Source of the DNA: Paragordius varius
Taxonomy: Eukaryota > Animalia > Nematomorpha
Assembly (NCBI GenBank): GCA_964247055.1
Contig: OZ176051.1
Location: 14,570,001-14,634,000 of the forward strand
Length of the DNA: 64,000 nt
Direction of reading: 5' to 3'
Part shown: piece after piece, positions 1 through 64,000 of the stretch
Layout: each line of letters starts with the position of its first letter
How positions within the stretch are numbered: the stretch's first letter is position 1
The notes under the pieces: generated by a model
Databases searched by the model: none
The model's input: only the letters and a program-made list of their open reading frames with translations
What the model was told of the DNA's origin: nothing
Position numbers and translations under genes: made by a program

Positions 1-1887
1 CAAAATGATTGCAATTGTAAATACATGGATTTACCAATACATATTACTTTATTTTTTTTGATATTTCATTATTTCTGCATAGTTTGAATTTTAACTGATA
101 CTTTTTGAGGGAATCGAAAAAACTGACGACATTTTTATTGGGCAAAAAGCTTTTTTGCACAAAAATAACAAATAATTAAATTTTTCAATATAGTATCAAT
201 CTGATTAAAATGCGCCATCCATTTAATTTTATTTAATACATTACTAAAACACATAAAACATTTTTTATGTTTAAATAACGGTTCACCAATAGGATCTTCT
301 TAACAGTTCTCATTGAAAGCCAAAAAAACCAAACCACAAAACTTTAAGAAGTTTATTATATTATCGGGGCCTTTAATAAAATTGGTATATTTTTCCGTTT
401 TGTCTGTATATTTACAAATTTTCTTGTTATTTGTTATCAATATCTTTTAATAATAACTAAATCGCAAGATAATACAGGATATTTTCTAATTATTTTACAA
501 TTATAAATTGTCCGCCAAATAATAATCATTCATAAACCTAAGGAATTAGCATTGGTATTGGTTAATAAATTTAATGACGGTTTTAATTTTTGTACTTATT
601 CGGGTGTAAAAAAATAAAAAACGAAGATGGTTACAAAAAGAAAGCTCGCATACACAACAACAGAATTATGATGAAAAGTAAGTAATATAAAAAATTTTTA
701 AAATTAGATGGCCTATATATGTTCTGATCACTAAATAAATATCTGCCCATATATATAACCATTTTTATTTATAATATCTGTGAATAAACTTTAATTGTTT
801 TTCAGTATTTTAAGTCATCATAATAAAAAATAAAATAATTTGTTATCCGTACAAGTCCATATCTTCTCTTCTGTCCAGCGACTGGCCAGGTCTGGCTTGC
901 ACTATCATTGCAAGACCCAATTTTTACATGAAAAATGAAATATATGAATAATATTTTTTTAATATCCCTTTATCTGTGCGGCTTGAAATTGATTAAAGGT
1001 TTTACACATTATATACATATATGTATATATATCATCAGAATATTTTTTTGTTTGTTTAGGTGTATTAATATTAATAATCTTGGGAAAGAAGCATGATTTA
1101 TCTTTGACAATACAATTTATTTTAGCATAGCATAATGCGCGTTTTGATATGAAACATATCTTAAAAAGCGTAAATATTTTATGAATTAAACCAAAGGACC
1201 ATTAAAACACTTTTCAGTTTTATTAAAAATTCAAATTAAATCATCAAAACAATTTAAAAAACAACTAATTAATTATATAACGATTGTACACTAATTTAGC
1301 TTTCCATATTATAATTTTATTTTTGACCAATGTGTTATAGAACATTTATTTGAGTCGTTATTATATAAGTCTCAGCCCACAAACCAAAACAGGGGCGTAC
1401 CGAGGGGGGGGGGGGGGGGCAAGGGGGTGCATCATGCCCCGGGCGCCGTTATTTAGGGGCGCCTAAATGATTTTTTAAATTAAATTTTAATTATGCAAAA
1501 ATGATAAGAACTTTTAAATGAGATTTTTCAGCAATTCAGGTAATAATCCCTAAAATATACACTCTATTATTCACAACGAGAATGAACTAACATTATTGAG
1601 AGTGGTAAAAGAAAAATTTAATATGATAGATTTTAATAATATAATTGATCATTTGCAATATCAAAAGCCAGAAAAATTTTTACATAAAAGATATTTTTTC
1701 TCTTAGTTGCTTTTTTCCTTTGTAAGTGAAAAAATCTTCATATAATTAATATTTTAATTGCATTATAATTCTATTAAAATCGTATTGTAAAATTCGCTTA
1801 GAATTACAATTATTTTTTAAATCATTATTGTTCGCCATTATCATAAGATCAATTCAAATGCAACTAAAACATTATTTTTATATATAA

Positions 1888-3571
1888 CTAGTGTAAATCT
1901 CGTGGTGCTACGCAGCCCGAGGAAGTCCTTCGGACTTCGGGGCGGGATTTTTGATTTTAAGCAATTTTGTTATGCGGCACGAAGTTTTAAAATGAATCAC
2001 AGAGTCTTATAAGTTTTCTGAAATTTGGCGTATCGATATGGCGCAGTTGTAGGCAGCCCCCTACCCAGAGGACAATATAAAAATGTAGTTAGATAAAAAA
2101 AATTGTCTTTTACCTGGAATTATACATTCCTAATAGTTTATGGAAGAATGGCTTCAAAACTAAATAATAATTCAATGATAGCCCGTTTTTTATGAGTAAA
2201 GGGCCTATTTAACTAGGGCTGTGCTGACCAAATCATGACCCGGTCAATTGACCGGGTCATGACCAGGTCAGTGACTATTTATTTTTTGACCATGGTCATT
2301 TAAAAAACAGCTGTTTTTTAAAAAATTGCTGATAATTTTTTTTGGAAGAGAGATAGTAAGATTTTATTGTTTTTTTATATATTTTTGAAAAACTAAAAAT
2401 TAAATATTTTAATATGCTTATTTAACAATATAAAATTGTTTAACATGCATTATAACATTAGCATTTAAGCATATCCAGTTATTTCGAAAAACAAAACAAT
2501 CAAGACTTTGCAAAATATGCAATTATATTTGTGAACCAATAAAAGGAATTTTATAATTGGATATTTCAATGATGTAAGAAAGTGTAAAACAAACTAGGTA
2601 AAATTTTATTTGAAATATCCAGTATTAAAAGCTATTTAATTGAAGATTCAGACCACAAACATATGGAATTCTTGACTAAATTTGATTCAAAATATTTGGA
2701 AACAATAAATATCGAAAAAATGTATAATACCAACTATTAAGAAAAAACATGACATTATTTGAGTAAAATGCAAGTGTCGTTCCAACATTATTTCCATCCA
2801 ATATCGCATGATATTTACCTACATAAAAAGTGGTCATGACCACGGTCATGACCATGGTCTGACTGGGTCCCGGACTTTTTCGAAAAAGCAGTCAAATGCA
2901 CAACCCTATATTTAACAGCTAATTCAAAAAATCCGCTCGACTACAATTTTTGACTTTTTACTGGTAATACTTTAAGCAGCTATTGAACTCATATGGCCTG
3001 ATATTTCTGAAATTTAGCCCCACGCTATTTCGATATGACAAATCAGTTTTTAGCGGGTAGCTCCTTACTCAGCAGGTATCATCAAAGAAACGCTTCACTA
3101 AAATTTTTGCTTTTTAACAGGGAATACGTGGAATCCTTATTGAATTTTTACGGTCTCATACCTAGGGCATAAAATAGATTTAAAAAATTATTTTTGTGGA
3201 CTTTGTTTTTTAAAAAAGGTGGCATTTTAAAGGGGGGAGCGGGTAAAAAGAGGGCCTAAATCAAAAAAGCGAGACGACTGTGTTCGGCGCAATCGAAAAT
3301 AAGTAAACATAAATCATATTTGAAATTGAATGGTCCAACACGTTCTCGGAAAATTGTCTCAAAAACACGATTTTTGTGGACTTGTGTTTTCAAAAAAACC
3401 CGTTTTTCACACGGGGTGGGCCCGAACTGGGGGCCTATTTCAAAAAAGGGCGAAGCTATTGTCGGGGTATTTATTAATGATTATATTTTTTCGATGTATG
3501 GATATTGGGTCTACCGGTTTTCCTGTACCAGATCACAAAGCCAGCATTTTCCATTTTTATAAATATATAGA
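1888..3571 (-). mobile_element. Non-autonomous Helitron
   Basis: On the minus strand it starts TCTATATATTTATAAAAATGG and ends ...GATTTACACTAG, inserted between A and T. There is a GC hairpin GAAGTCC-TTC-GGACTTC near the 3' end. Homologous copies at 43729-45119. Confidence 0.82.
2214..2908. mobile_element. hAT-type MITE nested in the Helitron
   Basis: 11-bp TIR TAGGGCTGTGC / GCACAACCCTA (1 mismatch); perfect 8-bp TSD TATTTAAC at 2206-2213 and 2909-2916; subterminal TGACC/GGTCA arrays including a perfect 30-bp palindrome at 2233-2262. Confidence 0.88.
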
Positions 3572-3852
3572 TTTTCATATTATAGAATTTATAAGAACAT
3601 TTATGTATTTAAAAATGAATAAATTTATTATCATATAAATATATATATTCAATAGATTTAAATATGACTGTGCTGTCTTATCTATGGTGTTTAGGTTACA
3701 ACGTTTGTATTTTTTTACTAAATTGTTTTATTAGCTTTTAAAAAAAGAGGGGGGAGGGGGGGGGCATAAAAGTTTTATGCCCCGGGCGCCGCAAATGCTC
3801 GGTACGCCACTGAACCAAAATAGTCATGCTGATACATTTTTCTATTTTTCAT

Positions 3853-3856
<4 letters not shown>

Positions 3857-3904
<48 letters not shown>
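3857..3904. repeat. (TA)n microsatellite; others near 18055-18082, 41393-41417 and 51020-51047
   Basis: Directly visible dinucleotide runs. Confidence 0.95.
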
Positions 3905-3908
<4 letters not shown>

Positions 3909-5999
3909 TCATCAGGATATTTTTTATATGAGGCTATATGATGCACTTAAAGCCTTGTGGATAATTATCGGGATTAAATTAATTAAACGATAATGTTTAT
4001 TTGAAAACATATTAAGCCTTATTTCAATTTAAATAGCTAATGAAGATATCCAAAATTAATTAGGCTTATTGTGATAATTTATTATAATAAAAGATATTAA
4101 AATAATATAATTTTTTTGATAAAGTTTTTTTAAGGCAAAAATTATTTTCTGACGAACAGATATCTATCTATAAAAGGTACAGACTGTAGACGAAGGAATT
4201 CAATATTTATCAATTTATACCGTCAAAAAAGTTTTATATTCTGCAAATATTTTTAATTATATTTGTTCTTCACAATAAATGCAATGTGTAGATAATAATA
4301 GGCTTTTGTACATTGTATATCTTATATTTTAAATAAGCCATCTATTTATCTTTCCAATAATGTACAGAATTCATCTTGACAGCCTGAGGTTAAGTAGGTA
4401 ATGGGAAATTTAATTGATAGAGTTCAGTAATAACAACCATATTATAATAAAATTATTTTTTCTTTTTTATTTATTTCATAAATTTTATATTATACGTAAA
4501 TTTATTAAATCTTAACGAATTAAAACCATATGACAATATTTTTACCAATAATATTATTACGAAGATGCAAATTTATCTTTTAATTATGCAGAAAAATTGG
4601 GCACCAAAAAATAGTATTTCATATATATATAATATCCTTATTGATAAAACCTACTGTTACGAGGACGATAATAAAATTAGATATGTAATTTTTCTACCCT
4701 TTCGATCGGATATTATACGATTATAATCAATTACTTAGTAAAAAGGTATAAAAAAGTATGGTGTCAAAATAACTTATTTTTTCAAGTTTTGGCCTGGTAT
4801 TTTATTTTCTATTTAATGTAATTATTAGATTTTATAAATTAAAATTTTAACAATATTTAAGTAAAATCGATTTATATCCGAATTTCGGCAATAAACAAGC
4901 AAAAATTGTTATAGTACTTTTTTCAGTAGTTTTGAAATTAATAATATATCTGTCAATTCCATATATTTTACAAAAGCCGCCCTTCAGATCTTTTGATTCT
5001 ATAATGCGTCTTGCCAGGCCATTTTACCCTTAATTTATGTTATAACTAACATTCATATTATAAATTATATCATTATGATAGATGAAAAAATATAGATTAA
5101 GACAAAAAATTCAAAAAATTTCCTTTTAATAATAATAAAAAAAATCCATATAACTCATATTATTTAAATTGTAACAACAGCCACATTTACCTCTGCTCAA
5201 TAAAACAAAATTATTGCCATTGACTTGTTGATTTAAACACGTTCATCCCTTATTTTGAAACGCATTTATACGGACACATGATGTAAACAAAAGTTAAACC
5301 GATATTTTAAGGATTCCCATGAAAATTTAATAATATACGATTTACAAATTCAAATTTACCCTAAAAATAATTATGTGTTTTCGCAGCTAATGTAACCATC
5401 ATTAATATAAAATATATTTTTACGACATAGTTTATATCTGTATATTGATTTTGGCAGAATTTCATGTCTTAAAAATATTAAATATGAAGGTATTTTTAAT
5501 CTTAAAAAAACACATAATTATTAAGGGTGTATTTGAATTGTCCAAGGGTGAATTTAAATTGTTTAATAGTGAATTTGAATTGTGTGTGGGCAAATTTGAA
5601 CAATAAATGGTATATATATGATTCCCTAAATCAGATTTATATGGAATAGTAGCTTTGAATTAAATCTATTGTGTTGCAAATCAGACTAATATATAATAAT
5701 TTTTCAAAGACAACCATGATTCTTTACACTATATTCTTTATAATTAATTACATGAATTATAATTTTACATTTATTTTTTTGCCACTCATGCAAGTATATT
5801 CTAAAAAGCATTATTATAAAAATATTTGTCTTTTGGTTTTACTTTTTGTATCAACGAATTCAATTTTAAATATATAAAGATCCAAACGAGACATAAACCA
5901 CATGCAGTTAAATATACATTGGGAAAGATAAAGCTGGAGGCAGTAGATTAAATCAAAGCCACAATAATAAATAATCATCTGGTATTATCAGTAGATATA

Positions 6000-6303
6000 C
6001 CATTTACAGTTCAAATTCACCCTTAAACAATTCAAACTCACCCTTGAACAATTCAAATTCACCCTAAAAATAAATTATGAAACTTCGGTCTAATACAACC
6101 TATCATTAAAATTAAATATATATTTATGGCAAAGTTTATTATTTTTTCAGTATTATTTTGATTACATACAAAATTTCTTTTTCTATATATATAAAAAATA
6201 TAGGTAATATATAATCTTAAAAAACACATAATTTATTTTAGGGTAATTTGAATTTTTCAAGGGTGTATTTGATTTGTTTAGGGTGAATTTGAACTACAAA
6301 TGG
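6000..6303. mobile_element. TATA-flanked CCATTT...AAATGG MITE, subfamily with 21-bp TTCAAATTCACCCTTGAACAA units
   Basis: Inverted arms made of tandem 21-bp units; sister copies at 5338-5610 and 9014-9322. Confidence 0.8.
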
Positions 6304-8608
6304 TATATTAAAGTAGAAAAGCACCGAATAAGGTTGAAGAAATTTTCAGTCAAAACCAACATTATTTTCAAACGCAACATTTTTTGAAGCAAAAAATGTT
6401 GCGTTTGCTTGTGTTGCTCTTGACTGAAAAATAATATATTACAACTTTCGATAACCCCATGATGCATACGTAATAGAAGAAAAACGAATAAATACTCAAA
6501 ATATGATGATGGCTTATTGCTGCCTCTGGGGTGCTTTATAATTTATAAATTCAACCAAATATTCGTAAATATACACCAGAAACTATATATTTTAAGGCAA
6601 AAACGATTAATTTGATTATATTGTTTATATTTAAAATTGTGAATTAAGTTAAATACAGTAAAAATTGAAATTATCACACAAATAAAAACTTTAAGCACAA
6701 ATATTTCAAACCTATATATTCAACTTTATTGTTCGCAGTACACGTCAATTTTATATTTGAATTTAAAACAAGTTATAAAACCATGGCGATCTGTATTTGA
6801 ATATTACTTTATTATTAATATTATTTTTCTTTGCAATGGTATAAGAGTAAATTATTTTGCAAAAATTATAAAAGTGCATGATAATCAGCATGAGCTAATT
6901 AGTTTATGCCACATTTATGATAAGGAGCAGATTTAAAAGCCCCATTCCGTATATATGATTAAAATGGTTAAATTTAAATTTTTATATGATTTTAACGATA
7001 TATATAACTTTATCTATTCAGAGAATACAAATTTTATATAACAGATAATAAGCTAGCGAGATTAAATACCAGCCATCTGTTTAATGGCTATATAAAAATA
7101 ATATACATTTATTTATGAGTGTTTTGTTGTATGTTATTGCGTCAACCTTTTAATAATCATTTATGAAAAATTTTTTCATCTAAATCTTGTAGTCAAGTAT
7201 ATGAAAAATTCAGATAGAATTCCACAAACAATACATTTCACAATCGATTAGTATTAAGTTAAATGAAATAATTAAAGAGTAAGGATTATAATATTATAGT
7301 TATTTAATATTATCTTTTACCAATCTTTACAATATTTATCGTTTATGCATAGGCCTTGGACTTTAATTGTAATTATGAATTCTATTAAAAAAATTTACCA
7401 ATAAATTTACAAAATAATTTTTTGCTGTATAGTAGCATATCCTCTTATATAAATTTTCTATTTTTGTTCCGCGAAAACTAGTATGTTGAGACTTTTAAAA
7501 TTTTTTAACCATAAAGTAAAACTATTTATTCTCTAACCAGGTCTAGATCTTGGCATGTATATTTATAAATAAAAATAAATAACTTCCCTGCTTTATTGCT
7601 TACTTTGTTTTAACCCTGTTATACTTTCATATAATAATCATTGATCTAAATATATGAAGACTTTTGATTAATATCCAATTATTGTTTGTAAACATATATT
7701 TTTTATTATTATAATCTATCCTAATAGAAATATATTTACATATATTAATTACTTTAATGGATATAATTAAAAAAGGCTTATAAGAGTAGATATGCTAAGT
7801 GTAGGTGTTTATTACATATATCACTCATACTTTTTAGAGCAGGGTGACAGTGTTTACCCATGTTCATAACTGTGACTGGTGAATCCACAACAAGGACTTA
7901 AGGCGTAATACTCTATCACACGTGGTAAACACTGTCTTATTAAAATTTTTTAGTAAGTACTACAACTTCTTATTGCGATGGTAGGTTAAGAAAATAACTC
8001 CGAACTATATATATAATTAATTTCTCTTTTAGTTTTTACGTTTTAGTATGATTTAAATTTTTATTGCATAGTTGAGTGTGTGAACGATTTGCGTCTTATT
8101 ATTTTACAATCTATAATAATGATATAAAAAAAGTTATAAAAGTATGGCTGCCTTTTATAAAAAAATAATCAATTAGTTCCTAATATTGTCTCGATAATTC
8201 CAGTTTTTTTGTTTTTTTCGCATGGAAAACTAATAATGAATCATTCAGGTTAATTATGATAAAAATAAGTGAAAATTATTTCACCATAGTTTGGTTTAAT
8301 TTCTCTAAAATTGGATTTAAAATAATGCCGGAAAAATAAATAAGGCTTTTGAAACTGAAAGTATTTCAGCGGATTAATACAAAAATTGTTTATTTTATCT
8401 ACTAATTTAGGATATAATTAAATGTTGATTTAATTTTAGAAATCACCATTTCAATTTCCTTGGAGGGGTGGGGTAAAAGTATTTAGGAGATTAAAATTTT
8501 TTTACCTGCGATGTTAACCAGTAAATATGGTTAACATATATTTCATTTAATCGTAAAAATATATCTCAAACATGTATTTATGACCGCCTGCGCTAAAAAG
8601 CCCTTATA

Positions 8609-8869
8609 CAGTAAAAATTGGAATTATACGGACAAAACGTAAATATTTTATAAGAGACTACCATACTTTTTAAGTCTTATTTTTTTTATTTACATTATTG
8701 TTTTGATTTAAACTACGAAATAATGTATTTGTAATACAATCAATTAAATTTTATGTGGAATTATATATTTGGTAATAGGAAAAATTAAGATTTAAAAAGT
8801 ATGGTTATCTTTAGGAAAAAATTGTCCTAATATTTTTATATTTTATCCGTAAAAAATCAATTCTTACCG
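8609..8869. mobile_element. TA-flanked CAGT...ACTG MITE (Tc1/mariner-type ends)
   Basis: About 80-bp imperfect TIR (CAGTAAAAATTGGAATTATACGGACAAAA...ACCATACTTTT); TA on both sides; about 260 bp. Confidence 0.8.
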
Positions 8870-10561
8870 TAAAATATAAAATGAATAATTTTTACCTTAA
8901 AAACTACTAAGTTTTTACAATATATAAAGCAAAGTGGTATATATAATACGACTTTAAATTAATCTTTAACTGATTTAAAGTTGCTGATTATAGATGAAAT
9001 AGATATAATTATACCATTTACAGGTTCAAATTTACCCTTAAACAATTCAAATTCACTCTTGAACAATTCATATTCACCCTAAAAACAAATTATGTGTTTT
9101 CGAGCTAATATACAAAATTAATATTATAAATACTTATGGCATAGCTTATTATTTTTCAGTATTATATTAATTAACGAAATTTCATTACATAAAAATATAA
9201 AAAATATAGGTAATTCTTATTTCAATGACATAATTTATTTTAGGGGAACTCGAATTGTTCGAGAATGAATTTGAACTGTATTATTTAAGGGTGAATTTTA
9301 ATTTTGAATTTAACGCAAATGGTTTAATATAAAAAAATAATAATTAATAACATAAATATGATTTTATTATTGATTTAAAATTAAATTTTGTATATATTAG
9401 TTATTTTCAATTGATTTTCGGGCGATATTGTTGGAAACCCCTGATCTAAGCTTTCTCATTTCTATAAAATATAATTTTTTCTGATTTTTTAATGGTTCTA
9501 TTTAGGAGATTATTGTTGGCTTAAACATAGCATTGTGCATTATATACGTCATATTCAACATTTTTTCATACCAAAATTTATTAATTCTCTTTTCCATCAT
9601 TAATTTTAACTACAGGTATTAATCTTCTATCAAAAATCACTCGACTATATAAGCCCGTTGTTAGATCCCTATTTGTAACAAGTCTTACCACAAAATAAAA
9701 AAAAGGTTTATTTTGTTTAACGATGATAATCATTTAACATGTAGTTTGAAAAATCACAGTTTATTTTTTTCTACATCTATACTAAAACAAGTAGATTAAT
9801 ACATACTCTAAACACTACAAACCAATATTGACAAGATAAGTAAAATGGTCAAAAAGGGGATCGTATTAATGTATAATTAGTATCATTAATATAATCCCTT
9901 ATGTAAATCTCGTAACTCCATATGTATGTACTTTAAAATTAATGTTATTATAACCCAATTACAAAATCTATCAATTAACTGATTTTAATAAAACAAGTCA
10001 TAACATTCCCTACTTTAAAAGCTATATATGTTTTTATTTTCTGGCAGTATTTTTTGGGGTTTTGTTAAAACAACTATATGAAGTCAATAATAGTAGTTAA
10101 AGTATAATCTAGGGGAATGATCACCCAAACCGATTTATTATTTAATAATCTTTCAAAAAATAATATATTATTTGTTTTGCGAGTGTGTACGTATATATAT
10201 TATATGAACTTTGTACTAATCATATAAATAGAATTTTTAAATTGCTTATAGCTATCTGCATGTACATTAAATATTTTTTTCATGTATATGTTATCAAAAA
10301 TATTTATCATAATTATTCTGTGCCAAATTAATACTAAAGGTTAAAATTTATTTTTATACCATTAATAATTACATTAGAGGGACAAAATATATATGAAGAC
10401 AAATTATTTTCATGATTTTAAAAACACATACCTTGATATACTATTAAATTAAAAATTTATATCATATTTTCTCAGCTTATTTCATACTTAAAAAGAAAAG
10501 TAAAATTGTCTAATAAATCATGGTTGTATATTACAAAAAAATTATTGTTGTATTTATATTA

Positions 10562-10827
10562 CAGTTAAAATTAAAATTATACGGACAAAAGGTAAAAATA
10601 TAAAGACAAATAAGTTTTCCCAAAATACAGCCATACTTTTTAAATCTTAATTTTTTTAAAAACTCATTGTTTTAAACTCCAAAGAGATGGTAATACAATC
10701 AATTACATATTTTACGATTGTAATTATTTTTTTTAATAGGATAAATTAGGGTTTTAAAAAATATGGGTTGTCTTTTGAAATTTGTCTTTATATTTTTACG
10801 TTTTCGGTATAACTTCAAGTTTTACTG
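10562..10827. mobile_element. Same TA-flanked MITE family
   Basis: TA|CAGTTAAAATTAAAATTATACGGACAAAA ... TTCAAGTTTTACTG|TA. Confidence 0.8.
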
Positions 10828-11706
10828 TATGTTTCTATAACTTAAATTTTATTTATCAGCATTTTAATTAATAAAGATTCCGCCCTTTTTATTGTTTAGG
10901 AATAATTATATTAACCTATCAATATTGATCCAAAAATATGTATATAAATATTAAATATATATAAAAACAATCAACAAATACTTTTTTCAAAATAGTGTTA
11001 TAAAATTCATAAGTCAATACGAAACGTTTTGGACAATTTTTTAAAGAAATGACATCTAAATCTAAATGCAATTCTCAATAATCTTGAAAATTACATAATG
11101 AATTATATTGCTTAATGTAATTCGAGCCACATTCCTAGCCAATTTCATTCATTGTACTAAAAATGGCGTGAGAGGTTCGTTATCTTAATGGAACCGATAT
11201 GAAAAGGTTTATTAGCATTGTGCTAATTAAGGAGGAATACAATTGAATTAAATAAATTTTTGCAGAATCTGCAATTAATACACAGAATGAGACAACAGCT
11301 TTACGAACTATCTTTAAAATATGAGAAATAAAGGAATTACCATAAACTACAAATCATTTTCAGTGAACCTTGTTTAATTAATAATTATATATGTTTGCGA
11401 ATTGAAGAATTTGAGTAGCACTGATCATATTCCCTCACACGTGTCGATATGCAAACCGTGTTTTAAAACGGCTTTTTAACGGATATTAATGAAGCAAAAT
11501 CTTTTAGTAATTTTACAACCATGAATCTAACATTCGAATTCAGAAACTTTAGAAGTCAATCGATATATAAAAATTTTGTGTTTGTCACCTAAATTAAATA
11601 CCCTAATCATAATTAAAAGGTAGCAATGTAATCAGAATAATAAAATATAAATTGAATAACATGTAAAATAATACATCGATTAGGATACATAATATTTTAC
11701 AATTAG

Positions 11707-11932
11707 GCGGAGTCAAGCCTAATAACTGGACATGTTTATTTAATAATTTATAACATTATATATAAAAACTTTAATTACAAAATACTATATAGGCCTATCC
11801 ATTTCAGCAGAAGAAAATCAGACAAAAGGTTGACAAAATATAAACATATATTTTTTGATTTAGTTATTTGGAATGTTCTTTCCAAACGATATAATTTATT
11901 GGAAACGCCCGATGATTACAATGTTCTGATAG
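11707..11932 (+). CDS. Fragment of an unidentified multi-exon gene (three consecutive phase-1 symmetric exons)
   Basis: Exons 11707-11733 (27 bp), 11793-11828 (36 bp) and 11864-11932 (69 bp) with AG/GT ends and a 35-bp intron give an open frame GVKPNNWTCLSISAEENQTKVIWNVLSKRYNLLETPDDYNVLI. No paralog in the window. Confidence 0.5.
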
Positions 11933-12110
11933 GTAAACATTAATAAACAGTTAAATTACAGAGAAAATAGATAAACGGACAAAACGAAAAAATATGAAGT
12001 TAAAGACAACCACACTTTTTTAAATCTTAAATTATTTTATAAAAATTTACAATCGTAAAATACATAATTGAATGTGTTACCAATTTACAATTGTATATTA
12101 TACTTTGTAG

Positions 12111-12290
12111 TTGGTATAGTAGATAAGGCGTAGGACTCTCACCTTGTTTGAGTTCGAACCCCGAAATTACGCAATTTTTCTATCATCCCTGTCAGCCCTG
12201 GGCAGGCGACTGTTAAAAGCCTTCACATGTCCGGATACAATTTAAATCCTTACCCTTTAATCCAAAAGGAAAAAGGAGATTCCAACCTGT
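12111..12290 (+). mobile_element. Candidate tRNA-derived SINE nested in a MITE
   Basis: Pol III A-box-like TGGTATAGTAG (12112-12122) and B-box GTTCGAACCC (12152-12161), followed by a GC-richer body; it interrupts a copy of the TA-flanked MITE. Confidence 0.45.
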
Positions 12291-13826
12291 ACATTTTTAT
12301 ATTTAAAAAATCAAGATTTACAAAGTATGGTTGTCTTTAGAAAAGCTATTCCCCTTTTTTCCATTTTGACCGTATAATTTCAGATTAAGTGAAATTATAT
12401 AAAAGAAATATATTATCTTTTATGAAAACAAACAGAGAATCCGGTATGTGTTTTTAACTTATGTTGACCATTTACCCATATGTTTTAAAGGTATTTAAAA
12501 ATGCAAAATTTAGTCCCATTTATGCCCATAAAATACAGGAAAAAAAATAAAATTTGAGGCCAAAAAAATATTTTCCAATAACATAAATGATTACTATTGT
12601 GAAATATATAAGAGTGTGTTATTATATCTTTATTCCCTATATTTCAACGTCAAACTTTTATTAAAAACAGTATAAAAAGTATGGCTGTCTTTTTTCAAAA
12701 ATATTTATCTTTAGTTAATTTTGTGCGGTGCCAAATTTAGGAGCAACTAATTAAAATAGAGTATATAGTAGTAAAATCAAATAATAATAATTTCTTTTAA
12801 AAAAGTAGCTTATTTCTTTAACAGCTAAAAAGAGATTTGATATATAAACAAGAGAATTTTCTAATTTCCCGAATCATGATTTTATAAATCAAAAAGATGA
12901 TTGTATTAATGTTAGAAATTAGATATTATTTAGCAAATTTTCGCTTTTATCAGATAAATTTATCCAGAATTTTACTAGGCATTCTCACTATTTAGTACTT
13001 AATATAGCTTTGATAGATATATGATGTAATTAAATACAAATTTTATTTAATACAAATACTAATTTACTAGAAATTTATAAATAGGATTTGTCAAATTCGG
13101 ATGGGATAAACAGTTTGATTAAAATTTTAATTTATTAGGAGTGTTTAATATTACTCATAATTTTTTATTCTATAAGGAGTGACTGCCCAATATAGAAAAA
13201 CCTTTAAGCCGTTCGATTCAGTTTATGCTTTTAACGAAATATGTATAGGGTAATATTTATCTAACTTAGAAAGGGATCAATATTTTTTTGAGTGGAAGGC
13301 CATATTTTTAGCCATTTTGGAAAATACGCAATAAATATATTGTAAGATCGGTGACTACGTTTTAAACCTAAGTCAGTAAAAAATAAAGTTAAACTAAAGA
13401 AAGAATATTTTTCTTGGAGGACGGCTATATTATTAATTCATAACTTTTCAATAAAAAATTTTATAAATATGATTTTAAAATATAATTCTTTCCTATGTTG
13501 ATATTAAACAAATATATTACTTATTTTGCGACGATAGGATATCACAAAAATTAGGGTTTAAATATGATCTTTTTTATATAATATCATTAAATTGTAATTA
13601 ATCTATATAACTCCTTATTTGGTCGACGGTGATTAGTTGGAACTGAAGTTATAAAGATAAAGAAGAATTAAAAAAGTATTTTTAAACAGTTTTAATATGT
13701 TGATTATATTATGAAACTCTACACTTAAGTTGCAAAGTTAATATACATAATTATATAACCTAATTATTAAATAGTTTATGTTGGAGAAATTAGGGTTAAG
13801 AATAACTAATAATTATTTACTATATA

Positions 13827-14395
13827 ACATTTGCACTTCAAGAATGTCCTTGAAAACTTCAGGTTGGTCCTAAAACATTTCAAGTTGGTTGAACACTTCA
13901 GTATGGTCCTTGAACATCATATTGGTCCTTTAACTTTTTTGTTTTGTTTTAAACTTTTATCAATCAAATCGTAATATTTTATCGTTTTTGACCTTTTCAA
14001 ATTTTTAAAATAAATTTTAAATATCAATCTTTAATCAGAAACCGGATATCTTTTTTTACTTTCTTAAAATTTGTATGGATATTTATAAGATAACCTAATT
14101 AAATATATAAGTTTTCTAGGTTATTATTTACAATTTTTCATTAAAAACCATTTAAAGTTAAATATTTTGTTAAATTGGAAAAAAATTAGTTTGAAATAAA
14201 ATTGGTATTTGAATAAAAAATTTTATTTTCAAAAAATAGAAATATATAATAAATAAAGAAAATTAGGTTTAAAAATAATAAATAAAAAAATACATGCAAT
14301 TATGGTTAACTCAAAATTTAAAAATTTTAAGGACCAACTTGAAGTGCTCAAGAGCCAACTTGAAGTGTTCAAGGACACTCTTGAAGTGCAAATGG
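13827..14395. mobile_element. Same GGTCC-unit MITE subfamily
   Basis: Same arms and core as 27234-27887, more decayed. Confidence 0.8.
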
Positions 14396-15149
14396 TATAA
14401 TTATTGTATTACAATTAAATTTAATGAGAAATTGTTAACTAAAAATACTTTAATTCTTTCGTCATTTATCTCGGGAGTTTCCCATTAAATTTCTTTGTCC
14501 TATTAATAATTCATACCTCAAGAGAGGACGTGTAAGCACCCTATTGAATAAATTAAGCCTTATTATTATATAAACTATAACATCTACTCCCAAGAGCAAT
14601 CATTTTAAAATATTATTTTATTATTTGTTTAATAGAATAACAAAACATCGCCGGGTAATATTATTAAATATATAATCTATAAAGCGCAATTCATGTTTAA
14701 AATTTATCAAATATGTCAAATAATTATTAAATTTAGTGCATTAGCATATAAATCAGCCCCTAGTTAAGAAAATTAATGTCAAGTAATGGAAAAAGATATC
14801 ATTTCTAAGGCTATTATATCCATATAATTCTGTGTGTTGCTTCAACTTTCAACATTTCTTATCAAAAATCTTGAAAGAAACACATATCCAATATTTTTTA
14901 CAAAAGATAATTTATTTTATTTACACTATAGGGAAGGGTTTTAAATCAAAAAATTATTTAAATCACCATATTACAATTGGAACATATTTTGAATTATAAT
15001 GTATTTCGCCTGATCTGGCCTAACAGAATAAAATTTGGTTGTTAAAAATGTAAATTCTTATGAATTCCAATTGTAAGAATTGCTAGAAATCAATTTTGTA
15101 AACTACGTTCTTGTTTTAGTGGCGGTTACCATGGAATATTTTCTCTCAG

Positions 15150-18100
15150 AAATATCGAAAAACTCATTTTACATCCGAACTTTTGTTGATAAAAAAAAGA
15201 ACATTCCAATACCGGATCAGCATAATACCTTTTCTTCACAAATCGCAAAACGAACACAAAGAAAGAAACCAAATGTTGATCATCACAAAGTAATTCATCC
15301 AAAAAAACAAAACAGCCCAAAAAAGAGTGGGAGCTTAGTTGGTCAAACTGCTGCATTAATTGGGGGTAAAAATTAGTTAATAAAATAATAGTAGGATTAG
15401 TTTAAATTTGTTAATGGTACAATGTATATACATATATTGTAGCTGCGGCGACAGGTAAATTTTTTATATTTTTAATTTTATAACATTTATTGATAAAAAT
15501 ATTTACAACAGGTGTGATTGGTGGTATGTTATATTATTTATTCAATTATTATTTTCGATTAATAAGTTTCTTTTGTTCGGGAGACATATTGTATCTTATA
15601 GTTTTTTTGCATTACTTTTTCTATCAGAAAAAATAGGGGTTGAGTCAATGCATTAAATATCTTTGAAAAGGCTTTAAAAGTTGACTATTTGGCTATACCT
15701 TTTTATGACTCCTATATATCATTTTTCAATAGTTTATAACATTTTGTAAAAGCGTGTCAGGGATTTTATTTTAACAGGTTAATATTATCGAAAGGGGTAA
15801 TATATTTGGAAAAGATGGATTAACACATGGTTTATTTCTAACTCTTCTGTTTGAGTGTCATACTGTCCCCGTCTATCTCTCTCTCTCTCCTCTCTCGCTC
15901 TCTCATATATTTCAAAGCATATCAAACCATATGATTTAATTTGATGACTTTATATAAATTAATATAATGTTAATTTATTAGTATGCATTAAATTTTGTTA
16001 AAAATTTAACTTTTTGTAAGTATGCCAATATTAATGTTATTCAGCCGTCGTGGGAGCCGGAGCTTCGGAAACACCAGAAGTGATTGCTGTCGCCCAAGGC
16101 GTCAATGATATGGAGTTGGGTGAAGATGTAGCACAAAATCTCGCAAACAACGAAAACCCAGCTGTTGAAGAAAATAATATTGAAGAACGACAAGAAAATC
16201 CAGAAAGAAACTCAAGATCTGACCATGAAACTAATCAACCTTCTCAGTCGACTTCAAATTCCAGTAGTTACATATTATTTATTTAAAAAAAAATTGAAAT
16301 ATACGGACAAACCGTAAAATAAAGGCAACTATTTTTTCTAAAGTAACCATTTTTTAAACATAATTAATATAATTATTAATTATTGCAAAATATATAATTG
16401 ATTGTGTTACCGATATACTCTTAAAATTTGAAATTAAAGCATTAATATATATTTCTAACTATTAAAAGAAAATTCAGCCTTTTAAAAAAATAGTATTTAT
16501 ATACCAACCTTTTGTCCGTTTATTTCATTATTTACTGTATATATGGCAAATGTATGATATATTAATTAGTTGTTGCACTGATTAGATAAATAATAATATT
16601 TTTTAATTTAGGAAATCCAGCAGCGCAGAATGCTAGATTGGATACAGAAGATATCGGTAATTTTAAAAATAAAAATAAAAGTACGAATGAAAATAAAAAA
16701 CAAAATTAAATATATTGTATTATTTAGCTGATCGACCAGAATATACTCCAGAAGAAATCGAAAATGGTAAATTTTATATCAAAAATTTATATAAGTCGCA
16801 ATTATAATTTTATTTATCCAATTTTTAAAATAATATAGCCCGAGAAATCGTGGATCGATACGGTAGAACCTAAACACGATATTATATTAAAATTTATCAT
16901 TTGAATGAATATATTGTTATGTGTATAATGATAGGAATGTAAAATTTAAAAACAGGTTGTAATTTTTATAAATAAAAAATAAAATAAAGTACTATGATAA
17001 TTTCCTATCTATTTAGCTCTACACAATATAGAAACTCGTAAGGCAACTGAATACAGAAATCAATTTATTTCATTCTAAACTTCATATATTTAGGTGCAGA
17101 GAATGTGGTGTATGAAGCGGAACATATAGTTACGAGTAAGTTTTTATAAATTACTGATAATTTATACGGAAATCAAAATTATACAGACTAAACGCAAACA
17201 TCTTAGACTAATATTTTTTCTAAGGATAGCAATACTTTTAAACCATGTGAATTTTGGCTTCCAAAATATGGAATGTAGATGTATATTGGTGAGGCTTTAT
17301 TCAACTATCATGGTTTAAAAGAATACGAGAGTCTTTTTAAAAAATAATTATTTAACGTTTAATTTGTTTATTCGATTGTATAACTAAAGACACCAGGTTT
17401 CTTGGAAGAGGTATTGAAAATATTTATACATAAATACGTATAATATTTGCGGAAATATTTAACAGATTTAACATGAATAATTTTAAATATTAAGCGCCTG
17501 CACAAATCCAACCGTTAAGCCATGTAATGCATAAATGTTTTGTTTTAAAACTTAAATTCTTTTAAAGGACATATATCTGACCAATTTTGTGACTGTGTTT
17601 TATGCTAAATTGATTTGTTATCAATATTTGACCGGAATAACAGTTTATCCCATTTTATATTAAAATTAGTAAAATTGCACATGCATAATATTATAGATTA
17701 AAAGTTAATACAGGATGAAAATGGCTTTTTAGCGTCTTTTTAACAAAATAGGCGCTTTCGGTTACCTAATATTAACATTATAATAATCCAACTTAGAAAA
17801 GCTTACTTAATGTTTTATGATTGGCTAAATTTATTTTTAAAGCGTTATAACAGTAAAAACTAATATTATACAGACGAATCGCTAAAAATATTATTAAAAA
17901 GACAGCCATTTTTAAACTTGTTTAAGTTTATGTCGTCGTTTTGAAATGCAATACAAAACAAGATGTAATTGGCAACTGAATTTATTTCGAGGTGATCATA
18001 ATAAAGATCAAAGGATAAAAATGCCTATTTTTCGTTATTTTCGAATGTGTCAGGCTATATATATATATATATATATATATATGTGATTATAAATAATATT

Positions 18101-21100
18101 TTATTAAATCTTAAGACTGTATTGCAAACACAATAAATTTATTGTAATTCATTGCACTTACTTAAAAAGTTTCTGGGAATTAAAAATCTTATTACAATTT
18201 GCGAAAATAATGCAAGATAAAGATTTGCAAATATTAAGGGGTCGCATAAAACGACTCAGCGGACTGCATGTGGGGCCTTGAACATCATTTGTCCAAAAGA
18301 TTAACATATGATCCAAATGTTTAGGTTTAATAATTATTAACTAGAGTAAATAACAGTATAAAAATGTATTTAACAATTGCTGTTTTCTTCATAATAAATT
18401 ATTCGATTCCCTAACTCTTTTAATTTTCCATATTCTACTTTAATTAAGAATAACCGGTTACTATTCGCAAAATTAAAATACCGGTAACAATTATTTATAA
18501 AGCAAAAATTGTTATCCACGATTTTCAGGGATTTGGATCTAAGTTTAATCAAAAAATTCTATATATAAGCAGTATGTAATATCACTGTTTAGTCATACAT
18601 GTATATATTTCTAATTGTATTTAAACAATCAATTTATAGTATGCTATACGCTTACTTATTTATATTTCTATATGAGCTAAAATATTTTCATATTTTTTAT
18701 TCATCTAATGTAAATTAAATTATTAGTTCGAACAGCACTTTTTTACGATTTAATGGCATTATCATTATTTAAAAAAAATAAAATCCAGGTATCCAGAAAA
18801 GGGTGTGGCAAGCATGGTTCCAACCGCCACTGTCCGCACAGGACGACCATTACCGCCTTCCTGCGCTTTTACACGCTTCAGGGCAGGGGGCGCCACTTCA
18901 TTGCTGGGTGTTTCTAGGGGTATATAGAGTAAACATGTAGTACCACAGATAAATTAAGAGCGATAATAATAGTAATATTAAATTTTATATAATTTACCCC
19001 CTAATAAAGTATTTAAGGTCACAGACAACCACAGACTGTCCCCCACCGTATCCGCCCTTTTCGCAGATAGTTTTTGAAGCCGGCGCTCGCGTCGCTTTGG
19101 CGTAGTGTATCCTCTTCTCTTCCTTTAACAACACTCTCTTAATCTGGGCACAACTATTCTTCCAACCTCCGTTCAGCACTAGTGTTACAAAGTCTGACTC
19201 CGCAAGGCCCACACGCTGCAGGAAAACACACATACGTCCAAGCCATGTTTTTTTATACTTCCAATAAACTGGGCGACCATTCAATTTCCATTCCAGTGCC
19301 GCCTTAAGCGAACTCTTTTCGTTATGGCGTAGCTGGTGGGCTACCACATTCAGACTTGACAATGGTATTCCCACTAGAGACAAGGTATCGGTTTTTAAAT
19401 GAAACTTACAAGTGGCAAGTTGGCACCGTGTTTTCCTGTATCACCTGTGATGATTCTTAACGATTTATTTACAAATAACTGAGCCTTGCGGGTATGCTTG
19501 ACAGAATTTGGCCACACCGAAAAACCATATAGAATTCTAGGGAGGATTAGACTTTTAAATATTTTCAACTTCAACCTTTGACCAACCTCTTTCGAGCGCG
19601 ATAAACAATGTAATCCGTCGAAGGTAAGCTTTGCGGAATGCAATCTGAGTAGAGGTGAGTTAAGAGCGCATCCGTTTTTGTCCATCATAACTTCCAGGTA
19701 TCGAAAGCCACAACCTCCAGCTCCCCTCCATTGAACATCCTCATATCAGACCCACCTATTATCATCACTTTTGACTTTCCATAATTAATATTTAGGCCAA
19801 TAAGCGTCAATTCAGATTCCAGCTGATCCAGGGCCTGTCCCAGGTTCTGCTCCGTATCCGTTAAGATGAAAAGGTCATCTGCATAGCAGAGCACCAGGAA
19901 AAAGACGTTGGGGAAGCTCGCATATAACTTCCCTACTATTGAGTCCATAGCTAAGTTAAAGAGCTTTGGGGACAGAGGGCATCCTTGCTTCAGGCCTAGT
20001 TCTGAATAGATGTAGTCCGAACGGGTCGTTTCAACTGCCACCCGACTACGTGTACGGATTATCAAGTGAAGTATAAAGTTCTTAAAGTTTTCCTCCACAT
20101 CAACCTTCTTCAACAAACGCATGACGTGCTTCCTATCCAGTTTATCGAATGCATTGGCTATATCCACAAAACCCAAGTAGAGCGGGTGCTTATGTCGCCT
20201 GCTTTTCTCGATAAAAATTACCAAAGAGCAGAATAAATCCATCGTTCCCCTTCTCCGCCTAAAACCACAGATTGCGTGATGGAGTTTATCATCAAAGGAC
20301 TGTAGTCTAGACAGGGCAATGTTGGCCAAAACCTTGTACCCTGTATTCACCAGGGCTATACCCCTGTAATCATCAGGGGTGCCTGGATTATCTTGTTTTG
20401 CGATATTAATTATCTCGCATTCCACCCATTTCTCCATCAGTGTGCCACGTTCTAACCAACTGTTGATGATAGGTAAGATATTGTCAGTCTATTTCCTTCT
20501 TCCAGGCATCCACCGCGCTGCGGTCTGGCCCACTTATAATTTCGTACAAATTCAATACCTAGGCGAAATGTTACTTCATCAAATTTCAAGGAGAATGGAT
20601 AATCATTGACAACGTCATCCTGGGTCATTTTATTATTCCCCAACAGATCAACGTAATGTCGGTGCCATGAGATCACATTCTTCTGGCTATTTATTATCAG
20701 CCTGCCATGAGAATGCAGACTAGTACAGGGTCTGGGTCGTCGAAGCAGGAAACGAATCATTGAATAGTGTTCCCTGTGTTTCTCATTAGCCGCCAGTTTA
20801 GTGAAATATCGTGAAATAAACGCATGCCTGTCCTTGCGTTTCAAGCGATCCGCATTGGCTCTAATCCATGCTCTGCGACGACTCGTGTAACATTTATTCC
20901 GTATTGCATGGAGAAATTGTTTAGTCCCAGCAGATAGCCAATCCTCGTAGACAGCATGTCTTTGCTTGATTCTGGAAAGCTCACCAAGCACAGTGGCCTA
21001 TTCTGATTTTGGACCTATGAAGGGGCGCGGAGGGGCCCAGGTCACCTGTAACACTTCAGCGCAGATCAAAAAGTGATCGCTGATCAGGTCGTTGTATATT

Positions 21101-24100
21101 GCGCAGCCAACTTTCTTCACCATTGATAGATCTTTCTCTCGTATAATGACGAAATCAATTTGGGAAGGGCACACGTTCCATGCAATTCTTATGTACGGAC
21201 CATGTTGGCTATCTGGGAAAAAGGTGTTGCCAATCAATGGACGACGATTATCACAAAGGGATGCGAGAAGTCTACCTGCCTTGGTGGAAGTAGTAAGAGT
21301 GTGTCTTCCAATAGCCCACGATGATATGTTTCTTCCCATCCTGCAGTTCATATTACCAAAAATCAGGAGGCGATTCCGTGCCGGTACCGAATCCAGAATG
21401 GATCCTAGATCATTCAAAAATTCAGGATATTCTGAAATATCATGAGGGCCGTAGGCGCTAATAAGCGTATAATATTTAGTGCTGATTTTTATTTGAAGAT
21501 AGGCCAATCTATGAGAATGCGGCACAAAGTTAATAACCCGTCTCAGAATTTTGTTCCTTACCAAGAATCCGACACCTCCAGATATACCATTTGCTTTGCT
21601 GAAGAGGGTGAAGTGTTGGCCAAATTTTTGGCGACCATCGAAAGTGCAACGAGTTTCCTGAAGACAAAGAAGCTGAAGGGAGTTATTTGCGCAAATCGTC
21701 CTTACCTCCGCCAATTTGTTCTGAATTCCAGGGATGTTCTAAGCGCCAAACTTTAGAAGATGTGGGGTAGACATATGGATATATAAAGAGGTAATAAAAT
21801 TAAATTGTACAATAAATAAAATATAGCTGAATCTGATAAGAGCTGAAACGCGGGTAATAAAACTTGGTTTATTTCTTCCCGCTTCAACATATAATCTTAT
21901 CAGTAGCAATTCCCTATTTCGCGTTAATTCACGCTGAGTTGCAAATTAAAATATGTATAAAACATTGAACCATTTTTATCCACATTCTTTAAACACGCAC
22001 ACGCATAGGAGTAGGATGCATTTTTTTACAAAACCAAAAATACGTATCTCTCCTTTCTTCATAAGTAAATAGGGTATCTTATTATTGCCACCCCTGGCTA
22101 TATTAAATGATGAGTGGCAAAAATGACAGTCTATGATCTTCTCATATATGTTTTTGAATATTTCGAATTGATCTAATCATAAAATATTTCCTTATATCTC
22201 TTTTATTTAATCAATAATTTAATTTTGAATTTATTAATTATCTAAATTATGATTTTTTAGTTTTACGCATGACTGGGCTAAGACTTGAAAGCCATTTGCA
22301 TGGTAATGAAACAATTTAAACTTTATACAGCTTTAGGTGAATCAAGTATGCATGTATTGATAATCGATATAATTAGATTTCATAGAAAGTAATTATATTA
22401 ATGAATATTCGACAACTATTTAAAAGGGCCTAAAACTAAAAGACAAAATGTTTTTGAAAAGACACCCTTATATGCTACCTGGATTTTTTTCAATACATTT
22501 GGAAGCATATATAAAATATACAATCGAATTATTTGTTACCAAATCATATTTATTTTTTGTTTTGCAATGAATTATATTAAAAAACTAGTTTTTAAAATAT
22601 GGTTGTCTTTTCAAAAAATGTTTCGGAATTTACATTTTGTCTGTTTTATTTATTTTTACCTTTTTCATTATTAATAATTTTTGCATGGCAGTTTTAAGGG
22701 ATCAAATAACAAGTATATATTTAATAATTGTGAAAAATTTTGGGGCAAATTACTGGTACAAAAATGTAAGTAAAGAAGGCCGCAAATTAGAAACAGCTTT
22801 GAGAGCTAATTTTTGGTTGGAAAATGAGATATAATTGCAAAGTTATTTATATATTTTAAAAATGTGATAATATAGCTTTCTAAAAAAAAACAGGGTTTTC
22901 CAATGCATGATCTTTTTTTACTGTAATTACAGGGTTATTATATTTCCACATACTGTTGTTTAAAATTACTCTCGGAAAATAAAAATGGGTTTATACGCCA
23001 GTTAGATATCAAAGGTTTTGAGAGATTTTTGACAGAGTCCATTTGGTGTTATGTATAAAGAATGAGATTATTGGACGATTATATTCTGTTGTTGCAATTA
23101 TATAGTAGATATTTATACAAAGCAAAATAGAGATTTTCGATTTTTTTAGGCAAAGCTATAAGCCCATTATCGTTTATTATTAGATGCATGAGAATTTTAA
23201 GTTGATATGTGAAAAAGAATATGTATGACGATCATCTCATTCTTATAAATTTATATTTATTTCTTAAAATATTGCTTTGGAAGTAATCACAATAAGGGTA
23301 AAGTTTGTGCCTCTCGGAAAAAAAAGGAATTGTAAAAAGATAATCTATAATTAATTGGGCGATCCCCAATGGTATATTAACAAATAATAAATAATATAAT
23401 TAAATGTGTTGGTAAAGATTATAACCCGAACTATGTTTCAGGTTATAGTTCAACCGATTATACGTGTAAATCATAAAAATGCGCGATTTAAAACGAAAGG
23501 CTGTTGAACGAGGAATTAACCCGGAAAATATGAGATGGTAAAAGGTAGGCTGCATAAAATACTAATAGTTAGGGTAATAAAAGGAAGAGGCAAGAATCAT
23601 ATTTGTTTTTTTAAACATTTATAATGCTGAGTTTTGGGGCTTGAATCACACACAGATATTTGAAATTATTATTTTTTAACTAGATTTACGGCAACTTCTA
23701 GAAGGTATCAATATGTATTATATAATATTACCAACAGGCGTTGAGGACGAGTTTCATGGTATTTTCGCAATATAGCATTATTTAAATTAATTAAAATTTA
23801 ATTGAACCACATTTTGTAATAAACGATTTACATATTAAAATCATAATTTGAGTTTTTTATATTAGTTTTTGAACAAGGATTCAGTGGTAAGTTTTTTGGA
23901 TAAATGCGTAATAAACTGTTCTATTCTAATATTTAAATTTTTACCCCAGACAGTACATCCGCAACTCTAGGTGAATTAATATATATAAACCGATAAATAA
24001 TTAAAATGAATTATTATATTTTAGCCAGCGATCAAAATATAGTGGGTAAAATTAATATTTGTATTATTCATTATCCATGGCAGAAATATCCGAAGACTTT

Positions 24101-24166
24101 AATGGTATAATATAAATTGTTGTTAACATAATTCATAATACATAGACGCAATAAACGCCGAAGAGT
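15150..24166 (+). CDS. Micro-exon gene, copy A; unknown product (basic region, Gly/Ala hydrophobic segment, acidic low-complexity region, run of 7-aa modules); ends not resolved
   Basis: AG/GT-bounded, phase 1-1, stop-free exons: 15150-15365 (216 bp), 15443-15454 (12), 15512-15523 (12), 16045-16263 (219), 16612-16656 (45), 16728-16766 (39), 16839-16862 (24), 17017-17037 (21), 17094-17135 (42), 17390-17410 (21), 22261-22302 (42), 22331-22345 (15), 22377-22388 (12), 22692-22712 (21), 23684-23704, 23738-23758, 23866-23886, 23950-23970, 24025-24045, 24084-24104, 24146-24166 (each 21). The last 18 each have a homologue in copy B. The first three have no homologue inside the window and are less certain. 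Confidence 0.85.
18790..21774 (-). mobile_element. RTE-clade-like non-LTR retrotransposon (single APE endonuclease + RT ORF), near full length, inactivated
   Basis: ATG at 21774; APE motifs (LCLQETR, GNMNCR, SQIDFV, SDH) at 21714-20998; RT motifs (YRGIALVNTGYKVL, FVDIANAFD, GLKQGCPLSPKLF, YADD) at 20437-19685. At least two in-frame TAG stops and several frameshifts; GC clearly above the flanks; no ORF1 upstream. The 3' boundary is uncertain (18790-18994) and no TSD was found. Confidence 0.9.
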
Positions 24167-25559
24167 GTAAGGGATTTATTTTTTGAAAATTTATTTTCTA
24201 TTAACATTTTAAACTTATTTTTAATACATTAATTTCGTATCCATAACCTGCTAATCAACTCTGCGGGTGTAATCAGCTTTAACCCTTGTGTGAGTTAATG
24301 CTTTGTTAAACCCATCTTTTTATTGGGTTGCCTTTTTTCCTTCAACTAAATAAATGTTTCATTTTGGCAAAAACAACGAATCTCTTTTCGACCAAAACTA
24401 ACAGTTTAACCTCTATTCTATCGATTTAACATCCGTTTTATATCTATCCTTTACTTTCTTTCTCGTTCAACCAATTTTTGTAAAAATGCTGCCGATTTTT
24501 AAATGCTCATTTCTATGACTGGATTGTATCCTCTCTCATAAAATATTAATATTTCTATCGCATAAAACAATAAAGTATTAAAATTTATCCAACAAATTCA
24601 TTTAATATATCTATTTACATCGAAACTTGGATGTTCGCAGATTTTACTTTAAAAAATCTGTTGACGTTCATGTAGTGATATCTATAGATAATATTCATCT
24701 ATTACTCTTTATTAACCTAAACCCGGCGTTTCAGTTTGATAATCCACTTGTTAATGTTTGTACTTAAGCTAGTGTTAAAAATCCTAACCTTTAATGAGTT
24801 TTCGGAATTAAACTTATGCTTCTTTTAAAAACATAGAAAAATAGTTTGTATCTTAATATTATACATTATTCGGTATAATAATGATTGATTAAGTTAAAAT
24901 AATTTGTTTCATAAAATTTAAAGATGGGTACTAATTTCTATATAAAATACAACATAAAACCAAGATTTTTTGGGGGGTTGGGGAGTTATCTTGCCAAAAA
25001 CAGTATAAACTGATATTATTAATTTTTGACTGCAAATTTATACAGTTTAATTATCAATATAAAGACATGGATGCTATTGGTAATTAGATCAGAGTAAACA
25101 TTCACCACGATTTTTTATTAAGGAAAGTTATTTAAGTTTTAGCTTTTTCAATGGGATTTCAAATTTAATTATTTATCATATGATCATATTTTATTTTTCA
25201 AATCGTTAAGGATACATAGTGTTTTTAACCGATAATTTTTTTTATAAAATAATAAAAAAATAGAATTTAATTTTGTTTTCTAAATCCATCCAAATGGATT
25301 GTATGATTTATGGTATTTACTTGATATTTATTTATTAGCTGATATAGACGATAATGAAATATGACTTGGTGAAACACGATGAAGAAAACAACATTACTTT
25401 ATTTAACATTAAAAAATTTATGTTGAGTAAATAGATTATATAAAATGTTGCCAATAAATATATATAAATATTATTTTAGTGCCTTCTTTAGATTAAAAAT
25501 TTAAACAATAGAATAATATATTAATTTTTAGTCCATTATTTTATAACGACTTGAGTTGT

Positions 25560-26270
25560 ATTGAGAAGCTCTGTCCATATTATAAATCAAGGTTTGAACT
25601 TAAGTACACTATATTTGTGTAGAAGCTAATTATCTAGAGACTCTTAGCTTTCTTACCGATTACAGAGTCAATTGAGGGAAAGTGAGTATTATTGTTTTGA
25701 GTATCGAGCCGCGTTTTGCTGCTTCTACGGGTTTCCTCGACTAGCCAAGGATAATATTCTTTTGGAGCGATTTGGTTCTGTGAGATGGAGATATTTAATT
25801 GCCTGTATATCTGATCGTAAAGCAGAATTGGTTTGAATCAGAGATTTGGGATTTTGCCTAAAATTTTCTATAAGAACCACATTTAATATGAGTCGGGCTT
25901 TATTGATGGATTCAAATTTCCTTAATTGCCGATAATATCAAGGGGTTATCGTTGCCGAATCCCAGCTGCAGTCAAATAAATGATTAAGCCTAGATATTGT
26001 GTAACTTCAGTCCGATAAAATTTGTTCGCTGTGTTTATTTTAGATACTCATGTCAGCAAGTAATTGTTCTAACAGAACCGTATAGTAAGCGTACCGGATA
26101 TTCGTAACAATAAGATCCAATATTCCTTTATATGTTGCCAAAAATGACAGGTACGAATTAACTTCAATATACAGGTTGAGAAAAGTGCATAAAGAACACA
26201 TCCTTGTGTCACACCTTTGTGAGATTGGGACGGCCGTATTATGTTTTGGTAACAGCTGTTTGTTGCCATA
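25560..26270 (-). mobile_element. Decayed non-LTR RT fragment
   Basis: KGVTQGCVLYALF (RT GVxQG motif) and a TQYLG remnant downstream. Confidence 0.5.
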
Positions 26271-27233
26271 CAGCGATTGTAGCTAATGTATTATGTGAGT
26301 GAAAACTGCTTTCTACCAAAATCATCTTATCTTGGATAATAGTAAAAATTCATTAAAGGATACGTAGTTTTTACTTTGTAAAGTCAGATTTTACGTCGGG
26401 TATTTATTATCAGCGATTTTGGGTTTTAATCTTAAAATTTGGGCAGTTTTTGAATATCAATCATACAAACGGAGAAATAAATTTCATTTTTTAAAGGGAT
26501 AAATCAACGATTAACATCAGTCGTTGGGTTCGAAGGAACTCAAATTTTGCAGGAGTTTAGTTAACTAATTTAGCAATGGATGGAAAAAGGTCATTGGAAT
26601 TCCATTGTATCCTAAAAAAGGAAAAGAAGTGATTTAAGGAAAATAAAAATCGTTCGCTAAATTAGATAATCGAGTGGAAGCTTCAGATATGGGCTAATAT
26701 TAAATGACAAATATGGCATTCAAAAAAAGAAGAGAAACTTCAATTTAATTTAATAATAGTTTAGTTGGTTAACACGATTTACACAAAAAATATCCTTAAT
26801 GCTAATGCATAAAAGTATGGACGTCTTCATGGTGCTTTTTTGGTTCTTACGAATCATTTAAATTAATATTATTACTTTTGCTTTAATTGCTTGATACCAT
26901 AAGAATTCGTACATCATCTCATTGATTTATTGCTCTTCGCTAACACGAACTGGGAGAAAACAGAATCAAAATGCTTGTGAATAAAAGAACTTTTATGTTT
27001 AACTTTTGTAATTTACGAATGCAAAAAAATAAAGTTTTCGAAAAACGCACCCGCTCAAAAATTGACCTATAAAAAACATAATCGAAGATAATTGGGCAAA
27101 TGAATTTAATAAGGTCTTATAAAACCAATTTAATCAAATAAGTATCAATTGTCAACTTCCCTCTATTTTAGTTTTTTTATAATTTAATTTAAAAATATTA
27201 ATAATAAGTTGAAATGGGTTAGGTTTTAATATA

Positions 27234-27887
27234 CCATTTTCACTTCAAGAGTGTCCTTGAACAATTCAAGTTGGTCCTTGAACAATTCAAGTTGGTCCTT
27301 GAACAGTTCAAGTTGGTCCTTAAACACTTCAAGTTGGTCCTTTGACTTTTTTGTTTTGTTTATAACTTTTATCAATCAAATCGTAAATAATTCATCTATT
27401 TTATTGTTTTTAACCTATTTTAATTATTTAACATAAATTTTTAATCGATATCAACTTTTAATCTTTGAACCGTATATCTTTATTAATTTCTTAAAATAAT
27501 TTTGTATTTATAAGATTTTAACACGAAATGAAAAAATATATAATTCTGGGTTTTTAATTAAAATTTTTCATCAAAAACATATAAAAGTCAATAATTTTGT
27601 TCAATTGAAAAAAAATAGTTTGAAACAAAAAAAGTGGTTTTCAATAAATTTTTTTATTTTTGAATGAATAAATATATAATAAATAAAGATAGGTTAATAA
27701 ATAATAAAATAAAAATATAAATGCAAAAATTATGGTTAAATCAAAATTTATAAATTTTAAAGACCAACTTGAAATGTTCAAGGACCAGCTTAAACTGTTC
27801 AAGGACCAACTTCAATTTTCAAGGACTAACTTGCACTGTTCAAGGACCAACTTGAAGTGTTCAAGGACACTCTTGAAGTGCAAATGG
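27234..27887. mobile_element. TATA-flanked CCATTT...AAATGG MITE, subfamily with 21-bp TTCAAGTTGGTCCTTGAACAA units
   Basis: Long inverted arms of tandem 21-bp units around an AT-rich core; TATA on both sides. Confidence 0.85.
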
Positions 27888-28224
27888 TATATTCCAAATT
27901 TAAAAAAAGTATCTATTGCCAAAAATTATATTGAGAAAAATATATAGCAAACGGAAAACTTATATATATGTTGAATAATAAACATAATTTTTATGTATAA
28001 ACTAGCTGGCCCTGTCACGCTTCACTGTAACGTGGTCACATTGATGGTCATTCTTTTTTTCAATAAATAGAACCGGAAATATAAATCAAACTTAACGATA
28101 TTTTATCCAAAATAATCGGGCTCAAGTAACTTAACACAAAATTGTTCATAGAAAACTTTCCTTATTAATTGACTGCCATTTAATTTATTTTTTGTTGTTT
28201 TACAAAATATTGGTCAGTGTAAGG

Positions 28225-30656
28225 CAGGGATGTCCAACACAAATGGCTTAAAGAGCCACCTTTTCGATCTCAAAATTCCAAAGAATCACTTTTTATTTAT
28301 ATATATCAAGACATTGGCAACAAATAAATTTATTATTTTAACATATAGATGTGCTAATTTTCATATCAAAAAGTAAATAAACAGTATAAATATAATGATG
28401 CTTTGCTAATTAAATTATATCATTGTAAAAAAAGATAAAAAATACATGTATATGGTAAAATTATTGCAATTCGATGGTATGACTAGAGTAGACTGTGGCG
28501 ATTTTAATCCTTAAAATGTAACCTTTTTTATCTAATAAAAATAAAAGAAATAAATATTTTTCATTGCATAATTAAATTTTTAATGGGATATTTGTTTTGT
28601 TATTTTTTTGCTTAATTTATTCAAATCTATATCAATATTTGATACAGCACATCTCAATTCATTCTCTAAGTTTTCATCAGTTAATAAAGAACGTGAAAGA
28701 GATTATGTGTATTTTATTTTAGAAAAAAACTTTCACACAGATAAGTGGACCCAAAAGCACAAATTAATCTTTGTGCAAAAATTCCTAAATCAGGAAATTT
28801 ATCAAACGTTATATATTTTTGTAAAATTCAATTTTATTTGTTCAAATAATAATTTTAATTCAATATTTTTTAAATCTAGTAATTCCATTTGTAATAATAG
28901 GAGCGTTGATAGCTTCAACGTAGAATGGACTTCAAAATAAATCAATTATTTTTTCATATTTTGTCATATCCCCGTATCGATTATTAAAAGCTTTTAATAA
29001 TATGTTAATTTGATTTGCATATTTTGAAAAATCGTTAGTTTTACCAGCTTTAAATCTATTCTATTCTGGAAAATGTTCAGCATTATTTTTTATATGGTAA
29101 AAAGCTTTAATGTGGTTTTAAATTATCTTGCTTTTGCAAAGATTCATATAATTGATTTAGTTTTTCGGTAATATCTACGGAAAAGCTGAAATCTGACAAC
29201 TAATCTTCATTGGTTAATTCCTCTACCAAATAATGATTCTGCAATAGAAAAATATTTATTTTTTTTAATGAATAATAAAATCTTTTTAGACATTTTCGAC
29301 TAAGCCACCTTACATTTGAAAAAATATAAGATCTCCATATTCTGAATGAATTTCTTTTAATAACTCCTTAAACTGCCTATGCTTCAAAGCATGAGATTTA
29401 ATAAAATTAACTACTTTAACAACAACGGTCATTACATTGTCCATTGTCAGAGCATGTCTGCAGAGATTTTCACGGTGAATCATGCAATGCATTATATATA
29501 TGGTCAATATTAATACCATCGGATTCCATCTTATTTTGCAATAATTTCATGGTTCCCTTGTTTTTTCCCATCATAGCTGGGGCACCATCTGTTGTCAAAC
29601 AAGATAGTGCCCTCATATTTAATTTATTGTCCTCAACATTTCAATACATGAAACATATCAAATCCCTTAGTTGTATTTTTCATCGGAAGTAAGCCTAACA
29701 ATCTTCTGTTATATTAAAAAATTCATCTATCCCTCGAATAAAGACTACCAATTGTGATATGTTGCTTATATCTGTGCTTTCATCAAATGACAAGGAAAAC
29801 GCCACAAAATTTTGAATTCTTTCTTTTAGGAAAAGTTGAATTTCTTCTGCGGTGTCTGTAATTTGTCGACACATAGTATTGCGCCAAAGACTTATACTGG
29901 ATATTAATTCAACTTTATTAGGCTAAACACATTTTATAATTTCCAGTACGCATTTCTTTACAAACTCACCGAATAAGGCTTCATTTTTTGGCGAGTAAAT
30001 TGGCAACAATAAACTTGCCTTTACAATCGGATAAAGTTGCGTGAATGAATTTGTTGGTTGGAGATTTTTAATATTTTTTAAAGATTCTAATTTTATTATT
30101 TTCATTTCTGTAGTCATATTAATAAAATCCAAATGCATGGTATTGGCATGTCTTCTTAAATTATATTCGCGAAACCCGTTTGTCGTAACTTTGCAAAAAA
30201 GGCACTCCGCTTTGTTGAAAATTTGAGTAAACCCATATTTTAATTCCCAGTCGGGATTGTATTTTCTAGTTACTTTTTTAAATTTATGCATATTGAAAGC
30301 TAAATAAATTATTTTAAATATTTATCTTTTTGCAAGTATCAATATTTCAATGGACCCAAATTATAATTTCCAGTATTGGTATGAAAGCTAAATAAATTAT
30401 TTCAAATACCTATTTTTTGCAATGTTTTAATTTAATGTGAAAGTTATGATCTTGAAGTTGGATATAACATGCAGGAAAAAATGTGTTTTATAAATGATTA
30501 AATGAATGCGATGATAGATATTTATAATAAAGAATCTTATTAAAAGTTTCTAAAAAATTTTTAAAAAAAAATAGAAATTAATTTTTTTTAAAAAAATTTT
30601 TTTTTCAAAATTTTTAATGAGCCACTAGTGGCCCAATACCTTGTTGTAAACCCCTG
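28225..30656 (-). mobile_element. Decayed hAT DNA transposon, SPIN/Buster/Charlie-like (GTF2IRD2-type) transposase
   Basis: BED-finger-like WELKYGF..ECLFC..NLRRH..H (30291-29923), FSLSFDESTDI and HCMIHRENLC..VVKVVNFIKSHALKHRQF (29519-29310), broken by stops and frameshifts. Termini CAGGGATGTCCAAC and GTTGTAAACCCCTG; 8-bp flanks only 4/8 identical. Confidence 0.85.
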
Positions 30657-31229
30657 TTTTATAGCATAACTATATATTTAAATTTTAATTTTCAAACAAG
30701 ATCTCAATTTCTATTTTCAATTGTTGTGTGCATTCCTTCTTCTATAGTTTTTTTAGTACACCGAATTTTTAAGTCTATTTTGTTTTTTAAAATTATAAAT
30801 AGAATGTCTTTTAGAAAATTATTTGTCTATTTATTTTACGTTTTGTCCGATTTCAATTTTTACTCTATCTTCAAAAATATCATTCGTTTAAAAAAAGCGC
30901 GAAATTACCTTTATAATATTTTTTTTGTTTTCTTTAAAGTATATATCATATTCCTATATTTAATTTTTTGGTTGATTTTTTGGATCATTTTTTATATTTA
31001 ATTTTATATCTATTATGTATTTTATTAATTTTTTATGGTTTCTGTAAAGCGTGCAGGCCAGACCTGGCCAGACGGAGATAGAGGCCAATAGGGTTAAAGT
31101 TGTGGAATGTGTTTTGCCAGTATAAATGTTGGTTCGTTAAAACGTAAGTTATATGATTTAGTTGAAACTATGAGGGTAAAATAGGTAAATTTTTTGTGCG
31201 TTCAGGAGACCAGATCCGTGGAAATGGCA

Positions 31230-32760
31230 CTAGGCGTTAGAGGGTAACTATAAAATGTTTTATTCAGGTTCTATTAGTTACAGTGGGGTCGCTATTATAG
31301 TGTGGATTTGCTAATCTGAGGTTAGACGAACAATATAAGTATTGGACTATGGGTTTTCGTCTTTAGCGTTTCTGTTCCCCAGATAGGATTGACTAAAAAA
31401 ATAAATTTTATGATTTGTTAAACGGGGAAATGACTTCATTAACGAAAGACAGAGAAATCATATTTTTTGGTGATTTCAATGGGCATGTGAAACAAAATAG
31501 GAGATGATTTGAGCCTTGGCATGGCGGAAAATGCTACGGGGTTAAAAAGGAATCAGGGACTAATTAAGATATGCTCTATCTTATAATTTCGCTATAAGAA
31601 ATACCTTTTTTTAAATAGGATAGCTATTTAATTACCTACAAAAGTGGAGTTAAGAAGTTACAAATTGATTATATTCTTGTACCACGAAAGTCTTTAAAGT
31701 ATGTTGTGTACGCAAAGTCATATCTAAACAACAGATTAGTGCACAACATAATTTATATGCGTAAATATATGGCAGATAGACTAATAAATGCTAAAAAGCT
31801 TAAGCTTATAGCGCCGAAGATAATTAAATGGGATTCCTTAAGAAACAGTAAAGAAAGATTTGTAGAAAACAATAAATTATTCGCGGAGGAAGAGATTGAA
31901 GAGGTGGAAAGAATATTTTCAGGACTTTAAATTGGGTGTCTGTGAAACGAATTTACCCAAAACCAGACTATGTATCAGCGCATATTGCAAGTATAAAGAA
32001 GTCCAGGTTGGACAATGAAAGTTATTTGAAAAATTATAGAGAAACGAATTAGAAAAATGATTTGCATAGAGGATAATCAATTTGGTTTTATTCTGGCAAA
32101 GTCCACCATCGATTCGATTCACGCAATAAGGGAGCTATTTGAAAAGCATATAGAAATGAAAAAGGAGTTGCATGGTATTTTTATCGATATTGGAAAGGCG
32201 TTTGACAGGATAACGAAAAAACGCTAGAAGTTACATAAAATTATAAAAAGTATGCACGGCTCTGAAAATGCCAAAGTTAAAACACATCAAGGAGTGTCAA
32301 ATATTGAAATAGACCAAGGCGTCTATAGTGGTAAGCAATCAGTCCGTTGCTATTTATAATATGCATGGACGAAATTTCAAGAGAAGTGGGGCAACATGGT
32401 GGCTGTTTTATGGAGACGACCTAATAGTGCTGTCAGACGAGTCGCGTGAATTAAGAAATTTGTGAAATGGATTGATGTTTTACGACGGTGCGCAAAAGTT
32501 AATAAAAAGAAAACGAAACTAAATCCTTGGTGGGAAATATGGAAAATGGAAAGAAGGTTGGATATTAAAAGGTCACGAGGAACGCAAATATTTAGCGATT
32601 TTAGCAGCAGATGGTTCTTTAAAAGAATTTGAAATAGTTGGGCACACTATAAAAAGATATTAAACGTTCTGGTGGATAAAATATTGATCTATATTTACAA
32701 TGCTGTATCCTACAATGATGTACTACTCAAAGAGATGATACGGTTATCTTCGCAGAAAAT
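31230..32760 (+). mobile_element. Highly decayed RTE-like LINE (APE + RT remnants)
   Basis: Fragments FGDFNGHV, ITYKSG..QIDYILV, NQFGF..STIDSIHAIRELFEK, IFIDIGKAFDR and FYGDDL with many stops. Confidence 0.75.
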
Positions 32761-33100
32761 CCAAACTCATAACGCTCCTACTACAACATTTTGTAGATGT
32801 CAAAAATATGGGCCACAGATTAATCTTTCAAAAAAAAGATATTACAAATTAACCGAAAAGTTGCAAACGCTTCAATAACTCTTGACGAACATATTATTGA
32901 AACAGTCAAAATTACACAAATCTTGGGAATCTAAACCTGACGATATAATTGTAATTCCGAAATTAAACGGAGGATTGCTATGGCCAAAACGTCCCATGAT
33001 ATAAGCCTAAAAACTAAAATTCGCACAAATACATTCGTTTTTCCAACTTTTCTCTAAGGGTGTAAAGGTTGGACCTAAAAAAATCCGACTAACAGACTCT

Positions 33101-36100
33101 CTATGTAAGAAAACTCCTGCAGAAAGGGACGGTCAAAGTAAATAACAACACAAAATTAAGAACTAAAATTCCTTGATGTTGGGAAAGGTTAGTTTGAACG
33201 TAGGGCCGAAGGATACGGTGAATGGACAATAATGTAAAAGAAACCAATGCAACCTTGGCAAACTCAAAATTAAAATTAAAAATCTCAATCTTTGGAGAAG
33301 TCTTATTTACAATATTGCAAAAAGGCGACCTTGACTTATAGAAATACATACATACATATTTGATGTGTTATTGTCCAGAAGAGCTATTATAAATGAAAAA
33401 ACCATGATAGGAAATTATTCGCAAAATTAAAATATATAGTATTAGGTATCATTTATTAAATCATATTCATTGTATAAATATTATCTATCCCATTTAGATG
33501 CTATAATATATAATTAAAGGCTACACTAGGCTTATTTAAAAGGCCCCATACAATTATTAAAAATGGCACCCATCTAATATTATTATGCTAAGTGTGATAA
33601 TAAAACATTTTTGCCAAATTTTTTCTGCTTATCAGTTAGACGCCGAGACTTTTTCTGGTTCTTAGGCTTTCCTTTGCCTGCAGAGCGCTTGGGTTTGAAT
33701 TTCAATTTCGTGTTTTTGGGGTCAAACATTGCTACGATATCTTCAAGACCTCTCAAATCTGGGTTGGATATGCAAAGGCCCATAGAAAAAGGACTATTCT
33801 GTTGGGAATACAAATGTGGTAAGCAAAGCCCTTGTTGATGGACTGAACCGCACGTTTCGTTTAAATTCTATAGACAATGGAGATAAATTGATAAATATTA
33901 TGCCAATGCAAAATATAATCTATCAAAAAAGTTGTCCTTTTCAGTAGAAGCTCAAATTTATATAAAATTAAATATTTTTACTAAAAGACAGCCATATTTT
34001 TGAATATATTAATACTGGGTTCCAAATAGAGGGCTATAGAAAAATTCTAACGAAATATGTAATATATTGTGATAGGATATTGTATCAGGATTATTACAAT
34101 CTTTTTATATTAGTTCTTTCAAATGAAATAAGAAGTTAATATGACTTTTTTAGTGACTGCTTTATATCAAAAAACGGTAAATTTGAGTTTTGATGAACAA
34201 ATAATTTTAATGAAAGCTAATACTTCATTTCAAAAAAATATCACTAAATATATGATGAACTACATATAAAACGCAAAACAAACTTTTTATAATCTTATAT
34301 TTTTTGTGGGCCCTCAAAGTCCTAAATATCGCTCATATAAAATGAGAGCTTACTCTCTCAAAATAATCACACAAAGGTCACGTGATGAATTAACTAAATG
34401 CTGATATTAACTAAAAATATTTTAAAAAATATGCATACTTTTTTCAAAAATCTAATATCAAAATTTTGTTGAAGCGCACCATACTATTTTAAGGCATGAT
34501 GTAAACGGCATAAAAATGTTTTAAGATGATATTATAAAAAATTCGATGAGCTAACATTTCTATCGCTTCAGAATTTTTATTTATATACTACTAAAATTTT
34601 GGTGAATTTTTTTAAAAAATAGTTTATTAACATAAATTTGAAAACGAACGAATATTATATATCAAACCCCAATGTGATTAGGAATATTCAACATTACTTA
34701 TTATAGAAGAGCCAAAATATGTGGGATTTGTACTCTAATCTAAAATTTAATTTTTTATAAATATTGTCTTGATTTTTATATGTAGTGATATATAGTCATC
34801 TTGTTTGGAATGAAGCATTTAGTTTTCACCAAAAAAAATTTATTATATAAAATGTGCGCAAGTTTTGCCATCTTCTCATGTAGCAGTTTCTTTCTTAATC
34901 CCTCATAAGGGTTAAAACCCAAAGCACCATGGTAAATTTAATACATTTTCCATTCAGATTTCATCAGGATATTTATTGCACTGTGTATTATGTATATAAA
35001 ATAAATCTCGGCTTTTTACCGTGTTGGTTATCAATTTAATCCTTACAATTATTACATGAGATTGGTTTAGATTTACCATGCCAATTTGATTCATTAATTA
35101 TTCATAATATTAGTTTAGGGCAAAAGTGCTTAAATTATAAAAATGGTTATTTAAAAAAAATATTTATTTTAATGTTTACGTTTTGTCTTTTTATATTTTG
35201 TAATGATGGCGCCATGCACAATTAATTTTGCCTTATGTGATTATGGTGGTAAGGTATGAGTGTTATTATCATAAGTATACAGTTTTTAAAGAATGTCATA
35301 GATATCTGTACTGTGAATGAAAAAATTGTACTTAGCTTTAAATGTATATGATATGTGGTTTTTAAGAAATATTCGTAAATACGATTATTTGCACTTCAAA
35401 TATTTTTAATGACTTTTGCACTTTACGACCGACGATTTTTAAAATTGCATTATACATTAAATTCATTTTTGCATGAGTATGTTTCATTGATCTTGAGCGA
35501 ATTTTAATAACCTAAATGTTTAAAGGCGTTTCCCTGAAACATTACACTCGGGGTCGTATTCCACTGAGGCTGGGGACAAAGTTAATCGTTGCTCGACAAT
35601 AATATGATAAAAAGTGCATATGAATATGCACTCATGAATGCCTTGATTTGTTTTAGTACGCAATATAGTTATGATTATTTTTATATTGTTATGACAACTT
35701 TTAAACATGGCTAACTTTTGAATATATATATCATAACATATATATTTACGTAATACAATATAAAAAGACCAAAAACAAATATAAACTATAAGACAAATCA
35801 TGTTATAATTATATTTTAATAAATACGCCCTTTAATTGTACAGCCAATTACATAAATGTAATCTTTTTAAAAAATATTTAAGTATTTAAGTGTGTTTGAA
35901 AATTTACCTTTCGTCTTTCTTCTACACATGTGCCTTCGGAATTGTAATCTGTGAGGTCCAGGATTTCACAGATTAAACCCTTAGAACAGCGACCATAAAC
36001 TCAAAAGGGTCCGCGGCACTCTTCTCCAGCCACCTTTGAATTATATTAAAAAAATGTTTTTTTATAAATAACATAAACAGTCGAATAATCATAATTTTTC

Positions 36101-36500
36101 TAAAAACTATTTAACGGGGGATTCGCAAATCATGGTTTTTTGTCTCTGGTTTGCATTTAAGTTGCACATTTTACTGCTCGATATAATGAAAGAAATAGTT
36201 TAGTATAAGATTTTATTTTTAGCTTAAAGATAAACTTGAATTTGAGCAAACAGGGTTCGATTAAATTATTTAAATTTACAAAAATATATTCCATTTTAAT
36301 CCCTAGAAAGAAAACACCAGATCGTAAAATTGTTTCTAACCTTGTTACAAACTTCACAGCAACCGCAAACATCTCTTCCCACATCACCTTTGCAATCTGT
36401 TGCATTCAAAGGTGGGCACACTTTAGTTTCACACATACAGGTGAGCCCGTTAACACTGAATTCATATGAGAAAATAATGATAGTAGACAAAATGCCATTG
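33101..36500 (-). pseudogene. IGFBP (insulin-like growth factor binding) N-terminal domain gene with an in-frame TGA; possible pseudogene or null allele
   Basis: Phase-0 spliced exons about 36500-36341 (LTCMCETKVCPPLNATDCKGDVGRDVCGCCEVCNK), 36033-35908 (VAGEECRGPF*VYGRCSKGLICEILDLTDYNSEGTCVEERRK) and 33867-33607 or 33583 (NLNETCGSVHQQGLCLPHLYSQQNSPFSMGLCISNP plus a Lys-rich tail). A last exon at 33334-33101 with a hydrophobic end is possible. CGCCxxC and GExC..G.C..GL.C spacing fit the IGFBP domain. TGA at 36001-36003; start codon unresolved. Confidence 0.75.
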
Positions 36501-39469
36501 GAAAAATATATAAGATTATCAGAGTTTCTGTTTATGTTTGAGAATGTTATCCAATTAAAAAGTTGCAATTACATATAATTGACCAGAATCGAAAAAACTA
36601 AATCTGTGCACAATATGCTAATAATTATTTTTCGATAAAGCTAAATCTTTTAAACTAATTTGTAAGTTTAATAATAACCAACTCGTTTTGCACTAAGCGA
36701 AAAAATATTTCATTTTATTAGCATATGAATTATGTTTTAATGAGTGCGACTATCGCTGATTTAAACCGTTTTAAATCGGTTGCACAATACAAACGTTTCT
36801 AAATAGAAACTCTAATTTGATACTCGTGTTAAGTTTCAATAAGCAGTTTTAAAAAAATTTTCATCGAAAACCGTTTCATATTTGGCTGTAGCCCTAATTC
36901 ATAAAAATTGAAGACCACAAACTTATTTTGAGTACTTCAACCCTAATTTTTTACAATATAATATCGGGTTATGTGTATATGAGAACGAAAATATGTAATT
37001 TGGTCCTTCATATTTATAATTTTTATTAATTTTAAACTGTTATAAGTTGAAAATTTTGTGTTTTAATATTTTTTTAGCTATTTTTCAACATATGGACGCT
37101 AAATATCATTTTTTATTGTAGTGTAAAATGTAACAATAAATTTATTTCGCTATGTATGTCCAATCGAATATCCAATTTAGAAACTAATATAATAATATGA
37201 AAATATTATATTGAAACGTTTCAATATATATGGTTGCATATATTCCTAAACCGGGAATGCAAGAAACCCTTAAAATTTTCGCTGAAACCGGTTGATTATG
37301 TTTAATTCGCCTTTATACAACTAAACCACCCCTCTATTTTTATACTTTTTACAGACCGACTGCCTTTGGTTTTAACTCATAAATCAAACTTATTCTATTT
37401 CACCTTTTCGACCAAGCATTAAAGCTTTGGATAATTATATTATACCACAAAAACCTCAAATATACCCCAGAAAATAAGATGTAACCTATCTAAAATATAT
37501 TCGATTCCTTTTCTATATAAAAAAATTGTAATTGATTACCTGATGTAATTAATCATAATCAGAAACGACATTAGTAATAAGTATATTAGATTGCGCAATG
37601 GATTCATTGTTAAACTGGACATAATGTTTGTTAACTTTAAAAAAATTAGTCTGAAAAAATATTATATAATATATTTATTTAATGATTTATTTTATACATT
37701 GGGATAGAAAATCGGTTTTATCAAGTTATTACAGAATGTTTTTGAATGGGTGGGCCTTTCAAACCTATTTTATTATAAATGTTAAACAACTCTAAACTAG
37801 TTTTGGCTTTGTTTACACTTGGTAACCTACTTAAATATTTGGCTAACAAATTTTGTATTGTTTTTTACTATACTATCACCGAGCAGTGTTGAAAATTTGT
37901 GTTTGTTCGATAAATTATACAATCTGCCACCAACCAAGTAATAAATTGAATCATTATTTTACATTTACATCAAATCACTTATTTCGATATTTGACCTTTT
38001 TCAACTAGGTTTTGCGCGTAAAAAATATACTCGACTTTACGGCCTAGTATATTTATTATAAGCGGCTTTTTAACACAAATACGAAATATGTAGTAACTAA
38101 ATAGAAAACGAGAACCAATTTTAAAATATTTAATGACAATAACATGGAAACTGTATACTTATAATAATTTAATACGTTGGTTTTGAAGCAATTTTCCAGA
38201 AACATTTGAAACACAATAAAGAAATATTTTAATTTATTTCAAATTACATAGATTAGCCACTGTGTTTTCTGCTCACCCAATGTAAAAATATGTGCGAGTC
38301 CACAAAAAGTAATTTTTCAAACACGAAATACAAAAATGGATCGAGTATAGTCTAACCACTATTAAACTTGCCCTGTCAGCCCCACTTCCAGTAAAATTTA
38401 TCTTAAAAATATTTGGAGTAGTTATTCGAAAACGTTATTTAATCTATACTATATTTCACTGCTTTTTTAAAAGCTATGTGAATAAAATCTATATCGAATA
38501 TGCTTCCATAAATTTGAATTATTTTGGAAAACACAATCTCTTTGAATTCCTTGAAGAGTCCCAAAAGGAACGTCTCTTGTATTTTTTTCTCCATAAGCTC
38601 TATTATGAGCTAAGTTTACATCTAATTTGTGTTGAGCTTAATCCTCTAAAATTGTTTGCAGGTATGTTTTATGGGATCTGCCCGCTTGACCTTGTAATGT
38701 AATGCATGTTTAGTATAGTTATGGGTCGGATCTCTACGGTATATGTGACCTACCCATCTTAGCCTAGCCATTTGAATGTTATCGGCTATTGATTTTATTT
38801 TTAGCACTGTGTGACGGTCTCATAGGTTAGTTGTGTAATAAATTAAATTGATTGGGATCCTGTTAATATAAGATAGATTATATTTTATAGTCTACGTTCT
38901 GATGGAAATAATTTAGTTTTAAGCGTGTTTGTCAGTGCCCGTCAATGTTTCCGATCAGTATTTTAACAGCGGTTGAATCACTTTGGTGTATAATTGAGCT
39001 ATTGTTGCGAGGTTAATATATCTGTTTAATAGAATAGTTTTCCACGAGTGGAATTTCCATTACCTATATTTATATAGATACACTGGCATGCCCCCTTTTG
39101 CCGTTCACCCATCCTCCTAATCAATCGCAAAAATCTTAGTTTTCGGTGACCGTTTCATCAGAAAACTGTAAAATCTTCCTGACATTAATAACGTAAACCT
39201 AAAACTTTAAAAGATTTTTATTATCAAGCAAGTATAATATTTTAAATTATTTCCACAACCATCTCGAAACAAACCATATCCCGTCAAATTTTATTCTTAA
39301 ATAACCAATTGCAAATTTTCTAAGAGCAAACCATGATGAGATCATACATTGTGAGGCCCTCAAGTACTATAAAGTAAAATTAATATAACAACAAGTAATA
39401 TATTATATAATAAACTCAACTCTAATAATGAAAATGAAACGCGCAAGACTTTAAATTGCAAAAAAACAA

Positions 39470-39830
39470 GCTATTTTCAAGTAACTGCATCTTATCACCC
39501 CGAGGTAGTTGTTCTGAGCAAATATTCATGCGCCCCAGCTGTTTTAATAAATTACCTGTATTGATCATGTTTTACGTTTTCTTGGAAATAATTTCAGCCC
39601 CACTTGATGGTTTCGATTTTTATTGTTTTCAAAAGGCATCAAATCTTTTGTTTTGGTAAGAATTGTTGTGTCGTCGGCGAAACGCAATTTGGTCTCGCCT
39701 CCTATTTTGATGCCTGATGAGCATTTTCCTATTAATTTTATGGTGTTTCCAAAATTATCTTCTAATGTGTCAAATATAGATGAAATTTTTATCGGTATAT
39801 ATGGTGCAGGGTTTTTCAAAGAAGAATATT
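39470..39830 (-). mobile_element. Non-LTR RT fragment
   Basis: GIKIGGETKLRFADDTTIL matches the RT catalytic (Y/F)ADD region. Confidence 0.65.
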
Positions 39831-39992
39831 TCCTTTAAAATTTTTTTGATGTTTACCATCTCTGTATCTGATATATGACCATATTTATTTAATTTAAAAC
39901 CAATGTATTATAAGTACTTTTGTATAATAGTAATTTTTATGAAACCTTTAGTATTTAAAATTGCTTCATAAGCCATTACAGTATGATGTAGG

Positions 39993-40234
39993 CAGAGGCG
40001 TAGCTAGAGCAGGGGGAAAATATAACGGGCAACATAGTTGAAGGGGTGCCGTATTTAAAAAAATTTGATTCTATTTCAAAAAATAGTTATTTAAAAGTCA
40101 TTAATAATACATACCATATATGACAACATGACAGCGGTTTGAATTTTATTTTTTAAATGCAGGGGTTGCATGGAGGGAGAGGGGTCGCCATTAAGGATTC
40201 TTGCCCTGGAGGCCAGAAATGCAAGCACGCCTCT
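39993..40234. mobile_element. Degenerate hAT-like MITE related to the 1390 family
   Basis: Termini (C)AGAGGCGT / ACGCCTCT with G/C-rich subtermini; flanks only partly similar. Confidence 0.45.
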
Positions 40235-43200
40235 AATAAAGGTTGTTTGTTCTTTATTAAATATTGCCATATAGCATATCAGCAAAGATTTTACCTATAA
40301 AAGAGTAACAATAAAAGGAAAATTACATTATGCTAAATGTCCTATCTGACAATAATTAATAAAAATCTAACAATAAAAAATTTCCAAATAATTACTCATA
40401 AATTCATATGTAGTAACCTAATTGATCTGTAAATCACGAAATATAAATTTATATGGTTGAAATATTTGCATTAGATATGTAAGTTCTATAGTATTGCGAT
40501 GCGGAATATGAAATGCTCTTATTTTCATCATTTTTACAAAATCAGAGTTAGAAAAATTTATGGTTATTAGCCGGAGATTCATAAAACATATATAAAAAAA
40601 TAAATTTTACCTCCACCAGCAATACCTATGATAAGAAAAAAATGCATTATATAAAATTTCTAAATATATTCAACATATATGCATATAACACATATCAGCT
40701 GCAATTTTTCCATGGGTCCATGTTGTTTCGATTCTTTGATTACCTATTGGTGTGCCACTTTGATGGTTATAATATACATGTGGTGAGGAGGCTACTGCTT
40801 TTATAACAAAATTAAAGTAATAAATGAACATTTTTCTCGTACATTTAAATGGTTACAGCTTTAGGTTTGTTCTTCGGCCTTTTTGTTGCATTTAAACCTT
40901 AAAGTTTAATCAATAAAGACAAAACTCAAAAACTAATTGACAAATATCTTTTAAAGTGAAACGATCAAAAAATATAATTTTTTCAAATATTAGTCATTGT
41001 TTTATGTTGTAGATATGTTATTTGTATTCCCATATGATTTATGTCGGAAAAATAAAGAATACAAAAGTATGGTTGTCTTAAGACAAAATACTTGTGTTTT
41101 TGTTTTACATTTTGTCATTAAGATTGCAATTTTCGCTGTAAAGAATTGGATTATCAAAATTATATTCATAAGGAAAGTGGTAATTAATTTATTTTGATTA
41201 TCGTTAAATACCTCGATTAATAGCAGATGATATATTATTTTTCGTGACACGATTTATTGATATATTCAAAATTGGGATTCGGTCTAAAAAAAAGGGTTTA
41301 AATATATATGATTAGGATATTAGAACTTTTCGAAGTTAGGATTAATATTTTAATTGTATTTAGTAAAAAAATATTATGATATAACCTAATGTTTATATAT
41401 ATATATATATATATATATTTTAATAAATGTACAGCCTAAAATGGAACTTTAATCATTTTCTTTAAAAAATTTATCTTTATACCATTTCACAACAAATTAA
41501 TAATGAGATATGCTTAATACCAATTATCTTAAATTAATTTTTATAGTAAAAGCAGATTTAGAACTTCACACATAAAAAATTTCATTTTTATTTCTAGGAT
41601 ATGGATATAAATTGTAACCTTTTATATAAATGTTACCTAAAATTATAGGTTTTGTGTGCTGTTTAATTTATAAAAATTAATAATATATATACAATTTTCT
41701 CTTTTAAGGATCAGAGATTTTATAAAGAATTTGTGTGGTAAATAGATAGAATCTTTTAGTATTAGATTAATTTGTCAAATCATGCTCTCAATAAATAATA
41801 ATGAATTTTGCTATATTTCTTTTTTATTATCATTGGCATTTTATAGAAAAGAAGTTTAAAATTAAGATCTTTGAATTACCGTTTATCATTATACTTTCTT
41901 AAATTGAAGTCTGACTATTATTTTAACCGTCTTGAAAACAACGTTAAAAATCTCTGTTAAAAACCAAGATTAAACAATAGATAAAATGATATAGAATAAT
42001 ATAATTAAATATTATGAAAAAATTAAGGGGTTTAAATATTTTTTATTATTCAGAAAAGCCGTTTATTTTGAGATAAAATTGTTAAAACAGAGTTTTAAAA
42101 AACAGTCATTATACTCGACAAACTATATCAATAAATTTAATATTTTTGACGTTAAAAATAAATTTATATCATAACGATTTTTTTATTTTTTAAATTAAAA
42201 ATCTACATCCTGAAAAATTTATGGCATTGAACACAACTGTTTGTATGTTGAAGTTATCAACATGATAAATTTAAATAATCAACCTGATATAGAAAGAGGC
42301 TTTATGATATCCACTATCTTGGTGTCTTGTGACGGTTCTATAAAAACAACATTTGATAAATTACAGATGTATTTCTATATAGAGCCATGATACCCAAACC
42401 GCGGCCCTAAAAATCCCTTTTGGGGCCCGAATAAAAATTATCTCATTTTAGAATTTTAGAATTATTAATTCAAATATTTTAATTGCAATCGATATTTATT
42501 TGTTTTGCATATAAATTCCTTTTGATTTGGTAATTTCCCAATTATAAATTTTATTTTATAAGTTCTTAAATTATGTCTCGCTTTTTTTCTTATTTGTTGA
42601 AACATTTATCGTTCATAGTGATCCTAATTTGGAATAATATTTAAAGGACGCAAAGAACAGAGCGCAATGAGTTTAGTAAGATGTGCCCCAAATAATAAAA
42701 TGTTTTATGTTTTGTCTCAACTTATATCGAGGCAAATTTAAAAATGTTAAAAGAAACAAAGTTATGACATTAGATTTGCCTGATATGATAACCAGATTTG
42801 TGAAAAATTATTGAATATATTAAAATTATTCATTTAAGAAGTTATAATTATCAAAATATTTGTTTATAACCCCAAATAAATCTTCGCGTTTTGATTTGAT
42901 TTATAATTGTTTGCATATGAAGTATTTATTTGTCGGTAGTATATTATAACCATGGAAACAAAAAAATCATTAATTCAACCAGTCAAATTTTTTTTGACTA
43001 TTACTGATATATGTATTATTGAATCTGGTAAACTATTAATTCAATTAAATCAAGGCTCTTTTTTTTAATTACCCCTGATAATATATTTTTTAGGTCAATT
43101 TCGTACTTTGTAATATTTGACAAATCATATAAAAAATAAAAGATTATTTTGATTATCATTTCATGCAATATAACCTTTTAACTAATTCCAAAATATTACC

Positions 43201-43728
43201 AATTATATATATAGAATCAATCCAATTAAATTATTATCTACTTTCAACTATTTTTTTCATTTATAAACATTTTATCAAATCATTTTAATCAAACCCGAAA
43301 CAATTTGTTTAGACGTTTTTATTAATTTAAAATTAATCTGAAATTTTGTTCAGTTTTGTAAATACATTATGCACTGAGTGGTCCTATACGCTGTAAGTAT
43401 AAGTTACTTAATAGTTGATCTAACATTTTAGTTTCGCTGATAAGTCCTTTTATTTAACCGAATGCCATTTGTTAATTTAAAATATTTTATATATTTTTAG
43501 TTATTATTTAAATATTTTGAATCTATTAAGCTACATGCTGTTAAAAATATTGGGTTATTGAAGGAAATTTCCCATTTATTATTAAAAATGTTTAGTAAAA
43601 ACTCAAAATTTTACGGACAAAATGTGTAAATATAAAGAAATATATTTTTTTCTAAAAGACAACCATACTTTTGAATCTAGATTTATATCAATTAACTTAT
43701 TGTTTTAAATGGCAAAGTGAGCCATATA

Positions 43729-45119
43729 ATGGAAAATGCTGGCTTTGTGATCTGTTTCCGGAAAACCTGTGAACCCAATCAAATCCAAATATCAAAAAAA
43801 TATAATCGTTAATGAATTCCCCGACAATAGCTTCGCCCTTTTTTTGAAATAGGCCCCCAGTTCGGGCCCACCCCGTGTAAAAAACGGGTTTTTTTTGAAA
43901 ACAGAAGTCTACAAAAATCGTGTCTTTGAGACAATTTTCTGGAAAACGTGTTGTACCATTCAATTTCAAATATGATTTTTGTTTACTTATTATTGCGCCG
44001 AACATAGTCGTCTCGCCTTTTTGATTTAGGTCCTCTTTTTACCCGCTACCCCCGTAAATTGCCATTTTTTCCAAAAATAAACAAAGTCCACAAAAATAAT
44101 TTTTTGATTGTATTTTTTGCCCAAGGTATGAGACTGCAAAAATTCAATAAGGATTTTTCGTTCACTGTTAAAAGGCAAAATTTTAGTCAAGCGTTTCTTT
44201 GATGATAACTGCTGGGTAAGGAGCTACCCGCTAAAAACTGATTCCTCATGTAACTTTGTGATCTGTTTCCGGAAAACCGGTGAACCCAATCAAATCCAAA
44301 TATCGAAAAAAATAATCATTAATGAATGCTCGGACAATAGCTTCGCCTTTTACTTAAATAGGCCCCCAGTTCGGACCTACCCCGTGTGAAAAACAGGTTG
44401 AGACAATTTTCCGGAGAACGTGTTGCACCTCGTCAATTTCAAATATGATTTTTGTTTACTTATTTTTGATCGCGCCGAACATAGTCGACTCACTTTTTTG
44501 ATTTAGGCCCTCTTTTTACCCGCTACCCCCGTAAAATGTCAATTTTTTCAAAAAAAAACAAAGTCCACAAAAATAATTTTTTGATTGTATTTTTTTGCCC
44601 AAGGTATGAGACTGTAAAAATTCAATAAGAATTTTTCGTATTCCCTGTTAAAAGGCAAAAATTTTAGTCAAACGTTTCTTTGATTATAGCTGCTGAGTAA
44701 GGAGTATCTATCATATGTATAGGATGTTAAAAAATATATGGATAATAAAACATTATTTATGGTAATCTATATATTTATAAAAATGGAAAATGCTGGCTTT
44801 GTGAATTGGTACCGGAAAACCGGTAGACCCATTTAAATCCAAATATCGAAAAAGTATAATCATTTATGAATGCCCCGACAATAGCTTCGCCCTTTTGTTG
44901 AAATAGGCCCCCAGTTCGGGCCCACCCCGTGTGAAAAACGGTTTTTTTTGAAAACAGAAGTCCACAAAAATCGTGTCTTTGAGACAATTTTCCGGAGAAC
45001 GTGTTGGACCATTCAATTTCATATGATTTTTGTTTACTTATTTTCGATTGCGCCCCCCCTCCCCCCAAGAAGTTCGAAGGACTTCCTCGGGTTGCGTAGT
45101 AGCACGAGATTTGCGCTAG
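43729..45119 (+). mobile_element. Head-to-tail cluster of the same Helitron family (two partial copies plus one internally deleted copy with both termini)
   Basis: Homology to the reverse complement of about 3060-3570 recurs from about 43729, 44253 and 44766. Copy 44766-45119 begins A|TC and ends CTAG|T with the same hairpin. Confidence 0.8.
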
Positions 45120-48100
45120 TAGAGATATATAATAGTAACACAATCAATTTTATATTTTACAATTATATAACAGCTTATATGAGAAACATTAAGGTTTTAA
45201 ATGTATGGTTGTCTTTTAGAAAAAATATTTGTCCTAAAATATTTTCCTTTGTCCGTATATCAATTTTTACTATAAATAAGATTTCTATATGAATGTTAAA
45301 TAAAAATATAGGATAAAAATAGATTAATGCGTAGAGTTGTACTATTTAAATAGTGATTGACTTAAAATGTTCTAATAAAGTGTAAATTAATTACATATGA
45401 AAAATTCAATAATTTTTGATTTTAAGCATAATTTAAATAGAGAACCTAGGGTTATTTTTAATTTTTTACGCAAATAGGATTTACCTAATTATTTATATAA
45501 ATTAAGCCTTAAAAACTGTTTTTGATTGTTATAATAATCTTTGTTGAAAAGAGAATGCATTTTATTTAAAAAGTGATTTAGAATAAAAAACAAATTATTG
45601 AATATACCAAATAAAATTCTGAAATGTAGATCGGTATCCGTTTCGTTTTCTAAAATAGTTATCAATGAAATATAATAGATAAATATGAAAATGACACATA
45701 AAATTTTCAGTCAATTTAGAAATTTTTGTGTCATTTTCTATAACTAATTAAGGGCTAGGGAGATCAGCTTAAATCCTATTACATTTTAAACCTAGTGATA
45801 TAGACTGTTGAAAAAACAAAATAATATTAAGGATATGGAAGTCGTCGATTATAAATGTTCCTGTCCTAATTGCAAAGAGATACCGACATTACATTCTGTA
45901 CAAAATATAAAGATAATTGAAATCTATAAGTTTGGTTTTAGCTTCAATATCTGATATGCGTGCAATAACAAAATTTCTTCCCCTTTATTCATACAGTGTA
46001 TACATTGGTTTTACAATATGGTCAATTAATATACTAGCATATGGATAAAAAAGATAAAATGGTTAAATTTGAGTTTTTTTACTGGATTACAACATTAAAT
46101 ATTAATTTGTTTCATATCGTACGTTACTTTATTACCAATGGACCAATATTATTGTGCATAATAAATGGTTAACATTTCTTAGCATTTGAATTTTTTTAAA
46201 TAGCGATAATAATAAAAAATTATATATCTAATCGAAAAATTTGCTTTCTATGACCTTAAAGCGCTATATATGAAAAAATATTTATAAAAAAATTGGAATT
46301 GTTAGAAATCGATTTTTTACATTTTTAACCCCAAAATGTTTGTGTGCAATATTCTCTAAAAAATTATCCTAAAAAAGGGTGTAATATGTAAGTAAATTAT
46401 ATATCTGTGATTTTTAAATTTTTGATACTATAACATAATATCACACTTTAATTAAATATATTTAAGTATATATTTACAAATTTAAGCTCTCATTTAAAAA
46501 TAACCCTAAAATGTGTTACATAAATTCAAAGGCGATTGAAATGTTCAAATGTTTAAGAATGAAATAAAACCATATTCGACTCAAAAATTTGATAATTTTA
46601 TTGCATATAAACAGCACATATCATGAAATATATTTATGGTGTTTATTTTTTATCCTTTTCTGAGCCGATTTATTAATGGCTGAATTGAACATATTGTTAG
46701 TAAAAAGAAAATTGATTTTACAATTAGTTTATTTTCCTCAAATATTATTTCATTTTAATACTTGAGTATGTTATATGTTCTTTTGTGCCATCCGTTATAT
46801 TAGTTGCTAGTTTTTTATATAATAACATTTATTAAATTCCATGACATTAATTTAATATTGAAGTTAACACAAAGCGATAATAAAACCGTTTTTCAATAGA
46901 AATCGAAAACTAGTTTCATCCTTAAATTTAGTATTTAGAATTTAATTTTGTTTGTGCAAACCATTCCATTATAAAATTAAACAATACAAGTTAACATGGA
47001 TATCAGAAAAACTAATCTTATAAAGCCTATATTTATGTTATTTCTGTTTAATTTTCCTTTATTACAATTTCAGACAAAGCGTAAATACATAAAGTCAAAT
47101 ATTTTTTTTCAAAAGACAACCATACTTTTCTTAACCTTCATTTTTTCTATATAAATTATTAAATAATAATATAATTAAATAGGTTATCTATTTATCTCTA
47201 TCATATATCCAAAAAGTACAAGGGTCTTTTGAAGAAAAAATTATCAATTTTATATTTATTTCCGACTATCAATAAATTGGATTTTGGTAGCAGTAAATTT
47301 CCGTATGTAACTTAGAATATATAATATAGATATATGTGGTATTAGTTAAATTTTGTGAGAGCTTTAAAAGATAATCATTATAATCAGTTTTAAATATTTT
47401 ACATTTATAATATCAAAAATATTAGGTTTTAGTCATAACCATATCCTTATTCAAGTTGTGCCTTGTTGTACTCAGACCCTCTGAATGGCCACGAGCAGTC
47501 AAATATTTTTATCGTATACTAAGTGATCAAAGCATAAAACTAGACTAAATAATTATTGAGAAAAGTTCAACATATCGTTTTTAACTAAATTTTAGATATT
47601 AAAGCTAAAAATATTAATAAACTCATTTACCAATTCTTACAAACTGGTCCGAAATGAATACTATATATAAAGGAAATTATTCATACGTGTGATGTATGAG
47701 TTATCATTTGCCATATCTATAAGTAATAAATATAAGTATGATGCCAAATTTAAGGTACAAATATTATTGTAGATTACGGTTTTTTTGAATATAAAACACC
47801 ACAGCAGAATCCGAAATTCGGAAGTCAGGATGAATAAAAATGAAATTAAAAAAATCAATCAGTGATATATTAAAAAAATCAATTTTATTGGATATTAAAG
47901 TGAAAAAGCGTAAATAAAATTTTTAAAATAAAATCAGCAGTTGTAAAATATCATAAAAAATTTTTGTTGTTTAGCATGTGTCAACCTGGATTCGAGATAT
48001 GGAGTTATGCATTTGTAAAATTAATAGTAAAATAAGCAAACTATACAATTTATTACATCTTTTGGTATAATTAAATTAAATAGTAGATATGTTTAGGATC

Positions 48101-48206
48101 CCCAAACACAATCTGTGTTTTATTATTATTCATTGTTTGCTTTAGCCATTATTTTATAACAAAAGTGAAACATCTAAATGTTGCATTTTATTTAATATAT
48201 CTAAAG

Positions 48207-48475
48207 CAGGGATGTTCAACACGCAGCCCACGGGTCGCATAGACTCTGCGTGACTTTATGGGCCGCCCGTGAATTTAAAAATCCGTAATTATAAAAATAT
48301 ATTCAAAAAATATTAATAAAACATATATTAGTTAAACAAATTTTATAAATAAGTATATTTAATTGGCAAAATTGCTATATTGTGTTGCATTTTACAGTCA
48401 TATTTTTGAAATCTAATAAAATGTCCATATATATTAGGAATGCGGCCCTCGAAACCATTGTGTTGGACATCACTG
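48207..48475. mobile_element. Charlie/Buster-type hAT MITE
   Basis: TIR CAGGGATGTTCAACAC / GTGTTGGACATCACTG; perfect 8-bp TSD ATCTAAAG at 48199-48206 and 48476-48483; termini match the 28225 element. Confidence 0.88.
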
Positions 48476-49249
48476 ATCTAAAGTGAACCTATTTTTTATC
48501 CTCTGAATGAGCAGTTTGATAACTATCTTTCGTATACCCATCCTTATAAATATAACTGTGCATATCACGTACAAATTATGGCTTAGATATTAAAAATAAT
48601 ATACCACTCATTCCACTGCTATATAGTTTAAAATAAAATGTGAAACAATAAAATTATTTCAAATCATAATATTTTAGGTTAGAGATGTGCCACACGCAGC
48701 CCTTTATTACCTTATGTGGGGCCGGCAAAACATTTGTAAGAAATTCTATAATTTACAATATGCTCACAAAACCTCAAATGGTAAATTGAAATTTTTTAGC
48801 AAATTTGTTTTTGAATAAGTCCATCCATTTGAATAAGAAACAATTTATGAAATATATATCAATTCTGTTGCACTTTGAATACAATCATAAGTTTAATATC
48901 TTATGAAATATTCATAAATACCCATTATATTTAATGCGACCAGGGTCCTTGCTTAAAATATGAACCGTATTTTAAAAAAAACCATTTTTTGTGTGTCGAA
49001 GGGGAATGGGGCCTTATAAGGTTTGAAAAATTAATTAAATGCTTTTTTAAGTATTCCTAAATTTCTTAAATGTCAAATTTTAAATATTATATTGCTATAA
49101 GCTATCGATGTTTTACTTAAGCGTATGTGTACACTGTGTCCACAAAAAATAACATGTTGAAATATATGTGAGAGGAGAATGTATCAGAGTTATGATGTTT
49201 TTAGTTTTGACCCGTATGAAGATATATGTATATACTTTTGTGGTAAGTG

Positions 49250-49880
49250 TTCCATATCAGAAGATGGCTTTCAATAAAACTTTTTTGGTGAAAGCTAATT
49301 GCTTCATTCCAAATAATATTACTAAATATATCATAGAATACCTATAAAAAATATTTTTAAAAAAGTAAATTCTTAGATATGGGCTCCGAAAATCCCAGAT
49401 TTGCTCTTATAAATTGGGCATGGTTTTCTTAAAATAAACGCTGCCTGAATTCCGATAAAAATTATAGTATGCTAATTTTTGATACAAACTATGAATATTT
49501 TTATAATGCTTAAATTTGATCGTTACCATAACTTTATTTAAACGTACTTCAAACTAATTTGAAGCATGATTATGAGTAAGCTTTAAAATTTTGCTAAAAA
49601 CTAAATTTTAAAAAATCATTTTTCAAAAATATTTTTAGTTGATATAGCATATATCTATTTTATAGGGCGAATTCGGCATTTTAGCGTTTATTTTGAGAAA
49701 AACAGCCCATTTTTGAAGAGCGACAAAATTTGGGACTTTCGGGAATAAATTTTTAAAAAAATATTGTTTTGCTTTTCATAGGTAGTTTATGATATATTTT
49801 AGTAATACTTTTTGGAATGAAGCATTTAGTATCCCCAAAACAATTTTATTTAAAAAATGCGCGCAAATTTTGCCATGATC
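49250..49880. mobile_element. Long-TIR non-autonomous element; second copy at about 34150-34870
   Basis: About 100-bp inverted arms (GCTTCATTCCAAA / TTTGGAATGAAGC core) present at both loci; boundaries approximate. Confidence 0.55.
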
Positions 49881-51014
49881 TGATATAGAGCACCTACCAC
49901 AAAAGGGTAATAACTTATCACTCGTAAGTTCCAAAACTAAATCATGATAATCTTGATACATTCTATCAAAAATATATATAGAGTAACAACTGAAATTATA
50001 CGGACAAAATGTAAAAATATAAAGACATATTTTTTCAAAAAGACAACCATACTTAATAGATTTATAACAATATAACTCATTTTTTCAATGGCAAGTAAGA
50101 ATAGATATATAACACTAACACAATCAATTTCATATTTTACAATTGTAACTAAGTAGCTTATATAGGAAAAAATAAGGCTTTAAATAGTATAGTTGTCCCT
50201 TATAAAAATATATTTATCTTTGCATTTTTACCTTTTATCCGTTTATTAATTTTTACTGTATTCATCAGGTTATTTTTATACCCCACGATTTCGGAGTCAG
50301 TAAATATATAAATATATATATATATATATTTATAATAACCGCAAAAATGAAAAAATAAATTACCGGCACAAAGAAAAAATTCCAATAATTAAAAACATGT
50401 TTATGGTATATTCTATTGCAGAAATAAAAAAAGTATAGATAAAAATTTTAAATTTATTTATACAAAATTTATATTATAGTGTTGTTAAAAATATAAAAAT
50501 ATATTAAAAGTATTTTTGAAATATTTCCATCTTTGAATTGGGAGGTCAACATAATGCATTTTTTGTAATAATCTATAAATTACTGTAAAAAATAAACCTT
50601 TGATAAAATAAAGATTTAATATATATTTAGCAAAACTATGCTATTAACCTGGTACATATATTTTAGCATTAGAAATTAGCTGTTTAAATAATAAAGTAAA
50701 TATTAAAAATGACAAAAAAATTATTTTAGAAAACAACCATACTTTTGAAATTTTGATTTTTTTACAGTATATAATTTTATTTTTAATATAGGGAAATAAG
50801 TTATTAACAATCCATTCTAAGCCGTGTTTTGCAAACTAAAACGATGTTAAGAATTTATAAACAAGTTGAAAAATATATGATTGTCCTTAAAAAACTTGCC
50901 CTTTAATTGATATGATTTGTCTGTAAAATTGATTTTTTTCATTAGCTGTCCACGCCCTATGATATATTGAATGCGAAAATATGGTCATTTCATATTATAA
51001 ACAGTGCAAAAAAT

Positions 51015-51050
<36 letters not shown>

Positions 51051-51589
51051 TTTTTAACCAAAAAAAAGTTGATTTTATCTATACCTTATACGTTTAAGAT
51101 TTAATTTAAAGTAAAAAAATCAAAATACTGACAAAACGTCAAAATTATTACACAAATATTCATGAAAACACATAACCTTGTTTTTTCCTTAACTAATTAG
51201 GTAAAATTATTACACAAATATTTTTTGAAAATACATAACCTTGTTTTTTCCTTAACTAACTATATAAACAAATTTAATTAATTTGAGTCTTTTCAATTTA
51301 CATCTATATTAACCATTTTGCAACCCAAACCGATGATTTATATATATTATGGTTTACAGTTGTTAATGTAATAGCAACGGGTTGAGCAAAAATGGTGTTG
51401 TGATTTAAAAATTTTGACATAATCTATGCAAGTAATATAATTAGTTTTATATGCTTAGCAATAAAAAGAATTGGAATTGAACTTGCCATCTTATAGATGC
51501 AAATCAAGTATATTTGTATATGTAACATAACATAAAAATACTATTGCGTTGTGAACTTATTATCTGTGGTGCAATATGAAAGGTGAAAA

Positions 51590-52620
51590 GCATCAAAACA
51601 TCATCCAATCTAATTTGCATCTTATTGTGTTTTAGGTTTACATTTAAACATTTTATCCATAAAATGTGTGTTTCACTATTACATTACTATTCCCCTAGGT
51701 TAGCCCATCGGGACGACGTTTGCGCAAAGGGTTTGCGGGTTTTTCACTACAACACTATGACTAAAGGTACTTTCAGAGGTGGGATTGCGTTGTGTTTCCA
51801 GAAGTTTCTGGAATAAAGGTGTGGTCAACTGTAGATTGTGGCTGGTTCATTTGAAGAAATATTATTTTCCCCGGATGCGTATCAGCGTCTCAATCGAAAT
51901 GTTCCAATCTTCGTAGCTTATCCGCGTGTTTTCTGCTGATTAGCTTTCTTGACTTCGTAAGATAGAAGTTCTCTTTTTTCTATGATATGCCCCTGCCCTA
52001 ACTCCTTATTCGACTCATTTTTTATTATAGACAGGTTGATAGGGTCGAAATTCGTAACACGGTTCTACTTGTTCTATAAATACGACCTCCGAATTTACCC
52101 ACGAGATAGGGATGATCCCTTGATTAAAAACAAAGGCGAATGATTTTCTTTTAACGACGCATGCAAACTCGTTCTGTAAGAATATAAAATACCTTCATAT
52201 ATGAATTGAGTCGGATTTAGTGGAGTAATATTTACTTTTTAAGGTTTTTATCCTCTTTCTACAACCAGTTAGTCTGTGGATGATAGGCTGCGGCGCGGAT
52301 TTGCTTTATATTGAATATTTGACACCAATCAAGTTGTTTGCGATAGCTTTAGTTACGATCTGACGAGGAAGTTCAAATGTAATCTATTTTTCTAGGCAAT
52401 ATAGAATACCCTTAGTCAAAATCACTGTGGCCATATCCGCCTTTTCAATAGTTACCAACCAGTTGTAACCGTCGGTTGGGCCAATGAAGCCGCTCCATGT
52501 CAGCGTATTAAAATCACACCATTACATGCTTCGCAATTCTTTACCCATAGATTGAGATCGTTCTCTATGTCGGTCCAAAACGAACTGCGGCCTTGGAATC
52601 CAATTATGTCCTAGTAAGAG
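51590..52620. mobile_element. Probable old retroelement remnant
   Basis: About 1 kb GC-elevated block with sharp edges and no intact frame; no diagnostic motif recognised. Confidence 0.3.
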
Positions 52621-52904
52621 TGTTAAAATCGTTTGCATATTATAAACAGAATCAATTTGCTTGTTTAAACAAAAGTATTTGCCTATATACTTTTACGCTT
52701 GTTACGCTTTATGTATAACAATATTTACTGTAAGGCTGAAGATAAATTTCTTAATTGACTCAACTAAGCACAAAACATCTAGATAGATTTTAAAAATATA
52801 AATCTTTTAGATAATTCAGAAATTTATGGTAAAAAATGCCATCCTTACATTGAAGATTATTTTTTTAGCCATTGTAATTAAAACACAGTACTTCCTGAAG
52901 TATA

Positions 52905-53524
52905 CCTTATGCACTTCAAAAGTGTCTTTAAACACTTCTTAACATTTCAAGTTGATCCTAGAACAGTTCAAGTTGGTCTTTGAACAGTTCAAGTTGGTCC
53001 TTGAACATTTCAAGTTGGTCCTTTGAATTTTTTGTTTTGTTTTTAACTTTTATCAATCAAATCGTATATCATTCATCTATTTTATTGTTTTTAACCTATT
53101 TCCCATTTTTTATCATTAATTTCAAATCAATAACTTTTAACATTCAGCGTATATCTTTATTGATTTCTTAATATTATTTTGGATATTTAAAATATTTTAA
53201 AACGAAATGAAAAAAATATAAGTTTTCTGGGTTATTAATAACAATTTTCCATTAAACACATTTTAAAGTTGATATTTTTGTTGAATTGAGAAAAAACGTT
53301 TTAATCAAAAAAGTGGTTTTTCATTCAAAGATTTTATTTTTAAATGAATAAATATAAAATAAATAAATTACGTTACTAAATAATAAAATAAAACAATAAA
53401 TGCAAAAATTATGTTAAATTAAATCATTAAAAATTTTAAGGACCAACTTGAAGTATTCAAAAACCAACTTGAATGTTCAAGGACTATCTTGAAGTGTTCA
53501 AGGGCACTCTTGAAGTGCAAATGG
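52905..53524. mobile_element. Same GGTCC-unit MITE subfamily
   Basis: Same arms and core as 27234-27887. Confidence 0.8.
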
Positions 53525-54513
53525 TATGTTAGGTAGCGTAATGCAATTCAAAAATTTGCTTAGAGCGTTTACGACGTTTTAATGTAAGACTCAAATTACT
53601 TTATGCCCGCTGGATACATAATGAACAAGGCAAACACTGTCAGTTAGGAACGAATATTATACATAAACATCTTTACTTTTCAGATACATTGTTGGTGAAA
53701 GGCAAAGCGATATCTTAAATCCCAGAACAATTAGTTTACTAAAATTACCACATATTTATTTAAGTATTAGCTAGGGTAACGCCATCTTTATATTAGTTTA
53801 AACTTATGTTGGAGATGTTATTATCCTTAAACTATCAATGCTACTAGAGTGACAATACTTCCCTTGATATTCTATGACGGTCCAAGTCCATAATTTTTCT
53901 GACTCGCTTATTATTGCAAATGCTTATTATATATTGAAATCTAAATTTTAATTGGTAAAGGGCGAAAAATAATATTTAAATCATCCGCATATCGTAATCA
54001 ACTATATATTATAAAAATCATTTCTGTATATAACATACCATTTTTATCAAGGCTTAATAGAAAAAACAAATATCGGAAAACATCATTCATTAAACTATGA
54101 TATTTAATTATCATGGGTAAAATGCAATCAATAAAAACTTTTGTATACGATTTTTTTGCTGAATTTGTTGGCCAATCAACAAATAAATATATTATGAATG
54201 TTTTCACCAATCATATTATTTTATTGGAAAATTTAAGCATGTGATACATAGTAATGTATTCGTAATTATGCAGACAAAATTTAATAAAAAGACGAAATGT
54301 TTTTAGAATAAATGTATATTTTTTGCGACAAATAAATGGATGTCTGTTAACACTCCAAATTATATATCAAGTTGTATAGAAAATATTAAGTTTAGAGAAA
54401 ATAGGGTTTTTTTTATAAAATATGTCCTTAAATTTTAAGTTTTGTCCGTATATTTCATATTTAATTTAAGTGTTTCATTTATTCAGTATGATTTATAGAG
54501 AATTTCTTTATAT

Positions 54514-55115
54514 CAGTGATTTCCAACCTTTTTGTTCACACTCACAAATTGTAAAATAGCGCAAACCCCTTTCGTTACAAAAACACAAAGATAAAAATAT
54601 AATATTTATTGTAATTCCATAATCTTAATCAAAGATCCTTGTCGCAATTGTTTAAATTTTTCCATATCGTTGATAAAAATTGATATTCACCTGATCTTCA
54701 TTATCCGTCATCTCTTTATTTTTTGATTAAATCAAGGCTGAGAATCCATACGTTGATCCGAAAAATATCAAAATAATATTTAGATACACAAGTGTGTATT
54801 TGTATGAAAACGAGATGGGCAAGAGCAAGAAATAATATTTTGTATTGCATCATACTTTATAAATCCATTCTTATAATTTAGTATTTTCATCTTTTTATTT
54901 ATTTTTTATATTATTATATTTAAGAATCAGTAAATAAGATAATTAAAATCAATATGTGTCAATGAAACACTCTAGATCACTTCTCAATACTGAAATTTAT
55001 TTTAAAATACCCCAATTAAATAATAGTAACCATTATGATGATTAACATTAACTGGTTTCTCTAAATATTTCGCCCCCCACCTTTGATTTTCTAGGTCCCC
55101 TTTTGGAAACTACAG
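54514..55115. mobile_element. Degenerate hAT MITE
   Basis: Starts CAGTGATTTCCAAC and ends TTGGAAACTACAG; flanks CTTTATAT / CTGTATAG (6/8). Confidence 0.55.
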
Positions 55116-56844
55116 CTGTATAGATTCAATATTTGGTTAGACATGTATATGTGCGTTGAGTTGGCGAATGTTCGTCATGACATATACAATTTTATCATCA
55201 AGGGTCAGTCCTGAAAAAACATAACTTTTCAATCAATTAAGTCATCCATTTAATGGTAAAATTTTTCAAATTAAAATAAATGCATTTAAAAACTTTCATT
55301 TGAATTTATTAAATTCATTATTCATTATGTAATTAATAAAGTCCATATTAATATATTGAGTTGGTCTAATCATCACAATCTTCCAAATCATATTTCATTA
55401 TTATCTATATTATCTAAATTTATATCGAAATATTAAAATTTTTTCAAACTCAAAAATAATTTGAAAAATTATTTAGTAAACATCATAATGTAATAAGTAA
55501 AAGGAATTTTTATAAAGACAATCATTGTTTTTCCCATATTCACTAATTACGATTGAAGAAAAAGGTATAAAAATATCATCTGTATTCCCCGATTGTGCAA
55601 CCCAAATGATGAAATAGAAAATATATTTAATTGGCTTTAAAAAAAATATATTTTAGTTTTTAAGTTATGTCATCATGATTTCATTATGATAAAATACATC
55701 ATTTAATTGGCTTGTATCGATAACCAGAATATGGTGGCCCAATAATAATAATCGCAATTGAAAAAAACCAAAAGAAATTAATAAAAGATTTAATTAAATC
55801 TCCTTTAGTAAAATCGTTGATTAATTATTACCTACAACGTCCAAATCTATAATTATAGTAAATATTATAATTTAAGAGTCGTAGTTTGTAGTTATTTTAG
55901 TGTTTTAAACAGAGAAAAAGTTTTAAAATCTGGGTTACATTTCATATGATACTAACAAAAGTATTTATAATTTTAAAACTTTAACAATTGCTCCGATATT
56001 CATAATCGAGTTGGTTATATTTAAATTTTTTTATTATTTTTCCATAGTAATGAGGCATTAAAAATATCCGATTTAAATCAAACGGTAAAAAGATGATAAA
56101 AATCGTAATGATGTAACGTTAATAAAAAATTGTAATGTTAGCTTTGTAAGGCAGCAACATGAAAGATAGGCTAACGTGGGAATAATTTGAAGGCGATTTG
56201 AGTTCTTTATGATTTTATATTTTCAATTTAGGAGCAGTTGGTTAAATAAAACAACATGTGATATGTTTTGTGCAATAGAAATATCAATAAAATTTTATAT
56301 ACTAATCATTAAGGTCAAAAATGGATGAAATCATTTGTGAAAAGATATATAATGGAGAGTGAGCAAGAAAGAAAGTTAATGATTAAGGGTGGACGGATTT
56401 TACATTTAATAATTATGTATTGCATACATCATAATAATTTATTATATAAATTGATTTAACCGTTTTTTGGGAAGAGCACGCAAGTGATTATAATAATCGT
56501 AGTGCATTTTTATATTAAACAATTTGTTGAATCTCGAGCAATTAATTAATCCATAAATAATATATAATTTATGAAACCATATTTTAAATGGCATCGTAAA
56601 GCATAAAATAGACTATATTGGTTTTGGTATACCGAAATTAGAGATGCGCATTATATTATAAATAAAAACAGTTAACAGTTGTTTGAGGAAACAACGAGAG
56701 TATATAAACTCAAGCTGACAAATCGCTTGAATATATAAATGAAGTTAAATAGCTGGTTCTTGACATGACCGCCATTAACAAAATTATTGGAATAAATATG
56801 AATTTTAAAAAATTCACAATAAAATATAAAATTTAGATCCTTAC

Positions 56845-59800
56845 ATTGTTCTATGTCTATGGCGTCTTCAATTAATAAGAAGATAAATGTAATTATGAAA
56901 CAGGTAAAAATTTAGGTAAAACCATTTATGTCTTCGGATAATTCTGCCATATATAAATAAAAAAATAAATGCAAATACAGTAAAAGTTGGAATTATACGG
57001 ACAAAACTTAAAATATAAAGACAAATATTTTTTTGTAAAAGACAACATACTTAATTTTGATTTAATTATAACTCTTTGAACAACAAAGTATAAAATAGAG
57101 ATGTATATTAGTAAAACAATCAATTATATATTTTACCATTAGGATGAATTAAGGTTCAAAAAAGTATGGTTGTTTTTAAAAATATTATCTTAATATTTTA
57201 ACTTTTTTCCGTATTTCAAATTTACTGTATATAGCTTACCCACTATATTTTGATCGCTGGCTAAATAAAATTAGTTTTAAACTGTTTATCGCTTTTATTA
57301 TGTATATATATTAAATAACCTTGAGTTGCGGATGTACTGTCTAGAGTAACGATATAAAAAAATTTAAGATCTTGCATTTTTTGAATTAGATTAGGCATTT
57401 AATTTAAATAATTCTACCAATGAATCCTTGTTCAAGATCTGGTATATAAAACCCAAAATATGATGGTAAATTATATGTTTTTATAATTTATAATGATTTT
57501 TAATAATTATTAATTACCTTGAAATCCATCTTCAACGCCTGATGATAATATATTATAAGATAATCATACCTTCTAAGAGACGCCTCAAATCTGGGAAAAA
57601 ATAAATATTAAAACACTCTAAGAATCACGTGTTTGGAATAAATCAAAGTTTTATTAAATATAGCGATCCCACTCTATGTGGCCTTGTCCTAACCAACTAT
57701 TTTCTTAACGTTAAAAGCCATTATTCCAATTTATTACCTTTTCTGCTTACTTCCAATTATAAATCACCCTCCATTCTAATCTACTCAATCAAAAGACACC
57801 CATAAGAGTTTCTTTGTTTATATTTTAGCTAATTGGCCCATCCACACTTTATTTAATTATCTTCGGTTGTGCCATTGGAGTACAGCTAGCTTATTCATTT
57901 AACAATTTCTTAAATTGAATTATTGAATCTGTGCCAAAACCACAAACTCTATTTTTATCCTAAACCAATTGAACATCTTTTCAAGCAAGTTGTTAACTTT
58001 CTATTTAATTTATCCATATAAGAACAATCGGCAGACATTAGAGTCCAATTAATACCGCATTCGGAAAATTTGAATCATAGAAATTAACAAGGCTGATCCT
58101 TATAATACTTTTTGTATAAATTATAATCAAAAACACGGTCCATCTTTGTTTTGATTGAATGTCTTTTGTACACGGATTACAACTCATTAAATAAATGTAC
58201 AAATATCCTTTTATTAAATACCATCTTACTTGAAAAACTTTAACGAAACTATGAATCTCTTTATTTTTTTCACATTTTGATGCAGGAATCGATCGGAATC
58301 AAATGTAGCTGCTCCCGTAAAAACATCAAAAAAATATATAAACAAAACGTAAAAAACACAATTTTTTTTAAGGAAACACATTATTTTTCAATTGATATCT
58401 AATAGATCAAATTTTAAATTTTTTTTAATAATTGTTTGTTATTTGTGTTATGTTTTTCTTGTATATTTTAAATTTTAGTCTTTAAAATCTTTTGTTTTCT
58501 TATTTAAAAATATAAGCACCATATGACCTTGTTTAATTCGATAAAGGCTTCTTTTATAAATTCTTTCGTTACTTTGTCAATAAACCTACCATCTTTTTAA
58601 AAACAATTTCCAGCACATGTTTTGTTCAAATGTTCCCTGTATTTCGTCCTTTGCGATATTATAAATATGAAATTTTTTTGCATATTCCTTATCTAAGAGT
58701 TTTCCCGCTAATTATCATCGGCATATTCCCTATATCTAATATTCCGTATTACCATATCTCAAAATACATTTTTTCCAACTTTAACATACACCTTATTACG
58801 CGTCTGTTTATAACATATTATTATCTTTGTTTATAGCCATTGTACCGGTTAAACATCTTTTTGCCATCGATGCCTATAAAGGTGCTTTGTATTTCATCAA
58901 CAAATCACGTAGTCAACATATATACGTTGAAATCATTTAATTATCTTTAAATGGATTCTATACCTATTATATATTAAATGGTGAAATTTAACAAGATTGT
59001 TTTTTCTAATAATATTAACTCTTATCAGGCACAATCCTAGAAACTAAAGTGTCCGAAATTGATATCCAAATCAAATCATGAGTTTAAATTGCTAATTTTT
59101 GTAAATTCTTGACAATTTGATTTTATTACATTTAAAAGCATTTGTTGTGCATAAACAATAAAGTTGTTGAAAGGAATTTTAAATTGACATTCAAAACCAT
59201 TGTATTATTTAACTTGAATAATTCATTCCAAGTTTAGGACGTTTATTTTACCAACACTGTTTCGTATTACTAATAAAATCAATAGTTGCTGTTTTATGCA
59301 ACTCCGCCTAACGCACTTTGGGAAGAATTTCCAAAAGACTGTATCTAAACACTGTTAATCGTTTAATCAAATCATTTAAAATTGGTTGATTGATCCTAGT
59401 CTCTCATATCACCAAACATAATTTTGAGTTATTTAAGATTATAAAATAAGTTAAAGAGATATATCGAATTGCCTCTAAAATAAATATCTATATAAATCAA
59501 TTTTGCTTAACTATATAAATGTAAATGACTTAATTATATTGATATTATTCAAGATTCATACAGCCATTTTAGAGAAGATAATAATTATCGGACCAATCTT
59601 TATTAGCATATATTATGATTGTAACCCAATAGTGGCAAACTTACATTAATATATATATTACTTGAGATTTGAACCCTTAAAACTGTCATGCAAAGAATAT
59701 GTATAATTTAGAATGTTTTTAATAATGAAAAATAATTACTTTGAAGGGAATCTAATTATATTTGGCTATCAATACATGTAAATACTTGATTCACTCATAG

Positions 59801-62800
59801 CTGCACAAAATTTAATTTAACATTTTACCATTCAAATGGGTTTCAATTCCCACTTCACTCATGCGCAAAACTGAAAAAATAATTGGATCGTTATTATTCA
59901 AAGTTTTATAAAGCCAAAAAAATTAAAATTCTGATTAAACTAGCATATATTACACAGATTCGTAATTATAACAATAATCATACATGCGATATTAAAAAAA
60001 TAATTTAAAAAATCGCATTCTTTTGATAAGCATGTTTGTGTTTTTTAAGTCGATTCCAATTAAGACCAATTTGACCAAAGTACAAATTAGTGTTTTTTTA
60101 ATCCAATGCCTAACATTGTAAGAAAAAATTTTGATCCCATTAATTATCGATAAAAAATATAAATCACTGATAAAAACTTTTAATTATGTATATTAGGGAA
60201 CTAATAATGATTATAATAAAACAATTCTTCTACAAAACATAATGAATTAACACGAAATAAAAAAATTTATTTGATTTTTATCGTACTCATAACCAATTAT
60301 GTATATTTTAACTAATATTCTGTAGTTAATATATAAATATTTTAATAGGCATTATCCTCATTAAATACTCTAGGTTGACGCTAAATATAAAACTTATCAA
60401 AGGATTTAAGAAAATAATCATTCAGTGCTATATTTTGCCATAAGCTTTGCTGAAAATATAACAAAATATTGCGCCTACTGTTAAAATTATTATTTTTTTA
60501 TTCAAAAGCGTTATCCGTTTGTTTATCCCAAGTAGAGTAGATAAAAGTAGAACATTTAAAATGACTGTACGAATATTTTGGAATCTTTTGAGGAATATAA
60601 TATTTTGAAAATATTACACTTTACTCCCTTAGTGCAGGAGTCTCCAGGACGCATGGCTTCGTGGACCGCAATTTTTAAAAACAGTGCCAAGCATTCAAAA
60701 ATTGATAAATATTTTGTGAGATGTTTTAAAAAATAAAATAATTGCACAAATTTAACCACGTTTAATTAACTTATTTTTGCTATTATTAAGTGTCTTTTTA
60801 GTTAATTCAAAATCAGCTTATCCAATTAGAGCCTACTACTTAAAATTTCTAGCAGGCCGCACATAATGCAGTAAATATTGAAATAAATCTGTGATTACGC
60901 ACACCGTTTGGAATATCTTATAATGACTGGTAAAACGGGAGGAAAAAGGAAGCACGGCCATTTAAAATGCACTAAGCTAAAAATCTGACTTAAAACACAA
61001 ACATTTCATAACAAAATCTTATACCCTTATTTACAACAGTAATTTGGAGAAAATTCACCTAGGAAAAGCTATAATAAACCACTTTATCTACATTCAAACA
61101 TCATATATTAATGTTCTGACTATCGTTTATAATTCAATTATTCATTTTACCAAAATTGTGTGGGTTAACTAATAATTATTTGTGTGACTGATGAATACTA
61201 CCTCTGTCATTTTCATCCTATGGAGTATTTTCCATAAAAATATAAATAATAATTTTATGCACATGAAATCTGCTAGAATTTTAATATTAAATGATTTCCC
61301 CATCAAAATCGTGTCATAATACCAAAATAGCAGAAAGCTCACTTTTTGAATTGGCCAGATATTTGAGCATAATTTAGGCCTTAAAGCCTGAAAAAACGGC
61401 TCAAAGTTTGAAGTTTTAGCGTTATATTATATATTTCATGAATTTAAAACACTTTTGCATTTGTCTATATTTCTGCTTGTTATAAATTCAACATTTACCA
61501 TACCTCTTTCTAGAATTCGTGTATCTTAAAATTAGGGTAAGTTATATAAAAATGTACTGGAAATTAAATTTTCCACTTCCTCCATCATTATTTCGGCTCC
61601 TAAATTAAGAAAAAGTTTAGCATAAAGTTTTTTGATTTGTGTATTCGGTGCCTTACTTGCTCCCATATTGTATAAAGCTAAATATTATTGAAAATATATA
61701 ATATTTTATTTTAATTAATATCATTCCAAATATTATGTAATTTACCTATCCGTAAATTCTCTGTGCCTATCATTGTTACACAATATATATTATTGAATTT
61801 AAAAATTAATATTATTTATATTGTATATTCTAATATTAAAAAATCTGAAAACATTTTCCCACTTCCTGATGTGGGGCAGTTATCACAAAAGTGCAAATAC
61901 TTGCACATAACTAAAAGAAAGCACCATTAGAATCCTATTAGATTACAGATTATACATAATACGTACATATATATCATGGCTTCACACAACCGGAACCCGA
62001 TTCATGAGATTTTTCAAACCGTTCGAGTTTTATTCACACAGGAAAACACAGACGGGGTTGTAAAATTGCAGGATGCATTTCCTATTTTCTGAATCAAAAT
62101 ATTAACAATTTTTTTCTAAATCTCTCCTAACACAAGTGAATCATTGGAATAATTATTTCATAACTTTCTTTTATATATTGATATATGGATACATTATTAT
62201 TTATCTAGACTCAAATCTGAGCACATTATATTATTATATTAAACTTTGGGGACACGGATATTGAGGCTTCTAAGAAATAAAACCTAATTCAATTGACGAC
62301 TAATTCTATAATAAACTCTCAGATGGGCTGTTCAACCAAGTAACCGATTTATAAAATTTGGCAGATATGTAGCTGCACCAGTTCATTCGTAGACTTTTCT
62401 TGATGTTATTTTTATATTTTTTAGATATGTGAATAGCCTGACGACGGTGTGGTACAATCATTTTTATCGATTTCATTCATGGATGTGACACCTATCCTAA
62501 AGAGACTTATCGCCTATCTATAATCATTTACTTGGCTATTTAATTTAATGTTTTTATAACTCTTGATATTTTGATTTTATATTATTATATAAAATTTTTG
62601 TATGAAAATCATTTATGAAAAACCCCTAATTAAAACAAAACCGATTCCAAAACCGGTTCTTTCGATACCATTAAATTATCGACCCAGTTGCGGTTTTTTT
62701 ACTCATGAACCACCCCGGAGGCAGTTCCTAAATAACAAGCACCGCGGTTTCATTTTCGATTACTAGAAGCCATGCCTCCATTTTTTTTGGCCCAGCTCGA

Positions 62801-63456
62801 TGCTCTGACATATACATATATAAACAAATATATTAGATATATCGTATCTAGATCTACCGAATTGATCCACGATTTCTCGAGCTATATAATCAAAAATATC
62901 TGTATAACTAATATTTGGGTGATTATTTTCGACATAAAATAATTACCATTTTGTATTTCCTCTGTCGTAGGTTCTGGTCTATTAGCTAAATATAAATTAT
63001 TTAATTTTATTATTCTAAGTTCATACGTATATTTTTTATATATATTATATGTGAATTTAAACCAATATCTTCTGTATCTAAGCTGTCTGTTTTTGCAGAT
63101 GGATTTCCTATAAAACAATTTATAACGAATCATATATGCGGAAATTAATTAGTGTATTACCTTCACTTTCAGAATCTACAACAAAATTAATTGATTGTAC
63201 ATAATTGAAAATAAATTATTTGATATGTAATTACTCAAATTTGAATCAGACTGAGAAGGTTGATTATTCCCAGCATCAGCTCTTGACTCTGTTGGTGGAT
63301 TTTCTGGGATTTCTTCATTTTGACTCTCTTCAACAGTCGGGTTTTCGTTGTTGGCGAGATTGTTTGGTATATTTTCGCCCCCTAACTCGATATCATTGAT
63401 GCCTTGTGCGATAGCTACAACTTCTGGTGTTTCCGAGGCTCCAGCACCCACAATGG
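56845..63456 (-). CDS. Micro-exon gene, copy B (inverted paralog of copy A; 5' part probably beyond the window end)
   Basis: Minus-strand AG/GT-bounded phase 1-1 exons in the same order and sizes as copy A: 63235-63456 (222), 63063-63107 (45), 62947-62985 (39), 62858-62881 (24), 61657-61677 (21), 61558-61599 (42), 61504-61524 (21), 59829-59870 (42), 59786-59800 (15), 59740-59751 (12), 59662-59682 (21), 57572-57592, 57518-57538, 57418-57438, 57320-57340, 57240-57260, 56923-56943, 56845-56865 (each 21). Example pairs: DRPEYTPEEIEN/NRPEPTTEEIQN, VEDEFH/VEDGFQ, SDQNIV identical. Confidence 0.87.
56978..57227. mobile_element. Same TA-flanked MITE family, inside an intron of copy B
   Basis: TA|CAGTAAAAGTTGGAATTATACGGACAAAA ... 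TTCAAATTTACTG|TA. Further full or half copies near 11950-12390, 16290-16540, 17160-17370, 17860, 22420-22670, 41050, 43600, 45190, 47080, 49985-50260, 50700, 54400 and 63540. Confidence 0.85.
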
Positions 63457-64000
63457 CTGAAAATATTAATATTTTGATGATCCCCGAAATTTGATTGAAA
63501 TTAACAGTGTAACATGGTAAAATTTAATTTTAGTCAAAAATATTAAAATTGTCGGACGGTTTTATGAACACAACCAATTTTTAAAATTAAAATTCTTATA
63601 TTTTATTTCATACTATACCGATTCTGATTTGTTATCGACAAAGAGCTCACTGCCAAATTTGCCTGATTTTTTTATTTTACCCTATCTATTTCCTTGGGAA
63701 TGTAAATTTATTCTTGGATATGTATTTTAGTACAGTTCTTTAATTATTATAAAATATTTTATTGATTGCACTTTTAAAAGTAAATTTAATATATAACACA
63801 ACAATAATATATATAGATAATAATATATAATCTGATTGTTTTGTTAATACATTTTAATTTATAATAATTAAGAGAATCGTACCGCAAAAATGGAACAAAA
63901 TTTTGCACGTGTGAAAACATGTAATGTAATAAAAGATAAATTTCTTCAATTTTGAAATACTAGAGAGAGACGATAGTACAAAAGAAAGCATTACTGTTAA

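Follow-up and report, generated by a model that had tools for sequence, protein, structure and literature searches.

The closest described parallels to the gene treated here are the micro-exon genes (MEGs) of Schistosoma, in which runs of very short exons, each a multiple of 3, can be removed without change of frame, and of which a few encode membrane anchors (PMC4015677; bioRxiv 10.1101/2023.06.21.545858). Alternative splicing of MEGs is documented (PMC4015677). A second parallel is offered by the bicycle genes (Korgaonkar et al. 2021; Stern and Han 2022, PMC9168663), whose products are fast-evolving salivary effectors secreted by aphids, phylloxerans and scale insects; these too have many micro-exons, and nearly all their internal exons begin at codon position 2 (PMC9168663).

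A gene of comparable build, gene 1, is predicted at 15131-25364 (plus strand, 22 exons) in the window, the whole 64,000-nt stretch of Paragordius varius DNA that was analysed. We think it probable, with a fair margin for doubt, that this is an intact lineage-specific gene with a convergent paralog, encoding a signal-anchored acidic helical product made mainly as a constitutive full-length isoform.

The initial annotation had likened the locus to the Schistosoma MEGs, and as architecture the likeness is borne out: symmetric phase-1 micro-exons, of the MEG kind (very short, 6-81 bp, multiples of 3), with all 20 internal exons multiples of 3 and 19 of them 12-45 nt long. As with MEGs, automatic annotation misses the gene, paralogs are present, and no homologue outside the lineage was found: a profile of exon 4 matched none of 1.84 billion representative proteins, and the search, covering exons 1 and 4 (150 of 310 residues), gave no homologue, just as none had been recognised earlier. 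The gene is most likely lineage-specific, with no detectable relatives beyond its paralog. Membership of the MEG family itself is not supported. MEG proteins have a signal peptide and reach 189 aa at the longest, whereas gene 1 encodes 310 aa with a basic head of 66 aa and an internal hydrophobic segment, and neither a signal peptide nor a small secreted product is predicted. Micro-exons make up to 75% of the coding sequence in MEGs but 49% in gene 1. For MEG introns a length of 0.1-5 kb is described; in gene 1 many are 28-107 nt, and nine of 21, interspersed among longer ones, measure 28, 31, 33, 38, 41, 54, 56, 57 and 63 nt. MEGs are moreover described as specific to Schistosomatidae, and the GC content of the window (25-27%) does not fit schistosome genomes, at about 35%.

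Such a GC content would fit aphid-like genomes, and the bicycle family has other points in its favour. All 20 internal exons of gene 1 begin at codon position 2; published coefficients of the bicycle gene-structure classifier (cut-off 0.72) give it a GLM logit of 7.16 (p = 0.999); and bicycle genes, like gene 1, have paralog copies, forming clusters of extreme divergence that are recognised by structure alone. That classifier, however, learned from a single aphid genome, and any MEG-like gene would pass it. In bicycle genes long introns lie between the micro-exons, against the nine introns of 28-63 nt here, and the encoded proteins carry a secretion signal at the N-terminus and, as a rule, CYC motifs. 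The 310-aa product has neither: its N-terminus is basic, its only hydrophobic segment is internal, and the Cys of the 21-exon model arose from read-through past exon 21, the codon becoming Ser once exon 22 is joined. Absence of CYC alone is not decisive, as bicycle clusters without the motif exist in aphids; with secretion signal, motif and long introns all wanting, membership is not supported, and we consider it highly improbable.

Exon structure and extent of gene 1

All 21 exons of the initial annotation were found in place, bounded by AG and GT and, for exons 2-21, multiples of 3 in length; ten are of exactly 21 bp (Table 1). AG precedes exons 2-21 and GT follows all 21, and the introns all interrupt a codon after its first base, which makes the internal exons class 1-1. 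Splicing reproduces the single open frame with the seven heptapeptides read before. We agree, too, that ORF calling misses a gene of this symmetric build. GC content is 0.40 in exons versus 0.23 in introns.

Table 1. Features of gene 1, its paralog and associated elements (window coordinates; splice boundaries are marked by a slash; identities are nucleotide matches to the paralog unless stated)
Feature	Position	Strand	Length (nt)	Description	Paralog counterpart
Exon 1, first coding	15131-15365	+	235	open from ACC ATG G to donor G/GTAAAA; basic N-terminus, start of hydrophobic segment	beyond window end
Exon 2	15443-15454	+	12	GC 0.75; tgtag/.../gtaaat, in frame; part of Gly/Ala hydrophobic segment	
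Exon 3	15512-15523	+	12	aacag/.../gtatgt, in frame; part of Gly/Ala hydrophobic segment	
Exon 4	16045-16263	+	219	end of hydrophobic segment, start of acidic region	63456-63235 (222 nt), protein identity 67%
Exon 5	16612-16656	+	45		63107-63063, equal length, AG/GT kept, 33/45
Exon 6	16728-16766	+	39		62985-62947, 30/39
Exon 7	16839-16862	+	24		62881-62858, 21/24
Pseudo-exon, intron 7	16935-16955	+	21	dead: in-frame TAA, weak donor GTTGTA; found by alignment with paralog	61746-61766
Exon 8	17017-17037	+	21		61677-61657, 14/21
Exon 9	17094-17135	+	42		61599-61558, 27/42
Exon 10	17390-17410	+	21		61524-61504, 14/21
Retrotransposon, non-LTR, broken	18790-21780	-		endonuclease and reverse transcriptase in several ORF pieces; Pfam Exo_endo_phos, RVT_1 on minus-strand ORFs	
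Exon 11	22261-22302	+	42	next intron 28 nt in both copies	59870-59829, 32/42
Exon 12	22331-22345	+	15		59800-59786, 12/15
Exon 13	22377-22388	+	12	GC 0.17; weakest exon	59751-59740, 8/12, both splice sites kept
Exon 14	22692-22712	+	21	first of eight heptad exons	59682-59662, 18/21
Exon 15	23684-23704	+	21		57590-57570, 15/21
Exon 16	23738-23758	+	21		57538-57518, 16/21
Exon 17	23866-23886	+	21		57438-57418, 18/21
Exon 18	23950-23970	+	21		57340-57320, 20/21
Exon 19	24025-24045	+	21		57260-57240, 21/21
Exon 20	24084-24104	+	21		56943-56923, 18/21
Exon 21	24146-24166	+	21	ends in T; conserved GTAAGG donor follows	56865-56845, 14/21
Exon 22, terminal coding part	25339-25364	+		acceptor tttattag; 8 codons (SDIDDNEI) and TGA at 25362-25364; AATAAA at 25453	55413-55388
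Convergent paralog, exons 4'-22'	55388-63456	-		first three exons off window	
Candidate extra paralog exon (TENLRI)	61746-61766	-	21	tgatag/.../gtaaat; open, in phase; counterpart of gene 1 pseudo-exon	

Both ends of the chain need correction. Exon 21 had been taken as the last, but the paralog retains the donor behind it, and the end is supplied by exon 22, conserved in both copies; this block is 86% conserved between the copies over 35 nt, with the stop at the same position in both, and the full coding sequence that includes it is 933 nt with a single stop, at its end. At the 5' end, the first exon is real but its proposed start, at an acceptor at 15150, gives way to the ATG at 15131, which fits better. 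Another acceptor (cttgttttag, 15119/15120) lies 11 nt before this ATG, in phase and with the frame open from it, and suggests an upstream 5'UTR exon. The same site allows the supposition that the chain forms only the 3' portion of a longer gene, in which exon 1 would be internal (15120-15365, 246 nt, a multiple of 3) and a signal peptide encoded upstream would make the product secreted rather than anchored. This is improbable: the context of the ATG is strong, a non-coding 5' exon explains the acceptor equally well, and a search of the upstream 11 kb for first exons that begin with ATG, encode a hydrophobic stretch and end in phase 1 gave a single poor candidate, sited where BLAST also matches copies of the repeat elements of the window.

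Intron 10, at 4850 nt, contains the retrotransposon, which lies outside the coding sequence and differs from its surroundings in GC content (0.36-0.42 versus 0.25). BLAST of the corresponding region of the paralog, whose intron 10 is 1633 nt, found no copy of it.

A convergent paralog under purifying selection

The second copy faces gene 1 at a distance of 30 kb. It matches 19 gene 1 exons in an open frame, 18 of them at identical length, the exception being exon 4, and has retained 37 of 37 splice dinucleotides (about 1e-13 expected under neutrality). The exons and their frame are conserved under purifying selection: dN/dS is 0.30 at a dS of about 0.65, and differences fall 37/20/41 by codon position. 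Identity is 77% in exons versus 67% in alignable short introns, and introns have drifted in length without regard to frame (33 vs 31, 38 vs 296), as exons have not. Exons 18 and 19 together are identical at 41 of 42 positions (P 2.6e-4); the intron between them is only 68% identical. When splice-site matrices trained on the paralog only were run on gene 1, 15 of its 19 short internal exons were recovered to the nucleotide, with 2.9 hits/kb inside the gene vs 0.5/kb outside.

One might still suppose, as the searches with exons 1 and 4 found no homologue outside the window, that the locus has no function and is a chance pattern or a decaying pair of pseudogenes. We find this hardly credible: a random frame of 311 codons would stay open with P of about 1.5e-12, and both copies have remained open, all splice dinucleotides intact, at the dS and dN/dS given above. 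Judged from the sequence, the gene is genuine and not a chance pattern. Retention of intron 11 (28 nt) would bring an immediate stop. None of the RNA runs listed contained the gene; in the sequencing runs that do contain it, which look like DNA, eight polymorphic sites are listed for the exons, and five of these are at third codon positions.

The predicted product

The predicted protein has three parts, with net charges of +10, 0 and -35: a Lys/Arg-rich N-terminus (66 residues), a Gly/Ala hydrophobic segment (27 residues, 67-93) and an acidic C-terminal part (217 residues). The hydrophobic segment opens in the last part of exon 1, runs through exons 2 and 3 (12 nt each) and is completed in the first part of exon 4; it has a Kyte-Doolittle 19-residue maximum of 1.86; like the start, it is read from the gene 1 copy alone, exons 1-3 of the paralog lying off the window. 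Topology was derived from hydropathy and the positive-inside rule alone. One membrane-length hydrophobic segment with a positive flank on its N-terminal side predicts a type II signal-anchor, which is a topology class and not a homology family. The segment would then be an uncleaved signal-anchor, with the basic head on the cytoplasmic side and the acidic, helical stalk in the lumen or outside the cell. The most likely product is an acidic helical protein anchored in the membrane; a Gly/Ala-rich segment makes a weak membrane anchor, and could alternatively be a soluble or membrane-peripheral element.

The last eight 21-bp exons encode one heptad each, in fixed register, and over the last 72 residues both paralogs have a helical hydrophobic period of 3.5-3.6 residues (P about 0.01); each of these exons would contribute one heptad of an amphipathic helix. 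The heptad exons have no clear sequence similarity among themselves, so recent tandem exon duplication is not visible. Structural proteins with one module per exon are familiar from the 54-bp exons of collagen, titin PEVK and the repeat exons of nebulin. Gene 1 resembles these in that exon boundaries match the structural repeat, here through eight consecutive exons, but its repeat is a single heptad (7 residues), far shorter than their modules.

Exon skipping and exon turnover

The initial annotation proposed that the locus may diversify its product as MEGs do, many variants arising from one gene by combinatorial skipping of symmetric micro-exons; the schistosome genes provide a precedent (PMC4015677). 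The structure is compatible with this: internal exons are all class 1-1, and in the run of eight one-heptad exons skipping would preserve the helical register as well as the frame. The exon ends had been read as skip-safe, and this holds: of the 21, 14 end in G, five in A, one in C and one in T, no T occurs before exon 21, and no ordered pair of exons gives a junction stop. As a sign of design for skipping, however, they lose their value, because the 5' splice-site consensus itself gives G or A at -1 and so leads one to expect ends without T. Symmetry, likewise, is required for skipping but does not show that it takes place. The history of the two copies argues in the other direction: since none of the 19 shared exons has been lost across a dS of about 0.65, and 18 have not changed in length, at a dN/dS of 0.30, the exons appear to be needed rather than freely optional. 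On balance we regard combinatorial diversification as rather unlikely.

One observation favours it in a limited way. The candidate 21-nt exon of the paralog is the sole difference in exon set between the copies. Open in the paralog but broken by an in-frame stop in gene 1, this candidate shows that in-frame gain or loss of an exon has occurred over evolutionary time. This is a weaker claim than exon skipping in transcripts, and a different one.

Under the preferred interpretation, that of an intact gene whose exons are mostly required, the gene by default probably yields its full-length isoform, with exon skipping possible. The all-phase-1 micro-exon build would then most likely be inherited from the way in which such genes originate and expand in this genome, where class 1-1 exons can be gained or lost without breaking the frame.

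A convergent pair of symmetric micro-exon genes

The initial annotation proposed a chain of 21 exons for the gene designated here gene 1. The region 15000-24400 was re-read by listing segments bounded by AG and GT, of a length divisible by 3 and open in frame from the third base; the proposed chain is present (see table). Every intron is in phase 1, exons 2-21 all have lengths divisible by 3 (ten of them exactly 21 nt), and the spliced frame is open and finishes with the heptapeptides originally read. Exons have a GC content of 0.40, introns 0.23; the probability that a 311-codon frame would be open by chance at this base composition is ~1.5e-12.

A second copy lies on the opposite strand: BLAST of the gene 1 region against the window returned collinear minus-strand matches at 56.9-63.5 kb. 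Each of exons 4-21 has a counterpart in this paralog, with AG and GT present and with equal length except for exon 4 (222 vs 219 nt); exons 1-3 of the paralog fall off the window end. Its spliced frame is open. Intron lengths vary freely and out of frame between the copies (33 vs 31, 38 vs 296, 154 vs 1180 nt), whereas exon lengths are constant. DNA identity is 77% in exons 5-21 and 67% in the alignable short introns; differences at codon positions 1, 2 and 3 number 37, 20 and 41 (dS 0.65, dN 0.20, dN/dS 0.30). None of the 37 comparable splice dinucleotides has been lost, where the neutral expectation is ~1e-13. Moreover, splice-site matrices built from the paralog only recover exactly 15 of the 19 short internal exons of gene 1, and matches to them are about six times denser within gene 1 than elsewhere in the window. 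From these comparisons gene 1 is judged, with high confidence, to be a real gene. Apart from the two paralogs, no additional micro-exon genes were found in the window.

Exons 18 and 19 taken together are identical at 41 of 42 positions (P 2.6e-4 given the mean). The intervening intron reaches just 68% identity, which rules out gene conversion as the cause; the match points instead to selection on the exons themselves.

Several introns are very short: those at 22303-22330, 22346-22376, 23705-23737, 24046-24083 and 24105-24145 measure 28, 31, 33, 38 and 41 nt, and 28, 34, 31, 296 and 57 nt in the paralog. Retention of the 28-nt intron leads to an immediate in-frame stop; its removal is therefore required.

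Coordinates of gene 1, its paralog and other features of the window
Feature	Position	Strand	Remarks
Gene 1 exon 1	15131-15365	+	AG/GT chain, spliced open frame
Gene 1 exon 2	15443-15454	+	AG/GT chain, spliced open frame
Gene 1 exon 3	15512-15523	+	AG/GT chain, spliced open frame
Gene 1 exon 4	16045-16263	+	AG/GT chain; paralog counterpart
Gene 1 exon 5	16612-16656	+	AG/GT chain; paralog counterpart
Gene 1 exon 6	16728-16766	+	AG/GT chain; paralog counterpart
Gene 1 exon 7	16839-16862	+	AG/GT chain; paralog counterpart
Gene 1 exon 8	17017-17037	+	AG/GT chain; paralog counterpart
Gene 1 exon 9	17094-17135	+	AG/GT chain; paralog counterpart
Gene 1 exon 10	17390-17410	+	AG/GT chain; paralog counterpart
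Gene 1 exon 11	22261-22302	+	AG/GT chain; paralog counterpart
Gene 1 exon 12	22331-22345	+	AG/GT chain; paralog counterpart
Gene 1 exon 13	22377-22388	+	AG/GT chain; paralog counterpart
Gene 1 exon 14	22692-22712	+	AG/GT chain; paralog counterpart
Gene 1 exon 15	23684-23704	+	AG/GT chain; paralog counterpart
Gene 1 exon 16	23738-23758	+	AG/GT chain; paralog counterpart
Gene 1 exon 17	23866-23886	+	AG/GT chain; paralog counterpart
Gene 1 exon 18	23950-23970	+	AG/GT chain; paralog counterpart
Gene 1 exon 19	24025-24045	+	AG/GT chain; paralog counterpart
Gene 1 exon 20	24084-24104	+	AG/GT chain; paralog counterpart
Gene 1 exon 21	24146-24166	+	AG/GT chain; paralog counterpart
Gene 1 exon 22	25339-25364	+	coding part
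Paralog	63456-55388	-	exons 4'-22' inside window
Candidate 21-nt exon, paralog intron 7	61766-61746	-	open, in phase, good splice sites
Gene 1 segment aligned to it	16935-16955	+	in-frame TAA, poor donor, intron-like composition
Candidate 15-nt in-phase exon, paralog intron 4 (127 nt)	63175-63161	-	ttgtag, gtaata; no gene 1 counterpart
Broken non-LTR retrotransposon	18790-21780	-	endonuclease (Exo_endo_phos), then reverse transcriptase (RVT_1), in separate pieces; at least four ORF pieces
122-aa ORF	29923-30291	-	Cys/His pattern like transposase-derived zinc-finger N-termini (hAT/zinc-finger-like)

Gene ends and predicted product

An ATG at 15131 lies within the exon 1 frame, in the context ACC ATG G and 11 nt 3' of a good acceptor, cttgttttag. 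This ATG is taken as the putative translation start, the upstream exon then being non-coding. A scan of the 11 kb upstream for a possible signal-peptide exon (starting at an ATG, hydrophobic and closing in phase 1) yielded nothing convincing.

At the other end, exon 21 had been read as the last exon, and this is not borne out. Its last base, T, is followed by GTAAGG in both copies, and ~1.2 kb further 3' the two share a block conserved at 86% over 35 nt. The block has an acceptor at its start and encodes eight residues (SDIDDNEI in gene 1, YNIDNNEI in the paralog), with a TGA at the matching position; gene 1 therefore comprises 22 exons and a CDS of 933 nt. A C-terminus formed by reading through past exon 21 (CKGFIF, then stop) was rejected: the same read-through in the paralog meets no stop, and donor and downstream exon are kept in both copies. 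An AATAAA ~80-90 nt beyond the stop, also in both, is weak evidence in DNA this AT-rich. Within intron 21, 24446-24569 matches 56383-56264 in two short collinear blocks (~83% over 24-35 nt), which may act in splicing or represent additional small exons.

The predicted product of gene 1 has 310 aa and a pI of 4.7. Residues 1-66 are rich in Lys and Arg (net +10); residues 67-93 (27 aa), in which Gly, Ala, Val and Ile abound, form the sole hydrophobic stretch, where Kyte-Doolittle hydropathy averaged over 19 residues peaks at 1.86; the 217 residues that follow are strongly acidic (net -35). Four exons encode the hydrophobic stretch, two of them of 12 nt, and these two supply 8 of its 27 hydrophobic residues. 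Over the last 72 residues hydrophobicity recurs with a period of 3.5-3.6 residues in both paralogs (P ~0.01), and in the eight 21-nt heptad exons the encoded positions one and five are mostly hydrophobic in both copies; one exon therefore corresponds to one heptad in fixed register. By the positive-inside rule, which is well established, the product is predicted to be a type II signal-anchor membrane protein, whose basic head would be cytoplasmic and whose acidic helical stalk would be exposed.

No homologue had been recognized initially, and the outcome was the same here for the two long exons, 1 and 4, which were the scope of the searches. These exons gave no match in Pfam, no match scoring >0.71 in the ESM Atlas and nothing significant among PDB sequences; a HMMER profile built on the two copies of exon 4 gave 0 matches among 1.84 billion representative proteins.

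Repeats and mobile elements around the pair

The window is eukaryotic and AT-rich (most 2-kb bins have a GC of 0.23-0.31), and long ORFs are nearly absent from it. GC rises to 0.36-0.42 at 18.8-21.8 kb, the site of the retrotransposon. The element lies within intron 10 of gene 1, which is 4850 nt long; in the paralog this intron spans 1633 nt and BLAST detected no copy of the element in it, so the duplication is probably older than the insertion. A word-based protein search with the reverse transcriptase returned two distant ENA matches only (25-29% identity); the same kind of search with the 122-aa ORF returned no match. Rfam and tRNA scans gave no match, nor did metagenome contigs scanned with an exact pattern.

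Several repeats accompany these elements. In gene 1, a short AT-rich, MITE-like repeat takes up most of intron 4 (16279-16544) and explains the intron's length of 348 nt, vs 127 nt in the paralog; copies occur on both strands near 10567-10823, 45135-45279, 49974-50203, 54385-54469 and 57103-57233. A very high-copy repeat lies at 14100-14400, where summed contig depth in the DNA of sequencing run X1 is 200,000-800,000 (~1,000 around it), with numerous rearranged joints. An element of ~600 bp, present at 27230-27890 and 52901-53530 (82% identity), matches itself in reverse and looks like a foldback-type transposon; it is outside the gene duplication. Another is found in three copies, at 3260-3559 (+), 43700-44038 (-) and 44778-45143 (-), with a common open frame and a conserved peptide ending ...RSQSQHFP.

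Exon variation and relation to other micro-exon genes

The initial annotation also suggested that the gene may diversify its protein by exon skipping. Five runs matching the locus (X1-X5) are DNA-like; over 14000-18780, contigs from four runs are continuous with introns and carry no splice joints. The sixth (X6) consists of low-depth 151-nt pieces, some reaching introns, one of which crosses the border of exon 7 and intron 7. RNA runs with the same species label contained none of the words sampled from the locus. Within exons 1 and 4, eight polymorphic sites with good support were listed; five are at third codon positions, which fits a coding frame, at small n.

As claimed, no exon before the last of the 21 ends in T, and no ordered exon pair creates a junction stop. 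The end bases (14 G, 5 A, 1 C and 1 T in gene 1; 11 G, 6 A and 1 T in the paralog) are those of the donor consensus at -1, so the absence of T carries no extra information. All 19 shared exons have been kept in both copies under purifying selection, 18 at identical length, at a dS of ~0.65, a pattern consistent with the exons being required. If the 21-nt candidate in the paralog's intron 7 is a genuine exon, a cassette the size of one heptad would have been gained or lost with the frame unharmed. Frame-neutral gain or loss over evolutionary time is what the symmetry of exons lying between two phase-1 introns (class 1-1) allows. Among the ten 21-nt exons there is no sign of recent tandem duplication; the best pair is identical at 11 of 21 positions, no better than shuffles. 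A variant-generating role for the pair is a hypothesis that its sequence neither requires nor contradicts.

Accounts of symmetric micro-exon genes have so far treated them as oddities peculiar to single lineages, namely blood flukes (the MEG families of Schistosoma) and sap-sucking insects (the bicycle genes of aphids, phylloxerans and scale insects), in both cases tied to secreted proteins at the host interface. The architecture of gene 1 is that of schistosome MEGs (PMC4015677; bioRxiv 10.1101/2023.06.21.545858) and equally that of bicycle genes (PMC9168663; bioRxiv 10.1101/2020.10.28.359562). Stern and Han found that internal exons of bicycle genes nearly all begin at codon position 2, that is, after phase-1 introns (PMC9168663); scored with the published bicycle coefficients, gene 1 obtains p = 0.999.

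Beyond architecture, the features that define either family fail. Of the MEG-like comparison first drawn, the symmetric micro-exon plan stands. A signal peptide is absent, the introns are often 28-63 nt whereas those of MEGs and bicycle genes are described as long, and the product exceeds every MEG protein in size. Unlike bicycle genes, gene 1 lacks the CYC motif; the GC content of the window speaks against a schistosome. The pair differs from both families in that the organism is not obviously in either group, the product looks membrane-anchored and the exon borders follow a heptad repeat. The two copies at this locus are judged to be real symmetric micro-exon genes that had gone unnoticed, unusual among such genes in a product predicted to be membrane-anchored, acidic and built of one heptad per exon, with no relatives detectable in searches with exons 1 and 4.

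ORF calling is blind to symmetric micro-exon genes, and standard annotation struggles with them; the conserved paralog offers a route to validating them without RNA. A bolder reading, which we consider unlikely, takes the product as a tunable surface protein: an acidic helical stalk anchored in the membrane, with splicing determining both its length and its anchoring. If this were true, leaving out one 21-nt exon would shorten the helix by ~1 nm with frame and hydrophobic seam intact, and leaving out the two 12-nt exons would convert the protein from an anchored to a soluble form; symmetric micro-exon genes would then have a third, independent animal lineage.

Follow-up and report, generated by a model that had tools for sequence, protein, structure and literature searches.

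A convergent, probably functional second copy of a phase-1 micro-exon gene in the hairworm Paragordius varius

In schistosome micro-exon genes (MEGs), a large share of the coding region is divided among symmetric exons that are very small and a multiple of three in length, and the introns may be up to kilobases long (PMC4350168, PMC10526429). MEGs encode secreted or membrane-anchored proteins and are easily overlooked by automatic annotation (PMC4350168, PMC10526429). The bicycle genes of aphids also contain many small internal exons, almost all of which start at codon position 2 (PMC9168663). No published description of micro-exon genes in Nematomorpha was found in the literature, and the genome paper of the hairworm Gordionus montsenyensis does not discuss exons or introns (bioRxiv 10.1101/2023.06.26.546503). 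Here we describe two inverted copies of such a gene, named copy A and copy B, from the hairworm P. varius.

The window analysed is a 64-kb stretch of contig OZ176051.1 (assembly GCA_964247055.1, positions 14,570,001 to 14,634,000). It resembles animal DNA with small exons. The window is AT-rich, with a GC content of ~23-31% outside one transposon and about 27% overall, which is similar to the published 26.93% of G. montsenyensis (bioRxiv 10.1101/2023.06.26.546503). A tRNA scan and an Rfam scan of the 64-kb window gave no matches.

As shown in Table 1, copy A lies on the plus strand and copy B on the minus strand. The 18 exons that a first-pass annotation had assigned to B run from 63456 to 56845 and are collinear with 16045-24166 of A. 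The gap between the two copies measured 32.7 kb (24166 to 56845), in agreement with the distance of about 33 kb given before. That annotation also had the two genes facing each other across an IGFBP-domain gene. A and B are indeed convergent (tail-to-tail) with an IGFBP-like exon between them, but the Pfam match of this exon (36296-36568) is weak, with an E value of 0.0055 that is below the curated cut-off. No further copies were detected within the 64-kb window; tblastn with both proteins returned A and B only. The local multigene family suggested in the first-pass annotation, which might continue outside the window, is not supported here beyond this pair.

Exons were paired by comparing each AG-flanked, GT-followed and frame-open segment of the minus strand between 56500 and 64000 with equal-length segments elsewhere in the window. 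All 18 annotated exons of B (18/18) were found at their positions on the minus strand and in the same order as in A, each preceded by AG and followed by GT. Exon lengths are identical in 17 of the 18 pairs, and the large exon is 222 nt in B and 219 nt in A, a gap of exactly one codon; the lengths reported earlier were thus exact. All introns of A and B are of the GT-AG type and all are in phase 1, so that every internal exon is symmetric. In A, an ATG in good context at 15131 is followed by two 12-nt exons. The part of B inside the window comprises 20 exons with 231 codons. The first of these exons is the large one, which codes for the end of a putative membrane segment rich in Gly and Ala and for an acidic stretch of low complexity. 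Micro-exons (51 nt or less) account for 479 of 933 nt (51%) of the A coding sequence and for 476 of 698 nt of the in-window part of B.

Table 1. Positions of copy A, of the exons and candidate exons of copy B in 5′ to 3′ order of the gene, and of the repeat in B intron 17. Positions are those of the 64-kb window; percentages are identities to the counterpart in A.
Feature	Position	Strand	Counterpart in A and remarks
Paralog A	15131..25364	+	Complete ATG-to-TGA reading frame, 22 exons, 310 residues
B large exon, 222 nt	63235..63456	-	16045-16263; 67% amino-acid identity; phase 1; one codon length difference
B-only candidate exon, 15 nt, uncertain	63161..63175	-	Inside intron 1; phase 1, AG/GT flanks, open in frame
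B exon, 45 nt	63063..63107	-	16612-16656; 73%
B exon, 39 nt	62947..62985	-	16728-16766; 77%
B exon, 24 nt	62858..62881	-	16839-16862; 88%
B candidate exon, 21 nt	61746..61766	-	57%; open in B (GTENLRI); acceptor flank conserved
B exon, 21 nt	61657..61677	-	17017-17037; 67%
B exon, 42 nt, two seven-residue units	61558..61599	-	17094-17135; 64%
B exon, 21 nt	61504..61524	-	17390-17410; 67%
B exon, 42 nt	59829..59870	-	22261-22302; 76%; followed by a 28-nt intron in A and B
B exon, 15 nt	59786..59800	-	22331-22345; 80%
B exon, 12 nt	59740..59751	-	22377-22388; 67%
B exon, 21 nt, first in run of eight	59662..59682	-	22692-22712; 86%
B exon, 21 nt	57570..57590	-	23684-23704; 71%
B exon, 21 nt	57518..57538	-	23738-23758; 76%
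B exon, 21 nt	57418..57438	-	23866-23886; 86%
B exon, 21 nt	57320..57340	-	23950-23970; 95%
B exon, 21 nt	57240..57260	-	24025-24045; 100%
Palindromic MITE-like repeat in B intron 17	56961..57233	.	Eight or more copies in the window, including one in A intron 1 (16289-16418)
B exon, 21 nt	56923..56943	-	24084-24104; 86%
B exon, 21 nt, last in the first-pass annotation	56845..56865	-	24146-24166; 67%; GTAAGG donor conserved in A and B
B terminal coding exon, 26 nt including TGA	55388..55413	-	25339-25364; conserved, stop at the same codon

The gene limits given previously (56845-63456) were too narrow at both ends. When the reading frame was continued past the GTAAGG donor of the last annotated exon (56845..56865 in B, 24146-24166 in A), the resulting tails were unrelated between the copies. 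The conserved terminal exon (55413-55388 in B) sits about 1.2-1.4 kb past that exon in both copies. An AATAAA is located 78 nt downstream of the B terminal exon, and poly(A) signals occur in both copies within 80-130 nt. At the other end, counterparts of the ATG exon and the two 12-nt exons of A are absent from 63457-64000, and the 5′ end of B, with its first exons, which include the start codon and the exons of the membrane segment, therefore lies beyond the window end at 64000.

The exon list had passed from the 24-nt to the 42-nt exon through a single 21-nt exon. This exon was recovered, and B contains a second candidate at 61766-61746 as well. The A counterpart of the second candidate (16935-16955) is closed by an in-frame TAA. 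A further candidate of B, at 63175-63161, has no acceptor at the matching place in A. We infer exon use from the two paralogs, and this applies in particular to 61766-61746, to 63175-63161 and to the choice of the terminal exon. The terminal exon, the candidate exon that is open in one copy and closed in the other, the selection statistics and the decay simulation described below are additions of this analysis.

Intron lengths are equal in only 1 of the 18 intron pairs (28/28 nt). The introns of B span 28 to 2071 nt, and four of them are 28-34 nt long. The statement that the longer introns had diverged or had gained insertions was borne out in both copies. Intron 17 is 296 nt in B versus 38 nt in A, the excess being the palindromic repeat of ~270 bp, and the 4850-nt intron of A is filled by a degenerate LINE in which ORFs for RVT_1 and an endonuclease are present. 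A search with the reverse-transcriptase ORF of this LINE, as well as an exact look-up of the ORF, gave no match. The other long introns of B contain no repeats found elsewhere in the window and no notable ORFs. Foldback elements beyond both stop codons were considered as boundaries of the duplication and rejected; the two elements are 82% identical and in the same orientation. At this identity the foldback copies are younger than the gene duplication, and they therefore did not belong to the segment that was duplicated at first.

The pair would be an assembly artefact if a single locus had been represented twice, either as an uncollapsed haplotype or through a false inverted duplication. The copies differ at 24% of exon bases and at 36% of protein residues, whereas the heterozygosity of a related hairworm genome is only 0.55% (bioRxiv 10.1101/2023.06.26.546503). 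Their transposon insertions are different and nearly all their introns are unequal in length. The probability of an artefact is negligible on these grounds.

Exons were conserved far above introns. The ungapped identity of the micro-exons between A and B was 343/450 (76%), while the intron cores, compared for 11 introns whose lengths were similar in A and B and from which the splice signals had been trimmed, showed 45-72% identity counting gaps versus 41-59% for shuffled sequence. By the Nei-Gojobori method the A/B comparison gave dS 0.57, dN 0.20 and dN/dS 0.35 (Fisher p 9e-8), and a dN/dS of 0.31 when the micro-exons were taken by themselves; these ratios refer to the A/B pair without an outgroup, and constraint on each copy separately rests on the intactness of the genes described below. 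Differences per codon position were 0.247, 0.144 and 0.288 for the first, second and third positions, that is, third > first > second. When the coding sequence was divided into segments (n=5), dN/dS ranged from 0.21 to 0.67 and was below 1 in all of them. Positive or diversifying selection was rejected, as no segment exceeded 0.67.

Neutral decay of B was simulated at 0.1 substitutions per site. The reading frame stayed open in 3% of the runs, all splice dinucleotides (39/39) were retained in 0.075%, and an open frame together with all splice dinucleotides was obtained in 0 of 20,000 runs. Neutral decay so rarely spares both the frame and the 39 splice dinucleotides that B is probably a functional paralog, rather than a pseudogene or an assembly artefact. 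Conservation of a non-coding kind can be dismissed as well. Judged by their sequence, A and B are both maintained genes, and their coding sequence is under moderate purifying selection. Together with the exon-to-intron contrast, the position bias and the segment values, the simulation supports the earlier proposal of real micro-exons that are under constraint. The diverged second copy is the only evidence here for the ladder as a real and selected gene, and it sets the exon boundaries to the base.

The same data bear on the alternative that B, or A, is a decaying pseudogene and that the ladder is merely inherited similarity. The in-frame TAA in the A counterpart of one B candidate exon is in line with decay, and the 5′ end of B, outside the window, leaves room for it. 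At the observed divergence, however, an open frame together with 39 splice dinucleotides would hardly ever survive in a neutral copy, the exons carry no out-of-frame indels (0), dN/dS is well under 1, and conservation is concentrated in the exons. We regard a pseudogene as extremely improbable.

Gene conversion between the inverted copies, instead of selection on the protein, could also maintain similarity of the exons. Divergence is patchy: two adjacent exons are 95% and 100% identical, with zero synonymous differences in either, and others are 57-67% identical. Yet the intron of 54/59 nt between these two exons is not conserved (0.64 versus a null of 0.55, z 1.8), so that a conversion tract would need to be shorter than 25 nt, twice. 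The overall dS of 0.57 indicates that there was no general homogenisation, and conversion as the cause of the similarity is very improbable. We also considered that the 21-nt exons derive from recent tandem exon duplication. Their similarity to each other was barely above that of shuffled sequences (mean p about 0.01; best pair 12/21, p 0.17), which gave no clear support, and this origin was rejected.

Homology searches were made with single contiguous exons. Neither the large exon nor exon 1 had a match in the protein libraries of 5.8 billion and 1.84 billion proteins. A word-indexed search with the B large exon and with A exon 1 gave no candidates. A HMMER profile of both large exons had 0 matches among 1.84 billion representative proteins. 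Pfam returned nothing at E values up to 10, and the PDB sequences gave a chance match only (E 0.41). The exon pair with the highest conservation was also sought as an exact pattern in metagenome contigs, and two such scans gave 0 matches. As the queries were short and of low complexity, these blanks count as weak evidence. Micro-exon genes escape standard gene finders, and the large exon of this gene is absent from the 1.84 billion representative proteins.

The predicted product was analysed on A. Residues 1-66 form a basic N-terminus (pI 10.2) that contains no hydrophobic segment. Residues 67-93, encoded by four exons, are a 27-residue Gly/Ala-rich hydrophobic segment with a Kyte-Doolittle 19-residue maximum of 1.86. 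Past residue 93, an acidic low-complexity stretch is followed by an acidic, helical-looking part, and this acidic remainder has a pI of 4.1-4.3. There are zero cysteines in A and in the in-window part of B, and no N-glycosylation sequon in A. It is plausible that the A product is a single-pass membrane protein of ~310 residues in which the Gly/Ala-rich segment serves as a signal anchor. Given the basic N-terminus and the positive-inside rule, the N-terminus would be cytoplasmic and the C-terminus outside the cell or in the lumen.

In the seven-residue exons, hydrophobic residues occur at positions 2 and 5/6 more consistently than in within-exon shuffles (p 0.008 in A, p 0.025 in B). A Fourier test for a 3.5-residue hydrophobic periodicity across the whole C-terminal part was not significant (p 0.16-0.21). 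The reading that one 21-nt exon may code for one seven-residue amphipathic helical unit in a fixed register is thereby modestly supported. A coiled coil is suggested by a single line of evidence, the per-exon register.

Our preferred explanation, which we hold to be very probable, is that B is a functional, convergent paralog of A derived from an old inverted duplication (dS about 0.57). An ancestral gene would have been duplicated in inverted orientation, leaving A and B facing each other, and synonymous divergence would since have reached about 0.57. The ladder of frame-neutral exons of 12-45 nt, separated by GT-AG introns in phase 1, is retained in both copies, and the introns have drifted freely and gathered transposon insertions. 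The protein would combine a cytoplasmic basic N-terminus, one signal anchor and an acidic, cysteine-free outer part ending in amphipathic helices.

Because of the symmetry of all internal exons, the frame would survive the skipping of any one of them, and skipping of a 21-nt exon would also keep the helix register. Production of variants by exon skipping is therefore a possible use of the ladder. An extension of the paralog explanation is that the pair generates variants as schistosome MEGs do, with combinatorial skipping giving rise to a pool of surface or secreted variants that would differ from each other by a few residues, or in this gene by entire seven-residue units. All internal exons are symmetric and in phase 1, the property said to permit variation in MEGs (PMC4350168); eight consecutive exons each code for exactly seven residues in a common register, and the frame of one candidate exon runs through in B but is interrupted in A. 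On the other hand, the dN/dS of 0.35 is that of ordinary purifying selection, as opposed to the high values in the mature regions of MEGs (PMC4350168), and every exon was retained in both copies across a dS of 0.57, which suggests that each is needed. We consider a variant generator rather unlikely.

More doubtful still is a wider reading, put forward only tentatively, in which the pair would belong to a class of phase-1 micro-exon genes that is spread through the genome of a hairworm-like parasite and has escaped annotation, with an origin independent of those in flukes and aphids. One exon of this gene would then equal one seven-residue helical unit, and each skipped exon would make a membrane-anchored helical rod one step shorter with its register preserved. 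If this were true, splicing would encode a means to vary the length or the surface of an exposed protein, and the architecture of tiny symmetric phase-1 exons would also have arisen outside flukes and sap-sucking insects. It would bear on repeated evolution in parasites and on the recognition of exons of 12-21 nt beside introns of 28 nt and 2 kb. The locus taken singly is a solid but incremental finding, and the genome-wide phenomenon may be a new and interesting one.

Like schistosome MEGs, A and B have small symmetric exons and long, transposon-rich introns, and they have undergone local duplication. Several properties set them apart. In the contiguous-exon searches of the libraries, Pfam and PDB they showed no sequence similarity to any described family. 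A has a long N-terminus of basic character and a putative internal signal anchor where MEGs have an N-terminal signal peptide, and micro-exons form only 51% of its coding sequence, in contrast to most of the coding region in MEGs. The dN/dS is 0.35 here and near or above 1 in MEGs (PMC4350168). According to their description, MEGs are confined to platyhelminths; the A/B pair comes from a hairworm.

With aphid bicycle genes and the megacycle gene, A and B share many small internal exons in the same phase (PMC9168663). The bicycle genes have about 17 exons on average and are recognised by their structure where sequence similarity fails. Bicycle proteins, however, carry paired Cys-Tyr-Cys (CYC) motifs, which the zero cysteines of A and B preclude, and A, with no N-terminal hydrophobic segment, is without the N-terminal signal peptide of bicycle proteins. 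Fast evolution is typical of bicycle genes, which are found in sap-sucking Hemiptera and expressed there in the salivary gland, while A and B are from a hairworm and are under ordinary purifying selection. The pair thus resembles MEGs and bicycle genes in design only and is a member of neither group.

Fibrillar collagen genes are built of 54-bp exon units, whose length is tied to the protein repeat and which always begin and end at the same point within it. The putative seven-residue amphipathic units of A and B differ from Gly-X-Y triplets, phase and protein class are different, and the two systems have no homology. What the ladder has in common with fibrillar collagen is an exon length that appears tied to a structural repeat, with the exon boundary at a fixed position of that repeat.

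Four introns of gene B, the minus-strand paralog of the plus-strand micro-exon gene A, are only 28–34 nt long, and one of them has a length of exactly 28 nt in A too. Micro-exons of 12–15 nt are placed between these very short introns. From this arrangement of 28–34 nt introns flanking 12–15 nt exons, intron definition may be the mode by which the micro-exons are recognized. The table also lists a 21-nt candidate exon, which is interrupted by an in-frame TAA in A and open in B. This candidate is either a copy-specific exon or no exon at all.

Features in and around genes A and B (positions in the window)
Feature	Position	Strand	Remark
Introns of B, 28–34 nt	59801-59828; 59752-59785; 57539-57569; 61525-61557
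Candidate exon, 21 nt	A 16935-16955; B 61746-61766		splice sites conserved
MITE-like palindromic repeat	56961-57233; 49968-50261; 10560-10830; 8606-8851; 16289-16418; plus others
Degenerate LINE	18994-21714	minus	within 4850-nt intron of A
Foldback-like element	13822-14399; 27227-27896; 52901-53531
Exon-like ORF	36296-36568	minus	weak IGFBP N-terminal domain match; Pfam E 0.0055, below cut-off
ORF pair with common peptide stretch	43697-44005; 44775-45143	minus

Introns of both genes contain repeats. The palindromic MITE-like repeat (∼270 bp, at least 8 copies in the window) is inserted in intron 17 of B and in intron 1 of A. The LINE in A has reverse-transcriptase and endonuclease/exonuclease/phosphatase ORFs, split into four pieces, and its region has the highest GC content in the window (36–42%). 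No relative of its reverse-transcriptase ORF was found at E ≤1e-10 in a word-indexed protein library.

The foldback-like element, ∼600–670 bp in size, is present in three copies in the window, and its terminal inverted repeats consist of about four tandem 21-bp units. The two copies beyond the A and B stop codons are 82% identical and in the same orientation, so this pair is younger than the A/B gene duplication. One copy lies 1863 nt 3′ of the A stop codon and the other 1857 nt 3′ of the B stop codon, nearly equal distances.

The exon-like ORF sits in the 30 kb separating the two stop codons. The members of the ORF pair share a long similar peptide (…TGWARTGGLFQ.KGEAIVG.FINDY…); a Pfam search with both gave no match. 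Both ORFs probably belong to a further repeat family, as two of its copies.
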